Assembly (NCBI GenBank): GCA_016214345.1
Contig: JACROR010000009.1
Span: forward strand, 241-64,240
Source: Candidatus Niyogibacteria bacterium
Lineage (GTDB): Bacteria; Patescibacteriota; Minisyncoccia; JACROR01
Direction of reading: 5' to 3'
DNA: 64,000 nt
In this document: positions 1 to 64,000 of the stretch, piece after piece
Numbering within the stretch: position 1 is the first letter of the stretch
Layout of the letters: every line of letters begins with the position of its first letter
Position numbers and translations under genes: made by a program
Notes under the pieces: generated by a model
What the model saw: the letters and a program-made list of their open reading frames with translations, nothing else
What the model was told of the DNA's origin: nothing
The model's database searches: none

Positions 1-790
1 GTCTGCCCATCCAGTAAGCCAAAAGAAAATCAACGCCCGGATATTCCAAATTGCCGTCTCCTCCGCCGTCTAACGCGAACGGGGTACGTTGCCACAAAAA
101 ATCCGAAGGAGGCCTCTCATGGATTGGCAAAGGATAACGGGAAAACCTAGTGTTTTGTTCAATGGTTACCACGCCGCGCCAGCTCCGCGCCTTGGAAATA
201 TCCGTTCTCTGACTGTTTACCGCGCGCAAATCCCTGCGAGGAGCGGGAGGAAAACGGCGAAGCATCAATAAATTCTCATTCCTGTCTGCCAGGCTCATTT
301 CCTTACCGCTGATTGCCGCGTGGATATAATTAAAAAAAACATTGTCGTGGTTTTTAGTAAAGAACCAAAGTCTTTTTTCAAAAACATCCCTATAAAATTC
401 TTTTAACGCGGGATCTTTTTCCAACTCTACTAAATTAAAGAAACTTAGGTAATAAAGATTTACGGCATAATAATCGTAATAACGGTTTATCCAAGGGAAA
501 ATGTTTTCCAACTCGTCACTATGTTTTTTAACATAATATTCGTATTGCGATTTTCCACCCTGATCAGCCTGGCTGCGCGCTTTAGTGAAAGACAAAACAT
601 GAACGGCGTTGCCAATGCCAAAAAGGCTGTGGGGGTTAAGAATGCCGCCCGTGGTCCACCGACCATTGGCGTTAAGAATTCGCCAGTCATGCTTTTCCAA
701 AGAAAAAATAATGTCTCCCAGCAAAATTCCGATACGCTTCCGCTCTTCCGCGGGCACCAATTCGTAAGCCGTCCCCAAGCCAAGAATCAC
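1..790 (-). CDS. hypothetical protein, partial (C-terminus beyond window start); long open frame absent from ORF track
   Basis: Manual translation of minus frame: GTG at 790-788 then MILGLGTAYELVPAEERKRIGILLGDIIFSLEKHDWRILNANGRW...WINRYYDYYAVNLYYLSFFNLVELEK...; no stop down to position 1 (>260 codons). GTGA start/stop overlap with 787..1257. Confidence 0.45.
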   Translation of the reverse strand, partial: MILGLGTAYELVPAEERKRIGILLGDIIFSLEKHDWRILNANGRWTTGGILNPHSLFGIGNAVHVLSFTKARSQADQGGKSQYEYYVKKHSDELENIFPWINRYYDYYAVNLYYLSFFNLVELEKDPALKEFYRDVFEKRLWFFTKNHDNVFFNYIHAAISGKEMSLADRNENLLMLRRFPPAPRRDLRAVNSQRTDISKARSWRGVVTIEQNTRFSRYPLPIHERPPSDFLWQRTPFALDGGGDGNLEYPGVDFLLAYWMGR

Positions 791-1257
791 TCCGATATAC
801 TGACTTGTTCTCCGCGGGGGAAATAATAACGAGCCATTAAACCTCTTTCGCCGGTTACCGCGAATAAGGATTCTATTCCTGCCAGCGCTATACGGATATT
901 TTGCAAAGCATCGTCGTCTTTAGTAACGGTATAACGATGCGCTTGAGCGGCCAGATAACAACCCGTCCAAATAGGAGCGTCGCCCACGCCTTCTCTTTCC
1001 ATTATTTCGCCGTTTTTAAAACGAATACTTACCACTAATTTTTGCGGTTCCGGCAAATGGTATTTTCTTGCCGTTTCATCATAAGCCGCGGCTTTCTGCC
1101 ATAAAGGCGTATTTATCCATTCCGCTTCTTTTTGCGGCTTTGCGATATAAGGCTCTTCCAATTCATCTGCCCAAAAAGCGGCGTAGAAAAAACCTAACGA
1201 GAAAAAAATAAAAAATATAAGGCGCCGACTAATCTTCATTGCCGCCTCTCCTTTCAA
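787..1257 (-). CDS. hypothetical secreted/membrane-anchored protein (N-terminal hydrophobic segment)
   Basis: ORF track; N-terminus MKISRRLIFFIFFSLGFFYAAF is signal/TM-like. Confidence 0.5.
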   Translation of the reverse strand: MKGEAAMKISRRLIFFIFFSLGFFYAAFWADELEEPYIAKPQKEAEWINTPLWQKAAAYDETARKYHLPEPQKLVVSIRFKNGEIMEREGVGDAPIWTGCYLAAQAHRYTVTKDDDALQNIRIALAGIESLFAVTGERGLMARYYFPRGEQVSISE

Positions 1258-1367
1258 AGAACGATGTATTTATACAACCACGCCTGGACCTATTTTAGCA
1301 AGAATTTCTAACCGCACTTTTGTGCGGTATCTCGCAGCGTAGCGAATAGATTTTGATGCCGCAACAA

Positions 1368-1382
1368 ACAAAGTGTATAATA
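1368..1382 (+). promoter_or_regulatory. extended -10 promoter element (TGtaTAATat) upstream of hemerythrin gene
   Basis: aaagTGtaTAATatt about 70 nt upstream of ATG at 1450. Confidence 0.3.
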
Positions 1383-1449
1383 TTAGTAGGTGGGCGATGA
1401 GCTATTATTTTTTTATCGACCCGCCTGAATTATTCATTTTAAAAAAACT

Positions 1450-1872
1450 ATGCCACTCTTAACTTGGGAACAAAAGAACAGTGTCGGCGTCCGCGAACTG
1501 GACGATCAGCACAAAAAACTTTTCAGTATCATTAACCGGCTTTACGATTCGATGCATACTGGCAAAGATATTGTTGAACTGAATTCTGTCCTCAAAGAAA
1601 TGATTGATTATGCCGACTATCATTTTTCCATGGAAGAAAAATATTTCGATCTTTTCAATTTTGAAGAAAAAGTTACGCACATCGCTAAGCATCGCGCCTT
1701 CGATAAAAAGGCCGCGGAATTTATGGGCAGGAATATGCTCGGCGATCCCACATTGTCATTTTTCGTACTTGATTTTCTTGAAGATTGGTGGCTCGGTCAT
1801 ATCAATAACACCGACAAGCGCTATACGAAATGCTTCAACGATCATGGCCTGAACGGAGCGCCGCAAAAATGA
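1450..1872 (+). CDS. hemerythrin-like (bacteriohemerythrin) domain protein
   Basis: Hemerythrin cation-binding pattern: DxQHKKLF, HFSMEEKYF, HxxxH, WLGHINNTD. Confidence 0.7.
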   Translation: MPLLTWEQKNSVGVRELDDQHKKLFSIINRLYDSMHTGKDIVELNSVLKEMIDYADYHFSMEEKYFDLFNFEEKVTHIAKHRAFDKKAAEFMGRNMLGDPTLSFFVLDFLEDWWLGHINNTDKRYTKCFNDHGLNGAPQK

Positions 1873-2006
1873 ACTGAGAAAACTCGCCCAATCATCACGG
1901 GCGATTTTTGTTGCAAAAAGCATATGCAGGAAGCGTGTATATCATTAGATTGTTTCGCCAAAAATAAAAATCTTCCCAACTTGGGTGGAAAGATTTTTGC
2001 ATAAAT

Positions 2007-2240
2007 TTAATATCTATAAGGATTAGCCGTTCCTTTCTTTCCAGTATACGGATTATAATTTCCTTTGGTGGAAAAATTATCAAATTTAGATTTGTTGGGC
2101 GTGGTTTTATAATATGGCGCCACATAACTACCGGTTGACGGCTTAAAATGTCCTTGCACACGAGTGATCCGCGCGTCCGCGTGCGCGGAAAATGACAATA
2201 CACCGACAAATAATATAACCGCTAAAATTAACTTTCTCAT
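2007..2240 (-). CDS. small secreted hypothetical protein
   Basis: N-terminal signal peptide MRKLILAVILFVGVLSFSAHA. Confidence 0.4.
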   Translation of the reverse strand: MRKLILAVILFVGVLSFSAHADARITRVQGHFKPSTGSYVAPYYKTTPNKSKFDNFSTKGNYNPYTGKKGTANPYRY

Positions 2241-2480
2241 AAATTTATAAAATTATTTTTTATAATTTTTATCACGAAATCAAAATATTTCCCCCGCATT
2301 TCTTGAATGCCGCCGCAATACCGCGCGCGGTTTCTCTTTTTAAACGGCGATGCCTCGGTATCATAGCAATAAATTTACCGTCCAAAGTTTCTACTTTGCA
2401 ATGTTTCTTGCCGTTTTTTTATTTTAAAGCCGCATTTTTCAGCGGCTTTAACTAATTTCTCGCACGAACAATCAGGGGCT

Positions 2481-2825
2481 TTAATTACAAACGGCTTCAC
2501 GATCGGGAAATTTTACTAATTGAAGATCTTCTCCTTTACGCACTGAAAATCCCAATAAATGATATGCGACTTCCATCGGCGGCATATAATTAGGCATGTA
2601 CGAAATTAATTTTTTAGGCACATCAAAATATGTGTAAACTGCGTCGTTTACCATTTCAATAAGCTCGGAAAATGTATCGGCTTCGGTAAAACAATTCGGA
2701 AATGTAATAATTTCGGCCGAGAATCCGCCATCGGCCGAGCGCGACGCCCGAACCGTAACCGCTTCCGGAAAAAGTTTGGCAAGCCGACAAATTTCTTTTT
2801 TATCTTTGATAGAAAGTTTAACCAT
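2481..2825 (-). CDS. HicB-like antitoxin (UPF0150 fold)
   Basis: DGGFSAEIITFPNCFTEADTFSELIEMVNDAV fits HicB N-domain consensus (DGGY.A..PdlPGC.T.GDT.EEA..N..EAI); no adjacent HicA seen. Confidence 0.4.
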   Translation of the reverse strand: MVKLSIKDKKEICRLAKLFPEAVTVRASRSADGGFSAEIITFPNCFTEADTFSELIEMVNDAVYTYFDVPKKLISYMPNYMPPMEVAYHLLGFSVRKGEDLQLVKFPDREAVCN

Positions 2826-2975
2826 GATAATGATTTATATTTTTACTATATAATAGCGTTAAAACATTAGCAAACCAAAATATATTCTCCGCCGACTGGC
2901 AGATCTGTGTTTTTGTGGCGCCGCATATTTATGCGGCATCCTACAAAAACATAGTCGCTCTGCTCGTTGTTTTTG

Positions 2976-3048
2976 TGGACCTGAGGGGATTCGAACCCCT
3001 GACCTCTCGCATGCCATGCGAACGCTCTGCCAACTGAGCTACAGGCCC
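2976..3048 (-). tRNA. tRNA-Ala(GGC)
   Basis: Cloverleaf folded by hand: acceptor gggcctg/caggtcc with G3:U70, anticodon loop aTGGCat, T-arm aggggTTCGAATcccct. Confidence 0.85.
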
Positions 3049-3587
3049 TTTAAAATTATTTTTGGAATCATCTCTAATTCCAACTGAGTATGCGTTCCAC
3101 CGCACATAATAACACAAACTCCTTTATATTCCTTTCGCCTGGTTGGCCTGCCAATGGTGCGCGGATCAGGAATAGTTTTATAAAAATTACTTATAGGAAT
3201 AGAAGTAACACGCGACCAATACCTTTGTAAAGAATTAATATTCTGATCTGCCCTATAACTTACCCTGCATTTCAAACTCTTAGAATTTATACCATAACAT
3301 TCGCGTAATAAATTTATATATAAACAAACAAGGTTTGGATCGGAGCTTCCAAGCATTAAACCATGATGAGATTTCCATTTCGCGCCTTCACCGAAATAAA
3401 GAACGGCTAAAAGCATTTTTAAAACATCTTTGTCTTGTAATTTTTGGCTCAAATTATCATTATTCACCAACAAATTATTCAACAATCTTTCTCTTTTGAT
3501 TTTATTGGATGCCCACGCTCTCTTTTGCGCTTTGCTGAAATTCTTTGCGTTCAACTGCTCAATTTTCTTTTGATAATGCGCTGGCAA
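3039..3587 (-). CDS. putative LAGLIDADG-type homing endonuclease-like protein
   Basis: Motif LLAVLYFGEGAKW resembles LAGLIDGDGS; basic N-terminal extension; stop lies 10 nt inside tRNA-Ala 5' end. Confidence 0.35.
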   Translation of the reverse strand: MPAHYQKKIEQLNAKNFSKAQKRAWASNKIKRERLLNNLLVNNDNLSQKLQDKDVLKMLLAVLYFGEGAKWKSHHGLMLGSSDPNLVCLYINLLRECYGINSKSLKCRVSYRADQNINSLQRYWSRVTSIPISNFYKTIPDPRTIGRPTRRKEYKGVCVIMCGGTHTQLELEMIPKIILKGL

Positions 3588-3760
3588 TTCTACATCGCGA
3601 CACCAATCAGAAATAGTACTTTTTGGAAAAACAGATTTTATCTCATTCGTTATTTCTGAATAAGTTTTCGCGAACGAAGTGTCCGCACTTTCTTTTTTAT
3701 GGATTCGTCATACGCCATTATTAAAATTGTACTCCTAAATTATCAATGTGCAAAATTATT

Positions 3761-3997
3761 TTATCGCGGCAATGAAGACGGCTGCGCGCGGCGCATATTG
3801 AAACATTCGTAGACCGCCGCCGCTATGAAAACCACTTCCAACACTATGAATACCGTGTCTCCTATATATATGCTGTAAACTTCCAAAAGCGCTCCAGCCA
3901 CGATAAATGCCATATTCTGTTTTCTGCGGTCTTGGAGAAGCACCGCCGCGACGATAAATAAAACCCCTATCGCGCCTATGATTTTGAAAATATCCAT
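3761..3997 (-). CDS. small integral membrane protein
   Basis: Two to three predicted TM helices. Confidence 0.4.
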   Translation of the reverse strand: MDIFKIIGAIGVLFIVAAVLLQDRRKQNMAFIVAGALLEVYSIYIGDTVFIVLEVVFIAAAVYECFNMRRAQPSSLPR

Positions 3998-4036
3998 ATT
4001 TTGCCCGATTAAATTACTAATGCCTTAATTATACCA

Positions 4037-5317
4037 CTAAAAAATGCTCACTTCTCCGTACTCCCCGTCATAGCCGGGCTTTATATTCACCCGCCCTTCG
4101 CGCAAACGCCTGACCGCTTCAGCGATCCGGCTTTCGCCCGCGCTCTCCAACTCTTTGGGACTGACATTTAACAAAATATTCAATTCGCTGCCGAATTTCA
4201 CGATCAAATTATTATATTTTTCTTTAACTTTTTTAGAAGCCGTTCCCACGCCCAAAGCTTCACTCACCACCTCGTCTAACGGCACCAGATTATAATAAGG
4301 AACGCGCCCCACGCTTTCATGGTAAAAATTTTGCGCGATTTTCGGGGTTTTCCGGTCGGAGAGTTTCGCCACGCGATTCAAAACTCCCACCACCACGGGC
4401 TTGCCGCATTTGGGACACAGACTTTTGTGCTTCTCGGTTTCTTCCGGAGAAAAAACCACGCCACAGGCGCGATGCCCGTCGTAATGGTACTTCCCTTCTT
4501 CCGGAAAAAATTCAATTGTTGCAACAAATTTTGACTTTTGATTTTTGACTTTTGATTTTTGATTCGGCGCGCCGCTTTTTATCGCCCCCATAATTCCCTC
4601 GTATGATAATTCCGTGTCAAAAATATTCGCCTCGCGACCGATCTTTTGCAAACTGTGCGAATCGGAATTGGAAATGAGCGCCAGATTGTCCAGGGCGGAG
4701 AGCCGCCAATTCATCGAGGGATCGGACGAAAGTCCGGTTTCTAACGCGAAAATATGTTTGCTCATTTTACCGAAACATTCCTCCAACGAATCAAATCCTG
4801 ACATTGATCCGAAAAGCGAAAACCACGGAGTCCAAACATGGGCGGGAATTATCACCGCGCGAGAATTGATCTCCAAAACTATTTTCGCCAACTCTTCGGA
4901 ATCCAAACCCAAAATCGGCCTGCCGTCGGAACGCAAATTTCCGATAAGCGACAATTGCGCGATTATTTTCTCCGCGGTCGCCATATCCGGCGCTAACACG
5001 ATATTATGAACGCGCCGCGCCCTGCCTCCGCGGGAATAAATTCCGGAAATCTCAACCGTTAGCAAAAAACGGGTTTCCGCGAAAGTGCCTTTGAGTGTTT
5101 TTAACTTGTATTTATTTTTCAGCCGATAAAGTCCCGATTCCGCCGGCTCTAATTTGGTCTTGATCTCTTTGAACCACGCCGGATGCGTAAAGTCTCCGGT
5201 CCCCATAACCAAAATTCCTTTGTCATCAGCCCACCGATCCAATTCTTCCAAACACAAACTTTTAGAAGTCGCCCGCGACCACTTGGAATGAATATGCAGA
5301 TCGGCTATGAATTTCAT
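4037..5317 (-). CDS. PHP-domain protein, endonuclease Q-like (TIGR00375 family)
   Basis: N-terminal PHP motif ADLHIHSKWSRATS; C-terminal Cys cluster CPKCGKP; in-frame KSKVKNQKSK repeat insert. Confidence 0.5.
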   Translation of the reverse strand: MKFIADLHIHSKWSRATSKSLCLEELDRWADDKGILVMGTGDFTHPAWFKEIKTKLEPAESGLYRLKNKYKLKTLKGTFAETRFLLTVEISGIYSRGGRARRVHNIVLAPDMATAEKIIAQLSLIGNLRSDGRPILGLDSEELAKIVLEINSRAVIIPAHVWTPWFSLFGSMSGFDSLEECFGKMSKHIFALETGLSSDPSMNWRLSALDNLALISNSDSHSLQKIGREANIFDTELSYEGIMGAIKSGAPNQKSKVKNQKSKFVATIEFFPEEGKYHYDGHRACGVVFSPEETEKHKSLCPKCGKPVVVGVLNRVAKLSDRKTPKIAQNFYHESVGRVPYYNLVPLDEVVSEALGVGTASKKVKEKYNNLIVKFGSELNILLNVSPKELESAGESRIAEAVRRLREGRVNIKPGYDGEYGEVSIF

Positions 5318-5318
5318 A

Positions 5319-5390
5319 ATGCCCTTGGTAGGAATCGGACCTACATTTACCCCTTAGGACGGGGTTGTTCTATCCATTGAACTACAAGGG
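5319..5390 (-). tRNA. tRNA-Arg(CCT)
   Basis: Acceptor gcccttg/caagggc, anticodon stem acccc/ggggt, loop gtCCTaa; T-loop TCCGATT. Confidence 0.8.
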
Positions 5391-5466
5391 CGTGTTTGCA
5401 ACACCCAAAATATTTTATGCTATACTATACATAATACACTATTAGCAAATATCCCATAAACCAAAT

Positions 5467-6567
5467 ATGGATTACGAACAAAAAATAATAAGCGTTACCA
5501 AAAAAGCCCTGCCCGCGGTAGTAAGTATCGTCATTACCAAAGATTTGGAACAAATCACCTCGGAACTTTCTTTCAATCCGATGTTCAACAACCCTTACGA
5601 TCGGGCATTTTTGGAATCCAAGCTCCGCGAAGCTCCGAAAGACGAACACGGCAGAATCAAAATAGGCGGCGGATCGGGATTTATCATATCACCGGACGGC
5701 ATCGTGCTCACCAACAAACACGTGGTCATGGATACCAAATCGGAATACGGAGTGATCATGGGCGGCGGCAAAAAATATGACGCGGAGGTCCTGGCGCGCG
5801 ATCCTTTGAATGATGTCGCCATCATAAAAATAAAAGCGAAAGGTCTTCCGTATTTGGAGCTTGGTTCGGCGTTGAACCTTGAATTGGGACAAACAGTCAT
5901 CGCCATCGGCAACGCGCTAAACGAATTTCAAAATACCGTATCCACCGGAGTGGTATCCGGACTATCGCGCCTCATCACCGCCACTACTGATATCGCGGGA
6001 CATCAAGAACGCTTGAAAGGGCTCATCCAAACCGACGCCGCCATAAATCCGGGAAATTCGGGCGGCCCCATGATAAACCTGGACGGCAAAGTTATCGGCA
6101 TAAATTCCGCCATAGTCTTTGGAGCGCAAAATATCGGATTCGCTATTCCCATAGAACGCGCCAAAGCGGACCTGGAAGAGATTAAAAAATACGGACGCAT
6201 CAGACGGCCATTCATAGGATTGCGGCACATTATGTTAAACCAGATTCTCAAAGACCGCTTTCATCTGCCAGTAGAAAACGGAGCGCTCATCATGAGCGAA
6301 GGACTGCCCCAAGGAGAAACCGCGGTAATTCCCAACAGCCCAGCGGAAAAAGCGGGCATCAAAGAATTTGATATAATCCTGCGATGCAATAATAAAGACA
6401 TCAACGAAGAAAACACACTGGAAGACCAATTATCCAATTTAAAAATAGGAGACGCGGCTAAATTAACCGTTCTGCGCGAAGGTAAAAAACTGGAAAAGAA
6501 AATAGTGTTGGGCGAAATAAACAAACAAACTCTAAGCGCCGACGTCCCTCAAAAAGAAACCGACTAG
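5467..6567 (+). CDS. htrA: HtrA/DegP-family serine protease with PDZ domain
   Basis: Catalytic triad context [32 protein letters not shown]. Confidence 0.9.
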
Positions 6568-7257
6568 ATAAGCGATAAAAGAAGCGACGCCTCCCACCAA
6601 AAGCATTTCCAAACCGGAACGATACCATGGCAAACCGGTAAAAATAGAACGCAGCGACCCTACTGCGAACAAAACCAGGGCCGTCATAACGATGGCGTAT
6701 TGAAATACATTATCGCCGTTTCCTCCCAAAATCAAGTAGGGCAAGATGGGAAGCGACCCCGCCAGCACGAACGCGGCAAAAGTCGCCGCGGCATCCGCAA
6801 TGGGACTATAACTTATGAGCGGCGCGAAATTAAGCTCTTCGCTCATCATAAAATCCACCCAGTACTTTTTATTTTGGGAAACCAAACCAACCATCTTTTC
6901 CAAATCTTCACCCTCGTATCCTTTTTGTTTGAAAATATCGCGAATTTCCGCCTTTTCCTGTTCGGGAATATCCCGCACCTCTTCTTCTTCAATACTTTTC
7001 TCGCGCAGGAAAAGATCTATTTCCGATTTAGTGCTCAAATAATTGGAAACTGCCATGGAAAAACCGTCGGCCAACAAATTGGCAACTCCTATGACCACTA
7101 CTACGACCGGAGAAAGCGCGGCTCCGGCCACTCCGGCAACCACGGCAAAGGTGGTAACAATTCCGTCATTCGCCCCATACACAACACTCCGAAGAAATTG
7201 TCCTCCATTCAGATGTTTTCTACCGCGAAATGACGCTCTTTCAAAAATATAAGACAT
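6532..7257 (-). CDS. VIT1/CCC1-family iron/manganese transporter
   Basis: [15 protein letters not shown] hallmark of the VIT family; C-terminal TM helices. Confidence 0.8.
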
Positions 7258-7269
7258 GAGGATCCCGGC

Positions 7270-7506
7270 TTACTTAACGCCCAAAAGCTCCGACAACCGC
7301 GACTCGTCAAAACCAATTATCATTTCATCGTCTACAAAAATTACCGGCACGCCCATTTGGCCTGATTTTTCTATCATCTCGTCCCGTTTAGCCTCATCTA
7401 CCGAAACATCATGTTCCGTAAATTTTATTTTATGTTCCTTAAAAAACTCTTTTGCCATCCGGCAATAACCGCAAGTCGGCGTAGAATAAATGATAACTTT
7501 TGCCAT
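7270..7506 (-). CDS. glutaredoxin-like protein (NrdH/Grx fold)
   Basis: CGYC active site, 78 aa. Confidence 0.8.
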   Translation of the reverse strand: MAKVIIYSTPTCGYCRMAKEFFKEHKIKFTEHDVSVDEAKRDEMIEKSGQMGVPVIFVDDEMIIGFDESRLSELLGVK

Positions 7507-7566
7507 AAAATATTCGCGTTAAATTTTATTTGATAATAAACGACTGCTACTATATAATAGCATACT

Positions 7567-8313
7567 ATGAATTTTTCTTTAGCAAAAAATATCGTTTACG
7601 AGGATCGGGATGTCGTCGTGATAAACAAACCGGCAGGGATTGTGGTTCATCCGGACGCCACACACAAAAACGAAACGATGGTTGACGCTCTTTTAGAGCT
7701 GCATCCGGAAATTAAAACTGTGGGAGATGACCCGACGCGCCCGGGAATCGTGCACAGATTAGACAAAGACACATCCGGAGTTTTAATCGTCGCCAAAAAC
7801 CAAGCGGCGTTTGATCATCTAAAAAAAGAATTTCAAGAACGCCGCGCAATCAAAAACTACATAACATTGGCAGTAGGCTCCTTAAAACAAACGCAAGGAG
7901 AAATTAATTTACCCATCGGACGCGGATATAAAACACCCACGCAGCGCGTAGCCATACAGGCGCATCTGCCTGCCGGCAGACAGGTGCGCGGGCAAATAAG
8001 AGAAGCCCTTACTTATTATAAAGTGCTGGAAAGATTCCCGGAATTTACCCTAATGCAAATAACTCCCAAAACCGGGCGCACCCACCAAATAAGAACTCAT
8101 CTGAAAGCGATCGGCCATCCAGTGGCGTGCGACAAATTATACGGCGGAAAATTATTTATCTGCCCCATGGGCCTCACGCGGCAATTCCTCCATGCCGCTT
8201 CATTGGAACTTACACTCCCCTCGGGTTCACGCATTAAGCTGGAAGCGGATCTCCCCGACGACTTAATGAACACGCTTATGACTTTAAGGACACGCTTAGC
8301 AGGCAAAAGCTAA
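7567..8313 (+). CDS. RluA-family pseudouridine synthase
   Basis: VVINKPAGIVVHP, HRLDKDTSGVLIVAKN. Confidence 0.85.
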   Translation: MNFSLAKNIVYEDRDVVVINKPAGIVVHPDATHKNETMVDALLELHPEIKTVGDDPTRPGIVHRLDKDTSGVLIVAKNQAAFDHLKKEFQERRAIKNYITLAVGSLKQTQGEINLPIGRGYKTPTQRVAIQAHLPAGRQVRGQIREALTYYKVLERFPEFTLMQITPKTGRTHQIRTHLKAIGHPVACDKLYGGKLFICPMGLTRQFLHAASLELTLPSGSRIKLEADLPDDLMNTLMTLRTRLAGKS

Positions 8314-8423
8314 CACTAACTTGGAAACCGAGTTTCCAAGTCGCAAACTAAAAACTACAACCTAGAAACTAAAACCTAAAATAGTTGCCTAAATAAAAAA
8401 AACGTGATAAAAATAATACCATT

Positions 8424-8885
8424 ATGACCGCGATCAATCTAATCAAGTTTTCACCCGTGGACATAGAACAAAGACAAAAAACCGACCTTCAAGCCGGAGA
8501 TACCGTCCGCGTATGGCAACGCATCAAAGAAAAAGACAAAACCCGTCTTCAAGCGTTTGAAGGCCTGATCATCGCCCGTAAACACGGCACCGAACCGGGA
8601 GCCACTTTTACGGTCCGCAGGGTAACCTCGGGCATCGGCGTGGAAAAAACATTTCTTCTTTATTCCCCTGTCATTGAAAAAATAGATCTGATGCGCAGAT
8701 CCAAAGTAAGGCGCGCCAAACTTTACTACATACGGGACAAGGCGGCAAAAGAAATACGCCGCAAAATGAAACAGCTCAAAGGAGAAGCCATGAGCGCGGC
8801 GGCCTTTACTAAACCGAGAGTCGCGCCTGAAAAAGGAAACGCCGTTACGGAAGTCCCATCTGAAAATACAAACGAACAAGAATAA
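8424..8885 (+). CDS. rplS: 50S ribosomal protein L19
   Basis: GDTVRVWQRIKEKDKTRLQAFEGLIIA...TFTVRRVTSGIGVEKTF...RRSKVRRAKLYYIR. Confidence 0.9.
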   Translation: MTAINLIKFSPVDIEQRQKTDLQAGDTVRVWQRIKEKDKTRLQAFEGLIIARKHGTEPGATFTVRRVTSGIGVEKTFLLYSPVIEKIDLMRRSKVRRAKLYYIRDKAAKEIRRKMKQLKGEAMSAAAFTKPRVAPEKGNAVTEVPSENTNEQE

Positions 8886-8938
8886 TAACTAACGATGATA
8901 GTATAAAATTCCCCATTTTTGTGTCAGCCAAAGGTGGG

Positions 8939-8974
8939 GGATTTCTTTACGCGAAGAAACGCGTGAGATATAAT
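8939..8974 (+). promoter_or_regulatory. sigma70-like promoter for tRNA-Leu (-35 TTTACG, 17-nt spacer, -10 TATAAT)
   Basis: TATAAT ends 10 nt before tRNA start. Confidence 0.4.
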
Positions 8975-8983
8975 GCCAATGAT

Positions 8984-9066
8984 GCCCAGGTGGTGGAATT
9001 GGTATACACAGCAGCTTGAGGGGCTGTGCCCGTAAGGGCGTGCGGGTTCAAATCCCGCCCTGGGCA
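8984..9066 (+). tRNA. tRNA-Leu(GAG)
   Basis: Acceptor gcccagg/cctgggc, anticodon stem gcagc/gctgt, loop ttGAGgg, long variable arm, T-arm gcgggTTCAAATcccgc. Confidence 0.85.
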
Positions 9067-9261
9067 AAACGAGAGCAGCGAGTTTTGGACAGGGAGCAGG
9101 CAAACTGCTTTGCCTGCGTCGGGATTTGAAGGGTTGAGCTATACGCATTTATGCGCGGCGAAACCCCGGCCCAAAGGGAAATCCCGCCCTGGGCAAAACG
9201 AGAGCAGCGAGTTTTGGACAGGGAGCAGGCAAACTGCTTTGCCTGCGTCGGGATTTGAAGG
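9052..9261 (+). repeat. tandem direct repeat (2 x ~81 nt, period 129 nt) comprising the last ~15 nt of tRNA-Leu plus 66 nt of 3' flank
   Basis: 9052-9132 and 9181-9261 nearly identical (atcccgccctgggcaaaacgagagcagcgagttttggacagggagcaggcaaactgctttgcctgcgtcgggatttgaagg). Confidence 0.85.
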
Positions 9262-9318
9262 TCGGAGTCCGCCCAAGGCGGGCAGGCCGCCCTAGACACC
9301 AATTATATTTCAAATAAA

Positions 9319-9567
9319 ATGGACGATCTAATCCAAAACCAAAACCTAACCGAAAAAGAAAGAGATCTGTTATTTGACTTTCTTTTGCATCTTCCGTATG
9401 ACATAAGACAGAGCGTAAAAGGCATTATTTCCGCCCATCCCAAACATTTGCGAGACTTCCTCCCGATCCTTAACAAAAAGAAAGAGTTTATGGGTCATCC
9501 AACGCCCACATTAGCCGAAGAAATTCTTCGCCTGGAAAAAAATGTTATAGGCAAACTACTGCCATGA
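9319..9567 (+). CDS. hypothetical protein
   Basis: ORF track; ATGA overlap with next gene. Confidence 0.4.
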   Translation: MDDLIQNQNLTEKERDLLFDFLLHLPYDIRQSVKGIISAHPKHLRDFLPILNKKKEFMGHPTPTLAEEILRLEKNVIGKLLP

Positions 9568-11504
9568 CCAATATATTTGAAAAACCTAAATCAGCGGAAG
9601 TGGAAAGGAGCTCGGAACAAATGGAAACTATCCGGAAATTTGAAGAACAAGAAAACACATTAATAGAGGGCGCGTTAAACCGCGCCAAAGAAAGCGGCCA
9701 CAAGAAAACCAGCTTCAAATCTCTGGCCGCGTTTCTGGCGCTGTTCACCGCGTCTACCATGTCCGAACGCGCGTTCGCCGAGTCCGCGCCCGCGGAAAAA
9801 CTTATTCCTGAAACGCAAGTGGAAGAGGTTTACGAGTCAAAGAAAGATGCCGCCTCATCATCTTGGGATAAGCTGGCAAGCCAGATCAATATTATTTTTT
9901 CCCAAAAGCAAGAAACCATTAAAACGCCCATGCTGGGCAAAGACAATTTTTACCAACAGCTTTCTTTCAAAGACTGGCACGAAACTGTAACGCAATTGGA
10001 TAAAATTATACGGCAATCCGCCAATGCCCGAGAGTTTTTCCAAAAACTTTCTTCCGCGAAAAATTTAAGCGACACGCAAAAAATTCTCGCCCTGTCAAAC
10101 ATGGGAGGCTGGCTTTCACGAACATACAATTTTGATATGAATGCCCGAGATGAATACGTCGTCATTTCAGATGAAAAAATGTTTGAAAACATGAAGCTCT
10201 ATTATGAAACCGGAAAAATAGAACCAACGGGCATTTGCGGCAACATCCATGTTTTTATGGTAAAAGCCGCAGAGCAGATGGGAATGGACGCGTGGCTGCA
10301 AAGCGGAATTATAGGAAAAGACAGGGCGGAAACTCACATATGGATGGGAACGACGGCAGAAGACGCTTCCGGCAATAAACAAATCGTATTTTTGGATTAT
10401 GGCAATCTGATACCGACAGGAACGCGAAATTACAGCGACGCGTTGGGCATCACCGAAAGATTCCATGGCCGCCTCAATACATTAAATTCTTTCGTGGGCA
10501 CGCCTGACAAAACGCTGTTCCCCGTAGAAAGCCGCGCAGAAAAAGTTGTCAAAGAAGCGTCGGGTTTCAAGGGAGCGGAAAAAGGGCTATCCAAACAACT
10601 GGAAACGGGCACGACAATCCGTCCGGAAGAATTAAATATTGAGGTTGGCAAGGAAACCAAAAAAATAGAACTTTCTAAAGACCATCTGGCGCTGGCTTAT
10701 ATTGATTACCAAGACGCGGGCAATCCCTATCAATCACTGAAAGAAATGCAAGCGTTGCGCGGCTCATGGCGTTTAGGAAATAAAAGGCTCGGATTAGACT
10801 GGGACACCACAATACTCAATTTAAACATAAAAGATCTGGGTAGTGGCGTTTTGGCGCAAAATGAAATCATCAACCGCCTTAACGCGGACTTCATCAACTC
10901 ACACGAATTAAGCAAGTCAGGATACGGAAAGTTTGTGTTAAATTACGGATTAACCCTGGAAACCGGCTTACGCTTTATAGGACTGGAATTGAGTAAAGAC
11001 GCCTTAAAAGCGGCAAGCGCGGAAGGGTCTGCGGGCGTACGCCTTATTTATGTAGATCCAAAAGAAACTCTCAAGTTTTTCATAGAAACTACTGAAAGCG
11101 GAAGAATGCAAATCTCCGACCCACAAGAACAGCGCAAGACATTAAAAGAAGTCGGCAATAAATTGAAAATCGGCCAAGCATTGGAAGTGCGTCCCGGCAC
11201 GATTATAAATTTTGAATCCGCCCTACATAATCTGGAATACGGAAAAAAGGAAGAGGCTGAAATCGGATGGAAAAGCGACCGCATTACGGCAAAATTAGGA
11301 TCAGAAGTGGTGGAATCAGAATATAAAAAATTTATACCGTCAAGCGAAAAAATCAGCGCGGAAATCGGGTATAAAATTGGCGCGGAAAATCAGCCAAAAG
11401 GAGAAGTGGTTATTTTCGGCTCGCAGCTCAAAGAACATTATGAGGGACAAGACGAACCGGACAAATACGAAATAGGCGTAAAAATGAGAATCTTTTTGTG
11501 GTAA
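9564..11504 (+). CDS. membrane-anchored transglutaminase-like cysteine protease domain protein
   Basis: TM FKSLAAFLALFTAS; core GICGNIHVFMVKAAEQMGMDAW ... ETHIWMG ... FLDYGN fits Cys-His-Asp transglutaminase-like core. Confidence 0.5.
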   Translation: MTNIFEKPKSAEVERSSEQMETIRKFEEQENTLIEGALNRAKESGHKKTSFKSLAAFLALFTASTMSERAFAESAPAEKLIPETQVEEVYESKKDAASSSWDKLASQINIIFSQKQETIKTPMLGKDNFYQQLSFKDWHETVTQLDKIIRQSANAREFFQKLSSAKNLSDTQKILALSNMGGWLSRTYNFDMNARDEYVVISDEKMFENMKLYYETGKIEPTGICGNIHVFMVKAAEQMGMDAWLQSGIIGKDRAETHIWMGTTAEDASGNKQIVFLDYGNLIPTGTRNYSDALGITERFHGRLNTLNSFVGTPDKTLFPVESRAEKVVKEASGFKGAEKGLSKQLETGTTIRPEELNIEVGKETKKIELSKDHLALAYIDYQDAGNPYQSLKEMQALRGSWRLGNKRLGLDWDTTILNLNIKDLGSGVLAQNEIINRLNADFINSHELSKSGYGKFVLNYGLTLETGLRFIGLELSKDALKAASAEGSAGVRLIYVDPKETLKFFIETTESGRMQISDPQEQRKTLKEVGNKLKIGQALEVRPGTIINFESALHNLEYGKKEEAEIGWKSDRITAKLGSEVVESEYKKFIPSSEKISAEIGYKIGAENQPKGEVVIFGSQLKEHYEGQDEPDKYEIGVKMRIFLW

Positions 11505-11522
11505 GCGTTGTAGCTTAACCGC

Positions 11523-11556
11523 AAAATCCCGTCAGCCTTGGGCTGACGGGATTTTT
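11523..11556 (+). terminator. rho-independent terminator
   Basis: aaaatcccgtcagcc-ttgg-gctgacgggattttt. Confidence 0.7.
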
Positions 11557-11596
11557 ATTGATTTTATAGTATAATCATTATATATTCGTTTTACAT

Positions 11597-11672
11597 GGTG
11601 GCTATGGTGTAACGGTCAACACTAGAGTTTGTGGAACTCTCGACACGGGTTCGACTCCCGTTAGCCACCCCA
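11597..11672 (+). tRNA. tRNA-His(GTG) with G-1 and encoded CCA
   Basis: G-1 then gtggcta/tagccac, anticodon loop ttGTGga, T-arm cacgggTTCGACTcccgt, CCA encoded. Confidence 0.9.
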
Positions 11673-11673
11673 A

Positions 11674-11880
11674 TTAAGCGTAGCGTAATAATAAAGCTAA
11701 CGAGATTCGAGCAGAGCGCTCTTTAAGACGAAGCCCTGTTCCGTATCCGGTCTTTATGACTGAGCGAACGATATAAACTTTCCCCCGTTTAGGAAGATGA
11801 ATTTCATCTGCCGTAAACGGATCGGTAGACCGTGAAGCAAATGCACCATTAACGCAAAGAACTTTATCGCCCTTTTTCAT
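11674..11880 (-). CDS. hypothetical small protein
   Basis: ORF with SD-like aaggaagg upstream. Confidence 0.35.
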   Translation of the reverse strand: MKKGDKVLCVNGAFASRSTDPFTADEIHLPKRGKVYIVRSVIKTGYGTGLRLKERSARISLALLLRYA

Positions 11881-11977
11881 ACGCCTTCCTTTCTGTTAAT
11901 TAAATTATCGCTGCCCACTCTGCAAGTCAATAAAATTTTCCTTTGCGAAGCCCTCGCATTTCATATAAAATATATGC

Positions 11978-12442
11978 ATGGAGTCATTGAACATCATCAA
12001 TAAAATCTTAGAACCAACACACGCCGTTTCTCTGGCAAATTTCTTTATTATTTTATCCATGGCGGCGATCGGTATCGGAGAAACCATCTACCTCATAAAA
12101 AAACGTCTCGCCGTGGAGCCGCCGATCTGCGTTATCGGATACGAGTGCCGCAAAGTTTTGGAATCGGAATACAGCAGTATCCTTGGCGTGCACAACGACA
12201 CGCTGGGACTTAGTTTTTATATTATGGTAGCGGCTCTTGATATATTGCTGGCTTTGGGCATAAACCCCAAAAATATAATTGACCTCTTGCTGGAAATAAT
12301 TATCGTCAGCGGAACCATTACTTCAGCCGCGCTGCTCTATCTTCAATGGCGCGTAATCCGTGCGTGGTGCTTTTGGTGCGTAGTGTCCGCGGCCACGGTT
12401 TTTGTCATGCTCGCCGTAATTATTTTCGGAAATCTTATTTGA
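11978..12442 (+). CDS. vitamin K epoxide reductase (VKOR)-family membrane protein
   Basis: Loop Cys pair (PICVIGYEC) and TM CxxC (WCFWC), 4-5 TM helices. Confidence 0.6.
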   Translation: MESLNIINKILEPTHAVSLANFFIILSMAAIGIGETIYLIKKRLAVEPPICVIGYECRKVLESEYSSILGVHNDTLGLSFYIMVAALDILLALGINPKNIIDLLLEIIIVSGTITSAALLYLQWRVIRAWCFWCVVSAATVFVMLAVIIFGNLI

Positions 12443-12509
12443 AATAAATAAAAAATTGTGACCATGCGTTGCCTGGCTTGATAAAATAAAAATTGTATAG
12501 TATTAAATA

Positions 12510-12743
12510 ATGAGCATGGAAGAACATAAGACGCACATAACTACGCGCGCGGGAGAAACGGCTAGCGGCATTCCTGAACCGGAAAATATTGACGAGCTTC
12601 TGGAAACAAAGCAAATGCGCGATGCCGCGATAGCGCACGCGCTCGCCCAAGGATTGCCTTGGGCCGAGGTCCAAAAAATCAACGAAATGTCCAAGGAAGA
12701 GTTGGAAGAGAAAAAACAACGCACCGGAAAATATGCCAAATAA
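12510..12743 (+). CDS. hypothetical protein
   Basis: ORF track; overlaps start of DUF167 gene. Confidence 0.4.
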   Translation: MSMEEHKTHITTRAGETASGIPEPENIDELLETKQMRDAAIAHALAQGLPWAEVQKINEMSKEELEEKKQRTGKYAK

Positions 12744-12969
12744 AGATTCTCTCTACGCGATTTTAGCCAAACCGAACGCCAAAAAAAATAAAATTGAATC
12801 CACCGGTGAAAAAGCCCTGAAAATATGGGTTACGGCCTCACCGCACGAAAACGCGGCTAACGAAAAAATCATAAAAATGCTGGCGCAATATTTCCACACC
12901 GCGCCCTCCAATATAGAAATAGTGCGTGGACATAACGGCAAAAATAAAATCATTACCGTAACGCGATAA
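12733..12969 (+). CDS. DUF167/YggU-family protein
   Basis: KIWVTASPHENAANEKIIKMLAQYF...IEIVRGHNGKNKIITV. Confidence 0.65.
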   Translation: MPNKDSLYAILAKPNAKKNKIESTGEKALKIWVTASPHENAANEKIIKMLAQYFHTAPSNIEIVRGHNGKNKIITVTR

Positions 12970-12986
12970 ATACTAAATACAAAAAA

Positions 12987-13012
12987 CAGTCCGACACAAA
13001 ATCGGGCTGTTT
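12987..13012. terminator. bidirectional rho-independent terminator
   Basis: acagtccgacacaaaatcgggctgtttttattt. Confidence 0.6.
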
Positions 13013-13019
13013 TTATTTA

Positions 13020-13091
13020 TGCGCGGTATAGGATTCGAACCTATGACCCTTCGCACGTCAAGCGAATGCTCTACCGCTGAGCTAACCGCGC
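13020..13091 (-). tRNA. tRNA-Val(GAC)
   Basis: Acceptor gcgcggt/accgcgc, anticodon stem ttcgc/gcgaa, loop ttGACgt. Confidence 0.85.
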
Positions 13092-13138
13092 ATTAAAAAT
13101 ATCAATACAACGGAATTATGGCATCTAGTAGTCCCACG

Positions 13139-13210
13139 GGGAATCGAACCCCGATTTACGCCGTGAAAGGGCGCCGTCCTAGCCGTTAGACGATGGGACC
13201 AAGCTTTCTG
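13139..13210 (-). tRNA. tRNA-Glu(TTC)
   Basis: Anticodon stem gcgcc/ggcgt, loop ctTTCac, T-arm cggggTTCGATTccccg; G1.U72 wobble. Confidence 0.8.
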
Positions 13211-13245
13211 TATATTATCCAAAATTTGTTGTAAAATCAACAAAT

Positions 13246-14412
13246 ATGAGAATCCTCGCCATTGAAACCTCTTGTGATGAAACCGCCGCCGCCGTTCTGG
13301 AATGCCAGGGCGGACCAACAAATACGCAATATAAAATATTATCCAATATAGTTTCTTCACAAATAAAAATTCACGCCCAATGGGGTGGCGTGGTGCCCAA
13401 TCTCGCAAGACGCGAACATGAAAAAAATCTCGTGCCAATTTTGCTTCGCGCCCTGAAAAAAGCGAAAATATCTATAAATGAAAAGCGAAAAGTGAAAAGC
13501 GAAAAAACACGACTTAAAATCCAAAAGATTTTGGAACGAGAACAAGAACTACAAAAATATTTTTTAAAAAAAGTTCTGCCGATTGCCACGCCGGACATTA
13601 ATGCCATTGCCGTGACCTTTGGCCCCGGATTAGAACCCGCGCTTTGGACCGGAATCAATTTCGCAAAAACACTCTCCGCTGTTTGGGACAAGCCGCTAAT
13701 TCCCGTAAATCACCTGGAGGGACATATCGTATCTTCCATTATGCGCGGGAGGGAATTTGATACGACAGAAATCTCTTTCCCCGCGCTCGCGCTTCTAGTG
13801 AGCGGCGGGCACACGGAACTGGTGCTTATGAAAAAATGGCTGGATTACAAAACTATCGGAAAAACCAGAGATGACGCTGTTGGTGAAGCGTTTGATAAAG
13901 TGGCAAAACTTTTAAATCTCGGATATCCGGGAGGACCCATTATATCCAAACGCGCCTCTCTGGGAAATCCCAAAAACATTCTCTTGCCGCGCCCCATGAT
14001 AAACAGCGCCGATCTGGACTTCAGTTTTTCCGGACTTAAAACCGCCGTACTATACGCCGTCAGAAAAGAAAAATCCATATCCGCTCAAAAAATAAGCGAC
14101 TATGCCGCAAGCTTCCAGAAAGCCGCCACAGATGTATTGGTGTCCAAAACTCTCCGCGCCATTAAAAAATACCATCCCAGAACCGTACTGTTGGGCGGCG
14201 GAGTTTCCGCCAATCAAGAACTGCGGACTAAAATGCGTGAGCAATTAAAGCGCGCGTTTCCCAAAATAAAATTATTGCTACCGGAACAAAAATTCACGGG
14301 CGACAACGCCGCCATGATCGCCGCGGCCGGATATTTGCGTTACGCGAACCGCAAAATTAGAAAAAATCCGCTCTCCTTGAAAGCGGAAGGTTCGCTTAAA
14401 TTTATGATATAA
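13246..14412 (+). CDS. tsaD: tRNA N6-adenosine threonylcarbamoyltransferase TsaD (Kae1/Gcp family)
   Basis: MRILAIETSCDETAAAV...; HLEGHI; Lys-rich low-complexity insert. Confidence 0.9.
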   Translation: MRILAIETSCDETAAAVLECQGGPTNTQYKILSNIVSSQIKIHAQWGGVVPNLARREHEKNLVPILLRALKKAKISINEKRKVKSEKTRLKIQKILEREQELQKYFLKKVLPIATPDINAIAVTFGPGLEPALWTGINFAKTLSAVWDKPLIPVNHLEGHIVSSIMRGREFDTTEISFPALALLVSGGHTELVLMKKWLDYKTIGKTRDDAVGEAFDKVAKLLNLGYPGGPIISKRASLGNPKNILLPRPMINSADLDFSFSGLKTAVLYAVRKEKSISAQKISDYAASFQKAATDVLVSKTLRAIKKYHPRTVLLGGGVSANQELRTKMREQLKRAFPKIKLLLPEQKFTGDNAAMIAAAGYLRYANRKIRKNPLSLKAEGSLKFMI

Positions 14413-14423
14413 TTCAAATTATC

Positions 14424-16604
14424 ATGACTGCTGATTTTTCCAAACCGTATGACCCTAAAGAAGTTGAAGGGCACACCTATGAAGCGTGGCTTAAAGCCGG
14501 CTATTTTAATCCCGACCAACTGACAACCAAAGGAAAACCATACACCTTAGTTATTCCGCCACCCAATGTTACGGGCTCTTTACACATGGGGCACGCGTTG
14601 AACGCGACCATCCAAGACATCCTGATAAGAAAAAAACGGATGGAGGGAAGGCGCGCCCTCTGGATACCGGGAACGGATCACGCGGGCATAGCCACGCAAA
14701 ATGTCGTGGAAAAAAGTCTACGTAAAGAAGGAATTTTTCGCCACGAACTGGGGCGTGAAAAATTTTTGGAAAAAGTGTGGGAATGGAAAGAAAAATACGG
14801 AAATATCATCTTGGATCAATTAAAAAAACTTGGCGCCTCATGCGATTGGTCCAGAACACGCTTCACCATGGACCCAAAGTACCAAAAAATTGTCGCGGAA
14901 ACCTTCGCGCACTATTACAAAAAGGGCTGGATCTACCGCAAAGAGCGCGTCATAAGTTGGTGCCATCGCTGCCGCACCAGCTTATCCGATTTGGAGCTGG
15001 AATATCAGGAAACCAAAGGCAGTCTCTGGTTCATAAAATATCCTCTCGCGGAAACCGCGGGATATGTGGTAGTGGCAACCACCAGACCGGAAACCATGTT
15101 GGGCGATAGCGCGGTGGCGGTACATCCCAAAGATCCGCGATATGCCAACCTGGTGGGCCAATTTGTAATGCTGCCCTTGCAAGACAGGAAAATCCCCATC
15201 ATCGCCGATCGCAGAATTGAAAAAGAATTCGGCACCGGAGCGGTAAAAGTCACACCGGCCCATGACATGCTGGATGCCGAGATCGGAAACGACCACCATC
15301 TCGCGATTTACAAAATAATAGGTTCTGACGGAAAAATGACCCCAGAGGCCGGCTCCTTGTTCGCGGGACTCAAAATTGAAGAATGCCGCAAAAAAGTCGT
15401 AGAAGAACTGGAAAAACAAAATTTAATAGAAAAAATAGAAGAATACCGGCACAACATTTCCACTTGTTACCGTTGCCGCACGCCCATTGAACCTCTGCCT
15501 TCTTTGCAATGGTTCCTCAAGATGGACGATTTGGCGCGCCGCGCGTCAATCGCAGTAAACAAACAAAAAGTCATCTTTCATCCCGACCGCTGGAAAAAAA
15601 TTTATCTATCCTGGCTCAAAAATGTTAAGGACTGGACCATTTCACGCCAAATCTGGTGGGGACACCGGCTTCCTGTTTATTTTTGTGAAAATAAACAGGA
15701 AGAAAATTTCATAGTGGCGACCACGCCCCCTAAAAAATGTCCTTTTTGCCAAAATTGCGAAATGCGGCAATCCGAAGAAGTATTGGACACCTGGTTTTCT
15801 TCGGCGCTATGGCCTTTTGCCACGCTTCAATACGACCAGCGCGATTTCAAAAAATTCTATCCCACGCAGACCCTAAGCACCGCGCGCGACATAATAAATC
15901 TATGGGTGGCGCGCATGGTTTTTTCTTCGCTGGAATTTACCAAAAAAATTCCCTTCCAAAACGTTATAATACACGCCACCATCCTTACCAAGGACGGGCA
16001 ACGAATGTCCAAATCCCTGGGAACGGGCATTGACCCGATAAATTTGATAAATTTGTACGGAGCGGATGCCACGCGATTCGGACTCATCTGGCAAGCTATG
16101 AAAAATCAAGACATGCATTGGGCTGAGGAAAGTCTCGTAGCCGGAAAAAAATTCTTAAATAAAATCTGGAACGCGAGCCGTTTCGTATTGGAACGTGTCA
16201 CGGATGCTAAATTCAAAATTGCGACTAATCCTAAATTTTCCGCAAGAATTACCAAGCAAGACTCCAAAATATTAAAAAAACTTGAAGTGATTGTTAAAAA
16301 TACCGACCAAAATATTGAAAAATATAACTTCGGCCCAGCGTTGCACGATCTTTATAGTTTTTTCTGGCACGATTTTTGCGATATCTATCTGGAAGTGGCC
16401 AAAAAACAACTGGAAGATCCCAAACTAAAATTGCAAACGCAAAAAATACTTCTGCATGTCCTCGCAACATCGCTTAAACTTCTACATCCTTTTATTCCTT
16501 TCGTGACAGAAGAAATTTGGTCGGCGCTGATCCCCGCACAGGCAGGCAAATCCACTACTCAAAAACGCATGTTAATCATTGAATCATGGCCCAAGAAGCG
16601 CTAG
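14424..16604 (+). CDS. valS: valine--tRNA ligase (short form lacking C-terminal coiled coil)
   Basis: PPPNVTGSLHMGHALN (HIGH) and KMSKSLGT (KMSKS). Confidence 0.9.
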   Translation: MTADFSKPYDPKEVEGHTYEAWLKAGYFNPDQLTTKGKPYTLVIPPPNVTGSLHMGHALNATIQDILIRKKRMEGRRALWIPGTDHAGIATQNVVEKSLRKEGIFRHELGREKFLEKVWEWKEKYGNIILDQLKKLGASCDWSRTRFTMDPKYQKIVAETFAHYYKKGWIYRKERVISWCHRCRTSLSDLELEYQETKGSLWFIKYPLAETAGYVVVATTRPETMLGDSAVAVHPKDPRYANLVGQFVMLPLQDRKIPIIADRRIEKEFGTGAVKVTPAHDMLDAEIGNDHHLAIYKIIGSDGKMTPEAGSLFAGLKIEECRKKVVEELEKQNLIEKIEEYRHNISTCYRCRTPIEPLPSLQWFLKMDDLARRASIAVNKQKVIFHPDRWKKIYLSWLKNVKDWTISRQIWWGHRLPVYFCENKQEENFIVATTPPKKCPFCQNCEMRQSEEVLDTWFSSALWPFATLQYDQRDFKKFYPTQTLSTARDIINLWVARMVFSSLEFTKKIPFQNVIIHATILTKDGQRMSKSLGTGIDPINLINLYGADATRFGLIWQAMKNQDMHWAEESLVAGKKFLNKIWNASRFVLERVTDAKFKIATNPKFSARITKQDSKILKKLEVIVKNTDQNIEKYNFGPALHDLYSFFWHDFCDIYLEVAKKQLEDPKLKLQTQKILLHVLATSLKLLHPFIPFVTEEIWSALIPAQAGKSTTQKRMLIIESWPKKR

Positions 16605-17302
16605 CCATTGCCGGAGTTTCCGTCCAAGCGGCATTCATAGGATTTCTGCCGGCCATATTTTGGCTTTGGTTTTGGCTCAAAGAAGATCCGCATCCCGAGC
16701 CGCGAAAAGCATTACTGCTCGCTTTCGCAGGAGGAATGTTAATAGTTCCCGTGGCGCTATTTTTGGAAGAAGCCGCGTATAAAATAATGATAGAACTCGG
16801 CCTAGTGGCCGCCGGCGCCGTCAGTTCCTCAATATTTATAATCTGGGCGGCGATTGAAGAATACATGAAATACTTTGCCGCCAAGATGACGGTGCTCCGT
16901 CTCCCCGCCTTTGACGAACCCATAGACGCTCCGATATATTTGATAACCGCGGCAGTGGGATTCGCGTCCCTAGAAAATATTTTTTTCCTCTTCAAAACCA
17001 TTACGACCACTCCGGAACTAAGCTTAATTACCGGAGAAATGCGTTTTTTGGGCGCCACGCTCCTTCATATAGTAACCTCGGCCATAGTGGGCATGGCAAT
17101 CGCCCTTTCCTTTTTTCATCCGGAAAAACGCTCCCGAAATGTTTTGGGCGGCTTAATCGTCGCCGCTTTATTGCATGCGTGGTTTAACTTATTTATAATA
17201 AAGTCAGGCAGTGCAGGAGTCTTGCCGGTCTTCGCTTTAGTATGGCTGGGAGGCATAACGTTAATTCTCAGTTTAGAAAAAATTAAAAAAATAACTTCAT
17301 AA
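16586..17302 (+). CDS. PrsW-family intramembrane protease-like protein
   Basis: EEYMKY (EExxK), HIVTSAIVG and HAWFN motifs. Confidence 0.55.
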   Translation: MAQEALAIAGVSVQAAFIGFLPAIFWLWFWLKEDPHPEPRKALLLAFAGGMLIVPVALFLEEAAYKIMIELGLVAAGAVSSSIFIIWAAIEEYMKYFAAKMTVLRLPAFDEPIDAPIYLITAAVGFASLENIFFLFKTITTTPELSLITGEMRFLGATLLHIVTSAIVGMAIALSFFHPEKRSRNVLGGLIVAALLHAWFNLFIIKSGSAGVLPVFALVWLGGITLILSLEKIKKITS

Positions 17303-17304
17303 CC

Positions 17305-17760
17305 ATGACAAAAGACAAGAGATCGTTTTTTGAACGGCTAACGGGAAGCGTATCCGCGGACGAAGGAGAAATCAGCGCCCAGATTCATGATGGGAAAACC
17401 AAAAAAGAAGACTGGCTGGAAGGAACGGACGAAGGACAGCTAACAGTTGATGTCTTCCAAACGCCGGAGGAAATCATCATCCAATCCACCATTGCCGGAG
17501 TAAAACCGGAAGATTTGGACATCTCCATAACCCAAGATATGGTTACCATCAAAGGCACGCGCCGAAAAGATTTTGAAACCAAAGAAGACAATTATTATTA
17601 CCACGAACTCTATTGGGGAAAATTCGCCAGATCCATTCTCATTTCCGAAGAGATAGACGCGGACGAGGCCGAAGCGACCATCAAAAACGGCCTGCTTACC
17701 ATACGCCTGCCTAAAATTGACAAAGACAGAACGCATAAAATAAAAATAAAAAACTCTTAA
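17305..17760 (+). CDS. Hsp20/alpha-crystallin family small heat-shock protein
   Basis: ACD domain; GLLTIRLPK. Confidence 0.85.
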   Translation: MTKDKRSFFERLTGSVSADEGEISAQIHDGKTKKEDWLEGTDEGQLTVDVFQTPEEIIIQSTIAGVKPEDLDISITQDMVTIKGTRRKDFETKEDNYYYHELYWGKFARSILISEEIDADEAEATIKNGLLTIRLPKIDKDRTHKIKIKNS

Positions 17761-18033
17761 GTGGACGAGGAACTCAAAAAATTATTACAAAGAAACCTGG
17801 AAGTTTCGGAAGAAAGCCTGAAAATATTGAAAAAAATTAGCCGCGCCAGAATCATGGCCGCGGTTTACAATACTTTAAAATTGGCTATCATAATACTGCT
17901 CTCCGTTGGAGCGTATTATTACGTAGAACCCATGATCAATAACCTAATGGGCACCTTAAACCAATTGACCGGAGGCGCGCAATCCGCGCAACAGATCCAA
18001 GATTTGCTAAAACAATATAAATTGCCGAGGTAG
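17761..18033 (+). CDS. small hypothetical membrane protein (GTG start)
   Basis: One TM helix; stop inside 11-nt copy of tRNA-Phe 5' end. Confidence 0.4.
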   Translation: MDEELKKLLQRNLEVSEESLKILKKISRARIMAAVYNTLKLAIIILLSVGAYYYVEPMINNLMGTLNQLTGGAQSAQQIQDLLKQYKLPR

Positions 18034-18034
18034 C

Positions 18035-18166
18035 CCCTCACCCAGAATGGCATTATGCCGCGTGTTTTAACTGGATATTGCTTAACACAATTAAGTGCAC
18101 TAATATTTTAATAGTATTTATTTCTAGAGTGGCGACATAAAAACACAATGCCATTCTGGGTGAGGG
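18035..18166. mobile_element. MITE-like insertion (~132 bp) with 20-bp perfect TIRs and 11-bp TSD gccgaggtagc
   Basis: Left TIR 18035-18054 is the reverse complement of right TIR 18147-18166; direct repeats 18024-18034 and 18167-18177 (= first 11 nt of tRNA-Phe). Confidence 0.6.
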
Positions 18167-18238
18167 GCCGAGGTAGCTCAGTGGTAGAGCACAGGTTTGA
18201 AAAACCTGGTGTCGGGAGTTCGATCCTCCCCCTCGGCA
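18167..18238 (+). tRNA. tRNA-Phe(GAA)
   Basis: Acceptor gccgagg/cctcggc, anticodon stem caggt/acctg, loop ttGAAaa, T-arm gggagTTCGATCctccc. Confidence 0.9.
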
Positions 18239-18318
18239 CAACGAACTTGCCTGCCGATAGGCAGGCGCAGTGAGTTGCGGCGAGGGAGCAAATAAGCAAA
18301 CAGTTTTACAAAAATATT

Positions 18319-18390
18319 CTCCCCATAACTCAATGGATAGAGCGTCAGCCCTCTAAGCTGAACATGTGGGCTTCGCCCCCCACTTTATGC
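18319..18390 (+). pseudogene. degenerate tRNA-Arg(TCT)-like element (C33, 8-nt T-loop); acceptor complement located 100 nt downstream
   Basis: D-arm and anticodon arm (tcagc-ccTCTaa-gctga) resemble neighbouring tRNA-Arg; 5' acceptor ctcccca has no local partner but pairs with tggggag at 18490-18496. Confidence 0.3.
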
Positions 18391-18462
18391 GTCCCCGTAG
18401 TTCAATGGATAGAACGAGAGCCTTCTAAGCTCTAGATCGAGGTTCGATTCCTCGCGGGGGCA
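18391..18462 (+). tRNA. tRNA-Arg(TCT)
   Basis: Acceptor gtccccg/cgggggc (U2.G71), anticodon stem agagc/gctct, loop ctTCTaa, T-arm cgaggTTCGATTcctcg. Confidence 0.85.
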
Positions 18463-18503
18463 TATAAAGTGGGGGGTGAGAATTCCTACTGGGGAGATTA
18501 GAG

Positions 18504-18540
18504 GGGCGCGCAGCTCAGTGGTAGAGCGACTCGTTTATTC
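18504..18540 (+). pseudogene. 5' half-copy of tRNA-Val(TAC) (acceptor, D-arm, anticodon stem 5' side)
   Basis: gggcgcgcagctcagtggtagagcgactcgtttat matches 18557-18592 of full gene at 31/35 nt. Confidence 0.6.
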
Positions 18541-18556
18541 ACCCCGTTAGATATTT

Positions 18557-18631
18557 GGGCGTTTAGCTCAGTGGTAGAGCGACTCGTTTACACCGAGTAG
18601 GTCCGGGGTTCGATCCCTCGAACGCCCACCA
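18557..18631 (+). tRNA. tRNA-Val(TAC) with encoded CCA
   Basis: Acceptor gggcgtt/aacgccc, anticodon stem actcg/cgagt, loop ttTACac, T-arm cggggTTCGATCccctcg, CCA encoded. Confidence 0.9.
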
Positions 18632-18747
18632 CAATCAAACTTTCATTGCCCTTAAAGCCAAATTCGTTTGACGTATTTTTAAATCAGCTCATAATTGGGA
18701 TCAAACGAGTTATTTGAAAATATATCGCTCCCTGAAAGGAGAACGCC

Positions 18748-19314
18748 ATGGACATCAAAAATGTTCTGTCCGTCATTTCCGGAATATTATTCGCCGCGGC
18801 TTACATCCCGTACATACGAACGATTCTTAATGGTAAAACAAAACCAGCCAAAGCGTCCTGGATAATTTGGGCGAGCCTTGATGCCATTATTATTGCCGGC
18901 ATGATGGCGGAAAACTCCGTAAACTACCAAATAATCTGCGCCTTCCTGGGCTCAAGCGCGGTAGCTACCCTGTCATTAAAATACGGCATTCCGGGTTGGA
19001 GCGTACTTGATAAGGCCTGTTTTATCGGAGCAATTTTAGGAATAATCCTTTGGGGGACATTTAACAATCCCTTGTTTGGCATCATAATCAGCTTGGGCGT
19101 GATGTTTGTCGGCTCCGTACCCACTTTTGTGTCGGTATGGAAAGATCCGAGCCACGAAGATCGCTTTGCCTGGACGCTCTTTTGGCTATCTTGCGTAGTC
19201 GCAATTCCGGCGATTCCGCATTGGACCGTAGCGAATGCCGCCCAACCGCTGACCTTTTTCGCCATAGAAACCGTAATGATGTACATTTTATTTATTAAAA
19301 GTCCCGTGCGCTAA
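18748..19314 (+). CDS. polytopic membrane protein, unknown function
   Basis: SD aaaggaga; 5-6 TM helices. Confidence 0.5.
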   Translation: MDIKNVLSVISGILFAAAYIPYIRTILNGKTKPAKASWIIWASLDAIIIAGMMAENSVNYQIICAFLGSSAVATLSLKYGIPGWSVLDKACFIGAILGIILWGTFNNPLFGIIISLGVMFVGSVPTFVSVWKDPSHEDRFAWTLFWLSCVVAIPAIPHWTVANAAQPLTFFAIETVMMYILFIKSPVR

Positions 19315-19354
19315 TTGTGCCGGGATTTTTCTTTTTACAGCCGCTCAACAAAAC

Positions 19355-19681
19355 CTACAACGAAGGATCTTTAACCGGCGGAGCCGATAATACATCATTA
19401 AAGCGCTTCTCCCTGTCTCTAAGAACGCCGATAATTTTATCCAGCGTGTCGCGGTTAATGGCTTCCGTCTGGATTATCGGCCATACACTAATATTTTCAA
19501 AGGCCGCGGAAGTTTCATTCCAAAATATCCAAGCATCAAAAAACAAAACGCCGACCATCAATCCCAAAAGTACCGCCACCAAATAAATCCAAGATTTCTT
19601 GGACGATCCTCCAAATAACGCGATAAAAAAACCGTTGGCTTTTAAAATAATATTTTGTTTTAGGTTAATTAAACTGTTCAT
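19355..19681 (-). CDS. small membrane protein, last gene of pilus operon
   Basis: One TM helix; 4-nt gap to pilO. Confidence 0.4.
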   Translation of the reverse strand: MNSLINLKQNIILKANGFFIALFGGSSKKSWIYLVAVLLGLMVGVLFFDAWIFWNETSAAFENISVWPIIQTEAINRDTLDKIIGVLRDREKRFNDVLSAPPVKDPSL

Positions 19682-19685
19682 AAAA

Positions 19686-20222
19686 TTAAAAAGTGAAGCT
19701 CAACACTTTAACATCCAAACGGGCTTCCCAAGTTTCTTTTTTGTTGATTAACTGCGTACTTTTCTGGATGGTCGCCGTTTCAAACAAAACTTGATATGGA
19801 ATACTGCCGATCAGAGAAACGAAACGGCGAACGCCGTCAAAATTGCCGCGCGCTACCAAGCTAAAACTGGGCCCCAAATCTTTTTGATCGCGCGGAACAT
19901 TGGCATTGCCTACCTGTAACGAAACTCCGCTCAAATCCGCCACCCGTTCCAATTCCTTGATAAATTGCACCAAGTCTTTTTCACCGATAAAAGAATCGTT
20001 TATAGAGCCACGATCTTTCTCAATATCCTTCAACAAATCTTCCAAATTTTTAATACTATTCACTTTAAGGCGCACCTCGTCTAATTGATACCGTACCGAC
20101 AGAATCTGATTTTTTTCCATTAAAATCTTATTGAAAATAAACAGCCACGCCAAAACTGCCACAATATTTACCAGCAGCGCCACCACGCCTAAAATTAAAG
20201 TTTTTTTTATTTTATGGCTCAT
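19686..20222 (-). CDS. pilO: type IV pilus assembly protein PilO-like
   Basis: N-terminal TM plus coiled coil; follows pilM-pilN. Confidence 0.6.
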   Translation of the reverse strand: MSHKIKKTLILGVVALLVNIVAVLAWLFIFNKILMEKNQILSVRYQLDEVRLKVNSIKNLEDLLKDIEKDRGSINDSFIGEKDLVQFIKELERVADLSGVSLQVGNANVPRDQKDLGPSFSLVARGNFDGVRRFVSLIGSIPYQVLFETATIQKSTQLINKKETWEARLDVKVLSFTF

Positions 20223-20763
20223 TCTTTTTTATGTCCAAAACCAAAGAAAACTCCACTTTTTCCCGGCTTAGCAAATTAGAGATGGGCGAATAAACTTTTC
20301 CGAAAAATCCGCTTTGTTCCAATTTATCCACAAATTTCAAAAGAGCCTCACGAGTGTCGGCATACCCTAAAACGGTCAGTGTGCCAACGCTCTCACCCTT
20401 GTTGGCCTTATAAAAAAACGTATGGAAAGAAATTCCGAAAGGTTGAAAACGCAACACCGCGTCTATTTCTTTGGCGGGATCCCTTAATAAGGCCAGGCTC
20501 CCGTGCAAGGCGCCAACCCGATTATTTAAATCTTTAATGGCTGATTCTATAGATTCGGCCTTGCGCAATTCCGGGCTTTCCTTTTCAATTTGCAATCCTC
20601 TTTCTAATTCTCTGGATTGCAAAATTAAATACAAATAAGACGGCGCTAAAAAAGCCAAAGCAACGGCGAACACGCAAGCTAAACCGACGCATGCCACAAC
20701 GCAAAATCTCAAAAATCTCTCGGTGGCCACTTTTTTTTGATCGGCCGGAGGAAGTAAATTCAT
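20212..20763 (-). CDS. pilN: type IV pilus assembly protein PilN-like
   Basis: Single TM then periplasmic domain; overlaps pilM stop. Confidence 0.6.
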   Translation of the reverse strand: MNLLPPADQKKVATERFLRFCVVACVGLACVFAVALAFLAPSYLYLILQSRELERGLQIEKESPELRKAESIESAIKDLNNRVGALHGSLALLRDPAKEIDAVLRFQPFGISFHTFFYKANKGESVGTLTVLGYADTREALLKFVDKLEQSGFFGKVYSPISNLLSREKVEFSLVLDIKKNEP

Positions 20764-21848
20764 GTCTCCAAAATTTTTAAACCCAAACCTATCGCCGTCG
20801 CGTATCCCAATGACTCACGAAAACTTATCTCGGGAATATAATCTTCAAGTGATACTACATTCACCCAGACATTCGCCAATTCCGTCTTCACCTTCAGGCT
20901 ACGCGACAAATATTCAGGCAGACCGTATAAATTGGCATCGCCGCCGCAAAGTATTATTTTTTCTATTTTAATACGGCTATTATCATGCAAATGTTCGGCA
21001 TGCGTCTCCCAAAAATCCAGGCTTTTCTCCGCTTCGTCTTTGATTACCGACGCTATAGGCATAATAGCCGTATAAACATCGCTGTCCGGAGCCATATTAA
21101 AAATATTACCCTGCTCTTTTTTAATGCCCTCCGCCTTACTAATATCCACTTTAAAATTTTTACTTATGGCGCGGTCTATGGCCTCTCCCCCCACATTTAT
21201 CGTGGTAGTAAAACGAAGCTGTCCCGAACTGACTATAAAAAAACTGGTGCGCGTCTTTCCAAAATCTATGATCAAAACCGCTCCGCCGCTCCCTTGAGGA
21301 ATCACCGCTCTCACGATAGACTGCGCCTCTATTTCAAAACTCACCGGAGTAATACCCGCCTCTTCCAAAACATCGCGATACTCATCAATTATACTTTTAG
21401 GATATGCCGCCACCGAAACATCTATAGGGCCGTTCTTGGCATCATTTACCGGTAAAACCTCAAAATCAAACACCACCTCATGCGGCGGCAGAGGGACATG
21501 TTCTTCTAACTGCACCTCTACAGCGTCCCGTATCTTGTCTTTGTCCATAAGCGGCAATTCCGTAACATACAAAAAAGCTTTTTCTTCGGGCAAAGAAATC
21601 GCGGCATATTCTATGTTCAAATGAAGGCTGTTGGACGCCAGCAAATCCACCAGCTCTTTGCGTTTTTTAATTATGCCGGATTCTATAATGCCGGGCGGTG
21701 TAGATACTTTGCCGTATTTTTCTATGCGTACGCCATGGTGCGCCTTGGACAGCGCGATATATTTAAAAGACCGATCGGATAAATCAAGGCCTACCGACGG
21801 CACACTCAAATACTTAGGCGGTGGAAATAGTCTATAAAAAGCGCGCAT
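20760..21848 (-). CDS. pilM: type IV pilus assembly protein PilM (actin-like ATPase fold)
   Basis: VGLDLSDRSFKYIAL N-terminus, 362 aa. Confidence 0.8.
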   Translation of the reverse strand: MRAFYRLFPPPKYLSVPSVGLDLSDRSFKYIALSKAHHGVRIEKYGKVSTPPGIIESGIIKKRKELVDLLASNSLHLNIEYAAISLPEEKAFLYVTELPLMDKDKIRDAVEVQLEEHVPLPPHEVVFDFEVLPVNDAKNGPIDVSVAAYPKSIIDEYRDVLEEAGITPVSFEIEAQSIVRAVIPQGSGGAVLIIDFGKTRTSFFIVSSGQLRFTTTINVGGEAIDRAISKNFKVDISKAEGIKKEQGNIFNMAPDSDVYTAIMPIASVIKDEAEKSLDFWETHAEHLHDNSRIKIEKIILCGGDANLYGLPEYLSRSLKVKTELANVWVNVVSLEDYIPEISFRESLGYATAIGLGLKILET

Positions 21849-21883
21849 AATTTAATTATACCACACCAAAAATTATTTATATT

Positions 21884-23707
21884 TTATTTAAATTCCTGCC
21901 AATTACTCACTGCCCAACCCGCGGTAGGACCCGCGGAAAACTTAGCATTAGATAATCCCTGGTCATAAGTTATTACGGCGTTATTATCCAAGCTAATTTT
22001 GTAAGCGGTCACTTCGGTCACATTCACGCCATTATGCAAGTTTATCTTGCCGTTTTGGGCATAAAAAATTACACCGGTAGCATTATTATGCACATCAGCG
22101 GCGCCGTTATGGTGCGTGCATCCGGTAGAAAAAGAGCCGTCGCAAGCCAAAGTAGTCAATATCAAAAGAAAACTGCCGGTAGAGCCGGAGCCGGAAAATG
22201 TCCCGTTATTTTCAGCGTGAATCCAACCATCAGTTACTATGATGCAGGAATTCACGCCATAGAGCGGATCACACTTGATGGTGGAGCCATTTTGAATATC
22301 CATATTGCCATGCACATAAATCGTACCGGTCACGGTTAAGGTCTTGTTGGCGCTGGACATCACGAGATCCCCAAGAATTTCCTTAGGCCCCAAAGAAATG
22401 TTGCTCGTCACGCTGTAATTGCCGGCAATCTGCCCTCCGGCTTGAGCGTCCGCCTTCCACCGGTCTATATTAGACTGTGAAATAGGCATATTTTGGAGCG
22501 GCGGATCGGAAGCGCCGGGGTGAGCCGTTCCATTGGTAAGTGGAGTACCGCAAGTCTGACTAGTCGGACTATTAAGAAAATTTAGAGAGCCGGAATCAAT
22601 ACTTTGATAATACGCGTCTCCGCAAATCTTGCTGTTGGCAATGGAATTAGCCTTGGCATCTCCTTTCACGATTACTCCATCAATAAGACTTACGCCTGCT
22701 CCGAAATAAGTTTTGAAATTAAGGTCTCCCACGATCTGCGTCCAGGGATCATTATTCCAATCCTGACTGTACTTCGCGACACCGCTGGCGTAACCATTAT
22801 CAGGGTCTCTGCACCATTTCCAATAATCATTACTGTCTTGCGCGGCGTCCAAAATTATCCAATAAGTATTGCCGGCCACCAGCAAAGGCGGAGAATTAAA
22901 AGTTATATCCACCCAGCCATAAGAAGTGGTTACTAAACTACTGATCAAATCGCCCTCCGCGATATCGTTAGAACCGGGCGAGCCACCGCTATCAGCGGTG
23001 ATTCTTATTTCTCGGTTATTGGGACTGCCGGTTTTTTTAATATACAGACTGATCTTGGCCAAGGGCGCGGAGGTCGTAGCGACAAAACTTTGAGCAAAAT
23101 CTATCTGCGGATTAGTTTTTCCGACTATCTGATCCTGCAAGCAAACAATGGATCTCGTCTGCGCGCTCTCATAACTATGCCCCGCCACTATCGCGTCCCC
23201 TGAAACTTTGGCGTCATTCGCGCCCATTATACTGCCGTTGGAATAAACACTGCCCGTGATATTGGAACTTTGACCCATTTCTATGCCGCCCGCGCCAACT
23301 TGCACTCCATAGAAAAAATCCGCTTCCGTTGTCGCAATGTCCAAATTAACGCGTACCTTGCGAAAATTATAATTATTTTCTCCCTTGGCCTCAATAACCT
23401 TTGCATTGCCGCTGCCGGAAATGGTCATGGATGATTTCATTCCATCAGCGGTAAAATCATAACTCGCGGAATAAGGAAAATTGTTTTTTATGCGGTAGAT
23501 CGCGTCCTCTACCCCGGACTCGGCGAAAAAATAACTGATTTTGGCCTTGGTCAGATCATGAGAAATTTTTAAATTTTTAAGCGCCGGCGAAACCGTACTA
23601 AAAATCAAGGAGAGAGATATAAAAAGAAAAAATATCACAACCATAATAACCGCCTGCCCCTTGCGAAAATTTTGAGCCATAAATTTGGAATTTTGAATTT
23701 TCATCAA
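21884..23707 (-). CDS. large pilus-associated protein with N-terminal TM helix (putative PilX/PilY1-like tip factor)
   Basis: 607 aa, hydrophobic N-terminus without E+5, Gly/Asn/Ser-rich; sits between pilins and pilM. Confidence 0.35.
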   Translation of the reverse strand: MMKIQNSKFMAQNFRKGQAVIMVVIFFLFISLSLIFSTVSPALKNLKISHDLTKAKISYFFAESGVEDAIYRIKNNFPYSASYDFTADGMKSSMTISGSGNAKVIEAKGENNYNFRKVRVNLDIATTEADFFYGVQVGAGGIEMGQSSNITGSVYSNGSIMGANDAKVSGDAIVAGHSYESAQTRSIVCLQDQIVGKTNPQIDFAQSFVATTSAPLAKISLYIKKTGSPNNREIRITADSGGSPGSNDIAEGDLISSLVTTSYGWVDITFNSPPLLVAGNTYWIILDAAQDSNDYWKWCRDPDNGYASGVAKYSQDWNNDPWTQIVGDLNFKTYFGAGVSLIDGVIVKGDAKANSIANSKICGDAYYQSIDSGSLNFLNSPTSQTCGTPLTNGTAHPGASDPPLQNMPISQSNIDRWKADAQAGGQIAGNYSVTSNISLGPKEILGDLVMSSANKTLTVTGTIYVHGNMDIQNGSTIKCDPLYGVNSCIIVTDGWIHAENNGTFSGSGSTGSFLLILTTLACDGSFSTGCTHHNGAADVHNNATGVIFYAQNGKINLHNGVNVTEVTAYKISLDNNAVITYDQGLSNAKFSAGPTAGWAVSNWQEFK

Positions 23708-24222
23708 TAACCTCCTCTTAAAATTATGGTGGAATAAAAATTACCGGATTTATACTGTTCAGCGCTTGAGCGCATCTGCATTTCAATTTTTACCGCCTGC
23801 GAAACCGTGGAACCGGTGAGCTTTCTAAACACCAAATTAGTAACTTCAATCTCCGGCAAGGAAAGCAATTGCTCTGCTCCGCCATTGGCCTTGTAAGCCA
23901 AAGCGGCGCCGCTAAGATAAAACTCCATGGTTTCTTCGGCGCCGGTATCCGGATTTTTCTTATGCAAATACAGCCGGCCCGGATGCGCTTCAAAAACGCT
24001 GGCGGCATCGTCCACGCTATACGCGGATCTGGTCTCGCGTATCATTCTCTCCATAGCCGCCTCTGCCGAAGAATTAAGTCGGCGCGTCGCCTTAAAATCA
24101 CCGACGGTTGAGAAAATTACCAACAACATATTAATGGTAAAAACCAGCACGACCGCGAGCATAGAAACATAAATTACCGTTTCTATTAAAGTAAAACCGC
24201 AATTTTTTCTTCGTAATTCCAT
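23704..24222 (-). CDS. prepilin-type (pseudopilin/minor pilin) protein
   Basis: Class III signal RRKNCG|FTLIETV. Confidence 0.7.
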   Translation of the reverse strand: MELRRKNCGFTLIETVIYVSMLAVVLVFTINMLLVIFSTVGDFKATRRLNSSAEAAMERMIRETRSAYSVDDAASVFEAHPGRLYLHKKNPDTGAEETMEFYLSGAALAYKANGGAEQLLSLPEIEVTNLVFRKLTGSTVSQAVKIEMQMRSSAEQYKSGNFYSTIILRGGY

Positions 24223-24233
24223 CGATTCTATGT

Positions 24234-24716
24234 TTAATTTTTAAAAAGATTGGCAATATAGGCGCTCATCTGTTCCGTCGTCGTACTGTTCTTATTCCGC
24301 CACGAAATATAAACCGTAATTTTTTTTGTCCCGTCATCGGCGGCGCCGGATGAGGCGATATTGCCATTAACATCGCGATAAACACCGGTTAAAATAAACT
24401 TTCTCTCAAATATCCCGTCAATTAAAACATTGGCGGTGGTAGTCGCCCACTTGGCATTATTATACCGTAAATAATAATTAGTGCCCGACGCCAAAGTGGA
24501 GATATTGTTTGTCCAGCCGCGATCACGCATAGTTTTTACCGCTTCAAGGCCTTCTTCTATTAAAAAATTCGCCTTAATGCTGTCCGTGTTCTGTTGCGCC
24601 GCTTTCATCGCTAACTGGACGGACGCGGCAATGCTAAAAAGCGCGATGGATAAGACCGACACTCCCACCACCAGTTCCAACATCCCAAATCCCGATTTTT
24701 GCAATTTTATATTCAT
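24234..24716 (-). CDS. prepilin-type pilin
   Basis: QKSG|FGMLELVVGVSVL with Glu+5. Confidence 0.7.
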   Translation of the reverse strand: MNIKLQKSGFGMLELVVGVSVLSIALFSIAASVQLAMKAAQQNTDSIKANFLIEEGLEAVKTMRDRGWTNNISTLASGTNYYLRYNNAKWATTTANVLIDGIFERKFILTGVYRDVNGNIASSGAADDGTKKITVYISWRNKNSTTTEQMSAYIANLFKN

Positions 24717-24717
24717 A

Positions 24718-25200
24718 TCAATTTGAACTGGATATGCCGGAATTAAAAATAGTTATAGTTTTCGTATCATTTATATAAGCTTTGAGCCGTATAATCACTG
24801 TTCCATACTGCGCGGTGATACCCGTCAATCGTTCAAACAAAACATCTGCCCCTCCGCCATTCAAGCTCGCCGCCGACATTTCCACGGAATTAGGAAAATC
24901 AAAATAAACATTATTCACATCAGAGGCGTTATAGGCCGCTCCCTTGAAAAGCGCAACGCGCGAACTTTCAAAATGTACGCCATATTGCGCGTCAGCCTCG
25001 GATCTCATGGTTTTGGCACGCGCGTCTTCCAGCGACAATAAAGCCGCGCTTGAAACGCGTGAAAGCTCCTGCGATCGGCGGAAAGACGTTAAACCGGAAA
25101 AAATCAGGGATGCCAATATTACCGCAACCGCCGTGGCCACCACCAGCTCCATCATGCTAATTCCGGCATTTGTTGATTTTATAGATTTTATTTTAAACAT
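24718..25200 (-). CDS. prepilin-type pilin
   Basis: TNAG|ISMMELVVATAVAVIL with Glu+5. Confidence 0.65.
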   Translation of the reverse strand: MFKIKSIKSTNAGISMMELVVATAVAVILASLIFSGLTSFRRSQELSRVSSAALLSLEDARAKTMRSEADAQYGVHFESSRVALFKGAAYNASDVNNVYFDFPNSVEMSAASLNGGGADVLFERLTGITAQYGTVIIRLKAYINDTKTITIFNSGISSSN

Positions 25201-25240
25201 TTATACCTCGCGGACTATAAAATTTTAAGCTCGTGATTTT

Positions 25241-26458
25241 TTATAAATTACTTAAACTTGAATACAACGGCTGAATCATAGAAATCGCGAAAAATCCCAC
25301 CACTACTCCGATAATAACCATCAAAATCGGTTCTACTATCGTTGACATATCTTGAGTCGCGGCAGAAACCTCTTCTTCGTAAAAATCCGCCAGACGACCC
25401 AGCATTTCGGATAATTTACCGGTTTCTTCGCCCACCGACATCATTTCTCCCACCAACAACGGATACAAATTCGCGTTTTCCTTAAAAACTTCCGCGATAG
25501 GCTTGCCCTTTTGCACTCTCTCCCGCGCTTCGCGCAACACCGCCCTATAATAATAGTTCTGCAAAACGTCTTCGGTTATTTCCAAAGCGCGCAGAACATC
25601 AACGCCCGAACCTATCAAAGAGCCCAGTGTGCGCGCGGTGCGCGCGGCGTTTATTTCCTGAACTAGTGTTTTGAAAATCGGCAAATGTAAAAGCGCACTA
25701 GACAACCAACGCTGGCCGATTTCTGTCCTCAAAAACCATGTTATTGCGCCTATAATGGCGGCGACCAACGCTAAGAATATAAATGTATGAGAAACGATGA
25801 AATTGCTTACGGCAATGATAGCTTTAGTCGTGGGTGGCAGTTCAATACTCAATTCTTTAAAAGTAGAAACCAAGGTGGGCACCACATAAATAAGCATAAG
25901 CACTCCTATGACCATCATGGCCACAATAATTATGGACGGATAAACCAACGCGCCGCGCACTCTGCGAAATAGCGCGTGCTCTTTCTCCATTTGATGCCCT
26001 AGGAGCCGGAAAGTTTCAGATAAATTTCCACCCTCTTCTCCGGCTTTTACCATGGATATGAAAAGCGAAGAAAAAACATCATGGTGGTCCGCCATGCTGT
26101 CAGAAAGAGGCCTTCCCTTTCTTATCTCCGCGGCCACATCATTCAACACCGAACAAAATTTTACGCTCTTAGTTTGAGAGGCTAATATATCCAAAGATTT
26201 GGCCAAAGAAACTCCCGCGTCTATCATAACCGCGACATTACGCGCAAAGATCATTTTATCTACCACCGAAACGCGGCTAAACAAATTGAAAGACATGCCG
26301 GAAGACGCGGATTTGGCCGCCTCGATCTCCGCATAAGCTATTAGGCTATAACCGTCGCACCTAAGCATCTTAGCCAGATCAAATTTATCTTTGGCGTCTT
26401 TGGTGCCATGCGTTTCTTCACCGGAAATTTTTTTAGCCGTGTAAGAAAAAAGTGTCAT
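25241..26458 (-). CDS. pilC: type IV pilus platform protein PilC (GspF family)
   Basis: Two GspF repeats; 405 aa. Confidence 0.85.
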   Translation of the reverse strand: MTLFSYTAKKISGEETHGTKDAKDKFDLAKMLRCDGYSLIAYAEIEAAKSASSGMSFNLFSRVSVVDKMIFARNVAVMIDAGVSLAKSLDILASQTKSVKFCSVLNDVAAEIRKGRPLSDSMADHHDVFSSLFISMVKAGEEGGNLSETFRLLGHQMEKEHALFRRVRGALVYPSIIIVAMMVIGVLMLIYVVPTLVSTFKELSIELPPTTKAIIAVSNFIVSHTFIFLALVAAIIGAITWFLRTEIGQRWLSSALLHLPIFKTLVQEINAARTARTLGSLIGSGVDVLRALEITEDVLQNYYYRAVLREARERVQKGKPIAEVFKENANLYPLLVGEMMSVGEETGKLSEMLGRLADFYEEEVSAATQDMSTIVEPILMVIIGVVVGFFAISMIQPLYSSLSNL

Positions 26459-28212
26459 GCAGTTTCTTCTCTGGTTACGCGCAAAACTTCTTCCAGCGTA
26501 GTAATACCTTGCGCCGCTTTTATAATGCCGTCTTCCAGCATGGTTATCATGCCTTCTTTTTTCGCTTGTTTTTCTAGATCATCGGAGGTCGCTCCCGACA
26601 TAACCATATTTTTAATGGTTTCGGACATATACAAAACTTCGTGCACGCCTATGCGTCCCTGATAACCATCCGGCGCGTCGGCGGATTCCTTGGGCTTATG
26701 AAAAGTCATGTCCTGCCAACCGTCTTTGGCGCCTATTATTTTTTCATGCCGCATAATCGCAAGCATTTGATCTAAATCAATTTCCTTGCCCAATTTCGCC
26801 ACTTGTTCGCGCGTCAATTTATACGGCTCTTTGACTTTGTAAAGCGTCCTGATTAAGCGTTGAGCTATTATTAAGTTTACCGTGGAAACAATGAGAAACG
26901 GCTCAGCTTTCATATCTATCAGGCGGGGCAACGAACCTGCCGCGGAATTGGTGTGAAGTGTGGATAATACCAAGTGTCCGGTCAAAGCCGCGTTTATGGC
27001 GAGAGACGCGGTTTCGTTGTCGCGGATCTCGCCTACCATTACAATATCGGGGTCTTGACGCAAAAGAGACCTCAAACCATTGGCAAAACTATAACCTATA
27101 TCCGGACGCACCTGCGATTGATTGATGCGCGGCATGCGATATTCTATAGGATCCTCAATAGTGGAGATATTCACTTCCGGCGTGTTTAAAATATCCAAAA
27201 TCGTATAAAGAGTGGTGGTTTTGCCCGATCCGGTAGGGCCGGTGGCCAAAATCATGCCCGTCGGTTTTTTTATGGCGCGATGTATTTTCTCCAATCCCTC
27301 TCCGAAAAATCCCAACTTTTCCAAAGTAAATCCCTTGGAATTTTCCGGCAAAAGACGAAGCACAGATTTTTCTCCGTCATAAATAGGCAGTATGGAAACA
27401 CGGAAAGAAACCTTGTATTCCGCCGTTTCCACTTTAAAACGTCCGTCCTGAGGAAGACGGTGTTCGTCTAATTTTAAATTGGATAAAATTTTGATTCTGG
27501 CAATAATGCTCGAAGCAACCTGCTTAGGCAAAACCATGGCGTCATGCAAAATCCCGTCAAGGCGATATCGCACGATAACTTCTTTTTCCAAAGGTTCTAT
27601 GTGAATATCCGAGGCCTGCTGAATTATGGCGTGTTTGAGCAAGGTATCCACGATTCTCACCACCGGTAAATCTTCGGCCATTTTTTTCAAATCTTCACCG
27701 CCCGCGTCTTTCAACTCGCCCTCCACCGGGCGCAAAATTTCCGCATCCTTGCTTATAAGCTCGCCGAATTCCACTTCCAGACTTTTTTGATACTGTTTCA
27801 ACGCTTCCTGCATGGATTTTTTGTCAGTCAGGCGCGGCAAAAGTTTCAGACTGGTGGTTTTCTGGATTGCCTGGATGGTTTCCAAGTCTTCCGGATCCAA
27901 CATGGCAACTTCCAGCGCATTACCTTTTTTCTTAAATGCTATCACATTATGGCTGCGGGCTAAGGGCTCCGGCACCGCGCGCAAAACATCAGGTTCTATT
28001 TTCTGATCTTGAAGCGACACAAAAGGTATGCCTAAAATATAAGCCTTGAGGCGCGTAAGATCTTCCACCGAGATCTTACCTTTTGCCACGAGAATTTCTC
28101 CTATATTTTGATCGCCCTTAGCGGAAATTTTTTCCGCAGCCGAAACATCATCCGCGGACACCAGTCCCGAGTCCAGTAAAAATGCCTTTAACTGTTGATT
28201 GTCTATTCTCAT
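26455..28212 (-). CDS. pilB: type IV pilus assembly ATPase PilB (GspE family)
   Basis: Walker A GPTGSGKTTTLYTIL; N-terminal T2SE_N domain. Confidence 0.9.
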   Translation of the reverse strand: MRIDNQQLKAFLLDSGLVSADDVSAAEKISAKGDQNIGEILVAKGKISVEDLTRLKAYILGIPFVSLQDQKIEPDVLRAVPEPLARSHNVIAFKKKGNALEVAMLDPEDLETIQAIQKTTSLKLLPRLTDKKSMQEALKQYQKSLEVEFGELISKDAEILRPVEGELKDAGGEDLKKMAEDLPVVRIVDTLLKHAIIQQASDIHIEPLEKEVIVRYRLDGILHDAMVLPKQVASSIIARIKILSNLKLDEHRLPQDGRFKVETAEYKVSFRVSILPIYDGEKSVLRLLPENSKGFTLEKLGFFGEGLEKIHRAIKKPTGMILATGPTGSGKTTTLYTILDILNTPEVNISTIEDPIEYRMPRINQSQVRPDIGYSFANGLRSLLRQDPDIVMVGEIRDNETASLAINAALTGHLVLSTLHTNSAAGSLPRLIDMKAEPFLIVSTVNLIIAQRLIRTLYKVKEPYKLTREQVAKLGKEIDLDQMLAIMRHEKIIGAKDGWQDMTFHKPKESADAPDGYQGRIGVHEVLYMSETIKNMVMSGATSDDLEKQAKKEGMITMLEDGIIKAAQGITTLEEVLRVTREETA

Positions 28213-28218
28213 TAATAA

Positions 28219-28617
28219 TCAATCCACTATGTACTCTTCTACCAATTTGGCTATGCGGCGAGTAATTTCATCCAAACTATAATCAGCCTTTATCAAATAA
28301 GCCTTGGCGCCCGAGGAAATGGCGCGCTCTATGTCATTTCCCGATTCTAAATTAGTAAGCACTACCACGGGAATAACGGCCAGTTCCGGTCTACCATTCA
28401 AAAAGCGCAACACTTCAAAACCATTTTTCTTCGGCAAGATCAGATCCAAAAGAATAAGATCCGGCTTTTTTTCCTGCGCCAGCTTTATGCCTTCTTCGCC
28501 GTCAAAGGCCTGGATCACCTCATACCCCTCTTTCTGCTCCAAGACCTGACGCAATGCTTTTTGAAAACCAGGCTCGTCTTCCACTAATAATATTTTGTAA
28601 CGCCTTTTTTTATCCAT
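28219..28617 (-). CDS. single-domain response regulator (CheY-like receiver only)
   Basis: KILLVEDE...DLILLDLILP...; no output domain. Confidence 0.85.
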   Translation of the reverse strand: MDKKRRYKILLVEDEPGFQKALRQVLEQKEGYEVIQAFDGEEGIKLAQEKKPDLILLDLILPKKNGFEVLRFLNGRPELAVIPVVVLTNLESGNDIERAISSGAKAYLIKADYSLDEITRRIAKLVEEYIVD

Positions 28618-28676
28618 ACCTATTAATAATATTTATAAAATAAAATCAATAATGCTTTATTTGGTGGCGGGACTGC

Positions 28677-29795
28677 CTACCGGTAGGCAGGCAAAGTAAA
28701 CCAAAAAGTGGATCCCGCGCTTTCATGGCTCTCAAAGCCCACGCGTCCCTTGGATTTTTCCACCACCAAACGAACAATGTATAGCCCGAGTCCTATTCCG
28801 TCTATCTGCCGGCTGGTAACATTACGCGCCCTGAAAAATTTTCCAAAAATATTTTTCCTATCCTCGGCGGGAATGCCCACTCCCTGGTCAGTAATAGACC
28901 AATGCACTCCTCCGCGGTCTATCCCTATTTTAATTCCTATCTTCTGTCCGCTCTTGCCGTATTTTAGCGCGTTGTCCACTAAATGCTCCAAAACCATCTG
29001 TATCTTTTTCTTGTCCGCGCATACTTCCGGCAAAACACCGTCAATATCAACTGAAATCGCGCTTTCCGACTGTTTCACCTTCTCCTGATATCCTTTCAAG
29101 ACAACATCGGTAAGCTCGACTAAAGAAAAACATTCGGAACTCAATCGCGCCATCTGATCCTCCATGCGGTGCGCCGCAAGCATATCGGACACGATACCGG
29201 ACATTTTTTCACGCTGCTTTCCCAGCAAATCAAAGGTTTCTTGCCGGTCGTGCTCGGATAAATTAAGCCGCGAATCTTCCAACATTTCCAACTGCCAGCG
29301 CATGGATGCCAAAGGATCGCGCAGTTCATGGGACACGATGCTTATAAACTCCGACTTGGCCTTGGAATCTTCGGCAATGAGCTCAAATGATGCCACCACG
29401 GAATTGCCTATCACGAACAAAAACACGGTGATGCCCATGGCGATCAACGCGGAAATTTCGGGCTCGGTATAACGCTGGGCCACGACATAGGTCGCCAATA
29501 TGGCGATGATTATCACAATACCCATCAGCACGAACAAAAATTGCGGACAACCCCATAGTCCCACCTTGTATTCCTCGCAATGCTTCTTTACATTTAATGC
29601 GTCTAAAAAATGCTTAAAATCAAACATAGTTTTTTTACTTATACAATATATAATAACACATGCCGCGCTCGCGAGAAAAATTTGCTGTGCATACTGCCAC
29701 CCCCTATTGCATATTTTTAAAAACCTTGCTATATTAAAGATAGTCCGTTCTCGAAAAACGGATTTTATTTTTAAGAAGTAACTCATATATATCAT
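28677..29795 (-). CDS. sensor histidine kinase (2 TM, HisKA + HATPase_c)
   Basis: H-box SHELRDPLASMRW; G-box GIGLGLYIV. Confidence 0.85.
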   Translation of the reverse strand: MIYMSYFLKIKSVFRERTIFNIARFLKICNRGWQYAQQIFLASAACVIIYCISKKTMFDFKHFLDALNVKKHCEEYKVGLWGCPQFLFVLMGIVIIIAILATYVVAQRYTEPEISALIAMGITVFLFVIGNSVVASFELIAEDSKAKSEFISIVSHELRDPLASMRWQLEMLEDSRLNLSEHDRQETFDLLGKQREKMSGIVSDMLAAHRMEDQMARLSSECFSLVELTDVVLKGYQEKVKQSESAISVDIDGVLPEVCADKKKIQMVLEHLVDNALKYGKSGQKIGIKIGIDRGGVHWSITDQGVGIPAEDRKNIFGKFFRARNVTSRQIDGIGLGLYIVRLVVEKSKGRVGFESHESAGSTFWFTLPAYR

Positions 29796-31029
29796 GTTAG
29801 ATCTAAAAAATCTTCATTCCGCTTTGGAACAACTGGAAGCCGAACGCGGCATACCCAAAGAAAAAATAATAGAGACCATTGAAATGGCCATGGCCGCCGC
29901 GTACAAAAAAGAATACGGCGAACGAGGCCAGATCATTCGCGCGGAATTCAACTCTCAAACCGGCAAAGTTAAGTTCTATCAAGTCAAAATAGCGGTAGAC
30001 GAATCCATGTTAAAACCCGAAACGGAAGAAGGAGATGCCGCGGAAGAAGCTGTCTCTGAAAAAGAAAACGCCGAAGAAGAGAGCGAGAATGGCATACGCA
30101 AAGTCCGCTTCAATGAAGAACGGCACATCATGATCAAAGACGCTAAAAAAGAAAAAAAGGGCGTAAAACCGGGAGACGAACTTATTTTCCCATTGGAAAC
30201 CAAAGAAGATTATGGAAGAATCGCGGCGCAAACCGCCAAACAAGTCATTATTCAGCGCATAAGGGAGGCTGAGCGAAGCTCGGTTTTTGACGAATTTAAA
30301 GACAAAGAAGGCGAGGCGATAAGCGGACTGGTGCAAAGAATTGAAAACCGTAATGTGTTTTTAGACCTGGGACGCGCCACCGGTATCTTGCCGCCGGAAG
30401 AACAAGTGCGGGGAGAGCGCTACCGCATAGGCGAACGCATTAAAGCGATCCTTTTAAAAGTGGATCAAAATTCACGCGGCCCTTCTTTGTATCTTTCGCG
30501 TACCCATCCGCGGCTCATTGCCAAACTTTTTGAGATCGAAGTGCCGGAAGTGGCCAGCGGCACCGTGGAGCTCAAATCCATAGTAAGAGAAGCCGGATCG
30601 CGCTCCAAAATAGCGGTCGCTTCCAACGAAGAAGGCGTTGATCCGGTAGGCTCCTGCGTGGGTCAAAAAGGCATACGAGTTAACACCGTAATCTCCGAAC
30701 TAGGCGGCGAAAAAATAGATGTAATAGAATGGTCCGATAATCCGGAAAGCTTCGTAGCCAAAGCCCTGTCTCCGGCCAAGGTGTTGAGCGTTGACATAAA
30801 CTCCAAAACCCAGATCGCGCAAGTGACAGTCGCCGAAGACCAGCTCTCGCTGGCCATAGGCAAGGGCGGACAAAATGTGCGTTTGGCGGCAAAACTCACC
30901 GGCTGGAAAATAGACATTAGATCGCAAAGCGGAGAATCCATAGCGCAAGCCACGGAAGAAGGCAATGTAAGCGGAGAACAAATAGAAGTTCCTGATGAAA
31001 ATGAGATCAAAGAAATGAAAGCGGAGTGA
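29794..31029 (+). CDS. nusA: transcription termination/antitermination factor NusA
   Basis: N-domain, S1, two KH domains; acidic insert. Confidence 0.85.
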   Translation: MLDLKNLHSALEQLEAERGIPKEKIIETIEMAMAAAYKKEYGERGQIIRAEFNSQTGKVKFYQVKIAVDESMLKPETEEGDAAEEAVSEKENAEEESENGIRKVRFNEERHIMIKDAKKEKKGVKPGDELIFPLETKEDYGRIAAQTAKQVIIQRIREAERSSVFDEFKDKEGEAISGLVQRIENRNVFLDLGRATGILPPEEQVRGERYRIGERIKAILLKVDQNSRGPSLYLSRTHPRLIAKLFEIEVPEVASGTVELKSIVREAGSRSKIAVASNEEGVDPVGSCVGQKGIRVNTVISELGGEKIDVIEWSDNPESFVAKALSPAKVLSVDINSKTQIAQVTVAEDQLSLAIGKGGQNVRLAAKLTGWKIDIRSQSGESIAQATEEGNVSGEQIEVPDENEIKEMKAE

Positions 31030-31095
31030 GCGTTTTTGGAAACGGGGGTTCCAAATAATTGAAATAAAAAAATTATTAAATTAAAAGCGTAACTT

Positions 31096-33126
31096 ATGAA
31101 CATTATTTATTTCCCGATATTATCAAGTTTGCTGGCCATTTTATCCGCTCTGGTTTGGAGAGCGCGCATCCAAAAAGAACCGTCCGGCACGGAAAAAATG
31201 AAAGAGATAGCGGCCGCCATAAAAGAAGGATCAATCGCTTACCTAAAAAGACAATATAAAATCGTAACCGTGGTGGCCGTAATACTCGCGGCAATGCTTT
31301 GGTTTTTCTTCGGCATAACCACGGCCATGGGATTTTTGATAGGTGCCACGGCATCGGGCCTCGCGGGATATTTGGGAATGCTTACCGCCGTTTCCTCCAA
31401 TTCGCGCGTTACCGAATCCGCGCGTAAAGGATTAGCCGCGGCTTTTCGGCTTGCTTTCGTGGGCGGTTCGGTTACCGGATTTTTAGTGGTAGGTTTGGGC
31501 CTCTTGGTGGTTTCCGTATTCTGGCTGGTGACTAAAGATATTAACGCCCTGGTCGGCTTGGGCTTCGGCGGTTCGCTGATTTCCGTTTTCTCACGCTTAG
31601 GCGGAGGAATTTATACCAAAGGCGCGGATGTGGGCGCCGATCTGGTGGGCAAAGTGGAGGCGGGCATTCCGGAAGATGATCCGCGAAATCCCGCCGTCAT
31701 AGCGGACAATGTCGGAGACAATGTGGGAGACTGCGCGGGCATGGCCGCCGATCTTTTCGAAACTTACGCGGTAACCATCATATCCACCATGCTTTTGGGC
31801 AATTTGCTTTTCCCGGGCAGTAACGCGACCTTCATTTTTCCTTTGATCCTCGGCGCCATATCCATTATCGGATCGCTTATCGGAACTGTTTTCGTAAAAG
31901 CCAAGAAAAAAGAAAACATCATGCGTGGCCTCTATAAGGGACTCATTGCCTCCGGCATGATCTCCGCCGTTCTTTTTATACCCGCGACCAGATTCTTTGT
32001 TACGGTATCGGGAGAAACCATTTCTTTCGCGGGTAATACCATAAGCACCATCTCCGGTAATTGGTTAAACCTGTATTTCGCGAGCCTGGTAGGATTGTTC
32101 ATCACGCTTTTAATAATGCTCTTCACTGAATACTACACCGGAACGCAATTCAGACCGGTGCGATCCATCGCCAGATCATCCGAATCAGGGCACGCGACCA
32201 ATATCATAATGGGACTTGCGGTTTCCATGGAGGCGACCATCTTACCCATCATAACTATCGCCTTAGGCATGCTTTTGGCCTGGTGGCTCTTCGGACTCTA
32301 CGGCATAGCCATCGCGGCGGTCGCCATGCTCTCTTTGGCGGGCATCATAGTAGCCATTGATTCTTTCGGACCGATCACCGACAACGCCGGAGGCATCGCG
32401 GAAATGTCGGAAGCTCCGGCAGAGGTGCGCGACATAACCGACGCGTTGGACGCCGTGGGTAACACCACCAAAGCCGTCACCAAAGGATACGCCATCGCGT
32501 CCGCCGGACTCGCGGCGCTCGTCCTTTTCGGAGCTTATGTGGCGGAAATAGAAAAATTAGGCCAAGCCATAATTTTTAAATTAGATGACCCCTTGGTGCT
32601 CGCCGGAATTTTCTTCGGCGCCATGCTACCGTATCTTTTCGGATCGCTCGCCATGCTCGCGGTAGGTAAAACCGCGGAGAGCATAGTTACCGAAGTAAGA
32701 CGGCAATTCAAAGAAATCCCTGGCATTATGTCAGGCGCGGGCAAGCCGGACTACGCGCGCGCCGTAGACATCGCGACCAAATCCGCTCTGCGAGAAATGA
32801 TTTTGCCCGCGCTTTTGCCTATAGCCGTAGTTATCGCCGTAGCGCTTATTTTCGGACTCAAAGCCTTGGGTGGCCTTCTCATAGGCATCATCGTTACCGG
32901 ACTTTTCATGGCGCTTTCCATGACCTCGGGCGGCGCGGCGTGGGACAACGCCAAAAAATATATTGAAATGGGGCATCACGGCGGCAAAGGATCGCTCGCC
33001 CACCAAGCGGCGGTCACCGGAGACACCGTAGGCGACCCCTACAAAGACACGGCCGGACCCGCCATCAATCCCATGATCAAAGTGGTGAACATCGTGGCGC
33101 TGCTTTTAGTGGGATTGCTGATGTAA
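31096..33126 (+). CDS. hppA: membrane-bound proton-translocating pyrophosphatase
   Basis: [19 protein letters not shown]...[21 protein letters not shown]. Confidence 0.95.
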
Positions 33127-33142
33127 AAATTAAAACTTATAA

Positions 33143-34210
33143 ATGCAAACAACTATAAAAAAATTGCTCAAATCAGAAATTGAAATAACGGGCGAGATCT
33201 CCGCCGCTGATTTTGACAAATTCATCGCGCAAAGCGTGAAATATTTTTCGCAAAATATGGAAATCCCAGGATTCCGCAAAGGCCATGTTCCGGAAAAAAT
33301 GGCACAGGAAAAAGCGGGCGAAGACACCATTCTTCATGAAGCCGCGGAACTGGCACTGCAAGACGCGTATCCCAAGATCCTCCAAACGGAAAAAATAGAA
33401 GCCATAGGACGGCCGGAAATAGTCATCACCAAAATGGCGCGCAACAACTCTTTGGAATTCAAAATAAAAACCGCGGTACTGCCGGAGATCAATTTACCTG
33501 ACTACAAAAGCGTGGTGAGCAAAGTGCCTGCGACCGAAAAATCTGAAATTTCGGAAAAAGAGCTCACCGAAGCGCTGAATTATTTAAGAAAGTCCCGCGC
33601 GCCCCACAACGCCGGCGCGAAAAACGATCCCGAAAATAAAACCGAAGATCTCCCCGAATTGAACGACGCATTCGCCAAAAGCGTAGGCAAGTTCAATACT
33701 TTGGAAGAACTGAAAAACGCGCTCCGCGAAAATCTTGCCTTTGAAAAAGAAATGAAAAACAAAGAAAAGCGGCGCACCGAAATACTCCAAAAAATCTCCG
33801 AATCCATAACTTGGGAACTGCCCAATATAATTATAGAAGCTGAAAAAGAAAAAATGGTGACTGAAATGAAAGGGAATATAGAAGGTATGGGGCTAAAATG
33901 GGAAGACTATCTGAAAAATATTAAAAAGACTGCGGAAGATCTCAAAAAAGAATGGATGCCGGAAGCGGAAAAACGCGTCAAATACGGTCTGGTCATACGA
34001 GAGATCGGCGCCAAAGAAAACACCACGCCCTCCGAGGCAGAAATAAAAAATTACACCGATAAAATGCTGGAAAAATACGGCGGAGCCGACAACGCGAAAA
34101 TCGATAAAAATCGCCTTAATGATTACGCGCAGAGCGTCTTGGGCAACGAAAAAACTCTTCAATTCCTGGAAACTTGCGAAAGCGAAACCAGAGACGCCAA
34201 AAATCATTAA
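33143..34210 (+). CDS. tig: trigger factor (short form)
   Basis: IPGFRKGHVP ribosome-binding signature. Confidence 0.75.
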   Translation: MQTTIKKLLKSEIEITGEISAADFDKFIAQSVKYFSQNMEIPGFRKGHVPEKMAQEKAGEDTILHEAAELALQDAYPKILQTEKIEAIGRPEIVITKMARNNSLEFKIKTAVLPEINLPDYKSVVSKVPATEKSEISEKELTEALNYLRKSRAPHNAGAKNDPENKTEDLPELNDAFAKSVGKFNTLEELKNALRENLAFEKEMKNKEKRRTEILQKISESITWELPNIIIEAEKEKMVTEMKGNIEGMGLKWEDYLKNIKKTAEDLKKEWMPEAEKRVKYGLVIREIGAKENTTPSEAEIKNYTDKMLEKYGGADNAKIDKNRLNDYAQSVLGNEKTLQFLETCESETRDAKNH

Positions 34211-34243
34211 AAAAATACCGCCCCAATAGGCGGTATTTTTTAA
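34210..34243. terminator. bidirectional rho-independent terminator
   Basis: aaaaataccgcc-ccaata-ggcggtatttttt. Confidence 0.75.
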
Positions 34244-34244
34244 T

Positions 34245-35063
34245 TCAACCCCAAACTTTTTTTACCACCTCATCCGCCAAAATTTTAATATCCTCACGAA
34301 CTTGGTTGATAAATTTTTGTTGGCGCAACCGATCAATACGCGATCGGTCTTTTGACTTTTTCTCCGGCTTGGCATGCGCCGACATGTACATCACGGGATC
34401 ATAACCCGTCAACTTGGTTTTTTTAGTCACGCCTGACAACGACGATTGCGCGTAAATCAGTGGAGGATCTACGCTATCCACGCCAATAAATAATTCATGA
34501 TCTTTTAAATTGGCGCGGTGCAATTTATAATATTCAAAACTGGACGTGGATGAAAAAGCCGCCACGTCAAAATCCATTCCAACCTCATTAAGAATTCTGG
34601 CTAATCTGTCAACGCCTTTGCCGGCAGCCATGTATTCCGTAACTAAAAGCGCTTTTTTCTTAGTTTGCGGCCTTATTTGTTTAAAAAAATCCGAAACCGC
34701 CGCGTCATTTTCTACCGTGAAAATCCGCCCGCCCGCGATAAATTTAGTGGAAATCTCATTTTCTTTCGGCGGCTTATCCGCGTGCGATTGATGCTTGCGC
34801 TCATTTATTACACTTCGCAAAATAAGAGTAGGTACCCGACCGCTCGCGTCATCGCCTATCAGTATATCGTATTCGTCATTATCAATTTTGTCCTTCAACT
34901 GATCAACCAATGAAGTGGCGGGCCATTCCAACTGCTTGATCGCCTCAAAGTGATATTTAGGCTCGATTTTCTCGGCCTCCTCTGCTATTGTTTCTGGTCG
35001 TTCAAATGCTCTTTCCGCTGATCCCATATTTAAAATTGAAGCATGAATTCGGCCGAAACTCAA
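34245..35063 (-). CDS. hypothetical protein
   Basis: ORF track; weak PRTase-like ILIGDDASGRVP. Confidence 0.45.
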   Translation of the reverse strand: MSFGRIHASILNMGSAERAFERPETIAEEAEKIEPKYHFEAIKQLEWPATSLVDQLKDKIDNDEYDILIGDDASGRVPTLILRSVINERKHQSHADKPPKENEISTKFIAGGRIFTVENDAAVSDFFKQIRPQTKKKALLVTEYMAAGKGVDRLARILNEVGMDFDVAAFSSTSSFEYYKLHRANLKDHELFIGVDSVDPPLIYAQSSLSGVTKKTKLTGYDPVMYMSAHAKPEKKSKDRSRIDRLRQQKFINQVREDIKILADEVVKKVWG

Positions 35064-35088
35064 TTTATAATTTATCTTCCAAAGCTAA

Positions 35089-35131
35089 TTACCAAGGTGC
35101 CACCTTGGATAGCGCTTCCAAGGTGGCACCT
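35089..35131. promoter_or_regulatory. twin 17-bp palindromes (ccaaggtgScaccttgg x2, 9-nt spacer) in divergent intergenic region upstream of clpP
   Basis: 35089-35105 and 35115-35131 are each perfect palindromes. Confidence 0.5.
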
Positions 35132-35204
35132 TGGAAGTTTTGATAATAAATAGCTTTATAAAAAAAATTTGATTTTTGCGCGATTTCCTATATAATAATT
35201 AATT

Positions 35205-35801
35205 ATGCTTATACCAACCGTCATAGAAAAATCACAATTCGGCGAAAGGGCTTACGATATTTATTCACGCCTATTGAAAGAGCGTATCGTATTTTTAGGC
35301 GGCACTATCACCGATCCGGTGGCCAACACCATCATCGCCCAGCTTTTATTTTTGGAATCCGAAGACCCTAAAAAAGACATTAATCTGTACGTTGATTCTC
35401 CGGGAGGCTCGGTTACCGCGACCCTCGCCATCTACGACACTATGCAACACATCAAACCCGATGTCGCGACCATTTGCGTGGGACTTGCCGCCTCAGGTGG
35501 CGCCATAATACTCGCGGCCGGAGCCAAGGGTAAGCGTTTTATTCTGCCCAATTCCGAAGTCATGATTCATCAAGTGTTGGGAGCCGCCGAAGGACAAGCC
35601 ACGGAAATTGAAATTTCCGCTAAACATATTTTAAAAGTAAAACATCGGCTCAATATGATATTGGCCGACCATACAGGCAAGCCAATATCAAAAATAGAAC
35701 AGGACACCGATCGCGATCTGTTTATGACCGCCGAAGAAGCCAAACAATACGGCATCGTGGACAAGATCGTAAAATCCAAAACCGAAACTGGCAAAAAATA
35801 A
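35205..35801 (+). CDS. clpP: ATP-dependent Clp protease proteolytic subunit
   Basis: Ser-His-Asp triad context [15 protein letters not shown]. Confidence 0.95.
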
Positions 35802-35803
35802 CG

Positions 35804-37426
35804 CTATAACAACTTATCAATTAAATTAGAACCGGTCATCTCATTGGGCGCGTTCAATCCCATAAACTTCAAAACCGTGGGCGCGATATCCGTTATCACG
35901 CCTCCCACATCAACATATTGGGCATCTATCTCCGTTGGAGAAATGGGCGTTTCTTTTTTAAATTCATTAGCCACTAAAAAACACGGCACCGGATTAGTGG
36001 TGTGTTTGGTCCTCTTCTCTCCGGTAAGGCGGTACCTTTTTTCTTCCGCGTTGCCATGATCGGCGGTAACGATCAGCGCTCCGCCCATTTCCAAAACTTG
36101 CGACACAATCTTTCCCACCGAGAAATCCACCACTTCTATGGCTTTCACCGTGGCGTCAAAATTTCCGGTATGCCCGACCATGTCGCAATTGGCGAAATTC
36201 GCCAGAATAAAATCATACTTGTCCAAGTTGGCCAACACCGCGTCGGCCACCTGCCCGGTTGACATCTCGGGGTGTTCATCATAATTTGCCGCGCCCGATG
36301 AAGGCACCAAAATGCGGTCTTCTCCTGGGAACGGCTTTTCCTTGCCGCCATTGAAAAAATAAGTGACATGGGCGTATTTTTCCATTTCCGCGATATGCAA
36401 TTGCCGCAAACCGGCATCGGAGATCATTCCCGCCAGAGTGCGCGGAACATCCAACGACAAAAAAGCCGCTTTCACCGGCAAACCTTTTTCATACTCGGTC
36501 ATGGTCACGAATTCCAGATCAAGGCGGCTTCTCGCAAAACGGTCAAAATGCTCCGACACGAAAGCGGAAGTTAATTCTCGCACGCTGTCTTCACGAAAAT
36601 TATAAAAAATCACCGCGTCGCCATTTTGAATTCTCCCCAAGGGCAAACCTGCCTGTCCGACAGGCAGATTCGCGCCATCCTCCAAAAATCCGGGCAAAAG
36701 CGTGGTGTCATTCAAACCGGCTTCATACGAAATCGCGACATGCTCCACAGGATCAATGAACGGTTTGCCCCGGCCTTCCGTTAAAAGCCGGTAAGCCGCT
36801 TCTATCCTGTCCCAATTTTCGTCGCGATCCATGGAATAAAACCTGCCTATCACGGAAGCTATTTTAATGTTCGGATAATCCAACAACGATTCTTTGAATT
36901 TTTTAAGGAATCCGAGCATCTCTTTAGGCGGAGCATCCTTGCCATCACCGAACAAATGAAGATAAACTTCCGGAACTCCGGAACGTTTCGCGAAATCCAA
37001 AAGCGCGTAGAGATGTTCCACGTAAGCGTGCACCGAACCGGATGAAAAAAGACCCATCAAATGAAGGCGCGCTCCCGGTTTTTTGGCTCTTTCCGCCGCC
37101 GCCAAAAAAGCCGGATTTTCAAAAAAAGACCCATCGTCAATGGAACTGATTATCCTCGGTAGATGATGATACAAAACCCGTCCCGCGCCTATGGTCAAAT
37201 GGCCGATCTCGCTGTTTCCCGCCTCATTCCAAGGAATGCCCACGGCAATCCCCGACGCTTGGAGCGCGGTAAACGGCCAATGCGTCTCCAACATTTCAAA
37301 GGTGGGACGCTTGGCGAATTTCCAAGTGGATTCCGGAACCGACATATTAACGCCAAAACCGTCCAACACCAAAAGCACCACCGGCTTGTATTTATTCTTG
37401 ATTAATCTTACATTTCCATCTTCCAT
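35804..37426 (-). CDS. gpmI: 2,3-bisphosphoglycerate-independent phosphoglycerate mutase
   Basis: LLVLDGFG, iPGM domain architecture. Confidence 0.9.
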   Translation of the reverse strand: MEDGNVRLIKNKYKPVVLLVLDGFGVNMSVPESTWKFAKRPTFEMLETHWPFTALQASGIAVGIPWNEAGNSEIGHLTIGAGRVLYHHLPRIISSIDDGSFFENPAFLAAAERAKKPGARLHLMGLFSSGSVHAYVEHLYALLDFAKRSGVPEVYLHLFGDGKDAPPKEMLGFLKKFKESLLDYPNIKIASVIGRFYSMDRDENWDRIEAAYRLLTEGRGKPFIDPVEHVAISYEAGLNDTTLLPGFLEDGANLPVGQAGLPLGRIQNGDAVIFYNFREDSVRELTSAFVSEHFDRFARSRLDLEFVTMTEYEKGLPVKAAFLSLDVPRTLAGMISDAGLRQLHIAEMEKYAHVTYFFNGGKEKPFPGEDRILVPSSGAANYDEHPEMSTGQVADAVLANLDKYDFILANFANCDMVGHTGNFDATVKAIEVVDFSVGKIVSQVLEMGGALIVTADHGNAEEKRYRLTGEKRTKHTTNPVPCFLVANEFKKETPISPTEIDAQYVDVGGVITDIAPTVLKFMGLNAPNEMTGSNLIDKLL

Positions 37427-37546
37427 ATGTTCTATATTGTATCACGCGCCCATATTCCTCCAGCTATTGACATTTTTATTGATATATGATAATCTTATTT
37501 AAAGTAAAAACGGTTCTTTTCATAAACTCCAAGCAAGGAGGATTCC

Positions 37547-37750
37547 ATGCCCAAACGTAGACTGCCCCTCAAAATAGCGATGAAAGCGGTTGCCATGTCC
37601 CACCATTTCCCCTCTCTCGCGCCCGGTCACGGCGGCACGCACGGCGAATGCGTCAACCGCAAATGCGTAACCCACATCGGCAAAGGCGGAGAAGCACACA
37701 CCCAAAACCCGCTCACGTCAGCTGTCGCGTTTCTTACCCCGACCAATTAA
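37547..37750 (+). CDS. small His/Gly/Cys-rich protein in GC-rich island (speculative)
   Basis: SD aaggagg 5 nt before ATG; terminator 55 nt downstream. Confidence 0.3.
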   Translation: MPKRRLPLKIAMKAVAMSHHFPSLAPGHGGTHGECVNRKCVTHIGKGGEAHTQNPLTSAVAFLTPTN

Positions 37751-37805
37751 CCGCACCCTCCAAACCCTCCGGGGCGACCACCTTATCGCTCCGTCTCACC
37801 CACCA

Positions 37806-37839
37806 CCACCGCGGTATTTGCCGCGGTGGAATTTTTTTT
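37806..37839 (+). terminator. rho-independent terminator
   Basis: ccaccgcgg-tatttg-ccgcggtgg followed by aatttttttt. Confidence 0.8.
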
Positions 37840-38016
37840 AAAACCCCGCGAACCTACCTACCGGCAAGTAAACAGATTTGCATTATTTAAAAATTTCTGA
37901 TATAGTATATTTAATAAATTATCAATTAATTAAAAAAATTTTATCCAATTAAAACCCGTGAGTTTGTTTCATGAATAATAATATAGTAATGGAAAAAATA
38001 AACGGAAACACAATTT

Positions 38017-39543
38017 ATGACATCCACCTTACTTGTCGTAGCGGTGGTTTCGATTTTGGCAGGAATTGCGGGAGGCTATCTATTGCGCCAGATTATAGCC
38101 AGGCAAAAACGCGACTCAATAGAATTAGACGTCAAGCAAATTCTTTTAGACGCCAAAACTGAAGCTCGCCAAACATTAGACGAAGCCAAGAAAAAAGCCG
38201 AGTCAGTAACGGAATCCGCCAAGCGCGATGAGCGCGAACGCGAATCTCAGATCAGAAAATTAGAGGAAAGAATCATTCAAAAAGAGGAGCTTGTGGAAAA
38301 GCGCCGTCTTGATGTTGATAAAGAACGAGAATCTCTGCAAGCGAAAGCCAACAAAATAAAACAGATAGAAAAAGAATTGGGAGATCTGGAAGAAAGCAAA
38401 AGATAAGAACTGGAGAAGGTCGCCCAACTCTCGGAAGAAGACGCGAAACACCAACTGCTCCAGAGTGTGGAACAAAAATACGAAGGAGATATTTTGGCGC
38501 GCATCCAAAAACTGGAGATCTTCGGCCAGGATAAATTGGAACAGCAAGCCAAAAATATTCTCGCCGCCGTCATACAGCGGCTGGCTTCTTCCACCGCCAC
38601 GGAAATAACCACTTCATCCGTCACCATCCCTTCTGACGACATCAAAGGGAAAATCATAGGAAAAGAAGGAAGAAATATCCGAGCGCTGGAACGCGCCACG
38701 GGAGTGGAAATCATCGTGGACGAAACTCCCGGAGAAGTGATAATTTCCTGTTTTGATCCCGTACGCAGACAAATCGCAAAGATCGCCCTGGGAAACCTGA
38801 TCGTAGACGGCAGAATACAACCGGCGCGCATTGAAGAAGCGGTGGAAAAATCCAAAGCCGCGGTGGAGAGCATGATCAAAGCGGCCGGAGAAGCCGCGGC
38901 TTACGAAATCGGCATCATGGATCTGGATCCGAGGCTTTTGATGATAATGGGACGGCTTAAATTCCGAACCAGCTATGGGCAAAACGTATTGCAACATTCC
39001 ATAGAAATGGCGCACATCGCGGGCATGCTCGCGTCCGAATTGGGCGCTGACGCGCAAATCGCCAAAAAAGGCGCGCTTTTGCACGACATAGGCAAGGCGG
39101 TATCTCATGAGATACAAGGCACGCACGTGGAAATCGGCCGACGCATTTTACAAAAATTCAACACCGATGAACGCATCATCAAAGCCATGCAATCGCACCA
39201 CGAAGAGTATCCTTTTGAAACGGTAGAGTCCATCATCGTGCTCGTGGCAGACGCGATATCCGCGGCCCGCCCGGGAGCGCGCAGAGACACGGTTGAAAAT
39301 TATTTAAAACGCTTGGAAGATTTGGAGCGCATAGCCACTTCTTTTGAAGGGGTGGAAAAAGCTTACGCCATACAAGCCGGAAGAGAAATCAGAATATTCG
39401 TAACACCGGAAAAAATTTCCGATCTGCAAATGAAAAATTTGGCGCGCGAGATCGCCAATCGCATTGAACAAGAACTGAAATATCCCGGAGAAATTAAGAT
39501 AAACGTTATCCGTGAAACCAGACTCGTGGAATATGCCAGATAA
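38017..39543 (+). CDS. rny: ribonuclease Y, interrupted by in-frame TAA at 38404-38406
   Basis: N-terminal TM plus coiled coil; KH (IGKEGRNIRALE) and HD (HSIEMAHIAG...LHDIGKA) domains. Confidence 0.8.
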
Positions 39544-47548: not shown

Positions 47549-49651
47549 ATGGAAAGAAAAAAATTCTCGTGCGACTTTGCGGGACGCAAAGTGGAAGCGG
47601 AGTTCTCTAATTTAGTGGAACAAGCCAACGGTTCCGCCATTGTGCGCTACGGCGATACGGTGGTGCTGGCCACCGCGACCATGTCCAAACAAACCAAAGA
47701 AAATTTGGACTATTTTCCGCTAACCGTTGATTACGAAGAAAGATATTACGCAGTCGGCAAAATATTGGGCTCGCGATTCGTGCGGCGCGAAGGCAGGGCG
47801 CCGGATTCCTCCATTCTCACGGGGCGCGTCATAGACCGTACCATCCGCCCCTTATTTGACATTAAAATCAGAAACGAAGTCCAGGTCATCACCATGGTTT
47901 TGTCCTATGACGAAGAAAATTCTCCGGACATTCCCGCGCTTTTAGCCACCTCGCTCGCGCTCGGCACTTCGGACATCCCCTGGGGAGGACCCATAGCCGG
48001 CGTACGGGTCATAAAAAAAGACGGAAAATTCATCATCAATCCGACGGCCGCGGAAAGGGAAGTATGCGAATTGGAAACCGTGGTCTGCGGAAAAGACGGA
48101 AAAATAAACATGGTGGAAGCCGGAGCCCAAGAAGTGCCCGAAGCAGATGCTGTGGAAGCTTTCAAAATAGGACTGGAAGAAATTGAACGCATAAATGCTT
48201 TTCAAAAAGACATCATCAAAAAGATCGGCAAAGAAAAAATAATCCCACAAATAACGCCCGAACCGGAAGGGCTACGCGACCTGTTCAATAAACATTTTCG
48301 TCCGAGACTCGCGGATTATGTCTATATAGAAGAAAAAACCGGACGCACCACGCGGCTGATGGAGCTTAAAAAAGAATGGACCGACGCGGCCATAAAAGAT
48401 TTCGGCGACAAAATTCTTAGTTTATACGGCGAGATCTACGAAGAGGCGATTGATGAAATAATGCACGAAAACATTTTGGAGCATGGCAAGCGCCCGGACT
48501 ACCGCAAATTGGACGAATTACGGCCGCTCTACGCGGAAGCGGGACTGCTTCCGCGCACGCACGGATCGGGCTTATTTTTCCGGGGTCAAACTCATGTGCT
48601 TTCCGTAGTTACTCTAGGCTCACCGCAAGACAATAAACTCATAGAAAGCATGGAAGGGCGCGTGGAAAAACGCTTTATGCATCAATATAATTTCCCTCCG
48701 TATTCTTCGGGTGAAACCAAACCGCTCCGCGGTCCGGGAAGACGCGAGGTCGGGCATGGCGCGCTCGCGGAAAAAGCGCTGGCCGCGGTAATACCTCCCA
48801 AAGAAAAATTTCCCTACACCATCAGAATAGTTTCCGATACCATGTCTTCCAATGGATCAACTTCCATGGCTTCGGTATGCGCGTCCACGCTCGCGTTAAT
48901 GGACGCCGGCATCCCCATAAAAAATCCGGTGGCCGGCATTGCCATGGGACTCGCCATGAAAGATGAAAAAAATTATAAGATCTTAACCGACATACAAGGA
49001 CCGGAAGACCACCACGGCGATATGGATTTCAAAGCCGCGGGAACGCACGCGGGATTAACCGCCATACAAATGGATGTTAAAATAGAAGGGGTGACCGTAG
49101 GCATTCTGGCCGAAGCGCTGGAAAGCGCCAAAATAGCCCGCCTGCAAATTTTAAAAGTTATACAAGGAGCCTTGAATGCTCCTCGCCCGGATCTGTCGCC
49201 TTTCGCGCCGCGCATTCTCATCCACAAGATAAGTCCGGATAAGATCGGCACGGTAGTGGGAACCGGAGGCAAGACCATAAACGGCATCATCGCCAAAACC
49301 GGCGCGGCCATTGATATAGAAGAGGACGGAACCATATACATTACCGGAACGGATAAAGACTCGGCGGAAGCCGCGCTCCAAATAATAGAAGGGCTTACCA
49401 AGGAATTCAAACCGGGAGAGCGCATAGAAGGAGTGGTCGGTCGCATATTTGAATTCGGCGCCATGGTGGAACTATCGCCCAATCAAGACGGATTGATCCA
49501 CATCTCCAAACTCGCTCCGCATCGCGTAAACAAAGTCACGGACATAATCAATATCGGCGATAAAGTGGAAGTGGAAGTCATAGGCGTAGATGAAAAGGGA
49601 CGCGTTAATTTGGCTTTAATCAATGGAGGAAAAAGAACAGAACCCCGTTAA
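47549..49651 (+). CDS. pnp: polynucleotide phosphorylase
   Basis: Two RNase PH domains, KH and S1. Confidence 0.95.
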   Translation: MERKKFSCDFAGRKVEAEFSNLVEQANGSAIVRYGDTVVLATATMSKQTKENLDYFPLTVDYEERYYAVGKILGSRFVRREGRAPDSSILTGRVIDRTIRPLFDIKIRNEVQVITMVLSYDEENSPDIPALLATSLALGTSDIPWGGPIAGVRVIKKDGKFIINPTAAEREVCELETVVCGKDGKINMVEAGAQEVPEADAVEAFKIGLEEIERINAFQKDIIKKIGKEKIIPQITPEPEGLRDLFNKHFRPRLADYVYIEEKTGRTTRLMELKKEWTDAAIKDFGDKILSLYGEIYEEAIDEIMHENILEHGKRPDYRKLDELRPLYAEAGLLPRTHGSGLFFRGQTHVLSVVTLGSPQDNKLIESMEGRVEKRFMHQYNFPPYSSGETKPLRGPGRREVGHGALAEKALAAVIPPKEKFPYTIRIVSDTMSSNGSTSMASVCASTLALMDAGIPIKNPVAGIAMGLAMKDEKNYKILTDIQGPEDHHGDMDFKAAGTHAGLTAIQMDVKIEGVTVGILAEALESAKIARLQILKVIQGALNAPRPDLSPFAPRILIHKISPDKIGTVVGTGGKTINGIIAKTGAAIDIEEDGTIYITGTDKDSAEAALQIIEGLTKEFKPGERIEGVVGRIFEFGAMVELSPNQDGLIHISKLAPHRVNKVTDIINIGDKVEVEVIGVDEKGRVNLALINGGKRTEPR

Positions 49652-50588
49652 ATCCGATGAAATTGGTGTCCCGCAAAAAGTGGGACAATTTAACAGGGCA
49701 AACCAAGAGAAAATGGCAACAGAGCCCAATAATAAACCGGAAAATATTCCGGCCATACGCACTTATTCGGGAGACGTTCAGGAATATATACAAAAAAAGG
49801 GGACGTCTTACATAAACGCCATGGCGCAAGCCGCCCGGCGAAAACAATCCTCTAACTCTATCAGCGAAGATCTCGCGCCAAAACCGTATCTCAAAATAAT
49901 CCTTGGGGGAGGAGCGGCGATTTTACTCACAACTATAATCGCGGTCGGGACATATTTTTGGTTTTTTGCGAAAAAACCGACCGAATCAGCGCAAACACCA
50001 AGACCCCCTCAAGCCCTAATACGCGCCGATCATGAAAACATAATCTTCTGGGAAGCCGGCAACGCGCAAAACATTCTAACCGCCCTCCAAAATGCGCTTG
50101 CCAAGCCGCAAATAAGCGGAGAATTCACTTATTTGCCGGCCAAAAAAACGGAGAACAAACAGGAAAAATTCTTAAGTTCGGCTGAATTATTAAAAAACGC
50201 GGGAATTAAAACTCCGCAAGATCTTATAGATAACCTGGCGGGGTTTCCCACCTTCGGTGCCATAGATGCTTTGGGCCGCAATGAAACTGTATTTCTATCG
50301 CCCATTTCCGACTATGAAAGAGCTTTTGCCGCCATGCTTCGCTGGGAGCCTGCCATACTCGCGGATTACCAATCCTTACTGCCTCAAGATAAAGATCTGA
50401 ATACCGGCAAGATCACTTTTGAAGACGTGGTCATAAAAAACAATGACGCCCGCGCGCTGAAAAACATTGAAAATGAAATAGTTTTGGCATATACTATATT
50501 TAACAGAAAAATTTTAATAATTGCCTCTTCTAAAACAGCGCTGGAACAAGTTTTGGAGAGACTAATCTCATCGCCACCAACCTTATGA
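49623..50588 (+). CDS. hypothetical membrane-anchored protein
   Basis: One TM helix. Confidence 0.5.
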   Translation: MEEKEQNPVKSDEIGVPQKVGQFNRANQEKMATEPNNKPENIPAIRTYSGDVQEYIQKKGTSYINAMAQAARRKQSSNSISEDLAPKPYLKIILGGGAAILLTTIIAVGTYFWFFAKKPTESAQTPRPPQALIRADHENIIFWEAGNAQNILTALQNALAKPQISGEFTYLPAKKTENKQEKFLSSAELLKNAGIKTPQDLIDNLAGFPTFGAIDALGRNETVFLSPISDYERAFAAMLRWEPAILADYQSLLPQDKDLNTGKITFEDVVIKNNDARALKNIENEIVLAYTIFNRKILIIASSKTALEQVLERLISSPPTL

Positions 50589-50950
50589 TATCCGATCTTG
50601 ATTTCTATAAGAATAAATTAAAAGAAGAAGAGACTCGCCTGGAAAAGGAACTAAGCACGCTGGCCATCCGCAATCCGGAACATCCGGAAGATTGGCAACC
50701 GACAACTCCGGAATTAAATCCGCAACTCTCGGACGACAGCGAACTAGCAGATAAATTTGAAGAATTTGACACCCAATTCGGCATAGAAACCGCGCTGGAA
50801 GAGCGACTGATAGGCGTCAAAAAAGCGCTCAAACGCGTTGCCGAAGGAACTTACGGCAAATGCGAAAAATGCCATGAAGTTATAGATCCCAAACGCCTAA
50901 ACGCCAATCCCGCCGCCATCACCTGCCTTAAACACGCTGATACGGAATAA
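50585..50950 (+). CDS. TraR/DksA-family C4 zinc-finger protein
   Basis: CEKCHEVIDPKRLNANPAAITC. Confidence 0.7.
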   Translation: MISDLDFYKNKLKEEETRLEKELSTLAIRNPEHPEDWQPTTPELNPQLSDDSELADKFEEFDTQFGIETALEERLIGVKKALKRVAEGTYGKCEKCHEVIDPKRLNANPAAITCLKHADTE

Positions 50951-50959
50951 ATCAAAATT

Positions 50960-52498
50960 GTGACTACGCAGGCTGTAAAACTTCATTCAGCTCAAACCGT
51001 AGGACTGCACGGCGTCATAATTGACGTGGAAGTTGATCGCTATCTCGGCACCAAAAAACTCTCCATCGTGGGTCTGCCCGATAAAGCGGTGGAAGAATCT
51101 TTGGAACGCGTTTCCGCGGCCATAAAAAACAGCGGCAAAATTTCCCCTCAAAAAAGAAACCAGCGGGTTACCGTTTCTTTAGCTCCGGCGGACCTCAAAA
51201 AAGAAGGTCCGATTTTTGATTTGGCGATAGCTTTGGGATATCTTCTGTCATCCAACCAAATAAATTTTGATCCGCGAAATAAACTTTTTTTGGGCGAACT
51301 GTCGCTAAACGGAGCGCTTCGCCCCATCAAAGGAGCGCTACCTTTGGCGGCGAAAGCCAAAAAAGCAGGATTTGAAGAAATATATCTGCCGGCCGGCAAC
51401 GGAACCGAAGCCGCGCTAATAGACGGCCTAAAAATATTTGAAGCCGCGAGCTTAAGCGACGTCATGCAACATTTGGAGGACGAAATTAAAATTCCGCCGC
51501 GCGCCCGTCCGCGTATAGAAAAAATCCATGCCGAAATTAAAGAACAATCCGACTTATCGGAGATTAGAGGACAAGCGGCCGCCAAACGTGGATTGGAGAT
51601 CGCGGCGGCCGGAGGACACAATCTCTTGATGATCGGACCTCCGGGCACCGGCAAAACCATGCTGGCCAAAGCCCTGCCGTCCATCCTTCCTCCCCTTACT
51701 TTTGAAGAAAGCCTGGAAGTTACCGCCATACACAGCGTGGCCGGAAAATTAAAAATACCTTTCTTGTCGGCACGGCCCTTTCACAGCCCCCACCACACTT
51801 CGTCTTATGTGGCGCTGGTCGGCGGAGGCGCGTGGCCCAGGCCCGGTGAAATAACGCTCGCGCACCGTGGCGTGCTTTTTCTGGACGAATTTCCGGAATT
51901 TGACCGCAGAGTCATAGAATCACTGCGGCAACCGCTGGAAAACGGCACTATCACCGTGGCGCGCGCCAAAGACACCGTAGAATTTCCCGCGCGTTTTATG
52001 CTAATCTGCGCCATGAACCCCTGCCCCTGCGGCAATTTGGGATCCAAAACCAAAAGATGCATCTGCAATCAAAATGCCATCTTGCGCTATCAACGAAAAG
52101 TTTCCGGACCTATCGCCGACCGCCTTGATCTATGGATAGAAGTTCCCCAAATAGCGCATGAAGAGTTGGGATCAAATGACCGGCGCGGGCCAACTTCGGC
52201 TGAAGTCCGCCACAAAGTGATCGCCGCGCGCGCCATCCAACAAAAACGTTTCCAATCAAGAAAATATTTTACCAATAGCGAAATACCCGTCAAAGATCTG
52301 GAAATTTTTATGCCGCTCTCCCAGGCTTGCCGCGCCACTCTCAACCTCGCCGCCAAAAGAATGGATCTCTCGCCTCGCGCTTATCATAGAGTAATAAAAA
52401 TAGCCCGCACCATCGCGGACCTGGCGGGAGAAATAAATATAAATGAAAATCACATCTTAGAAGCCATTCAATACCGTCCCTCTCCCAACCTTATTTGA
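50960..52498 (+). CDS. comM: YifB/ComM family Mg-chelatase-like AAA+ ATPase (GTG start)
   Basis: Lon-like N-domain; Walker A GPPGTGKTMLAKA; Walker B VLFLDEFPEF. Confidence 0.9.
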   Translation: MTTQAVKLHSAQTVGLHGVIIDVEVDRYLGTKKLSIVGLPDKAVEESLERVSAAIKNSGKISPQKRNQRVTVSLAPADLKKEGPIFDLAIALGYLLSSNQINFDPRNKLFLGELSLNGALRPIKGALPLAAKAKKAGFEEIYLPAGNGTEAALIDGLKIFEAASLSDVMQHLEDEIKIPPRARPRIEKIHAEIKEQSDLSEIRGQAAAKRGLEIAAAGGHNLLMIGPPGTGKTMLAKALPSILPPLTFEESLEVTAIHSVAGKLKIPFLSARPFHSPHHTSSYVALVGGGAWPRPGEITLAHRGVLFLDEFPEFDRRVIESLRQPLENGTITVARAKDTVEFPARFMLICAMNPCPCGNLGSKTKRCICNQNAILRYQRKVSGPIADRLDLWIEVPQIAHEELGSNDRRGPTSAEVRHKVIAARAIQQKRFQSRKYFTNSEIPVKDLEIFMPLSQACRATLNLAAKRMDLSPRAYHRVIKIARTIADLAGEININENHILEAIQYRPSPNLI

Positions 52499-52500
52499 TA

Positions 52501-52560
52501 GGTTTTTGATAGGTTATAGTGATTAGGTTATAGGGGTTAGGTTATAGTTGATAGATTGCT
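52501..52560. repeat. degenerate tandem repeat (~4 x GRTTAGGTTATAG)
   Basis: gataggttatagt gattaggttatagg ggttaggttatagtt. Confidence 0.6.
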
Positions 52561-52619
52561 TTATGAAAAATCATAAACTAGAACCTGGAAACTAAAATCT
52601 AAAAACTAGCCCCTAGAGC

Positions 52620-53651
52620 CTAGAACGGATTGCGTGGCCCTCCGCGGATCTCAAAATGCAGATGCGGTCCGGTGGATTTGCCGGTAGAGCCGATGTAGCC
52701 GATTATCTGTCCCTGTACCACGTGCCATCCGCTCCAAACTATATTTTTACTTAAATGATGCTGAATCACAATATATTGACCATAACCGCCATTCCAACCG
52801 GAGCTCTTGGAAATTAACACGTCTCCGGTCGCCGAAGCTACGATGGGAGTTCCGTAAGAAGCGGCCAGATCAACGCCATTGTACCCATGAATGCCCTGGG
52901 TCTTTCTACCATTTACGGGTTTTAGATAATAACCGGCGTATTCTTGGACATTCGGCGCGCCATATTGCTCTGTGTAATATTTAGGCGCGGCTATCTCTCC
53001 GTTGGGAATTAAAATCTCCATGCCCTCCGCGAGATCGCTGCCGGACGCCAAACCGTTGAAATCCAAAATGTCCCGAGCGTCTCCGTTAAATTTCTTGACA
53101 ATGCCCGCCAAAGTGTCTCCCTTCTTTACAACATATTGCACGCCGCTGACCGGCAGAATTATCAAAACTTGGCCCTTGCGTATAAGATCTCCGCGGTTAA
53201 TATCCGCATTGGCCCAAACAATGGTATTAACGCTAACGCCGAAAAGCTTGGCGATTCCAGACAGCGTATCGCCTTCCCTTACCACGTAAATACTGATTTG
53301 ATCGGATTTTTTCTGAACTTCTAACGCGTCAGCCAAACTGCCTAAAGGCCCGGTCACGGGAAGTAGCGCGGAATTTTCCACTATGGTAATATCTCCGCCG
53401 CCGGTACCTGCCAATAAATTCTCATTGGTGGGAGCGTCCAGCAACGATACAGTTTGGGAATTTATAATAGAGGCCGGCTGAAGCGTCTTCTCTGATTTGA
53501 ATAAATCTCCGAAAAACGAAAAAAATCCGGCATGAACCGGCAAAACCAGTCCAAAATATACTAAAAACGTGGCCAAAATAACCACCAACGCCCTAAAAGG
53601 CCTAATACCACATCGGCTTTTTATGGAGCATATTTGACCCTTACCCTGCAA
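52620..53651 (-). CDS. M23 family peptidase with two LysM domains
   Basis: 2 x LysM (GDTLSGIAKLFG, GDTLAGIVKKFN); M23 HxxxD/HLHFE. Confidence 0.9.
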   Translation of the reverse strand: MQGKGQICSIKSRCGIRPFRALVVILATFLVYFGLVLPVHAGFFSFFGDLFKSEKTLQPASIINSQTVSLLDAPTNENLLAGTGGGDITIVENSALLPVTGPLGSLADALEVQKKSDQISIYVVREGDTLSGIAKLFGVSVNTIVWANADINRGDLIRKGQVLIILPVSGVQYVVKKGDTLAGIVKKFNGDARDILDFNGLASGSDLAEGMEILIPNGEIAAPKYYTEQYGAPNVQEYAGYYLKPVNGRKTQGIHGYNGVDLAASYGTPIVASATGDVLISKSSGWNGGYGQYIVIQHHLSKNIVWSGWHVVQGQIIGYIGSTGKSTGPHLHFEIRGGPRNPF

Positions 53652-53843
53652 AAAATCAGGGTCAGGTTCTTGTATATTGTTTAAAATAGGCTAAATTACG
53701 AATTTAATTGGTCAAACGCGATCGGGCAAAATTGCCAAGCAATTTTTAGCCCTTCAACGGCCTTTCTGCTACCTTATTCAATATACTCCTTTATAAGCTC
53801 CGAGTCAATCCAAAATGCCTATATTTGTGGATAAAATAAATAG

Positions 53844-55814
53844 GTGTTATTCTGGCAAATAATGAAGAAAAGTGCCTCCTCTCATATCTTAAATGGCCTG
53901 AATGGCCGCCAAAAAGACGCGGTGGAACACATCCACGGCCCCCTGCTTATATTGGCCGGTGCTGGATCGGGTAAAACCAAAGTTTTAGCTCACAGAATCG
54001 CCAATATCGTGCGCCTTGGCTGCTCCCCGGAACGCGTTTTAGCCATAACTTTTACCAATAAAGCGGCAGGGGAGATGCAAAAACGCATATCCGCGCTCAT
54101 CTCCAACAACCCACTAACTGCAAGCCGTCCTTTTGTAAGGACTTTCCATGCCCTGGGAGTACATATACTGCGCGAATCAGGCCATCACATAGGAATTTCT
54201 AAAAAATTCTCCATTTTTGACGAAGAAGACGCGCTTTCCCTTATGAAAGACTGTTTGCGGGATCTATCCATTGATCCCAAACAATTCCAGCCCGCCAAAA
54301 TGCGATCCGTCATATCCGCCCACAAAAGCGAACTGTTAACTCCGGAAGATTTGGCGGAAGACGCCCACAATTCCCCATTCCTCGTCAAATTGATCGCCGT
54401 CTGGCAACTTTATGAAAAAAAATTAAAAGAACATAGCGCTTTGGATTTTGACGATCTCATCGCCAAAACTATTGCCTTACTGAAAAAAAGTTCGGAAACC
54501 CTCAAACGCTACCAAGCACAATGGACGCACATCCATATTGACGAATATCAGGATACCAACCGTTCGCAATATCTGCTGGCAAGCCTTCTCGCGCGCGAGC
54601 ACCGGAATCTTTGCGCCGTCGGCGACATAGACCAGTCCATTTACGGCTGGCGCGGGGCCGATTTTCGGAATATTCTGAATTTTGAAAAAGACTGGCCCGA
54701 AGCCAAAATAATCACGCTGGAAGAAAATTACCGTTCTACGCAAACCATTTTAGACGCCGCCAACGCCGTCATCATAAAAAATCAATTCCGCCGGCCTAAA
54801 AATCTGTTCACGGAAAAAACCGGCGGCAATAAAATAAAAATCTTCCTGGCCGCCAACGAATTGGAAGAAGCCGCCTTTATCGCCCAAACGGCGCGCGCGT
54901 GCGCACAAAACAACACGCCAGCCGATAAAATAGCGGTGCTTTACCGTACTAATTTTCAATCCCGGGTTTTGGAAGAAGAATTTCTGCGACAGGGCATGCC
55001 TTACCAATTATTGGGCGTTAAATTCTACGAAAGAAAAGAAGTAAAAGATATTTTGGCGTATATTCGCATCGCCTTAAATCCGCAGGATCTTTTAAGCAAA
55101 AAAAGGATTATAAATACTCCAGCGCGGGGTATAGGCAAAATATTGCTTACTAAATATCTGGCGCGAGATAAAGATCTGAATCCCAAAGAAAAAACCTTGC
55201 TCCAAAACTTTGAAGAGATTATCCAAAGTATAGGCGACGCCGCGGCAACGAAACCGGCTTCAGAGGTAACGCGCGCAGCCATAGAAAAATCAGGTTATGC
55301 TAATTTTTTACGAGACGGCACGGAAGAGGGCGCTATGCGGCTGGCGAATATCCAGGAATTAGTCAGCTTGTCCAAAAAATACGATATATTTCCTTCTCCC
55401 GCGGGCATTGAAGAATTGTTGGCGGACGCGGCCTTAATGTCCGATCAAGACACTTTAAAAGAGCGAGAAAAAGCTGTGAAATTAATGACCGTGCATGCCG
55501 CCAAAGGACTTGAATTCAAGACGGTTTTTGTGGCGGGCATGGAAGAGGGACTGTTTCCGCACAATATGATGGGCGGCGGGAGCGATCCCTTGAAAGCCGA
55601 GGAAGAACGGCGGCTTTTTTATGTCGCGTTAACCCGGGCGGAAGAAAATTTATTCTTATCTTACGCGATTTTCCGCACAATCTTCGGAAGCAGACAAATC
55701 AACAAACCTTCGCGATTTTTGGAAGATATTCCGCCAGAACTCACGGAAGCCGTGAATCGCGAAAATATGCAAAACGAATATCCGGAAAGCGATACGGAAA
55801 TCATAAATTTGTAA
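53844..55814 (+). CDS. UvrD/PcrA-family ATP-dependent DNA helicase
   Basis: Walker A AGAGSGKT; helicase motifs DEYQDTN, VGDIDQSIY. Confidence 0.9.
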   Translation: MLFWQIMKKSASSHILNGLNGRQKDAVEHIHGPLLILAGAGSGKTKVLAHRIANIVRLGCSPERVLAITFTNKAAGEMQKRISALISNNPLTASRPFVRTFHALGVHILRESGHHIGISKKFSIFDEEDALSLMKDCLRDLSIDPKQFQPAKMRSVISAHKSELLTPEDLAEDAHNSPFLVKLIAVWQLYEKKLKEHSALDFDDLIAKTIALLKKSSETLKRYQAQWTHIHIDEYQDTNRSQYLLASLLAREHRNLCAVGDIDQSIYGWRGADFRNILNFEKDWPEAKIITLEENYRSTQTILDAANAVIIKNQFRRPKNLFTEKTGGNKIKIFLAANELEEAAFIAQTARACAQNNTPADKIAVLYRTNFQSRVLEEEFLRQGMPYQLLGVKFYERKEVKDILAYIRIALNPQDLLSKKRIINTPARGIGKILLTKYLARDKDLNPKEKTLLQNFEEIIQSIGDAAATKPASEVTRAAIEKSGYANFLRDGTEEGAMRLANIQELVSLSKKYDIFPSPAGIEELLADAALMSDQDTLKEREKAVKLMTVHAAKGLEFKTVFVAGMEEGLFPHNMMGGGSDPLKAEEERRLFYVALTRAEENLFLSYAIFRTIFGSRQINKPSRFLEDIPPELTEAVNRENMQNEYPESDTEIINL

Positions 55815-55822
55815 CATAAAAC

Positions 55823-56620
55823 ATGCGAAGCCACGGAACCAAATTGGGACAAAATTTTTTAAAATCACGAAACACGGCGCGAAAAATCGCGGAGGCCGCT
55901 CAAATTTCCAGCCAAGATGAAATACTGGAAGTCGGTCCGGGAAAAGGAATTTTAACGGAAAAGCTTCTGGCGCGCGCCAAACGCGTGGTAGCGGTGGAAA
56001 AAAATCCCGCTCTTATAAAAATACTCCGCGTAAAATTTATCAACGAACTGTCTCTCGGAAAGCTTGCGCTCGTAGAAGGCGATATTTTAAAATTCAATCC
56101 CGCGACAGAAGGTCTTTTGCCTAGCCGATACCGGATCGTGGCGAATATCCCTTACTACCTAACCTCGCATTTTTTGCGAAAAACGCTGGAATCAAAATGC
56201 CCGCCTCAAGACATGACCCTAACCATCCAAAAAGAAGTGGCGGAAAGAATTTGCGCCCGACCGCCGCGCATGAATTTGCTCGCCCTATCGGTACAAATTT
56301 TCAGCCAGCCGAAGATCGCTTTCAAAATATCCAAAAAAGAATTTGCGCCGGCGCCCAAAGTGGACTCGGCCGTTATCAACATAAACGACATTTCGCGCGC
56401 CTTTTTCTCCGCGAATAAAATAAACGAACAAAAATTTTTTAAAATCATAAAATCGGGGTTCGCGCAAAAACGAAAAGTTTTACTAAATAATCTTTACCAC
56501 CAACAAAATATTAAAAAATCTGAAATAGAATCCGTTTTTGAAAAGTGCGAAGTCCCCATCAAGGCGCGCGCGGAAAATCTGGAAATAAAACACTGGATTT
56601 GCTTATACAAAAACCTATAA
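55823..56620 (+). CDS. rsmA: 16S rRNA (adenine1518/1519-N6)-dimethyltransferase
   Basis: GQNFL, EVGPGKGILT, NIPYY. Confidence 0.9.
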   Translation: MRSHGTKLGQNFLKSRNTARKIAEAAQISSQDEILEVGPGKGILTEKLLARAKRVVAVEKNPALIKILRVKFINELSLGKLALVEGDILKFNPATEGLLPSRYRIVANIPYYLTSHFLRKTLESKCPPQDMTLTIQKEVAERICARPPRMNLLALSVQIFSQPKIAFKISKKEFAPAPKVDSAVININDISRAFFSANKINEQKFFKIIKSGFAQKRKVLLNNLYHQQNIKKSEIESVFEKCEVPIKARAENLEIKHWICLYKNL

Positions 56621-56625
56621 ATACT

Positions 56626-56650
56626 CACCTGGCTATCCGATAGCCAGGTG
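56626..56650. promoter_or_regulatory. 25-bp perfect palindrome cacctggctatc-c-gatagccaggtg
   Basis: Immediately after rsmA stop, before terminator. Confidence 0.4.
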
Positions 56651-56683
56651 GACGGATCTGTTGACTGATTGCCTACAAAATTA

Positions 56684-56712
56684 AAAGACCGTCCATTACA
56701 GACGGTCTTTTT
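56684..56712. terminator. rho-independent terminator (bidirectional)
   Basis: aaagaccgtc-cattaca-gacggtcttttt. Confidence 0.8.
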
Positions 56713-56717
56713 GTATA

Positions 56718-56807
56718 TTAGCCGGAGTGTGGCGGCCCTGCGGGAATAGAAAAAATTCCCGTAATCAACACCGCCACCAAAATTAACGAAACGAGACCCA
56801 AGGTCAT
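56718..56807 (-). CDS. 29-aa hydrophobic micro-protein (MTLGLVSLILVAVLITGIFSIPAGPPHSG)
   Basis: Strong SD aagggggtg 6 nt upstream of ATG; below ORF-track size cutoff. Confidence 0.4.
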   Translation of the reverse strand: MTLGLVSLILVAVLITGIFSIPAGPPHSG

Positions 56808-56831
56808 CACCCCCTTAATTGGTTTAAATGG

Positions 56832-56945
56832 TTATTTTTCCTTCCGAGAACCACCGAAGGCGAACGTCAGCGCGCCAACAGCCGTTAACAATACCGCTCC
56901 CACCATCAACAAACCACCAAAAGTCAAAACGACAAATTCTAACAA
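56832..56945 (-). CDS. 37-aa hydrophobic micro-protein (TTG start; LEFVVLTFGGLLMVGAVLLTAVGALTFAFGGSRKEK)
   Basis: Strong SD gaaggaggtg 7 nt upstream of TTG. Confidence 0.35.
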   Translation of the reverse strand: MLEFVVLTFGGLLMVGAVLLTAVGALTFAFGGSRKEK

Positions 56946-56976
56946 TAAATCACCTCCTTCTAAGGCAAAAGATTGT

Positions 56977-57678
56977 TTATAAACGAACCCACCAGCTTAC
57001 CAGCATATTATTATTGACCTGGTAATATTTGCCGGATTCATTACGCACATTAACATACTGCTTATACGGAACACGCGTGACGTGGCGGAAAAAACCGTAG
57101 CCGGCATAAGAATATATAACTAATTTATATTCTCCTTCCGGCAATTTAATGAACAAGTCGTTCACCCGATAATAATGGTTGCCGACAAGCCGTCCACCAC
57201 CGGTATCAAAAACGATCTCTAACACCCCGCCTGAATCGCGACGCGTCCGCAGCGTAACGCCCTGTAAAGAGGGCGTCCCAAAGTGAATGGCTTCCAAGGC
57301 CTCTACTCTATAAAACGGAGAAGCAAGCTTGGTCTTTTTTCCCCCTACTTCAATGTAACCTTGGGTTTTTACCTCGGCTATACCGAGATAGGGAAGCCAC
57401 TTGCCCTGCCGGCGGACATAAATAAACACATCCTTCTCTTCGCCGTCGCTTTCATTGCTGATTACGCCCAATAGTTCTTTGGAATTGCGCTCAAGCTCAA
57501 TTCCAAGAGAAGTAAATCCTCCGGGCGTAGCGTGAAGCTCGTTTCTGGAAAAAGCATCAGCCATTACTGCGGGCTCGCCCGACGATGAGACATCAAAACG
57601 CGCCATAACGCTTTTGCCCAAAGCGCAACCGGCAAGCAAAAACCAAACCATCGCAAGATACCACATCTTTTTCATCAC
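56977..57678 (-). CDS. lipoprotein, unknown function
   Basis: Lipobox LLAGC. Confidence 0.6.
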   Translation of the reverse strand: MMKKMWYLAMVWFLLAGCALGKSVMARFDVSSSGEPAVMADAFSRNELHATPGGFTSLGIELERNSKELLGVISNESDGEEKDVFIYVRRQGKWLPYLGIAEVKTQGYIEVGGKKTKLASPFYRVEALEAIHFGTPSLQGVTLRTRRDSGGVLEIVFDTGGGRLVGNHYYRVNDLFIKLPEGEYKLVIYSYAGYGFFRHVTRVPYKQYVNVRNESGKYYQVNNNMLVSWWVRL

Positions 57679-57742
57679 TTACTCCTGAAAGATAGTTTTT
57701 TGTTTTTAAAGTTCTTTTAGTTTCTATAATTATACACAATTT

Positions 57743-64000: not shown

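Follow-up and report, generated by a model that had tools for sequence, protein, structure and literature searches.

This locus raises the question of how a long inverted repeat came to lie directly at the 5' end of a tRNA-Phe gene, between this gene and a conserved upstream reading frame (ORF90). For the analysis we used the whole stretch of 64,000 nucleotides from a Candidatus Niyogibacteria MAG, in the following called the window. The left arm of the repeat, CCCTCACCCAGAATGGCATT, occupies 18035-18054, and the right arm at 18147-18166 is the exact reverse complement. When up to three mismatches were tolerated, these two arms were the only matches of CCCTCACCCAGAATGGCATT within the 64 kb, and 100 shuffled sequences gave none. 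A repeat finder reported arms of 25 nt (18033-18057 and 18144-18168) with 96% identity (24/25, one mismatch), and the repeat is perfect over 20-22 bp. The arms enclose an AT-rich core and are bounded by an exact direct repeat of 11 bp, GCCGAGGTAGC, at 18024-18034 and 18167-18177, whose right copy corresponds to nt 1-11 of tRNA-Phe. The inverted repeat, the core, the direct repeat and the stop codon of the upstream ORF inside the left duplicate had all been named in the original prediction and were confirmed. It had explained them as the footprint of a non-autonomous transposon. The coordinates of all features are listed in the table.

Features at the ORF90/tRNA-Phe junction (positions in the window; for the unit, the strand given is the one matching the sense strand of the host RNA in homologues from rRNA genes)
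Feature	Position	Strand	Remarks
Putative palindromic mobile unit	18034..18167	-	134 bp, family-defined parse (18035-18166 in the original prediction)
Left arm, terminal stem	18034..18057	.	perfect up to 18054, one mismatch at 18055
Right arm, terminal stem	18144..18167	.	last base G18167 doubles as tRNA-Phe nt 1
AT-rich core	18058..18143	.	about 32% G+C, weakly structured
Target duplication CCGAGGTAG, left copy	18025..18033	+	9-bp parse; 18024-18034 in the 11-bp parse
Target duplication, right copy	18168..18176	+	tRNA-Phe nt 2-10; 18167-18177 in the 11-bp parse
tRNA-Phe(GAA)	18167..18239	+	ARAGORN and Rfam; intact, 100% identical to the L007 orthologue
ORF90, conserved 90-aa ORF	17761..18033	+	stop codon TAG 18031-18033 inside the left duplication copy

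The inverted repeat and the direct repeat share 1-2 nt, and parses of 132 + 11, 134 + 9 and 136 + 7 bp all fit the sequence. The first and the last of these are still formally possible, because the closing pairs of the stem overlap the direct repeat. Based on the pairing columns of the stem in nine copies, the unit runs from the C that precedes CCCTCAC to the G paired with it. The best parse, which is favoured by comparison within the family, would thus be a 134-bp element with a stem of 21-23 bp and a duplication of 9 bp. Compared to shuffled sequences, the region folds with z = -6.6 as RNA and z = -7.5 as DNA. An independent Logan assembly of SRR12113407 matches the window without differences over 689 nt. 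The only internal ORF of the unit has 33 codons' worth of protein (33 aa), and neither this ORF nor a 43-aa frame, used as queries for other copies, gave a record or homologue. Rfam covariance models detected no real family over the element, only spurious miRNA-type matches below threshold. A promoter or terminator was set aside as its main function, since there is just a weak promoter-like match in the core (18082-18109, 9/12) and no T-run follows the stem in the window.

Whether the sequence was inserted or is native to the locus was decided by comparison with relatives. Orthologues of ORF90 with 96, 92 and 81% identity were found on the contigs L003/L004, L010 and L007-L009. In the flanking genes, these three relatives are 82-85% identical to the window at the nucleotide level and therefore represent different species-level lineages. 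At the ORF90/tRNA-Phe junction, L003, L010 and L007 read ...aaattGCCGAGGTAGCtcagtgg and contain no insert. Their last four ORF90 codons overlap with tRNA-Phe nt 1-10, so that in the junction ...AAATTGCCGAGGTAGCTCAGTGG... the last codons and the stop codon TAG lie within the tRNA gene with nothing in between. The alignment of the window with the three relatives contains a single clean gap of 143 nt. The overlap is kept in the outgroup L025, whose ORF90 is 48% identical (...CTCCTGCCGCGGTAGCTCAGTGG, tRNA-Phe at 1746-1818), and since the ORF90 stop codon is located within tRNA-Phe there as well, the empty, overlapping state is ancestral. From the empty site in three relatives and the outgroup it follows that the window carries a clean insertion of 143 bp. 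Its ends are discrete and recur in at least 10 other copies, and a duplicated target sequence borders it on both sides. The claim that the insertion is recent was dropped: the relatives are only 82-85% identical, and both copies of the duplication are under selection. As one copy forms the end of the ORF and the other the end of the tRNA gene, the perfection of the duplication is uninformative with regard to age.

For identification of further copies, we looked for the exact 20-mer in 185,579 representative genomes (one per species), in metagenome contigs and in viral contigs. The representative genomes yielded one contig of Ca. Vogelbacteria (JAZDGA010000021.1), which contains three sites with the exact 20-mer and five paired copies when mismatches are allowed, and also three single arms that match coding sequence by chance. 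In the metagenome contigs, L021, L017 and L022 were found, together with three chance matches. L011, L013, L014, L018, L019 and L020 were rejected as copies; they are chance matches, single arms in coding sequence without a partner. In JAZDGA010000021.1, L021, L017 and L022 the 20-mer is present as inverted pairs, forming units of ~130 bp. Full copies have arms of 21-24 nt with 83-91 nt between them. At least five copies of family 1 and one of family 2 are located on the Vogelbacteria contig, three copies of family 1 and one of family 2 on L021, and one copy within the 64-kb window of the source genome.

Most of these units reside in genes of structural RNAs. The hosts in L016/L012 and L021/L017 are 23S rRNA genes, and the comparison of two such genes revealed units at six or more sites. 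Judging by the flanking conserved motifs in comparison with E. coli, we take these sites to include helix 25, helix 45, a helix-63-like position and helix 98. Pairs of filled and empty sites were found at helices 25, 45 and 98. Homologous copies occur at different sites: site A of L016 is 79% identical to the helix-63 copy of L021, which sits elsewhere in the 23S gene, and the helix-25 copy of L021 is homologous to the helix-63 copy of L016. Both orientations relative to host transcription are used, as seen for family 1 versus family 2 in one Vogelbacteria 23S gene. Genuine group I introns are located elsewhere in the 23S genes carrying units. The host in L015 is an RNase P RNA of class A, detected with 41.7 bits and E = 1e-11. 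Here, a 62-nt version of the unit forms P3, directly 5' of GGAGGAAAGTCC, and a full unit stands in place of P16/P17. A short, slightly decayed version is located in L022, ~130 nt upstream of tRNA-Ile.

The cores of different subfamilies are not alignable. The core of the window copy is only weakly similar to other cores and shares with other family members only the sub-terminal motifs GTGTTTTT / AAAACAC. Its minus strand aligns with the sense strand of the L021/L016-family-2 subgroup; the first 31 nt, which include GTGTTTTT, differ at one position, and the other end reads ...AAAACAC...ATGCC. The window copy is therefore oriented antisense to tRNA-Phe.

The arms of nine copies were aligned in the sense of the host RNA and the pairs were counted per column. 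Stem columns 3-23 are paired in 100% of the copies, and the two columns outside the stem are unpaired in 6-8 of the 9. At four stem positions compensatory double changes were observed (C-G to U-A twice, A-U to C-G and U-A to C-G), and all one-sided changes within columns 3-23 give G·U pairs in the sense strand. The covariation score of the stem is higher than in all 500 shuffles and in every slid control. All 10 copies in 23S rRNA and RNase P RNA fold better in sense than in antisense direction, by 3.6-16.7 kcal/mol, and in 9 of these 10 the sense fold is richer in G·U pairs. The cores of the copies in RNA genes form well-defined multi-branch folds (z about -10). From the folding advantage of the sense strand, with its G·U pairs, it follows that selection acts on the RNA. 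This bias is absent in the window copy (+3.4) and in L022 (+3.2). The main home of the family is in the peripheral helices of structural RNAs, and the window copy is an off-target, antisense copy.

We conclude with a probability of roughly 0.7 that the insert is a non-autonomous, hairpin-forming MITE-like element of a dispersed Patescibacteria family, which entered the locus via a staggered break with duplication of the target. As to the transposon footprint proposed in the original prediction, the insertion with its duplication, the empty sites and the dispersed family stand; the duplication is more likely to comprise 9 than 11 bp, the other copies are mostly located in 23S and RNase P RNA genes and have no duplication, and transposase-driven mobility is what we infer. 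The simplest fit would be a DDE transposase with a 9-bp staggered cut, which recognises the conserved 21-bp ends and mobilises the element in trans. A copy would have entered the chromosome at the ORF90/tRNA-Phe overlap, and repair of the break would have duplicated 9 bp of the target, with 7-11 bp as the formal range. Since the entire overlap is contained in the duplication, both genes were rebuilt, ORF90 with its stop codon and the tRNA with its complete 5' end, and it is for this reason that the insertion could survive. Without such restoration, no insertion at this position would be expected to survive. The event is a case of a target duplication separating two overlapping genes, the stop codon of the ORF having formerly been located inside the tRNA gene.

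The insert may be tolerated because of its processing in transcripts. Perfect stems of this length fit the substrate of RNase III. In a read-through transcript, the perfect stem of 21-23 bp would form double-stranded RNA abutting nt +1 of the tRNA, and RNase III would be expected to cut it, as in the case of 23S rRNA intervening sequences and Correia elements. This cut would free the tRNA from the mRNA and from the decoy fragment of the tRNA 5' end, after which the mature 5' end would be generated by RNase P. In the minimum-free-energy fold of 18020-18245, the upstream GCCGAGG pairs with the 3' acceptor strand of the tRNA and displaces the true 5' strand; cleavage of the stem would remove this decoy. 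By analogy with these systems, the element is probably made harmless in transcripts by RNase III. Neither an RNase III signature motif nor rnc was found in the DNA examined, which is uninformative for the whole genome. In the relatives, an RNase P cut at +1 of the tRNA would sever the ORF mRNA 7 nt before its stop codon. As far as can be deduced from the arrangement of the genes, the insertion would have removed this conflict between ORF mRNA and tRNA processing.

The duplication of 9-11 bp is known from a single event, because no other copy displays one: the copies in rRNA and RNase P RNA genes lack any visible duplication of the target. A direct repeat around the P16/17 copy of RNase P RNA was rejected as duplication, since the GGCC of P15 is self-complementary and accounts for it. 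An autonomous element or a transposase bounded by such ends, a possible partner that had been suggested for search, was found neither in the window nor in 24 kb of the Vogelbacteria contig or in L021. Likewise, no transposase-bounded copy was present among the matches of the exact 20-mer, to which this search in the genome, metagenome and viral sets was confined. The ends of the element (CCCCTCACCCAGAATGGCATT) are not known to match those of any IS. In its core, the helix-25 copy of L021 is nearly identical to the copies at helix 45 and site A; its outer stem (CCCCGACACCAACTTTGGCAT), however, differs and has partial homology to the helix 25 native to the Vogelbacteria gene. Judged by its sequence, this combination of core and stem looks like a product of recombination or conversion between copies.

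Because of the missing transposase-bounded copy, the missing further duplications and the helix-25 copy of L021, we keep as the main rival a route without any transposase, although we regard it as unlikely. According to this explanation, a hairpin of rRNA or RNase P RNA, available as DNA fragment or as cDNA of the excised RNA, was captured during repair of a staggered break, or was transferred by short-patch recombination or gene conversion, and the family would owe its spread mainly to the swapping of helices among RNA genes. It agrees with the copies that replace helix tips without target duplication and with the transcription of the units, which is evident from the selection at the RNA level. 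Against it, the window insert stops precisely at the unit ends defined by the family and has no rRNA sequence attached. The products of RNase III would be without the outer stem, whereas the whole stem is present in the window. Moreover, the 20-bp end is 100% conserved across genera and host genes, which points to sequence-specific recognition, and an exact direct duplication is the classic result of a staggered transposase cut.

A doublet of inverted REP-type sequences, moved like a REPIN by a RAYT or another single-strand (Y1) transposase of the IS200-IS605 type, is very improbable. The general appearance is similar, with two inverted sequences of ~21 bp at a distance of ~90 nt that form a hairpin and have no coding capacity, and the lack of duplications at most copies would fit a Y1 transposase. 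Y1 transposition does not produce target duplications, and the exact 9-11 bp duplication of the window copy, which is validated by the empty sites, is opposed to it. No RAYT-like gene was seen in the context of the loci examined, the left flanks share no conserved target tetranucleotide, and by eye no consensus target motif is recognisable across the insertion sites. Also, the copies are located within RNA genes and not in extragenic space.

Still less probable is that the direct repeats represent attL and attR of a formerly integrated element, or that the structure is an assembly artefact. tRNA genes are often integration sites, and the neighbouring tRNA genes carry scars of replacement, but the insert has the standard length of the family and represents a whole unit, not a deletion remnant. 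tRNA-targeting integrases usually duplicate the 3' part of the tRNA gene, and nt 1-11 of its 5' end are duplicated here. The base-for-base agreement of two assemblies speaks against an artefact. The locus-specific hairpin that had been offered as an alternative in the original prediction, a tRNA-leader processing signal, terminator or promoter module without any insertion, can practically be dismissed despite its position next to nt +1 of the tRNA and the weak promoter-like match: it is missing from every relative, where tRNA-Phe begins directly inside the ORF, its stem recurs in unrelated genes of other genera, and no T-run follows.

The MITE-like element can be compared with several known systems. 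Intervening sequences (IVSs) of 23S rRNA, known at helices 25 and 45 from Salmonella, Leptospira, Campylobacter and Coxiella, and the short, unclassified insertions in 23S genes of CPR bacteria are also stem-loops of ~100-200 nt without ORF. IVSs are located at helix tips, including those of helices 25 and 45, and show a sporadic distribution with presumed horizontal spread. RNase III is expected to excise them without re-ligation, and the same is predicted for the family stem. The window copy lies at a tRNA 5' end and thus not at the 23S helix tip that characterises an IVS, where its homologues in L021, L016 and L012 are located. In contrast to IVSs, a single sequence family occupies no fewer than six 23S sites as well as P3 and P16/17 of RNase P RNA, it occurs outside RNA genes (at the tRNA-Phe 5' end and upstream of tRNA-Ile), and the window site has a target duplication with matching empty sites. 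Neither a multi-site family nor RNase P helices, copies outside RNA genes or a duplication are described for IVSs in the literature searched. The perfect stem of 21-23 bp is compatible with excision by RNase III as predicted for an IVS.

The Correia elements (CREE) of Neisseria duplicate a TA dinucleotide. They are located beside or between protein genes with hundreds of copies per genome, in contrast to the element described here, which has a duplication of 9-11 bp, prefers structural RNA genes and belongs to another phylum. CREE are similar in being non-coding, with ~100-155 bp and inverted repeats of ~26 bp, and may carry promoter-like sequences; RNase III binds and cleaves at the inverted repeats of their hairpin-forming transcripts (PMC2649163; PMC10969869). 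For our element such cleavage is predicted. Rickettsia palindromic elements (RPE) are selfish palindromic sequences of ~100-150 bp which persist in functional genes, including RNA genes, because the product tolerates the insert. They are listed among the MITE-like repeats (PMC10969869). RPE differ in being mostly inserted in frame into protein-coding genes, without clear terminal inverted repeats and duplication, and they show no sequence relationship to the element. Prokaryotic MITEs that go back to DDE insertion sequences with duplications of 8-9 bp (for example IS1, IS4/Tn5 and IS256) share with it the terminal inverted repeats, the small size without ORF, a duplication of ~9 bp and the presence of several copies in subfamilies with conserved ends and variable cores. 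They differ by their parent IS, which was not found here, while the other copies of our family have no duplications and are under selection at the RNA level. Terminal inverted repeats are present in nine copies, the 134-bp unit is small and non-coding, and a duplication with empty site is seen in the window copy only; no autonomous partner IS was detected among the exact 20-mer matches and the loci examined. We classify it as a palindromic, MITE-like element that belongs to an undescribed CPR family.

Our literature search gave no paper that connects CPR with MITEs, and a review of prokaryotic MITEs from 2024 mentions neither rRNA nor tRNA (PMC10969869). 'Large extensions of helices', for example an extended P15, with scores below threshold were described for the RNase P RNAs of CPR bacteria (Lui et al., 2021; PMC8172020). 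L015 fits this description, with 41.7 bits versus a gathering score of 100. In that work, the extensions are treated as divergent structure, whereas the P3 and P16/17 hairpins reported here are copies of the repeat family that is also present in 23S rRNA genes and at tRNA-Phe. Three points seem to be new: the presence of a single repeat family in 23S rRNA, in RNase P RNA and next to tRNA genes of different genera, the constant size of its units with a fold selected in the sense strand, and an off-target copy with duplication and matching empty sites.

The rRNA genes of CPR/Patescibacteria are rich in insertions, the spread of which is explained for the class with introns and homing endonucleases only. 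Insertions of <200 bp are listed as uncharacterised; for those in 23S genes, it is already suspected that they are intervening sequences processed by RNase III (Tsurumaki et al., 2024; PMC11270868). Copies in rRNA genes cannot show the footprint of an insertion, because selection on the rRNA erases it. In the window, the same repeat is present away from any rRNA gene; its ends are exact, the target is duplicated and empty sites exist. It can now be tested whether the short IVS-like insertions are copies of a mobile MITE-like family that also builds helices of RNase P RNA. The repeats also have practical consequences, as they break and chimerise assemblies of rRNA operons (for example L017) and drive RNase P RNA below detection thresholds. 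More tentatively, and with considerable doubt, the hairpin family might be an unrecognised mobile class specialised on the structural-RNA genes of CPR bacteria, with the tRNA cluster of the window recording the same lifestyle. In this case, the units would insert as ready-made helices of constant size (~130 nt), with a fold selected in the sense strand, that become or replace peripheral helices of 23S and RNase P RNA, and the tRNA-Arg cassette described below would count among mobile elements that bring along or restore the RNA gene into which they insert.

Apart from the insert, the whole tRNA cluster of the window differs from that of the relatives. Their intact tRNA-Arg(TCT) gene is a split pseudogene in the window (18320-~18372 and ~18480-18500), which has C33 and a change in the D-stem and whose T-loop is interrupted by an insert of 107 bp (18373-18479). 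This cassette has C-rich ends (CCCCCCAC...), and an imperfect inverted repeat of 25 nt (TCGCCCCCCACTTTATGC...) tightly flanks a different, complete tRNA-Arg(TCT) gene at 18391-18462. As it appears from this arrangement, the cassette would have split the resident tRNA-Arg and taken over its function. In the viral contigs, neither the family-2 stem nor the new tRNA-Arg had a match. The tRNA-Val(TAC) gene is a divergent allele and is preceded by a fragment of a 5' half at 18507-18540.

The junction of ORF and tRNA-Phe was struck by other events in other lineages. In L026/L027 the old tRNA-Phe gene is broken by a hairpin of 53 nt and truncated, followed by a GIY-YIG gene and a new tRNA-Phe gene; no GIY-YIG homologue is present within the window. 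Between L028 and L029 the tRNA-Phe gene is inverted in place. In these genomes, insertion and replacement seem to strike tRNA genes repeatedly.

In all lineages with an empty site, the stop codon of the conserved 90-aa ORF upstream of tRNA-Phe is formed by nucleotides 8-10 of the tRNA. This overlap of mRNA and tRNA is conserved and unusual. As a result, an RNase P cut at +1 would strip the mRNA of its stop codon. The same junction was found in altered form in other lineages. In a distant relative (L026, also L027) it holds an old 5' fragment of tRNA-Phe (GCCGCGATAGCTCA), followed by a 53-nt imperfect hairpin and a D-arm fragment. A complete tRNA-Phe that differs from the old one lies downstream of this fragment together with a GIY-YIG gene (PF01541), and it appears that tRNA-Phe was replaced here next to a nuclease gene. 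In two further contigs, L028 and L029, one tRNA-Phe allele occupies the same position behind the ORF in opposite orientations, with an "aatataaat" junction after the ORF. The pattern suggests that the tRNA gene was inverted in place, perhaps via the inverted repeat of the acceptor stem.

Within the 134-bp element of the window, two short complementary pairs are located sub-terminal to the stem in crossing order, stem-X-Y ... X'-Y'-stem (e.g., ATGCCGC, GTGTTTT ... GGCGACAT, AAAAACAC). They are also present at equivalent positions in other copies, and X covaries between subfamilies. The pairs could form a pseudoknot or alternative stems, or could be asymmetric sub-terminal binding sites. Each arm of the element carries an outward-facing ATG (ATGCCATTCTGGGTGAGGGG, translated as MPFWVRG). 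The element is therefore able to start ORFs into either flank, and ORFs of 41 and 44 aa that start in the arms and run into the flanks were listed.

Coordinates of the described features (window unless a contig is named)
Feature	Contig	Position
ORF stop/tRNA-Phe overlap	L003 (relative)	3262-3273
ORF stop/tRNA-Phe overlap	L007 (relative)	3262-3273
ORF stop/tRNA-Phe overlap	L010 (relative)	982-993
ORF stop/tRNA-Phe overlap	L025 (distant outgroup)	1744-1755
Junction with old tRNA-Phe fragment	L026	1761-2180
tRNA-Phe, opposite orientations	L028; L029	1073-1146; ~927-975
Crossing pairs	window	18055-18075 / 18130-18146
Arms with outward ATG	window	18148-18168 (+); 18033-18053 (-)
tRNA-Arg(TCT), split pseudogene	window	18320-18500
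107-bp insert	window	18373-18479
tRNA-Arg(TCT), complete	window	18391-18462
tRNA-Val 5'-half fragment	window	18507-18540
tRNA-Val(TAC)	window	18557-18631
End region of Logan contigs	window	18507-18631
tRNA-Gly(TCC) with inverted repeat	window	41018-41164 (-)
~83-nt tandem units (region 9047-9261)	window	9050-9132; 9179-9261
17-nt inverted repeat	window	42697-42713 / 42985-43001
Family-2 units	L016; L021	7812-7947; 7442-7575
Mixed-arm unit	L017	460-600
Group I introns	L012; L021	97-589; 5497-5863
Additional imperfect hairpin	L012	1576-1697

Other tRNA genes of the same cluster also differ from those of relatives. Relatives have an intact tRNA-Arg(TCT) that is present in the window only as a split pseudogene with C33, a change in the D-stem and a broken T-arm. 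Its T-loop contains a 107-bp insert with a 25-nt imperfect inverted repeat (TCGCCCCCCACTTTATGC... / ...GCATATAAAGTGGGGGGTGA), which directly brackets a second, complete and different tRNA-Arg(TCT). The insert has the appearance of a mobile cassette carrying a tRNA, which took the place of the tRNA-Arg gene it entered. The neighboring tRNA-Val(TAC) is an allele strongly divergent from that of relatives. Upstream of it lie a 5'-half tRNA-Val fragment, whose break follows anticodon position 35, and the 19-nt filler TTCACCCCGTTAGATATTT. Logan contigs end at this tRNA-Val region. The 3' ends of L007, L008 and L009, three contigs from different samples, all lie at GGACGGTTAGCT|TCTGCCCGAGGCAGACCCGCCTTGG, where nucleotides 1-12 of tRNA-Val pass into foreign hairpin-forming sequence. 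This may be another insertion into the 5' part of a tRNA or an assembly-breaking repeat.

Elsewhere, tRNA-Gly(TCC) is bracketed by a 25-nt inverted repeat (84%; CAATGTTTTGCGGGGATCCCGTTTA / TAAACGGGATCCTGGCGAAATATTG), a candidate for a leader-trailer processing stem or for a further cassette. At tRNA-Leu(GAG), a tandemly duplicated unit starts with the final 17 nt of the tRNA, and both copies terminate in an inverted copy of its 3' end (TTTGCCTGCGTCGGGATTTGAA). The appearance is that of an att-like scar or of a long 3' hairpin. The tRNA-Pro(CGG)/tRNA-Ala(CGC) pair is flanked by an inverted repeat with 94% identity.

L016 and L021, 23S rRNA contigs with hairpin units, contain a second stem type (family-2), CCCC(C/G)ACACCAACTTT(A/G)GCAT..., in units equal in size to those with the stem of the window element (family-1). 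Its outer 8-9 bp are similar to native 23S helix 25, and the C-rich ends of the tRNA-Arg cassette show a faint likeness to the family-2 stem. In L021, the family-2 unit and the family-1 units have nearly identical cores within one genome, which points to recombination of cores with outer stems. L017, a 1,033-nt contig covering 23S model positions 127-1666, carries a unit whose left arm is of family-1 and whose right arm is of family-2. The most likely cause is that near-identical cores were collapsed in assembly; the hairpin repeats thus chimerise rRNA assemblies. Group I introns (Rfam RF00028, 57-59 bits) were found in two 23S genes also bearing hairpin units, and L012, one of these, has an additional imperfect hairpin with 40-nt arms.

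Follow-up and report, generated by a model that had tools for sequence, protein, structure and literature searches.

A tRNA-Arg(UCU) gene inserted with hairpin-forming arms into the T-loop of a resident tRNA-Arg(UCU) gene in a Niyogibacteria lineage

Elements that integrate into tRNA genes by means of tyrosine integrases reportedly use anticodon-loop and T-loop sublocations (Williams 2002, NAR). We examined a locus in the window (the whole 64-kb stretch of DNA that was analysed) where a 106-bp cassette carrying a tRNA gene interrupts the T-loop of a resident tRNA gene, together with a similar locus, L014, from Parcubacteria DG_74_3, where the anticodon loop is interrupted. Both resemble integrative elements in their site, in incoming DNA that is inferred to preserve tRNA function, and in the displaced old piece that remains. 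However, integrative elements carry only the 3' part of a tRNA gene (attP), leave a direct repeat, are kilobases long and lie next to an integrase, whereas the cassette supplies a whole tRNA gene, keeps both old halves, measures 106 bp and is bounded by no direct repeat. No integrase was found within about 25 kb of the insert, the sole tyrosine recombinase of the window (45006-45926) being XerC/D-like and 26 kb away, and the neighbouring genes are conserved housekeeping genes that are also found where relatives lack the insert.

The REPINs, PATEs and IS200/IS605 elements associated with HUH Y1 transposases share with the cassette a length of about 100 bp, a hairpin-forming inverted pair around a spacer, the absence of target duplication, and complementarity to the target, comparable to the guide-target pairing of IS608. 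They insert immediately 3' of a short fixed target, a preference that the cassettes may share, as judged from two cases only. In the cassette, by contrast, the spacer is a tRNA gene, only single copies were found, and the target complement is placed at the right end, not at the foot of a left-end hairpin. IS200/IS605 elements normally have subterminal hairpins, not terminal inverted repeats, which counts against a relationship with HUH elements. MITEs (Correia elements, RUP) likewise have terminal inverted repeats, are non-coding and about 100 bp long, and their long-hairpin transcripts are potential RNase III substrates, but the cassette made no target-site duplication, was not multi-copy in the data searched, and has a gene aboard that is inferred to be functional.

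Archaeal and eukaryal tRNA introns and split or permuted tRNAs are similar in having an intervening sequence in a tRNA loop, non-canonical positions included, and a helix joining the halves. The cassette differs from bulge-helix-bulge introns in lacking that motif, in its bacterial host, in its decaying 'exons', and in that the intervening sequence is itself the putative functional product. An unusual abundance of tRNA introns characterizes Patescibacteria, some of them at position 35/36, where the L014 insert also lies (PMC13011429). The group I tRNA introns of this phylum also interrupt tRNA loops, with 35/36 a reportedly enriched position; the inserts described here, in contrast, yielded no ribozyme core (106-120 nt, no Rfam hit), and the host tRNA would be replaced, not restored by splicing. 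Finally, the leader-trailer stalks of rRNA operons, processed by RNase III, are long flanking helices around a stable RNA, but such a helix is unusual for bacterial tRNAs, and that of the cassette is probably a by-product of the inserted element, not an evolved processing signal. No published description of tRNA-in-tRNA nesting was found in the literature on nested or interrupted tRNA genes, on leader-trailer helices in Patescibacteria, or on RAYT/REPIN elements and tRNA.

Nesting of one tRNA-Arg(UCU) gene within another

The stretch 18319-18497 corresponds to a resident tRNA-Arg(UCU) gene whose T-loop is interrupted, between positions 57 and 58, by an insert of 106 nt (18376-18481). This insert consists of a 15-nt left arm, a canonical tRNA-Arg(UCU) without encoded CCA, and a 19-nt right arm. 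The features of the tRNA cluster are as follows.

18167..18239, + strand: tRNA-Phe(GAA) (ARAGORN; Rfam 72.7 bits); it opens the Phe-Arg-Val cluster and is given for context only
18319..18375, + strand: outer tRNA-Arg(UCU) putative pseudogene, 5' part, positions 1-57 (orthologue alignment; partial Rfam match)
18376..18390, + strand: cassette left arm, CCCCCCACTTTATGC; 18376-18388 is a perfect 13-nt inverted-repeat arm; missing in L083, L095 and L096
18391..18462, + strand: inner tRNA-Arg(UCU) (ARAGORN tRNA-Arg(tct); Rfam RF00005, 69 bits)
18463..18481, + strand: cassette right arm, TATAAAGTGGGGGGTGAGA; 18464-18476 is the perfect arm
18482..18497, + strand: outer tRNA-Arg putative pseudogene, 3' part, positions 58-73 (pairing with 18366-18370 and 18319-18325; alignment with L083 and L095)
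18504..18537, + strand: tRNA-Val(UAC) 5' fragment, positions 1-35; it stops in the anticodon loop and starts exactly at the ancestral tRNA-Val start
18538..18556, + strand: 19-nt filler, TTCACCCCGTTAGATATTT, abutting the complete tRNA-Val; a C-run followed by A/T-rich sequence, resembling a cassette left arm
18557..18631, + strand: complete tRNA-Val(UAC) with encoded CCA (ARAGORN; Rfam 69.4 bits); its 3' flank is orthologous to that of the L095 tRNA-Val

The canonical tRNA-Arg(TCT) at 18391-18462, already recognized in a preliminary description of the locus, was confirmed by ARAGORN and by an Rfam covariance scan. Its 69 bits compare with an RF00005 threshold of 29 and cover model positions 1-71, a full cloverleaf, so that the criterion for a canonical elongator tRNA was met. 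ARAGORN found no other tRNA-Arg(UCU) in the 64-kb window; because only 64 kb of the genome is visible, a second one elsewhere cannot be excluded. The AGA codon accounted for 19 of the 97 Arg codons in seven sampled genes of the window. The inner gene is presumed to be the working copy, an inference made from sequence alone, without expression or processing data. The host is a groundwater bacterium with a tiny genome, and the identical nested arrangement was present in L001, an independent Logan assembly of SRR12113407.

The 5' part of the outer copy comprises the acceptor 5' strand, the D arm, the anticodon arm (loop CCTCTAA, with C33), the T-stem 5' strand and the T-loop TTCG; the 3' part comprises the T-loop ATT, the T-stem 3' strand CCTAC, the acceptor 3' strand TGGGGAG and the discriminator A. 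The acceptor strand CTCCCCA (18319-18325) was perfectly paired with TGGGGAG (18490-18496), and GTGGG (18366-18370) with CCTAC (18485-18489), which abuts the outer acceptor 3' strand. It follows that the T-stem of the outer copy is intact and that its T-loop holds the insert. Rfam returned only a partial tRNA match for the outer copy (18325-18384, 22.9 bits). After deletion of 18376-18481, ARAGORN recognized the outer copy as tRNA-Arg(tct) at a relaxed threshold but rejected it at the default; with the extra C18371 also removed, it was called at the default threshold. No CCA follows the 3' part, the flank being ATTAGAG, likewise in L095, while L083 encodes CCA.

Comparison with relatives at about 82-86% nucleotide identity showed that one tRNA gene was inserted into another. 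L083, L095 and L096 carry an uninterrupted outer tRNA-Arg(UCU) at the same position, with the T-loop TTCGATT and no insert, in the same gene order (PrsW and HSP20 with 90-91% protein identity, the aaRS with about 87%). Against these empty sites, the ancestral TTCG/ATT was seen to be split cleanly, with zero duplicated bases. The three orthologues were identical to one another (72/72), and tRNA-Phe was 100% identical over 72-73 nt among the window, L083 and L095. The spliced outer copy of the window, in contrast, was 94.5% identical to the orthologue and showed G10A, U33C, A51G and the extra T-loop C at 18371, changes that include the conserved G10 and U33. Since it has changed while the orthologues in L083, L095 and L096 remained invariant, we regard it as a decaying pseudogene; it meets the criteria for a tRNA pseudogene (intact orthologues, disruption, changes at conserved positions), its loss of function being inferred, not demonstrated. 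The inner gene was 73% identical overall to the outer one, and the two differed by compensatory changes in the stems of the acceptor, D and anticodon arms. It was closer (83%) to the tRNA-Arg(UCU) resident in L084, a Niyogibacteria genome that is more distant.

These results bear on several further claims of the preliminary description. An upstream tRNA-like sequence with a D arm and an anticodon arm (ccTCTaa, C33), and a complement of its ctcccca (tggggag, 18490-18496) beyond the embedded tRNA, were both confirmed. The T-region had been called aberrant, the GTGGG/CCTAC pairing of the intact T-stem having been missed. Of the origins proposed, insertion of one tRNA gene into another was upheld by the comparison of syntenic loci (the empty sites in L083, L095 and L096), whereas duplication of one within the other was not (73% inner/outer against 83% inner/L084). 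A pre-tRNA with an unusual leader-trailer helix correctly describes the necessary transcript, but this is a consequence of the insertion and not an alternative to it. Two adjacent, independent tRNA-Arg genes in relatives, an arrangement that would have refuted the nesting, were not seen; the relatives have one uninterrupted gene.

The cassette arms and their helix

The arms contain a perfect inverted repeat of 13 nt, CCCCCCACTTTAT (18376-18388) and ATAAAGTGGGGGG (18464-18476). The preliminary description had placed a 14-bp repeat at 18377-18390 and 18461-18474; the repeat itself was real, but the string given for its right arm, cataaagtgggggg, was not found, the actual sequence being catATaaagtgggggg. 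When G.U pairs were included, the helix reached 18 bp (18372-18389 with 18463-18480) and stacked on the 7-bp acceptor stem of the inner tRNA across a single C(-1).A73 mismatch. The acceptor extension claimed earlier is therefore real, although at about 25 bp it is longer than the approximately 21 bp proposed. The terminal TGAG of the right arm pairs with TTCG of the outer T-loop.

The arm helix is far beyond chance expectation, as judged by fold z-scores and duplex energy. RNA folding gave z-scores of -8.2 for 18370-18482 and -5.8 for 18310-18505, no shuffled sequence being equally stable; the DNA fold of the cassette helix gave z = -5.3, and the helix was retained when folded in a 481-nt context. 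The leader-trailer duplex had an energy of -37 kcal/mol, compared with a median of -6.4 for 88 tRNAs from the window and the fetched loci. Elsewhere in the window, a tRNA-Gly(tcc) gene (41050-41120) that is not nested has a 12-bp flanking inverted repeat.

A second nested locus and one-sided scars

L014, drawn from a set of 80 GTDB loci around the class I aaRS, contains a tRNA-Ser(UGA) with arms of like design within the anticodon loop (35/36) of a resident tRNA-Ser(UGA). The inner tRNA-Ser(tga) is clamped by CCCCGTAGAAAGGC on the left and TTTCTTACGGGG on the right, and deletion of the 120-nt insert restored an outer tRNA-Ser(tga) that ARAGORN could call. In L098, whose RecG has 95.5% nucleotide identity to that of L014, the outer tRNA-Ser is intact and the site empty; comparison of the two revealed no target duplication. 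The outer copy of L014 was damaged (T31 lost; C61T, breaking G53-C61; one further change), whereas the neighbouring tRNA-Ser(gct) was 100% conserved between L014 and L098. The inner tRNA-Ser was 66% identical to the intact outer-type gene of L098 and 81% to the tRNA-Ser of L099. In the 80-locus set, the nearest representatives were at most 62% identical and lacked the downstream Phe-Arg-Val cluster, which made them uninformative about the window locus.

When the two cassettes were compared, the left arms measured 14-15 nt and the right arms 19 nt, the outer ends were a C-run and a G-run, and the right ends read TGAGA in the window and TCGAGA in L014, that is, T(C)GAGA. The insertion sites, TTCG^A in the window and CTTG^A in L014, conform to YTYG^A, although n is only 2. 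In both cases four nucleotides of the right end pair with four nucleotides of the target. Estimates made post hoc put the probability by chance at about 6e-4 for finding this pairing twice and at about 7e-4 for the end motif that the cassettes have in common. The arms thus have a common design and common end motifs, but their sequence likeness is too low to prove common descent.

A more complicated history is visible at the neighbouring tRNA-Val. The Val 5' fragment is separated from the outer tRNA-Arg by a 6-nt spacer conserved with L095 and has C, not the conserved U, at position 8. It was 91% identical to 18557-18590 of the complete tRNA-Val (34 nt, with a 26-nt exact repeat) but only about 70% identical to the L095 tRNA-Val, which implies a more involved history than one cassette insertion. 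The filler TTCACCCCGTTAGATATTT and the L014 left arm CCCCGTAGAAAGGC have CCCCGT(T)AGA in common, while no right arm matching the filler was present. The fragment may possibly represent a partly resolved third case. CCCCGT(T)AGA was also considered as a dispersed repeat and rejected, its occurrences in L026, L067 and L084 being at about the chance rate; those inspected lay either around the start codon of the aaRS gene or in intergenic DNA without any relation to it. Another one-sided scar, a tRNA-Leu 3' fragment, was seen in L099, and the L083 tRNA-Val diverges after GGACGGTTAGCT.

Searches for further copies of the arms or the cassette gave none in the 64-kb window and none in 93 loci, nor were further nested cases found in the more distant relatives L100-L103. 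Among JGI metagenome contigs, the arm search returned only L092, where two hairpins carry the 12-mer but no tRNA is present, and L093, a microsatellite of TA units, both of which are likely due to chance. Support for a cassette 'family' thus comes from two full cases plus two one-sided scars among about 110 tRNAs examined. In viral contigs, neither the arm pair nor the inner or outer tRNA had a match, and the matches of 17000-20000 to phage records, in the rows listed, ran through the tRNA-Val gene only. A 36-nt core of the L014 inner tRNA-Ser occurred in two IMG/VR contigs with large tRNA arrays (L104 and L105), without arms. A phage origin of the inner tRNAs was rejected, the viral look-alikes being arm-less and differing in the acceptor, variable and T arms. 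No RNA family other than tRNA reached a meaningful Rfam score in 17000-20000 or in the whole window. The downstream elements of about 110-150 nt (window 9068-9300 and 44625-44728) were weighed as possible cassette kin and kept separate, the T-loop theme being common to both and the architecture different.

Proposed origin and rival explanations

The explanation that we consider likely is the insertion of a cassette of a recurrent kind, with replacement of the resident gene. The comparison with relatives shows that the ancestral locus had the order tRNA-Phe, tRNA-Arg(UCU), tRNA-Val(UAC), and that in this Niyogibacteria lineage a 106-bp cassette entered the resident tRNA-Arg(UCU) between G57 and A58 without target-site duplication. 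The cassette is self-contained, bringing a complete tRNA-Arg(UCU) of a different sequence type, with arms that prolong the acceptor stem of the inner tRNA into a single helix. As inferred from its sequence, the interrupted resident gene has lost its function and is now decaying. By inference, the inner gene would supply tRNA-Arg(UCU), presumably transcribed with tRNA-Phe and tRNA-Val. The leader-trailer helix would first need opening or cleavage, for which an RNase specific for double strands (RNase III, for example) is a plausible candidate; RNase P and 3' trimming would then act and CCA would be added by the CCA-adding enzyme, whose gene is present at 43042-44544. The source would be a recurrent kind of hairpin-ended tRNA cassette in Paceibacteria, inferred to land 3' of YTYG in exposed loops of tRNA genes; a hit on a single-copy essential tRNA would be survivable only with cognate cargo, and the Arg-in-Arg and Ser-in-Ser cases would thereby be explained. 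One-sided scars, of which the Val 5' fragment next door is an example, would result from later recombination between inner and outer genes.

As the mover we favour, as no more than a possibility, an HUH/Y1 (IS200/RAYT-like) transposase acting in trans by single-strand hairpin 'peel-and-paste'; this is inferred without biochemistry, and the mechanism of insertion has not been shown. A Y1_Tnp or REP-associated-transposase-like gene is located at 41860-42597; it scored 36.5 bits with Pfam and 31.5 bits with the NCBIfam model for REP-associated transposases, the latter short of the cut-off. A 17-nt hairpin repeat occurs close to it in five exact copies. Gene and repeats may provide circumstantial support for an HUH mover, but the cassette arms are unlike the 17-nt repeats that flank the gene.

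An unlikely alternative is a one-off horizontal acquisition without any mobile element, in which a foreign Paceibacteria tRNA-Arg(UCU) was joined into a T-loop break by illegitimate recombination; the native flanks would already have been a processing helix, the cognate match would reflect survivorship, and L014 would be an unrelated coincidence. In its favour, the inner tRNAs are of types resident in more distant relatives (Arg 83% to L084; Ser 81% to L099), the un-nested tRNA-Gly(tcc) with its flanking repeat shows that such flanks can be native, the scars (Val 5' in the window, Leu 3' in L099) fit homology-anchored illegitimate recombination, no extra cassette copies were found in the searches given above, and the adjoining type IV pilus genes are compatible with DNA uptake. 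It leaves unexplained, however, what the two events have in common (arm lengths, C- and G-run ends, T(C)GAGA, YTYG^A, and pairing of the right end with the target), and both breaks fall exactly in hairpin loops. The insertion was clean, with target bases neither lost nor duplicated, a regularity greater than random end joining predicts. A still weaker candidate, which we judge very unlikely, is an intron-like or split-tRNA joint, in which RNase P and RNase Z excise the inner tRNA and the outer halves, held by the helix, are ligated or work as a split tRNA, both products being functional. The arms would keep the two outer halves aligned with each other, full pairing persists in the acceptor and T stems of the outer gene, and the richness of Patescibacteria in tRNA introns (PMC13011429) counts in its favour. 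Against it stand fresh damage at near-universal positions in both outer genes while uninterrupted orthologues are invariant, and close relatives that live without the insert. Excision by RNase P and RNase Z would, moreover, leave the arms in the T-loop or anticodon. No bulge-helix-bulge, which would require two 3-nt bulges a 4-bp helix apart at the junctions, was present. The MFE and centroid structures both place the 5' insertion point within the continuous 18-bp helix and the 3' point at the base of that helix, beyond which follows an internal loop with 1 nt on one strand and 4 nt on the other. Neither group I (RF00028) nor any other ribozyme was found up to E=10 in 17000-20000, the tRNA alone taking up 72 of the 106 nt of the insert, and no EndA-like enzyme was found by Pfam among 44 of the 54 window ORFs of at least 110 aa and two shorter ones.

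Two remaining readings are all but excluded. Local duplication, by which the inner gene arose from the outer by intragenic duplication and divergence, is favoured by the same anticodon and by 83% identity across 40 nt in the 5' half. Over their whole length, however, the genes are just 73% identical, with multiple compensatory stem differences, and the insertion is later than the split from the relatives of about 82-86% nucleotide identity, whose outer gene is unchanged. In L014, the inner gene shares just 66% identity with the intact gene of outer type in L098, and the arms are left unexplained. An assembly artefact, that is, a chimera of two strains with different tRNA-Arg alleles, was considered since the sequence comes from a MAG and the tRNA cluster is a place where Logan contigs end. 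Those breaks occur at the Val repeat (26-nt exact; 34 nt at 91%) and not at the Arg junctions, and two assemblers gave the identical nested structure (the window and L001). Exact matches between inner and outer genes are short, the longest found by eye being 14 nt (TTCGATTCCT is another), below a typical assembly k-mer. A chimera would switch alleles, not nest them with perfect inverted arms, and the same architecture recurs in L014, a genome from an unrelated study.

If the preferred reading of a cassette insertion is correct, the locus represents a route for the in-place swap of an essential tRNA gene. Members of the Candidate Phyla Radiation have minimal genomes with largely single-copy tRNA genes, and disruption of such a gene should therefore be lethal; here the resident would have been killed and a working cognate supplied in the same step. 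Two independent full cases with empty-site controls, together with half-gene scars beside other tRNAs, suggest a recurrent process and not an accident. A bolder reading, which we consider less likely than not, is that of an undescribed class of self-compensating mobile element in Patescibacteria with only a tRNA as cargo: a hairpin-ended cassette of about 100-120 bp that would enter YTYG^A loops of the cognate resident tRNA and replace the function it destroyed. Were this so, it would drive the in-situ swap of essential single-copy tRNA genes for foreign versions, with nested genes and half-gene scars as successive stages. Mobile cassettes of this sort would constitute a new minimal selfish element, parallel to tRNA-restoring islands and self-splicing introns, with a third solution, that of carrying a spare.

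Because standard tRNA finders report the inner gene only, nested events are invisible in annotations, and hidden nested tRNAs could bias inferences on tRNA gene phylogeny and horizontal transfer. The forced leader-trailer helix also offers a natural setting in which to see how bacterial RNase P and the 3' processing enzymes deal with a fully paired precursor. The tRNA-Phe(GAA) at 18167..18239 is likely cotranscribed with the rest of the cluster; a weak promoter-like site was observed at 18082-18109.

A tRNA-Arg gene inside the T-loop of another tRNA gene

The segment 18319-18375 holds the acceptor strand, D arm, anticodon arm (loop CCTCTAA, giving C33) and T-stem 5' strand of a tRNA, and Rfam returns a partial match (22.9 bits). 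CCTAC-TGGGGAG-A (18485-18497), 3' of the inner gene, pairs in register with these upstream strands, which completes the outer tRNA and puts the inner gene with its arms inside the outer T-loop. The preliminary description had proposed a tRNA within a tRNA, which held, the outer T-stem and acceptor both closing around the inner gene. It had also reported inverted repeats flanking the inner tRNA; these are present, but their strings and positions as first written were slightly off.

Features of the nested locus
18319-18375 and 18482-18497, split outer tRNA-Arg(UCU)
18319-18325, CTCCCCA, outer acceptor 5' strand, pairing with TGGGGAG
18366-18370, GTGGG, outer T-stem 5' strand, pairing with CCTAC
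18376-18388, CCCCCCACTTTAT, and 18464-18476, ATAAAGTGGGGGG, perfect inverted-repeat arms
18748-19314, 188-aa ORF
Near the tRNA cluster, genes for TsaD, class I aaRS, PrsW, HSP20 and type IV pilus

The inner gene (18391-18462) is a canonical tRNA-Arg(UCU), called by both ARAGORN and Rfam (69 bits). With G.U pairs counted, its arms form an 18-bp helix (18372-18389 with 18463-18480) that stacks onto the 7-bp inner acceptor stem, a single C.A mismatch lying between them. Shuffled controls fold far less stably (18370-18482, z = -8.2; 18310-18505, z = -5.8). Across 88 tRNAs of the window and the fetched loci, the leader-trailer duplex energy has a median of -6.4 kcal/mol, and the -37 kcal/mol of this gene lies far outside the rest. 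RNase P and 3' maturation could proceed only once the unusually long paired leader-trailer stem of the precursor had been opened or cut; this need rests on established tRNA processing, not on data here. ARAGORN found no other UCU-anticodon gene in the 64-kb window, the rest of the genome being outside view, and in seven sampled genes 19 of the 97 arginine codons are AGA. tRNA genes without an encoded CCA need a CCA-adding enzyme, and one is encoded at 43042-44544. That the inner gene is the working tRNA-Arg(UCU) is inferred from sequence, without expression data.

The outer tRNA is uninterrupted at the same place in three syntenic contigs, L083 (Logan SRR22387960) and L095 and L096 (Hainich groundwater), where the outer-type Arg gene reads CTCCCCATAGCTCAATGGATAGAGCGTCAGCCTTCTAAGCTGAACATGTAGGTTCGATTCCTACTGGGGAGA. 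The shared gene order is aaRS, PrsW, HSP20, a 90-aa ORF, tRNAs and the 188-aa ORF, with protein identities of 90-91% for PrsW and HSP20 (PrsW 90% in L083) and about 87% for aaRS, and nucleotide identities of 81-86% for these genes. The L095 cluster runs Phe, Arg, a 6-nt spacer and Val. Over the 72-73 nt compared, all three genomes have a 100% identical tRNA-Phe, and the Arg genes of the two relatives compared are identical at 72/72 positions. Alignment to the relatives places the 106-nt insert (18376-18481) between T-loop G57 and A58 (TTCG^ATT), with no target base duplicated or lost. The window's outer gene differs from the relatives by G10A, which disrupts a D-stem pair, U33C, A51G and one extra C; U33 is a near-universal tRNA base. 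When spliced, the outer sequence is called by ARAGORN only with a relaxed threshold. Given the intact orthologues at this site, the window-specific changes and this relaxed-only call, the outer gene is the orthologous resident gene, now drifting and, as inferred from sequence without expression data, inactivated. All data come from metagenome assemblies; the nested structure is reproduced base for base in L001, a Logan contig of run SRR12113407, which makes an assembler-specific artefact unlikely. The product of the 188-aa ORF matches identically a protein from an NCBI MAG labelled Candidatus Niyogibacteria bacterium, and among GTDB representatives the nearest ones belong to Patescibacteria.

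The Phe-Arg spacer is highly unstable among close relatives: it measures 13 nt in L083, 50 nt in L095 (3677-3726), where 7 nt of the Phe 3' end recur, and 79 nt in the window (18240-18318), where it contains a GC-rich hairpin, GCCTGCC-GAT-AGGCAGGC. In L083 (5270-5308), tRNA-Val starts normally with GGACGGTTAGCT and continues as unrelated sequence (TCTGCCCGAGGCAGACCCGCC...) shortly before the contig ends; another insertion, in the D-loop, is conceivable.

A second nested tRNA, shared design and one-sided scars

A flank screen of all tRNAs in the fetched loci yielded a second case, with an empty counterpart in a close relative.

Features of the second case
L014:237-414, minus strand, nested tRNA-Ser(UGA) of Parcubacteria bacterium DG_74_3
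L014, inner tRNA-Ser(UGA) clamp, CCCCGTAGAAAGGC / TTTCTTACGGGG
L098:2022-2110, minus strand, empty site with intact outer tRNA-Ser(UGA)

An outer class II tRNA, the resident tRNA-Ser(UGA), holds the inner Ser gene in its anticodon loop (35/36); removal of the 120-nt insert restores an ARAGORN call of tRNA-Ser(tga). L098, whose RecG gene shares 95.5% nucleotide identity with that of L014, has the outer gene intact, and the two genomes match at 100% in the neighbouring tRNA-Ser(gct). Compared with the intact L098 gene, the outer copy in L014 has lost T31 and carries one further change and C61T, which destroys the conserved G53-C61 pair. The inner Ser gene shares 66% identity with the outer type but 81% with the resident Ser(UGA) of L099, a 73% relative. 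With its empty site, outer decay and foreign-type inner gene, L014 repeats the history of the window: a foreign tRNA of the cognate type has entered a loop, and the resident copy is decaying.

Design of the two cassettes (feature; window, Arg; L014, Ser)
Left arm; 15 nt; 14 nt
Right arm; 19 nt; 19 nt
Insertion point; TTCG^A; CTTG^A
Right end; TGAGA; TCGAGA
Target-site duplication; none; none

In both cassettes a C-run pairs with a G-run at the outer arm ends, the sequence next to the tRNA is A/T-rich, and a right-end (U/C)GAG pairs with the four target bases left of the insert. Post hoc, the chance of this pairing in both cases is estimated at about 6e-4 and that of the shared right-end motif at about 7e-4. 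These regularities are read as signs of one shared mechanism and, probably, one kind of element, which two cases cannot prove. The census is small: about 110 tRNAs gave two full cases and two scars.

Features of the scars
18504-18537, 34-nt 5' fragment of tRNA-Val(UAC), positions 1-35
18538-18556, 19-nt filler TTCACCCCGTTAGATATTT between the Val fragment and the complete Val gene, resembling the cassette left arm
L099:7725-7766, minus strand, Leu scar: complete tRNA-Leu(GAG), 14 nt, then a 30-nt 3' fragment

The Val fragment occupies the exact start point of the ancestral Val gene, the spacer after Arg being conserved with L095. The fragment shares 91% identity with the full Val gene, has C at conserved position 8 and ends at anticodon-loop position 35. 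The complete Val gene adjoins the filler, with a 3' flank orthologous to the one behind L095 Val. We infer that 18504-18556 could be a partly resolved cassette insertion, as would arise if a nested Val cassette lost its right arm together with the outer 3' half when the inner and outer 3' ends, being similar, recombined or slipped. Because the fragment matches the new Val better than L095 Val, more than one step may have been involved. The 34-nt Val repeat (26 nt exact) coincides with the ends of Logan contigs L001 and L002. The L099 arrangement mirrors the Val scar: its fragment comprises the T arm and acceptor strand of a different Leu-type tRNA, the acceptor strand matching window-type Leu(GAG), and it looks like the scar of a replacement.

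Possible origins of the cassettes

No direct evidence bears on the insertion mechanism, and readings rest on elimination and consistency. Duplication of the outer Arg gene was rejected: inner and outer genes are 73% identical with compensatory changes across several stems, and the inner gene is closer (83%) to the resident tRNA-Arg(UCU) of L084, a more distant Niyogibacteria genome. The inner gene is foreign to the locus. An integrase-type event is argued against by the lack of a direct repeat and of a nearby integrase, and a classical TIR transposon by the lack of target duplication and of any other copy in the window, viral contigs or JGI metagenome contigs. An intron is disfavoured by the decaying "exons" and the absence of a bulge-helix-bulge motif or ribozyme. 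HUH/Y1 single-strand hairpin movement fits the clean insertion 3' of a short motif, the hairpin form, the target-complementary tetranucleotide and targets in loops that would be single-stranded in extruded DNA.

Features of the candidate mover
41860-42597, minus strand, Y1_Tnp / REP-associated tyrosine transposase-like protein (245 aa, HUH motif)
41625, 42586, 43011, 44976 and 45972 (41.6-46.0 kb), five exact copies of the 17-nt hairpin repeat CGGAAATGGAGTTTCCG

The repeats bracket this gene and a XerC/D-like recombinase gene (45006-45926). Since they do not resemble the cassette arms, the link remains circumstantial; an HUH/Y1 transposase is a possible mover, without biochemical data. Survivorship is the simplest explanation of why Arg sits in Arg and Ser in Ser: a single-copy tRNA gene could be interrupted without killing the cell only by a cassette with the same tRNA.

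The cassette resembles tRNA-targeting integrative elements in the loops used and in a "repair what you break" logic, HUH-mobilised hairpin elements in size, hairpin form, absent duplication and guide-like pairing, and tRNA introns, which in Patescibacteria include position 35/36 (PMC13011429), in interrupting loops. These three are the closest analogies. The locus fails defining tests of integrative elements and of tRNA introns; for HUH-mobilised elements the hairpin and the absent duplication fit, the target motif rests on two cases only, and the hairpin repeats around the Y1 gene differ from the cassette arms. No description of a tRNA gene nested in a cognate tRNA gene was found in the literature searched. 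The locus is likely a case in which mobile or foreign DNA entered a tRNA gene and made good the lost function, the function being inferred; a distinct family of self-compensating tRNA cassettes is a realistic but less likely possibility.

Other repeats and structures in the window and its relatives

One 17-nt repeat copy falls within the yraN coding sequence, and a palindrome, GTTTCATGTGAAAC, recurs four to five times in 41.8-45.0 kb. On the JGI metagenome contig L092 (51-150), the stems of two hairpins, GTCCCCCACTTTATAAAGTGGGGGAC and a variant, contain the exact 12-mer of the window arms, and no tRNA lies between them; chance or a related hairpin repeat could explain them. The window tRNA-Gly(UCC) (41020-41155, minus strand) has a perfect 12-bp flanking inverted repeat, GGATCCCGTTTA / TAAACGGGATCC, with asymmetric arms (19 nt upstream, 7 nt downstream), and is not nested in another tRNA; its distance to tRNA-Pro(UGG) is 171 nt, versus 11 nt in the fetched locus L021.

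An undescribed structured element of about 110-150 nt lies 3' of several tRNA genes.

Locations of the post-tRNA element
Window 9068-9300, plus strand
Window 44609-44728, minus strand
L084:6632-6789 and 7352-7500
L102:378-545

The element comprises, in order, a conserved hairpin AGCRAGCAAAYTGYTTTGCYYGC, the reverse complement of its own tRNA's T-loop and T-stem, and variable hairpins, and ends with the last 16-18 nt of the tRNA repeated in direct orientation, a repeat that the second tRNA-Leu copy (9197-9300) lacks. The T-loop/T-stem complement covaries with its tRNA in all four aligned copies. Of 25 predicted pairs in the element, 10 show compensatory changes. A covariance model scores five copies at 69-88 bits, and the element has no Rfam match.

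At L067:5862-5986, a 13-nt sequence, ACCCCGTTAGAGA, upstream of a class I aaRS gene is the exact reverse complement of its codons 6-10 (TCTCTAACGGGGT); long-range pairing might sequester the aaRS start region. RNase Y (38017-39543) is apparently encoded in two adjacent ORFs, 38017-38406 for the N-terminal part and 38467-39543 for the KH and HD domains, which a frameshift, an error in sequencing or a true gene split could each explain.

Follow-up and report, generated by a model that had tools for sequence, protein, structure and literature searches.

An in-frame stop codon in the RNase Y gene of one Candidatus Niyogibacteria assembly is a private one-base lesion

Introduction

Is a stop codon in the middle of a conserved bacterial gene part of the biology of the organism, or is it peculiar to one assembly? 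We address this question for the ribonuclease Y gene (rny) in a stretch of 64,000 nt from Candidatus Niyogibacteria, a genome bin of the Patescibacteria from groundwater (contig JACROR010000009.1); this stretch is hereafter called the window. Here an in-frame TAA stands where related genes carry a sense codon, and the public record lists the two halves of the gene as separate proteins. The origin of the stop is considered below from the reading frame itself, from an independent assembly and from related loci.

Results and discussion

Reading frame and domains of rny

An earlier note on this DNA had pointed out that the ORFs at 38017–38406 and 38467–39543 share a frame, and that rny, intact in every other respect (transmembrane segment and coiled coil, then KH and HD), is cut by a single TAA. 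Both points were borne out, the transmembrane segment as a prediction from the translation: the first by translation and the second by translation, Pfam and TIGR03319, the NCBIfam equivalog model for ribonuclease Y with a curated cutoff of 454.35 bits. The translated frame contains one internal stop only, and once it is read through this TAA the product matches TIGR03319 over its full length (619.8 bits, model positions 2–514 of 514). Scored singly, the N-terminal half reaches 42.4 bits (model positions 2–125) and the 358-aa C-terminal ORF 545.7 bits (model positions 157–514), the latter lying above the cutoff by itself. The bridging codons therefore contribute homologous signal of their own. 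Pfam matches in the joined product are RNase_Y_N (PF12072, residues 5–191), KH_1 and HD, so that the feature set of RNase Y is present: the coiled-coil RNase_Y_N region, KH, and HD with its His-Asp dyad. Both residues of the dyad, H356 and D357, are invariant in an alignment of 58 sequences. Judged by eye from the translation, residues 3–22 are hydrophobic and without charge and are followed by the basic stretch RQIIARQKRD; the position of this predicted anchor agrees with that of the RNase Y anchor described previously (PMC4608709). Coordinates of all features are collected in Table 1.

Table 1. Features of the rny locus in window coordinates.
Feature	Position	Strand	Remarks
Promoter-like site 5' of rny	37877–37906	+	TTTGCA, 18-nt spacer, TATAGT, with TG; consensus match only
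rny (RNase Y), complete frame	38017–39543	+	508 sense codons, internal TAA at codon 130, terminal TAA
N-terminal fragment	38017–38406	+	ATG start, 129 aa plus TAA; predicted hydrophobic anchor, then the coiled-coil RNase_Y_N for about two thirds of its length
Predicted N-terminal membrane anchor	38023–38082	+	STLLVVAVVSILAGIAGGYL; residues about 3–22, read off the translation
In-frame TAA, codon 130	38404–38406	+	base 38404 is T; A (AAA, Lys) in the independent assembly
Bridge	38407–38466	+	ELEKVAQLSEEDAKHQLLQS; 20 codons continuing the RNase_Y_N domain
C-terminal fragment as publicly annotated	38410–39543	+	MBI5045560.1 ('ribonuclease Y'), 377 aa with CTG 38410 taken as Met
Longest conventional ORF 3' of the stop	38467–39543	+	GTG start, 358 aa; KH, HD and C-terminal regions
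KH RNA-binding domain	38617–38784	+	residues 201–256; PF00013, E = 1.8e-07
HD catalytic domain	38986–39264	+	residues 324–416; PF01966, E = 1.1e-18
His-Asp dyad H356-D357	39082–39087	+	inside the HD domain
ymdB (YmdB-family metallophosphoesterase)	39533–40360	+	PF13277, 298 bits; MBI5045561.1; also called in L001

The 60 nt between the two ORFs do continue RNase Y, as had been claimed, but they comprise 20 codons, since the 21st residue, V, is the GTG at 38467 itself. The start that had been written as M(38467) is accordingly a GTG and not an ATG. Among 57 homologs L132 in the bridge is invariant, and E131 and L138 are nearly so. At the 3' end of the gene the ATG of ymdB overlaps rny by 11 nt, and an early stop in rny could weaken translational coupling to ymdB.

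In the public MAG record (locus tags HZC14_009xx, contig of 133,307 bp) the split appears as two proteins, so the stop belongs to the deposited assembly and not to the window copy alone. MBI5045559.1, a 'DUF3552 domain-containing protein', is an exact match to the 129-aa N-terminal half; MBI5045560.1 (P0122 in our collection) corresponds to window residues 132–508 with L132 written as M. The CTG start 4 nt past the TAA and the separate DUF3552 label are an annotation artefact of the split.

In a six-frame scan of the 64 kb for single stops between long open stretches, with Pfam run on the candidates, rny was the only window gene found to be divided by one stop. The remaining same-frame ORF pairs were rejected as split genes, being unrelated adjacent genes: an Hsp20 gene and a small ORF, S15 and a NYN protein, a DksA-like and a Mg-chelatase-like gene, and a response regulator and the gene that follows it.

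The region 5' of rny is enlarged. Between the iPGM gene and rny lie about 430 nt (37449–37877) which have no counterpart in the relatives L003–L007, where the interval is about 57 nt, and which are present in the same-strain contig described below. The segment contains a TTGACA box at 37467, an AAGGAGG Shine-Dalgarno (SD) sequence before an ATG at 37547, a 67-aa orphan ORF (MBI5045558.1; a singleton cluster with no Pfam match) and a strong intrinsic terminator at 37806–37829 followed by T8. From its sequence it looks like a self-contained small gene. An RNA gene in this enlarged region was considered and rejected (no Rfam match, fold z = -0.6).

An independent assembly of the same population

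A protein search returned P0001, an uninterrupted RNase Y of 508 aa with K130 and with all other residues identical to those of the window rny product. P0001 is encoded on L001, an 8.6-kb Logan contig from run SRR12113407, in which rny is a single uninterrupted ORF, whereas in the window it is broken at codon 130. When 8,085 bp of L001 and the window were compared base by base, four positions differed, one of them being 38404 (T in the window, A in L001). Over the 1,527 nt of the gene the nonsense base is the only difference from the intact allele, from which we conclude that no decay has followed the stop; the bridge is identical in both.

Three further SRR12113407 contigs cover window positions 13137–18588, 44747–49029 and 49004–60923. 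The first two, 9.7 kb together, match the window with 100.000% identity; a single SNP and a single 27-bp indel separate the third from it. In total the four contigs span 29,767 bp with 5 difference events, which identifies the SRR12113407 assembly as one of the same population. The earlier note had named a sense codon at this site in the reads as the observation that would speak against a genuine stop. A sense codon, AAA, is indeed found, by proxy, in an assembly of the same population rather than in the reads.

Exact-pattern scans of genome and metagenome contigs, with NNN at codon 130, returned no extra copies of the strain, and neither the 129-aa fragment, the 358-aa fragment nor P0122 had a match in the contig index. 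The split allele was present in no other assembly found. No mention of SRR12113407 was found in the literature, nor in the stored supplement text of PMC7906910 (He et al. 2021, PRJNA640378), the likely source study. In that study assembly was performed per filter with MEGAHIT, with scaffolding by IDBA-UD, and Niyogibacteria bins of about 45% GC and 3x to 56x coverage were reported (PMC7906910).

Codon 130 in relatives

The comparison with orthologous rny genes that the earlier note had called for gave a sense codon at this site in all relatives. Five of five loci from further groundwater data sets, whose nucleotide identity is about 85%, carry AAA at codon 130. More distantly, an internal stop in rny was found at the DNA level in none of 80 GTDB species-representative loci and in none of 80 metagenome loci; being made on DNA, these surveys carry no bias against interrupted genes. 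Altogether 0 of 165 related loci (the 5 close ones and 160 more distant) have a split rny. Position 130 is a variable sense residue across the relatives, K or E being commonest.

Other differences between the two assemblies

We then asked what else distinguishes the window from the SRR12113407 assembly. At 35394 the window encodes Asp (GAT) as codon 64 of ClpP (gene 35205–35801), whereas L001 and the relative L003 encode Asn (AAT). The resulting N64D lies within INSPGG, a conserved motif, and Asn is also the residue of the best-matching solved ClpP sequences at this position; the exact ClpP sequence of the window was not found in the protein collection, in which neighbouring MAG proteins are present. 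At 52757 the window lacks 27 bp, equal to the 9 codons PNGTQTLYS, in a LysM/M23 peptidase gene on the minus strand (52620–53651). The segment is present in L170 from the SRR12113407 assembly, belongs to the conserved M23 core and is kept in the best-matching solved M23 structures shown in the alignment. Its absence lowers the M23 Pfam score from 105.8 to 78.2 bits, and the deletion junction shows 1 nt of microhomology only.

At 40780–81 the window has TT in place of AC, changing AAG TAT to AAA AAT in a small ORF on the minus strand. The effect is one synonymous change and one Tyr to Asn replacement, where relatives carry Tyr or His. At 55679 a Thr codon differs synonymously (ACA in the window, ACC in the other assembly), the sole purely synonymous event of the five. 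The small ORF itself (window 40757–40960, minus strand; about 67 aa, VDKVTRNAGYFLSR...) lies downstream of the HU gene and is conserved in L003, L006 and L007. It has no gene call on L001, and the change at 40780–81 falls in its C-terminal tail.

All four differences that can be polarized, namely the rny stop, ClpP N64D, the 27-bp deletion in the M23 gene and the Tyr to Asn change, are derived in the window. Three of these (the rny stop, ClpP N64D and the M23 core deletion) look disruptive. As the changes lie on one branch and appear unfiltered by selection, they resemble consensus errors or very young mutations and not established strain divergence.

Nature of the lesion

Taken together, the sequence comparisons indicate that a single base has changed in one MAG only, turning AAA into TAA and Lys130 into a stop, in a rny that is otherwise ordinary. 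A conserved, programmed or recoded TAA is effectively excluded. Of the three options put forward in the earlier note, an error in sequencing or assembly survives, and so does a nonsense mutation of recent date; programmed readthrough does not.

In our leading reading the T at 38404 would go back to a wrong base in the consensus, or to a minority variant captured by the assembler, and would not be the working genotype; the normal allele of the population would encode the uninterrupted 508-aa RNase Y. We consider it somewhat more probable than not that this T is an artefact or a minor allele that was not dominant in the source sample. This origin is favored because about three disruptive changes per 30 kb are implausible for a lineage dominating a sample, and because all of them lie on the branch of the window. 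Two points count against it. Illumina consensus errors are rare when coverage is good, and a 27-bp deletion with 1 nt of microhomology is atypical for a de Bruijn graph or base-calling error. The deletion suggests that at least some of the differences private to the window are carried by actual DNA, and this favors a real haplotype.

The TAA could alternatively be a real and very young nonsense allele dominating the sampled population or strain, so that rny has lost its function and represents a pseudogene at its first step. Translation would then stop at codon 130 and leave a 129-aa membrane-anchored coiled-coil stub, with the KH-HD part largely unmade; such a strain would survive, since several bacteria can do without RNase Y. 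We regard this as a serious possibility, albeit one that we would not expect to hold. The private changes are consistent and linked, they include an in-frame deletion of 27 bp that is hard to ascribe to base-calling, and they resemble a distinct haplotype; the undecayed state of the gene elsewhere fits a very recent event. Against a real allele stands the density of the disruptive-looking changes, three in about 30 kb or roughly 100 per megabase, which is implausible in a lineage dominating its sample, as well as the derived state of every polarizable difference in the window and the lack of the allele in any other assembly found. A decaying pseudogene would differ from the intact allele by several lesions or by an excess of substitutions, and neither was observed in rny.

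Possible re-initiation and a possible two-piece enzyme

A real TAA might also be followed by re-initiation at CTG 38410, GTG 38467 or TTG 38494, giving a functional RNase Y in two pieces: a cytosolic KH-HD enzyme of 349–377 aa and a separate membrane-anchored N-terminal fragment. The candidate start codons lie 4, 61 and 88 nt past the stop, the C-terminal ORF passes the equivalog cutoff unaided (545.7 vs 454 bits), and RNase Y of S. aureus still cleaves without its anchor (PMC4608709). The anchorless form, however, slows S. aureus growth (PMC4608709), and the C-terminal fragment would lose most of the coiled coil, which contributes to dimerisation of RNase Y (PMC9775385).

Start signals and relatives give little encouragement either. 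Neither CTG 38410 nor GTG 38467 has an SD-like sequence upstream, so that re-initiation at 38467, as the earlier note had suggested, finds no positive support. Ahead of TTG 38494 there is an AAGGAG at a spacing of 5 nt, but this motif is dictated by the conserved YEGDIL codons. None of the 165 related loci is split, and the combination expected of a natural split, a start with a ribosome-binding signal beside the stop together with a split in relatives, was not found. A functional two-piece enzyme is unsupported, and we consider it quite improbable. If it were real, it would amount to a natural experiment in freeing RNase Y from the membrane, in an episymbiont whose genome is reduced, and the accompanying lesions in ClpP (N64D) and the M23 peptidase might be connected with it.

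As a separate observation on translation starts in the window, by a crude measure an SD-like 4-mer lies within 18 nt 5' of the longest-ORF start in 5 of 57 long ORFs. This suggests a weak reliance on Shine-Dalgarno sequences in the genome.

Readthrough or recoding

Full-length RNase Y would be made if the TAA were decoded as sense, whether through programmed readthrough, with the help of an ochre suppressor tRNA or under an altered genetic code. Such decoding would fit the seamless resumption of the homologous frame past the stop, and UGA is reassigned in some Patescibacteria lineages. Stop usage, tRNA set and folding in the window led us to reject a change of the genetic code, a suppressor tRNA and a readthrough structure. 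Among 57 long non-overlapping ORFs of the window TAA is the main stop (30, against 15 TGA and 12 TAG), and it terminates rny itself at the normal C-terminus of the family. The search for a suppressor tRNA proposed in the earlier note gave none with a UUA anticodon among the 14 tRNAs of the window. A stretch of 106 nt that includes the stop and the sequence beyond it is not unusually structured (MFE -17.5 vs a shuffle mean of -19.0 kcal/mol, z = +0.41), which leaves it without a stimulatory RNA structure. Internal stops occur in no other window gene. The stop is not conserved in relatives as a readthrough site would be: AAA stands at the site in the same population and in the 5 close loci. Given these findings, decoding of the TAA as sense is highly improbable.

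Implications

No new biology is indicated. The main value of the case is one of database hygiene: the halves of one rny are listed as the separate proteins MBI5045559.1 and MBI5045560.1, and anyone surveying the architecture of RNase Y or the gene content of Patescibacteria could be misled by such a split annotation. This assembly has several further private changes that look disruptive, and its single-gene oddities accordingly call for caution unless reads support them.

Comparison with known systems

The case resembles nonsense polymorphisms, nascent pseudogenes and MAG consensus errors in being a single private point lesion, with no further decay and with other unfiltered changes alongside, and nothing sets the rny lesion apart from this class. 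With stop-codon reassignment and programmed readthrough it shares an in-frame stop within a conserved gene of a Patescibacteria genome. Unlike in those systems, the codon, a TAA, is used in this way once, is not conserved, is the main true stop and is accompanied by neither suppressor tRNA nor structure in the window.

A re-initiated fragment would be a membrane-free catalytic KH-HD protein and in this respect would be like the engineered anchorless forms of RNase Y, S. aureus Y-delta-2-24 (PMC4608709) and the cytoplasmic B. subtilis enzyme (PMC11313650). The engineered forms, however, lose the anchor only (residues 2–24 in S. aureus) and have a proper start, whereas the hypothetical fragment would miss 131–159 residues, most of the coiled coil included.

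The gene also has its counterpart in RNase Y (Rny/CvfA; TIGR03319) of Bacillus subtilis and Staphylococcus aureus. As in those enzymes, a predicted anchor is followed by the RNase_Y_N coiled coil, KH, HD and a C-terminal region; the model is matched from end to end, and ymdB stands immediately 3'. It departs from these enzymes in that its frame is broken at codon 130 in one assembly, while P0001, its uninterrupted counterpart, is a regular member of the family.

Follow-up and report, generated by a model that had tools for sequence, protein, structure and literature searches.

Between a lipoprotein gene and the terminator that closes its transcription unit, the Niyogibacteria genome analysed here carries two very short open reading frames, ORF1 and ORF2, and we lean towards the view that ORF2 is a real, unannotated and lineage-restricted small single-pass membrane protein, which would be translated through its own Shine-Dalgarno (SD) sequence as the last cistron of the unit. 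As a gene it is plausible but unproven, and it is known from only three genomes derived from metagenomes, i.e., the one that contains the window (the whole stretch of 64,000 nucleotides that was analysed) and two relatives. Comparison of these sequences shows that ORF2 conserves its SD, reading frame, stop codon and hydrophobicity, and suggests a weak to moderate constraint at the protein level.

Layout of the locus

From the sequence and the list of open reading frames, the order on the minus strand is lnt, the lipoprotein gene, ORF1, ORF2 and a bidirectional terminator, followed by the convergent gene rsmA. The product of lnt (59302..57743, minus strand) has the Pfam domains LNT_N and CN_hydrolase, and matches TIGR00546 at 156 bits. 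At the 3' end of lnt, before the lipoprotein gene, there is a promoter-like site, TTGACT-16-TATAAT (57756..57729, minus strand), that agrees with the consensus at 11 of 12 positions; the spacer of 64 nt between lnt and the lipoprotein gene holds this site. The lipoprotein gene (57678..56977, minus strand) codes for a protein of 233 residues with a signal peptide of the lipoprotein type, including a lipobox (LLAGC). The family to which it belongs is restricted to Niyogibacteria-like genomes and has no Pfam entry; its AF2 model was poor (pLDDT 56.7), and a Foldseek search against the PDB gave no match at E <= 0.001.

ORF1 (56945..56832, minus strand) starts 31 nt after the lipoprotein stop codon, with TTG at 56945, and ends with TAA at 56832; its 37 codons specify the peptide MLEFVVLTFGGLLMVGAVLLTAVGALTFAFGGSRKEK, and its SD, GAAGGAGGTG, is located at 56960..56951 (minus strand). 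A gap of 21–30 nt separates it from ORF2 (56810..56718, minus strand), for which GTG at 56810, ATG at 56807 and TTG at 56801 are possible starts, and TAA at 56718 is the stop codon. The SD of ORF2, AAGGGGGTG, occupies positions 56816..56808 (minus strand). Six nucleotides beyond the ORF2 stop codon is the stem of an intrinsic terminator hairpin of 13 bp, AAAAGACCGTC...GACGGTCTTTT (56711..56683), that has U-tracts on both strands, and is common to the lipoprotein-ORF unit and to rsmA (55823..56620, plus strand), behind which uvrD/pcrA is found.

When the sequence was read again, both frames and their SD strings were found at the coordinates reported in an earlier note on this DNA, in the same direction as the lipoprotein gene and lnt, and placed between the lipoprotein gene and the terminator shared with rsmA. 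The overlap with a plus-strand frame mentioned there also exists; it involves ORF1 and an ORF of 65 residues (56828..57025, plus strand) that is absent from one of the relatives (L001). On the other hand, two of its statements have to be corrected. It placed the ORFs upstream of lnt and the lipoprotein gene, whereas in the direction of the minus strand both genes come first and the ORFs are downstream (3'). The start of ORF2 had been given as aagggggtg-N6-ATG; nevertheless, the ATG at 56807 directly abuts the SD string, and a spacer of six nucleotides leads to the TTG at 56801, which opens 27 codons.

The only promoter-like site detected by a consensus scan is the one that precedes the lipoprotein gene, with none before the ORFs, and a scan of the sequence between the lipoprotein stop codon and 56711 revealed no terminator-like site. 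We infer that transcription starts at the promoter-like site and continues through ORF1 and ORF2 as one unit. On this prediction, both ORFs would be 3'-terminal cistrons, behind the lipoprotein gene; each has its own ribosome-binding site and predicted co-transcription with the upstream gene. No gene has been called in this gap, either on an identical contig (L004) or on the related ones.

Translation signals and membrane character

The SD of ORF1 is separated from the TTG start by 5 nt, or by 7 nt if the distance is counted from its GGAGG core. Together with the next two bases it reads AAGGAGGTGAT, 11 nt complementary to what we take as the canonical 3' tail of the 16S rRNA, which may not be the host's own. 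ORF1 is probably translated in this genome, because its SD belongs to the strongest class found in the window, with these 11 nt of complementarity to the canonical anti-SD. Regarding ORF2, the TTG at 56801 is placed 8 nt after GGGGG, a normal SD spacing, and the ATG starts of both relatives are also at 8 nt; judging from the spacing, this TTG appears to be the best of the possible starts.

The majority of the 46 long ORFs of the window lack an SD, many having a TATAAT just ahead of the ATG, and the genome is apparently leaderless-rich. The motif AAGGAGG is present at five sites (106+, 37535+, 40973-, 46247- and 56959-), and all five are followed by a start codon located 4–10 nt from the GGAGG core. 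The ORFs opened at these sites have 37–68 codons; the background rate at arbitrary positions is 0.114, and the probability of finding five out of five is approximately 2e-5.

Elsewhere in the window, at 46472..46251 and 46232..46050 (minus strand), two more small ORFs with SDs and a single transmembrane segment stand in tandem and are followed by a terminator; therefore, this layout is not unique in the genome. Both pairs consist of two consecutive small hydrophobic ORFs with GGAGG-type SDs and an intrinsic terminator; however, the products of the second pair are longer (73 and 60 residues), have Cys-rich cytoplasmic tails and do not resemble ORF1 or ORF2 in sequence. Paralogs of ORF1 and ORF2 were detected neither in the window nor in the loci that were fetched.

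The ORF1 peptide has a transmembrane-like segment rich in Gly, Ala and Leu, a basic tail (SRKEK) and GG motifs. ORF2, with 27–30 codons, has no charged residues and is formed by a hydrophobic core, LGLVSLILVAVLITGIFSI, and the tail PAGPPHSG. Among the 351 ORFs of 25–45 codons in the window, the GRAVY value of ORF2 (1.53) is in the top 0.3% and that of ORF1 (1.22) roughly in the top 1–2%. The best Kyte-Doolittle window of 19 residues reaches 2.6–2.7 for ORF2 and 2.4 for ORF1, and both ORFs have fewer than 50 codons with one predicted transmembrane helix. Codon usage was evaluated as log-odds trained on the long genes of the window, for which in-frame segments of 30 codons average 0.32 (sd 0.18). 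ORF1 and ORF2 scored 0.22 and 0.125, which correspond to the top 1.5% and 3.3% of the out-of-frame segments; both are inside the range of real genes, given that the transmembrane region of lnt scores from -0.06 to 0.37.

Conservation in related genomes

An exact look-up of ten start variants in approximately 15 billion proteins returned neither peptide, and none gave a match above noise in Pfam, NCBIfam, PHROGs, PADLOC or the PDB; likewise, a search of the literature yielded nothing relevant. Searches for the locus retrieved one locus when the lipoprotein was compared with genome contigs, and one truncated locus when the lipoprotein alignment was compared with metagenomes; the protein search with the lipoprotein gave five proteins, and that with RsmA gave many matches, only two of them above 60% identity. 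Viral sequences scanned with the lipoprotein contained no such locus. The RsmA of the window is 100% identical to a protein of a Candidatus Niyogibacteria MAG, encoded on a contig of 133 kb.

The two relatives are L001, a Patescibacteria MAG (JBBTRG010000015), and L002, which is identical to L015 and has a strain variant, L016. Their lipoproteins are 69–70% identical to that of the window, and RsmA is 82% identical in L001 and 78% in L002. In both, the order is a TSP3-like protein, lnt, the lipoprotein gene, the small ORFs, the terminator, rsmA and uvrD; thus, the synteny with lnt, which the earlier note had proposed as a check, is complete. The promoter-like site (11/12, spacing 16/17) is present at the matching position, as is the terminator hairpin, although the stem of the latter has a different sequence.

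In L001, ORF2 is located at 4313..4408 and specifies the peptide MMIMMTAVLVSFLILLEGAILSLPPGPAYAG, and in L002 the peptide is ..MLMIMTAVLVSFLFLLSGGIFFLPPAPDPLG. In the three genomes the orthologs hold the equivalent position, and in each a hydrophobic core leads to a Pro-rich tail whose last residue, directly before the stop codon, is Gly; the tails are PAGPPHSG in the window, and PPGPAYAG and PPAPDPLG in the relatives. L001 and L002 have exactly the same SD, GGAGGTGATG, with the core GGAGGTG; in the window it is GGGGGTGATG, a single change from A to G that would be compatible with anti-SD pairing as a G-U wobble. The distances from the SD to the stop codon are 93, 96 and 99 nt, that is, they differ by multiples of three, and the position of the stop is kept.

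The dN/dS ratio of ORF2 (NG86, three genomes) is 0.38–0.48, compared with 0.15–0.28 for the lipoprotein gene, rsmA and lnt, for which dS is 0.54–1.0. The cleanest comparison is that of L001 with L002, for which no internal gaps are required: without gaps, 14 of 26 differences fall in third positions (P = 0.025), and the peptides agree at 18 of 29 residues, versus 13.9 expected when the substitutions are placed randomly (permutation P = 0.022). The comparisons of the window with L001 and L002 hinge on the alignment, since the protein-guided one gave P = 0.013 and 0.016, and the ungapped one 0.56 and 0.38; the permutation P values for ORF2 are otherwise 0.01–0.06. The BLOSUM62 similarity of all pairs was higher than that of simulated peptides re-aligned by the identical global procedure (P = 0.011–0.032), and the joint retention of a hydrophobic 17-mer and an open frame had P of approximately 0.01–0.04 in five of the six directions. 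An open frame by itself is not improbable under neutrality, given that only 10–40% of the simulations gained a stop codon. The nucleotide identity of ORF2, 0.51–0.70 (54%, 51–54% and 70%), is close to the third-position identity of the neighbouring genes (0.56–0.74), and its dN is 0.3–0.8 of their dS; therefore, the constraint is weak. The locus is known from three independent genomes and the pairs are not independent, so every one of these tests is weak. The strains L015 and L016 are uninformative in this respect, with zero changes in ORF2 and a lone intergenic SNP in the ORF1 homolog. On this evidence, ORF2 appears to be under weak to moderate purifying selection, in which hydrophobicity, length and the Pro-rich end with its Gly would be what mainly matters.

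The history of ORF1 is different. The segment that contains it, including its SD, is missing from L001 due to an indel of 127 nt, and in that genome the lipoprotein stop codon is 37 nt from ORF2. In L002 and L016 a homologous SD and start, AAGGAGGatttATG, opens a frame of 15 codons only, MDIVAVVLILWFLAA, followed by a stop codon; the DNA of these strains aligns with the window only at the beginning and the end of ORF1, and the deletions between them do not preserve the frame. The single SNP that distinguishes L002 from L016 in the entire intergenic region is located in this frame of 15 codons and is non-synonymous. According to the lipoprotein and RsmA, but not to Lnt, the window groups outside L001 and L002; from this grouping, an SD-led hydrophobic start similar to ORF1 would be ancestral to the three genomes, lost in L001 and resized elsewhere. 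No homolog of ORF1 was found among 1.84 billion representative proteins. Being variable or absent in the relatives, ORF1 does not show the pattern of purifying selection and, as far as these sequences tell, it is dispensable and evolutionarily unstable. The suggestion that both ORFs code for small membrane peptides thus holds unequally: in ORF2, both relatives retain the SD and, behind it, an open frame for a hydrophobic peptide whose similarity is above the neutral expectation, and the part that concerns ORF1 is weakly backed (37 codons here, 15 in L002, deleted in L001).

More distant genomes have neither ORF; some of their loci stop at rsmA. In the Niyogibacteria loci L007–L014, where RsmA is 56–58% identical, a homolog of the lipoprotein gene converges with rsmA, lnt is not at the locus, and the lipoprotein stop codon is followed by a terminator within approximately 10–40 nt. 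The lipoproteins of these loci have in common with that of the window the motifs GGPA, TPGGF, SKDVxI, LEAIHF, VTLRxR and LFIKLP. In L006, whose lipoprotein is 44% identical, the stop codon is also followed by a terminator. Since these outgroups lack the ORFs, the 130–260 nt that contain ORF2, with or without ORF1, would represent sequence that was added in this clade after the lipoprotein stop codon and before the terminator. A mobile element or another foreign origin for this insert was considered and rejected, as blastn gave no match in plasmids or phages.

A role of the region as a functional RNA was rejected as well, since no Rfam family matched it at the gathering score (sub-threshold matches were found only on the hairpins of the rsmA side), and no covariation supported a conserved fold apart from the terminator; the covariation term of RNAalifold was positive, i.e., unfavourable. 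The folding energy of the region is low (z = -4.1), and part of this value may come from the terminator and from a window-specific hairpin inside ORF2.

Alternative readings and known systems

According to the model that we favour, transcription would start at the promoter-like site (57756..57729) and proceed through the lipoprotein gene, ORF1 where present, and ORF2, up to the terminator (56711..56683). ORF2 would be translated from this polycistronic mRNA through its own extended SD, its uncharged hydrophobic core would insert into the cytoplasmic membrane, and its short Pro-rich tail ending in Gly would remain at the membrane surface; charged flanks that could set the topology of ORF2 are absent. 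The likeliest role, guessed from adjacency, would be that of an accessory protein or partner, either for the lipoprotein predicted to be co-expressed with it or for the machinery of lipoprotein maturation, given that lnt is immediately upstream. ORF1 would be a small hydrophobic ORF that is either young or decaying. The envelope biology of the CPR is almost unknown and, if ORF2 is real, it would be one more unannotated small membrane protein in this group, encoded next to a clade-specific lipoprotein and Lnt. The locus would also illustrate how gene callers miss genes of less than 40 codons in such genomes. The rarity of strong SDs in the window, together with the presence of small ORFs after all five AAGGAGG sites, could provide a practical rule for finding small proteins in genomes of this kind.

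A different possibility, unlikely in our opinion but deserving some weight, is that ORF2 is a decaying relic, namely the leftover N-terminus of a second lipoprotein gene that lost its lipobox Cys, and that ORF1 is junk within the insertion, neither of them having a function. This idea draws on L003, where the lipoprotein is 40% identical to that of the window and a gene for another lipoprotein, of 115 residues, is found directly downstream, preceded by an extended SD, TAAGGAGGTGAT, equivalent to that of ORF2. In ORF2, a lipobox-like L-[IL]-[TES]-G precedes a residue other than Cys, with a Pro-rich stretch after it, resembling '...ILAGCASAFVPAEDYHPPEEP' in the L003 protein; moreover, MAFFT places the Pro-rich end of ORF2 and its stop codon (TGA) against 'HPPEEPYYGW' (TGG) of the L003 gene. 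The divergence of ORF2, almost as fast as that of synonymous sites, and the gain, loss and resizing of ORF1 by large indels also agree with decay. However, the similarity with L003 is not significant, with an hhalign probability of 0.5% and a local DNA alignment that is no better than those of shuffled sequences, so that a homology between ORF2 and this protein, itself an orphan, is suggestive by eye and by MAFFT but unsupported by these tests. The signal peptide that defines a lipoprotein begins with a basic n-region, continues with a hydrophobic h-region and closes with a lipobox, L-[ASTVI]-[GAS]-C, whose Cys is invariant; the ORF2 peptides have L-I-T-G-I, L-L-E-G-A and L-L-S-G-G at this place, and lack the Cys and the basic n-region. 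The retention of a 10-nt SD, the start, the stop, frame-preserving lengths and hydrophobicity at a dS of approximately 0.7–1.0 is also unexpected for a dead sequence.

It is more doubtful that the extended SDs mark a hidden set of small-protein genes in an SD-poor Niyogibacteria genome, the 3' gap being a site where small membrane-protein genes are born and lost. Under such a reading, ORF2 would have been fixed in the clade, ORF1 would be caught at different stages (37 codons, 15 codons or absent), and neither is present in the outgroups; ORF2 may have been recruited from a sequence similar to a lipoprotein signal peptide.

We consider it improbable that the signals serve to load ribosomes and not to produce a peptide, in which case the strong SDs would draw ribosomes onto the 3' region of the transcript, for instance to stabilise it or to shield it up to the terminator, and the ORFs would be incidental. 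The SD is indeed better conserved than the peptide; ORF1 varies in length, yet L002 retains the SD and the start codon; SDs are rare in the genome and these are conspicuous; and in the window the ORF2 stop codon is very close to the terminator stem. Nevertheless, this last distance is not conserved (6 nt in the window versus approximately 31 and 39 nt in the relatives), L001 lacks the ORF1 SD entirely, and ORF2 retains hydrophobicity and similarity above the neutral expectation. The STAB-SD elements that are known work from the 5' end; we know of no precedent for SD-mediated stabilisation from a 3' position, which also counts against this explanation.

A secreted or toxic peptide, i.e., a signal similar to SHP with the C-terminal tail as the mature form, a type I toxin or a two-peptide bacteriocin, seems very improbable. 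The SHP peptides of Rgg quorum sensing, and the enterococcal pheromones that are cut from lipoprotein signal peptides, share with ORF2 a length of approximately 25–35 codons, hydrophobicity, a C-terminal tail that varies among species and ends in Gly, and a likeness to a lipoprotein signal peptide; in contrast, ORF2 is not standalone, since it is predicted to be co-transcribed behind a lipoprotein gene. It lacks Lys and Arg, and hence a basic N-terminus, and no Rgg regulator is adjacent. The type I toxins Fst, TisB, Ibs and Ldr are also small hydrophobic peptides with a single helix that annotation usually misses; however, ORF2 is single-copy and inside a predicted operon, with a strong and accessible SD, and the consensus scan of the three genomes revealed no conserved promoter-like site either before the ORFs or antisense to them. 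The tandem arrangement of two small hydrophobic ORFs and the GG motifs of ORF1 could evoke a class IIb two-peptide bacteriocin; nevertheless, the lack of conservation of ORF1 means that such a pair has not been maintained, and the surrounding genes (lnt, the lipoprotein gene, rsmA and uvrD) include no ABC transporter, C39 peptidase or immunity gene. PADLOC, PHROGs, Pfam and NCBIfam likewise gave no match that would favour any of these systems.

The idea put forward in the earlier note, that the ORFs are regulatory leader peptides, which would control lnt and the lipoprotein gene through attenuation or translational coupling, draws on the strong SDs and on short ORFs adjoining a hairpin with a U-tract, and is refuted by gene order, to the point that we give it practically no credence: a leader ORF is located 5' of the gene that it regulates, before a terminator that precedes this gene, whereas ORF1 and ORF2 are 3'-terminal in the unit, as in the relatives, which have the identical gene order, and therefore cannot be its leader peptides, and beyond them there is only the shared terminator, facing the end of rsmA, and then the tail of this convergent gene, with nothing downstream to regulate.

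Returning to the small membrane protein that we favour, ORF2 can be compared with CydX, of 37 residues and encoded by the last gene of cydABX, and with MgtR, of 30 residues and encoded by the last gene of mgtCBR, both of which are operon-terminal single-pass membrane proteins. This comparison refers to a functional class and not to a family of homologs, as there is no sequence similarity, and the partner would be here the lipoprotein or Lnt in place of an oxidase or MgtC; in addition, the peptide described in this work is restricted to three known genomes and, in the case of ORF2, lacks charged flanks. What the locus has in common with CydX and MgtR is a product of 27–37 residues with one hydrophobic helix, an SD of its own and a position, predicted in the present case, at the 3' end of an operon for envelope proteins, in a size range that gene callers routinely miss.

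Translation starts and small open reading frames

Across the whole window, most long ORFs are not preceded by a Shine-Dalgarno (SD) sequence, and in many of them a TATAAT-like hexamer ends approx. 6–10 nt 5' of the ATG, as exemplified by the starts at 7567 (+), 20760–21848 (-), 35804–37426 (-) and 59403 (+). The presence of these hexamers together with the missing SDs suggests that leaderless or SD-independent initiation is widespread in this Niyogibacteria genome.

The SD motif AAGGAGG occurs at five sites in the 64 kb, i.e., 106 (+), 37535 (+), 40973 (-), 46247 (-) and 56959 (-), all of them located in the gaps that separate long ORFs. Each site is followed by a small ORF of 37–68 codons (119..271 +, 37547..37750 +, 40754..40960 -, 46050..46232 - and 56832..56945 -), the background rate being 0.114 per site; none of the five products has a Pfam match. 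In this window, strong SDs appear to flag short ORFs, most of which are uncharacterised. One gap, 37427..38016, comprises 590 nt without a long ORF and gave no Rfam match at E <= 0.1; it encloses a 67-codon ORF led by AAGGAGG, whose odd product contains His, Gly and Cys. On the minus strand, 46472..46251 and 46232..46050 encode small single-TM proteins of 73 and 60 residues, both with a GGAGG SD and Cys/His-rich tails, and an intrinsic terminator lies 3' of the pair. This arrangement is identical to that of ORF1 and ORF2, the small hydrophobic ORFs 3' of the lipoprotein gene.

The lnt neighbourhood and its variation

The window encodes a full-length apolipoprotein N-acyltransferase (57743..59302, -; TIGR00546 at 156 bits) in a Patescibacteria genome, and the clade-specific lipoprotein gene adjoins lnt. 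More distant Niyogibacteria (L007–L014) have the locus with a lipoprotein homologue and without lnt. Over the same coordinates, 130 SNPs separate two strains carrying the ORF2 locus, L015 and L016. The SNPs show strong clustering (1..750 and 5026..5974): the LysM/M23 peptidase gene holds 50 of them and lnt has 66 within 950 nt, with three in the lipoprotein gene, one in rsmA and none in uvrD. This distribution looks like recombination mosaicism.

Elements behind rsmA and ORF2

Directly 3' of the rsmA stop and ahead of the shared terminator there is a second hairpin, a perfect one of 11 bp (CACCTGGCTATCGGATAGCCAGGTG, 56626..56650). This hairpin and that of the terminator combined gave a match to Rfam RNAI that is below threshold (28.5 bits; gathering score, 47) and probably has no meaning.

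In L003, a more distant relative, an orphan lipoprotein of 115 residues (1275..1622) is encoded directly behind the lipoprotein homologue; its gene has a 12-nt SD (TAAGGAGGTGAT), and the protein shows a Tyr-Gly repeat and a Lys-rich tail. No further members were found among 5.8 billion protein clusters. The relatives L001 (4409..4439) and L002 (3407..3445) have, 3' of the ORF2 stop, a segment of approx. 27 nt (AAGGCTAAGGCATAGGCAGTAG...) that is missing from the window. It follows an xAxGGC pattern with a 6-nt period. At approx. 78%, its identity between both genomes exceeds that of ORF2, and it bears a vague resemblance to the (TAYGGN)n Tyr-Gly repeat in the L003 gene for the 115-residue lipoprotein.
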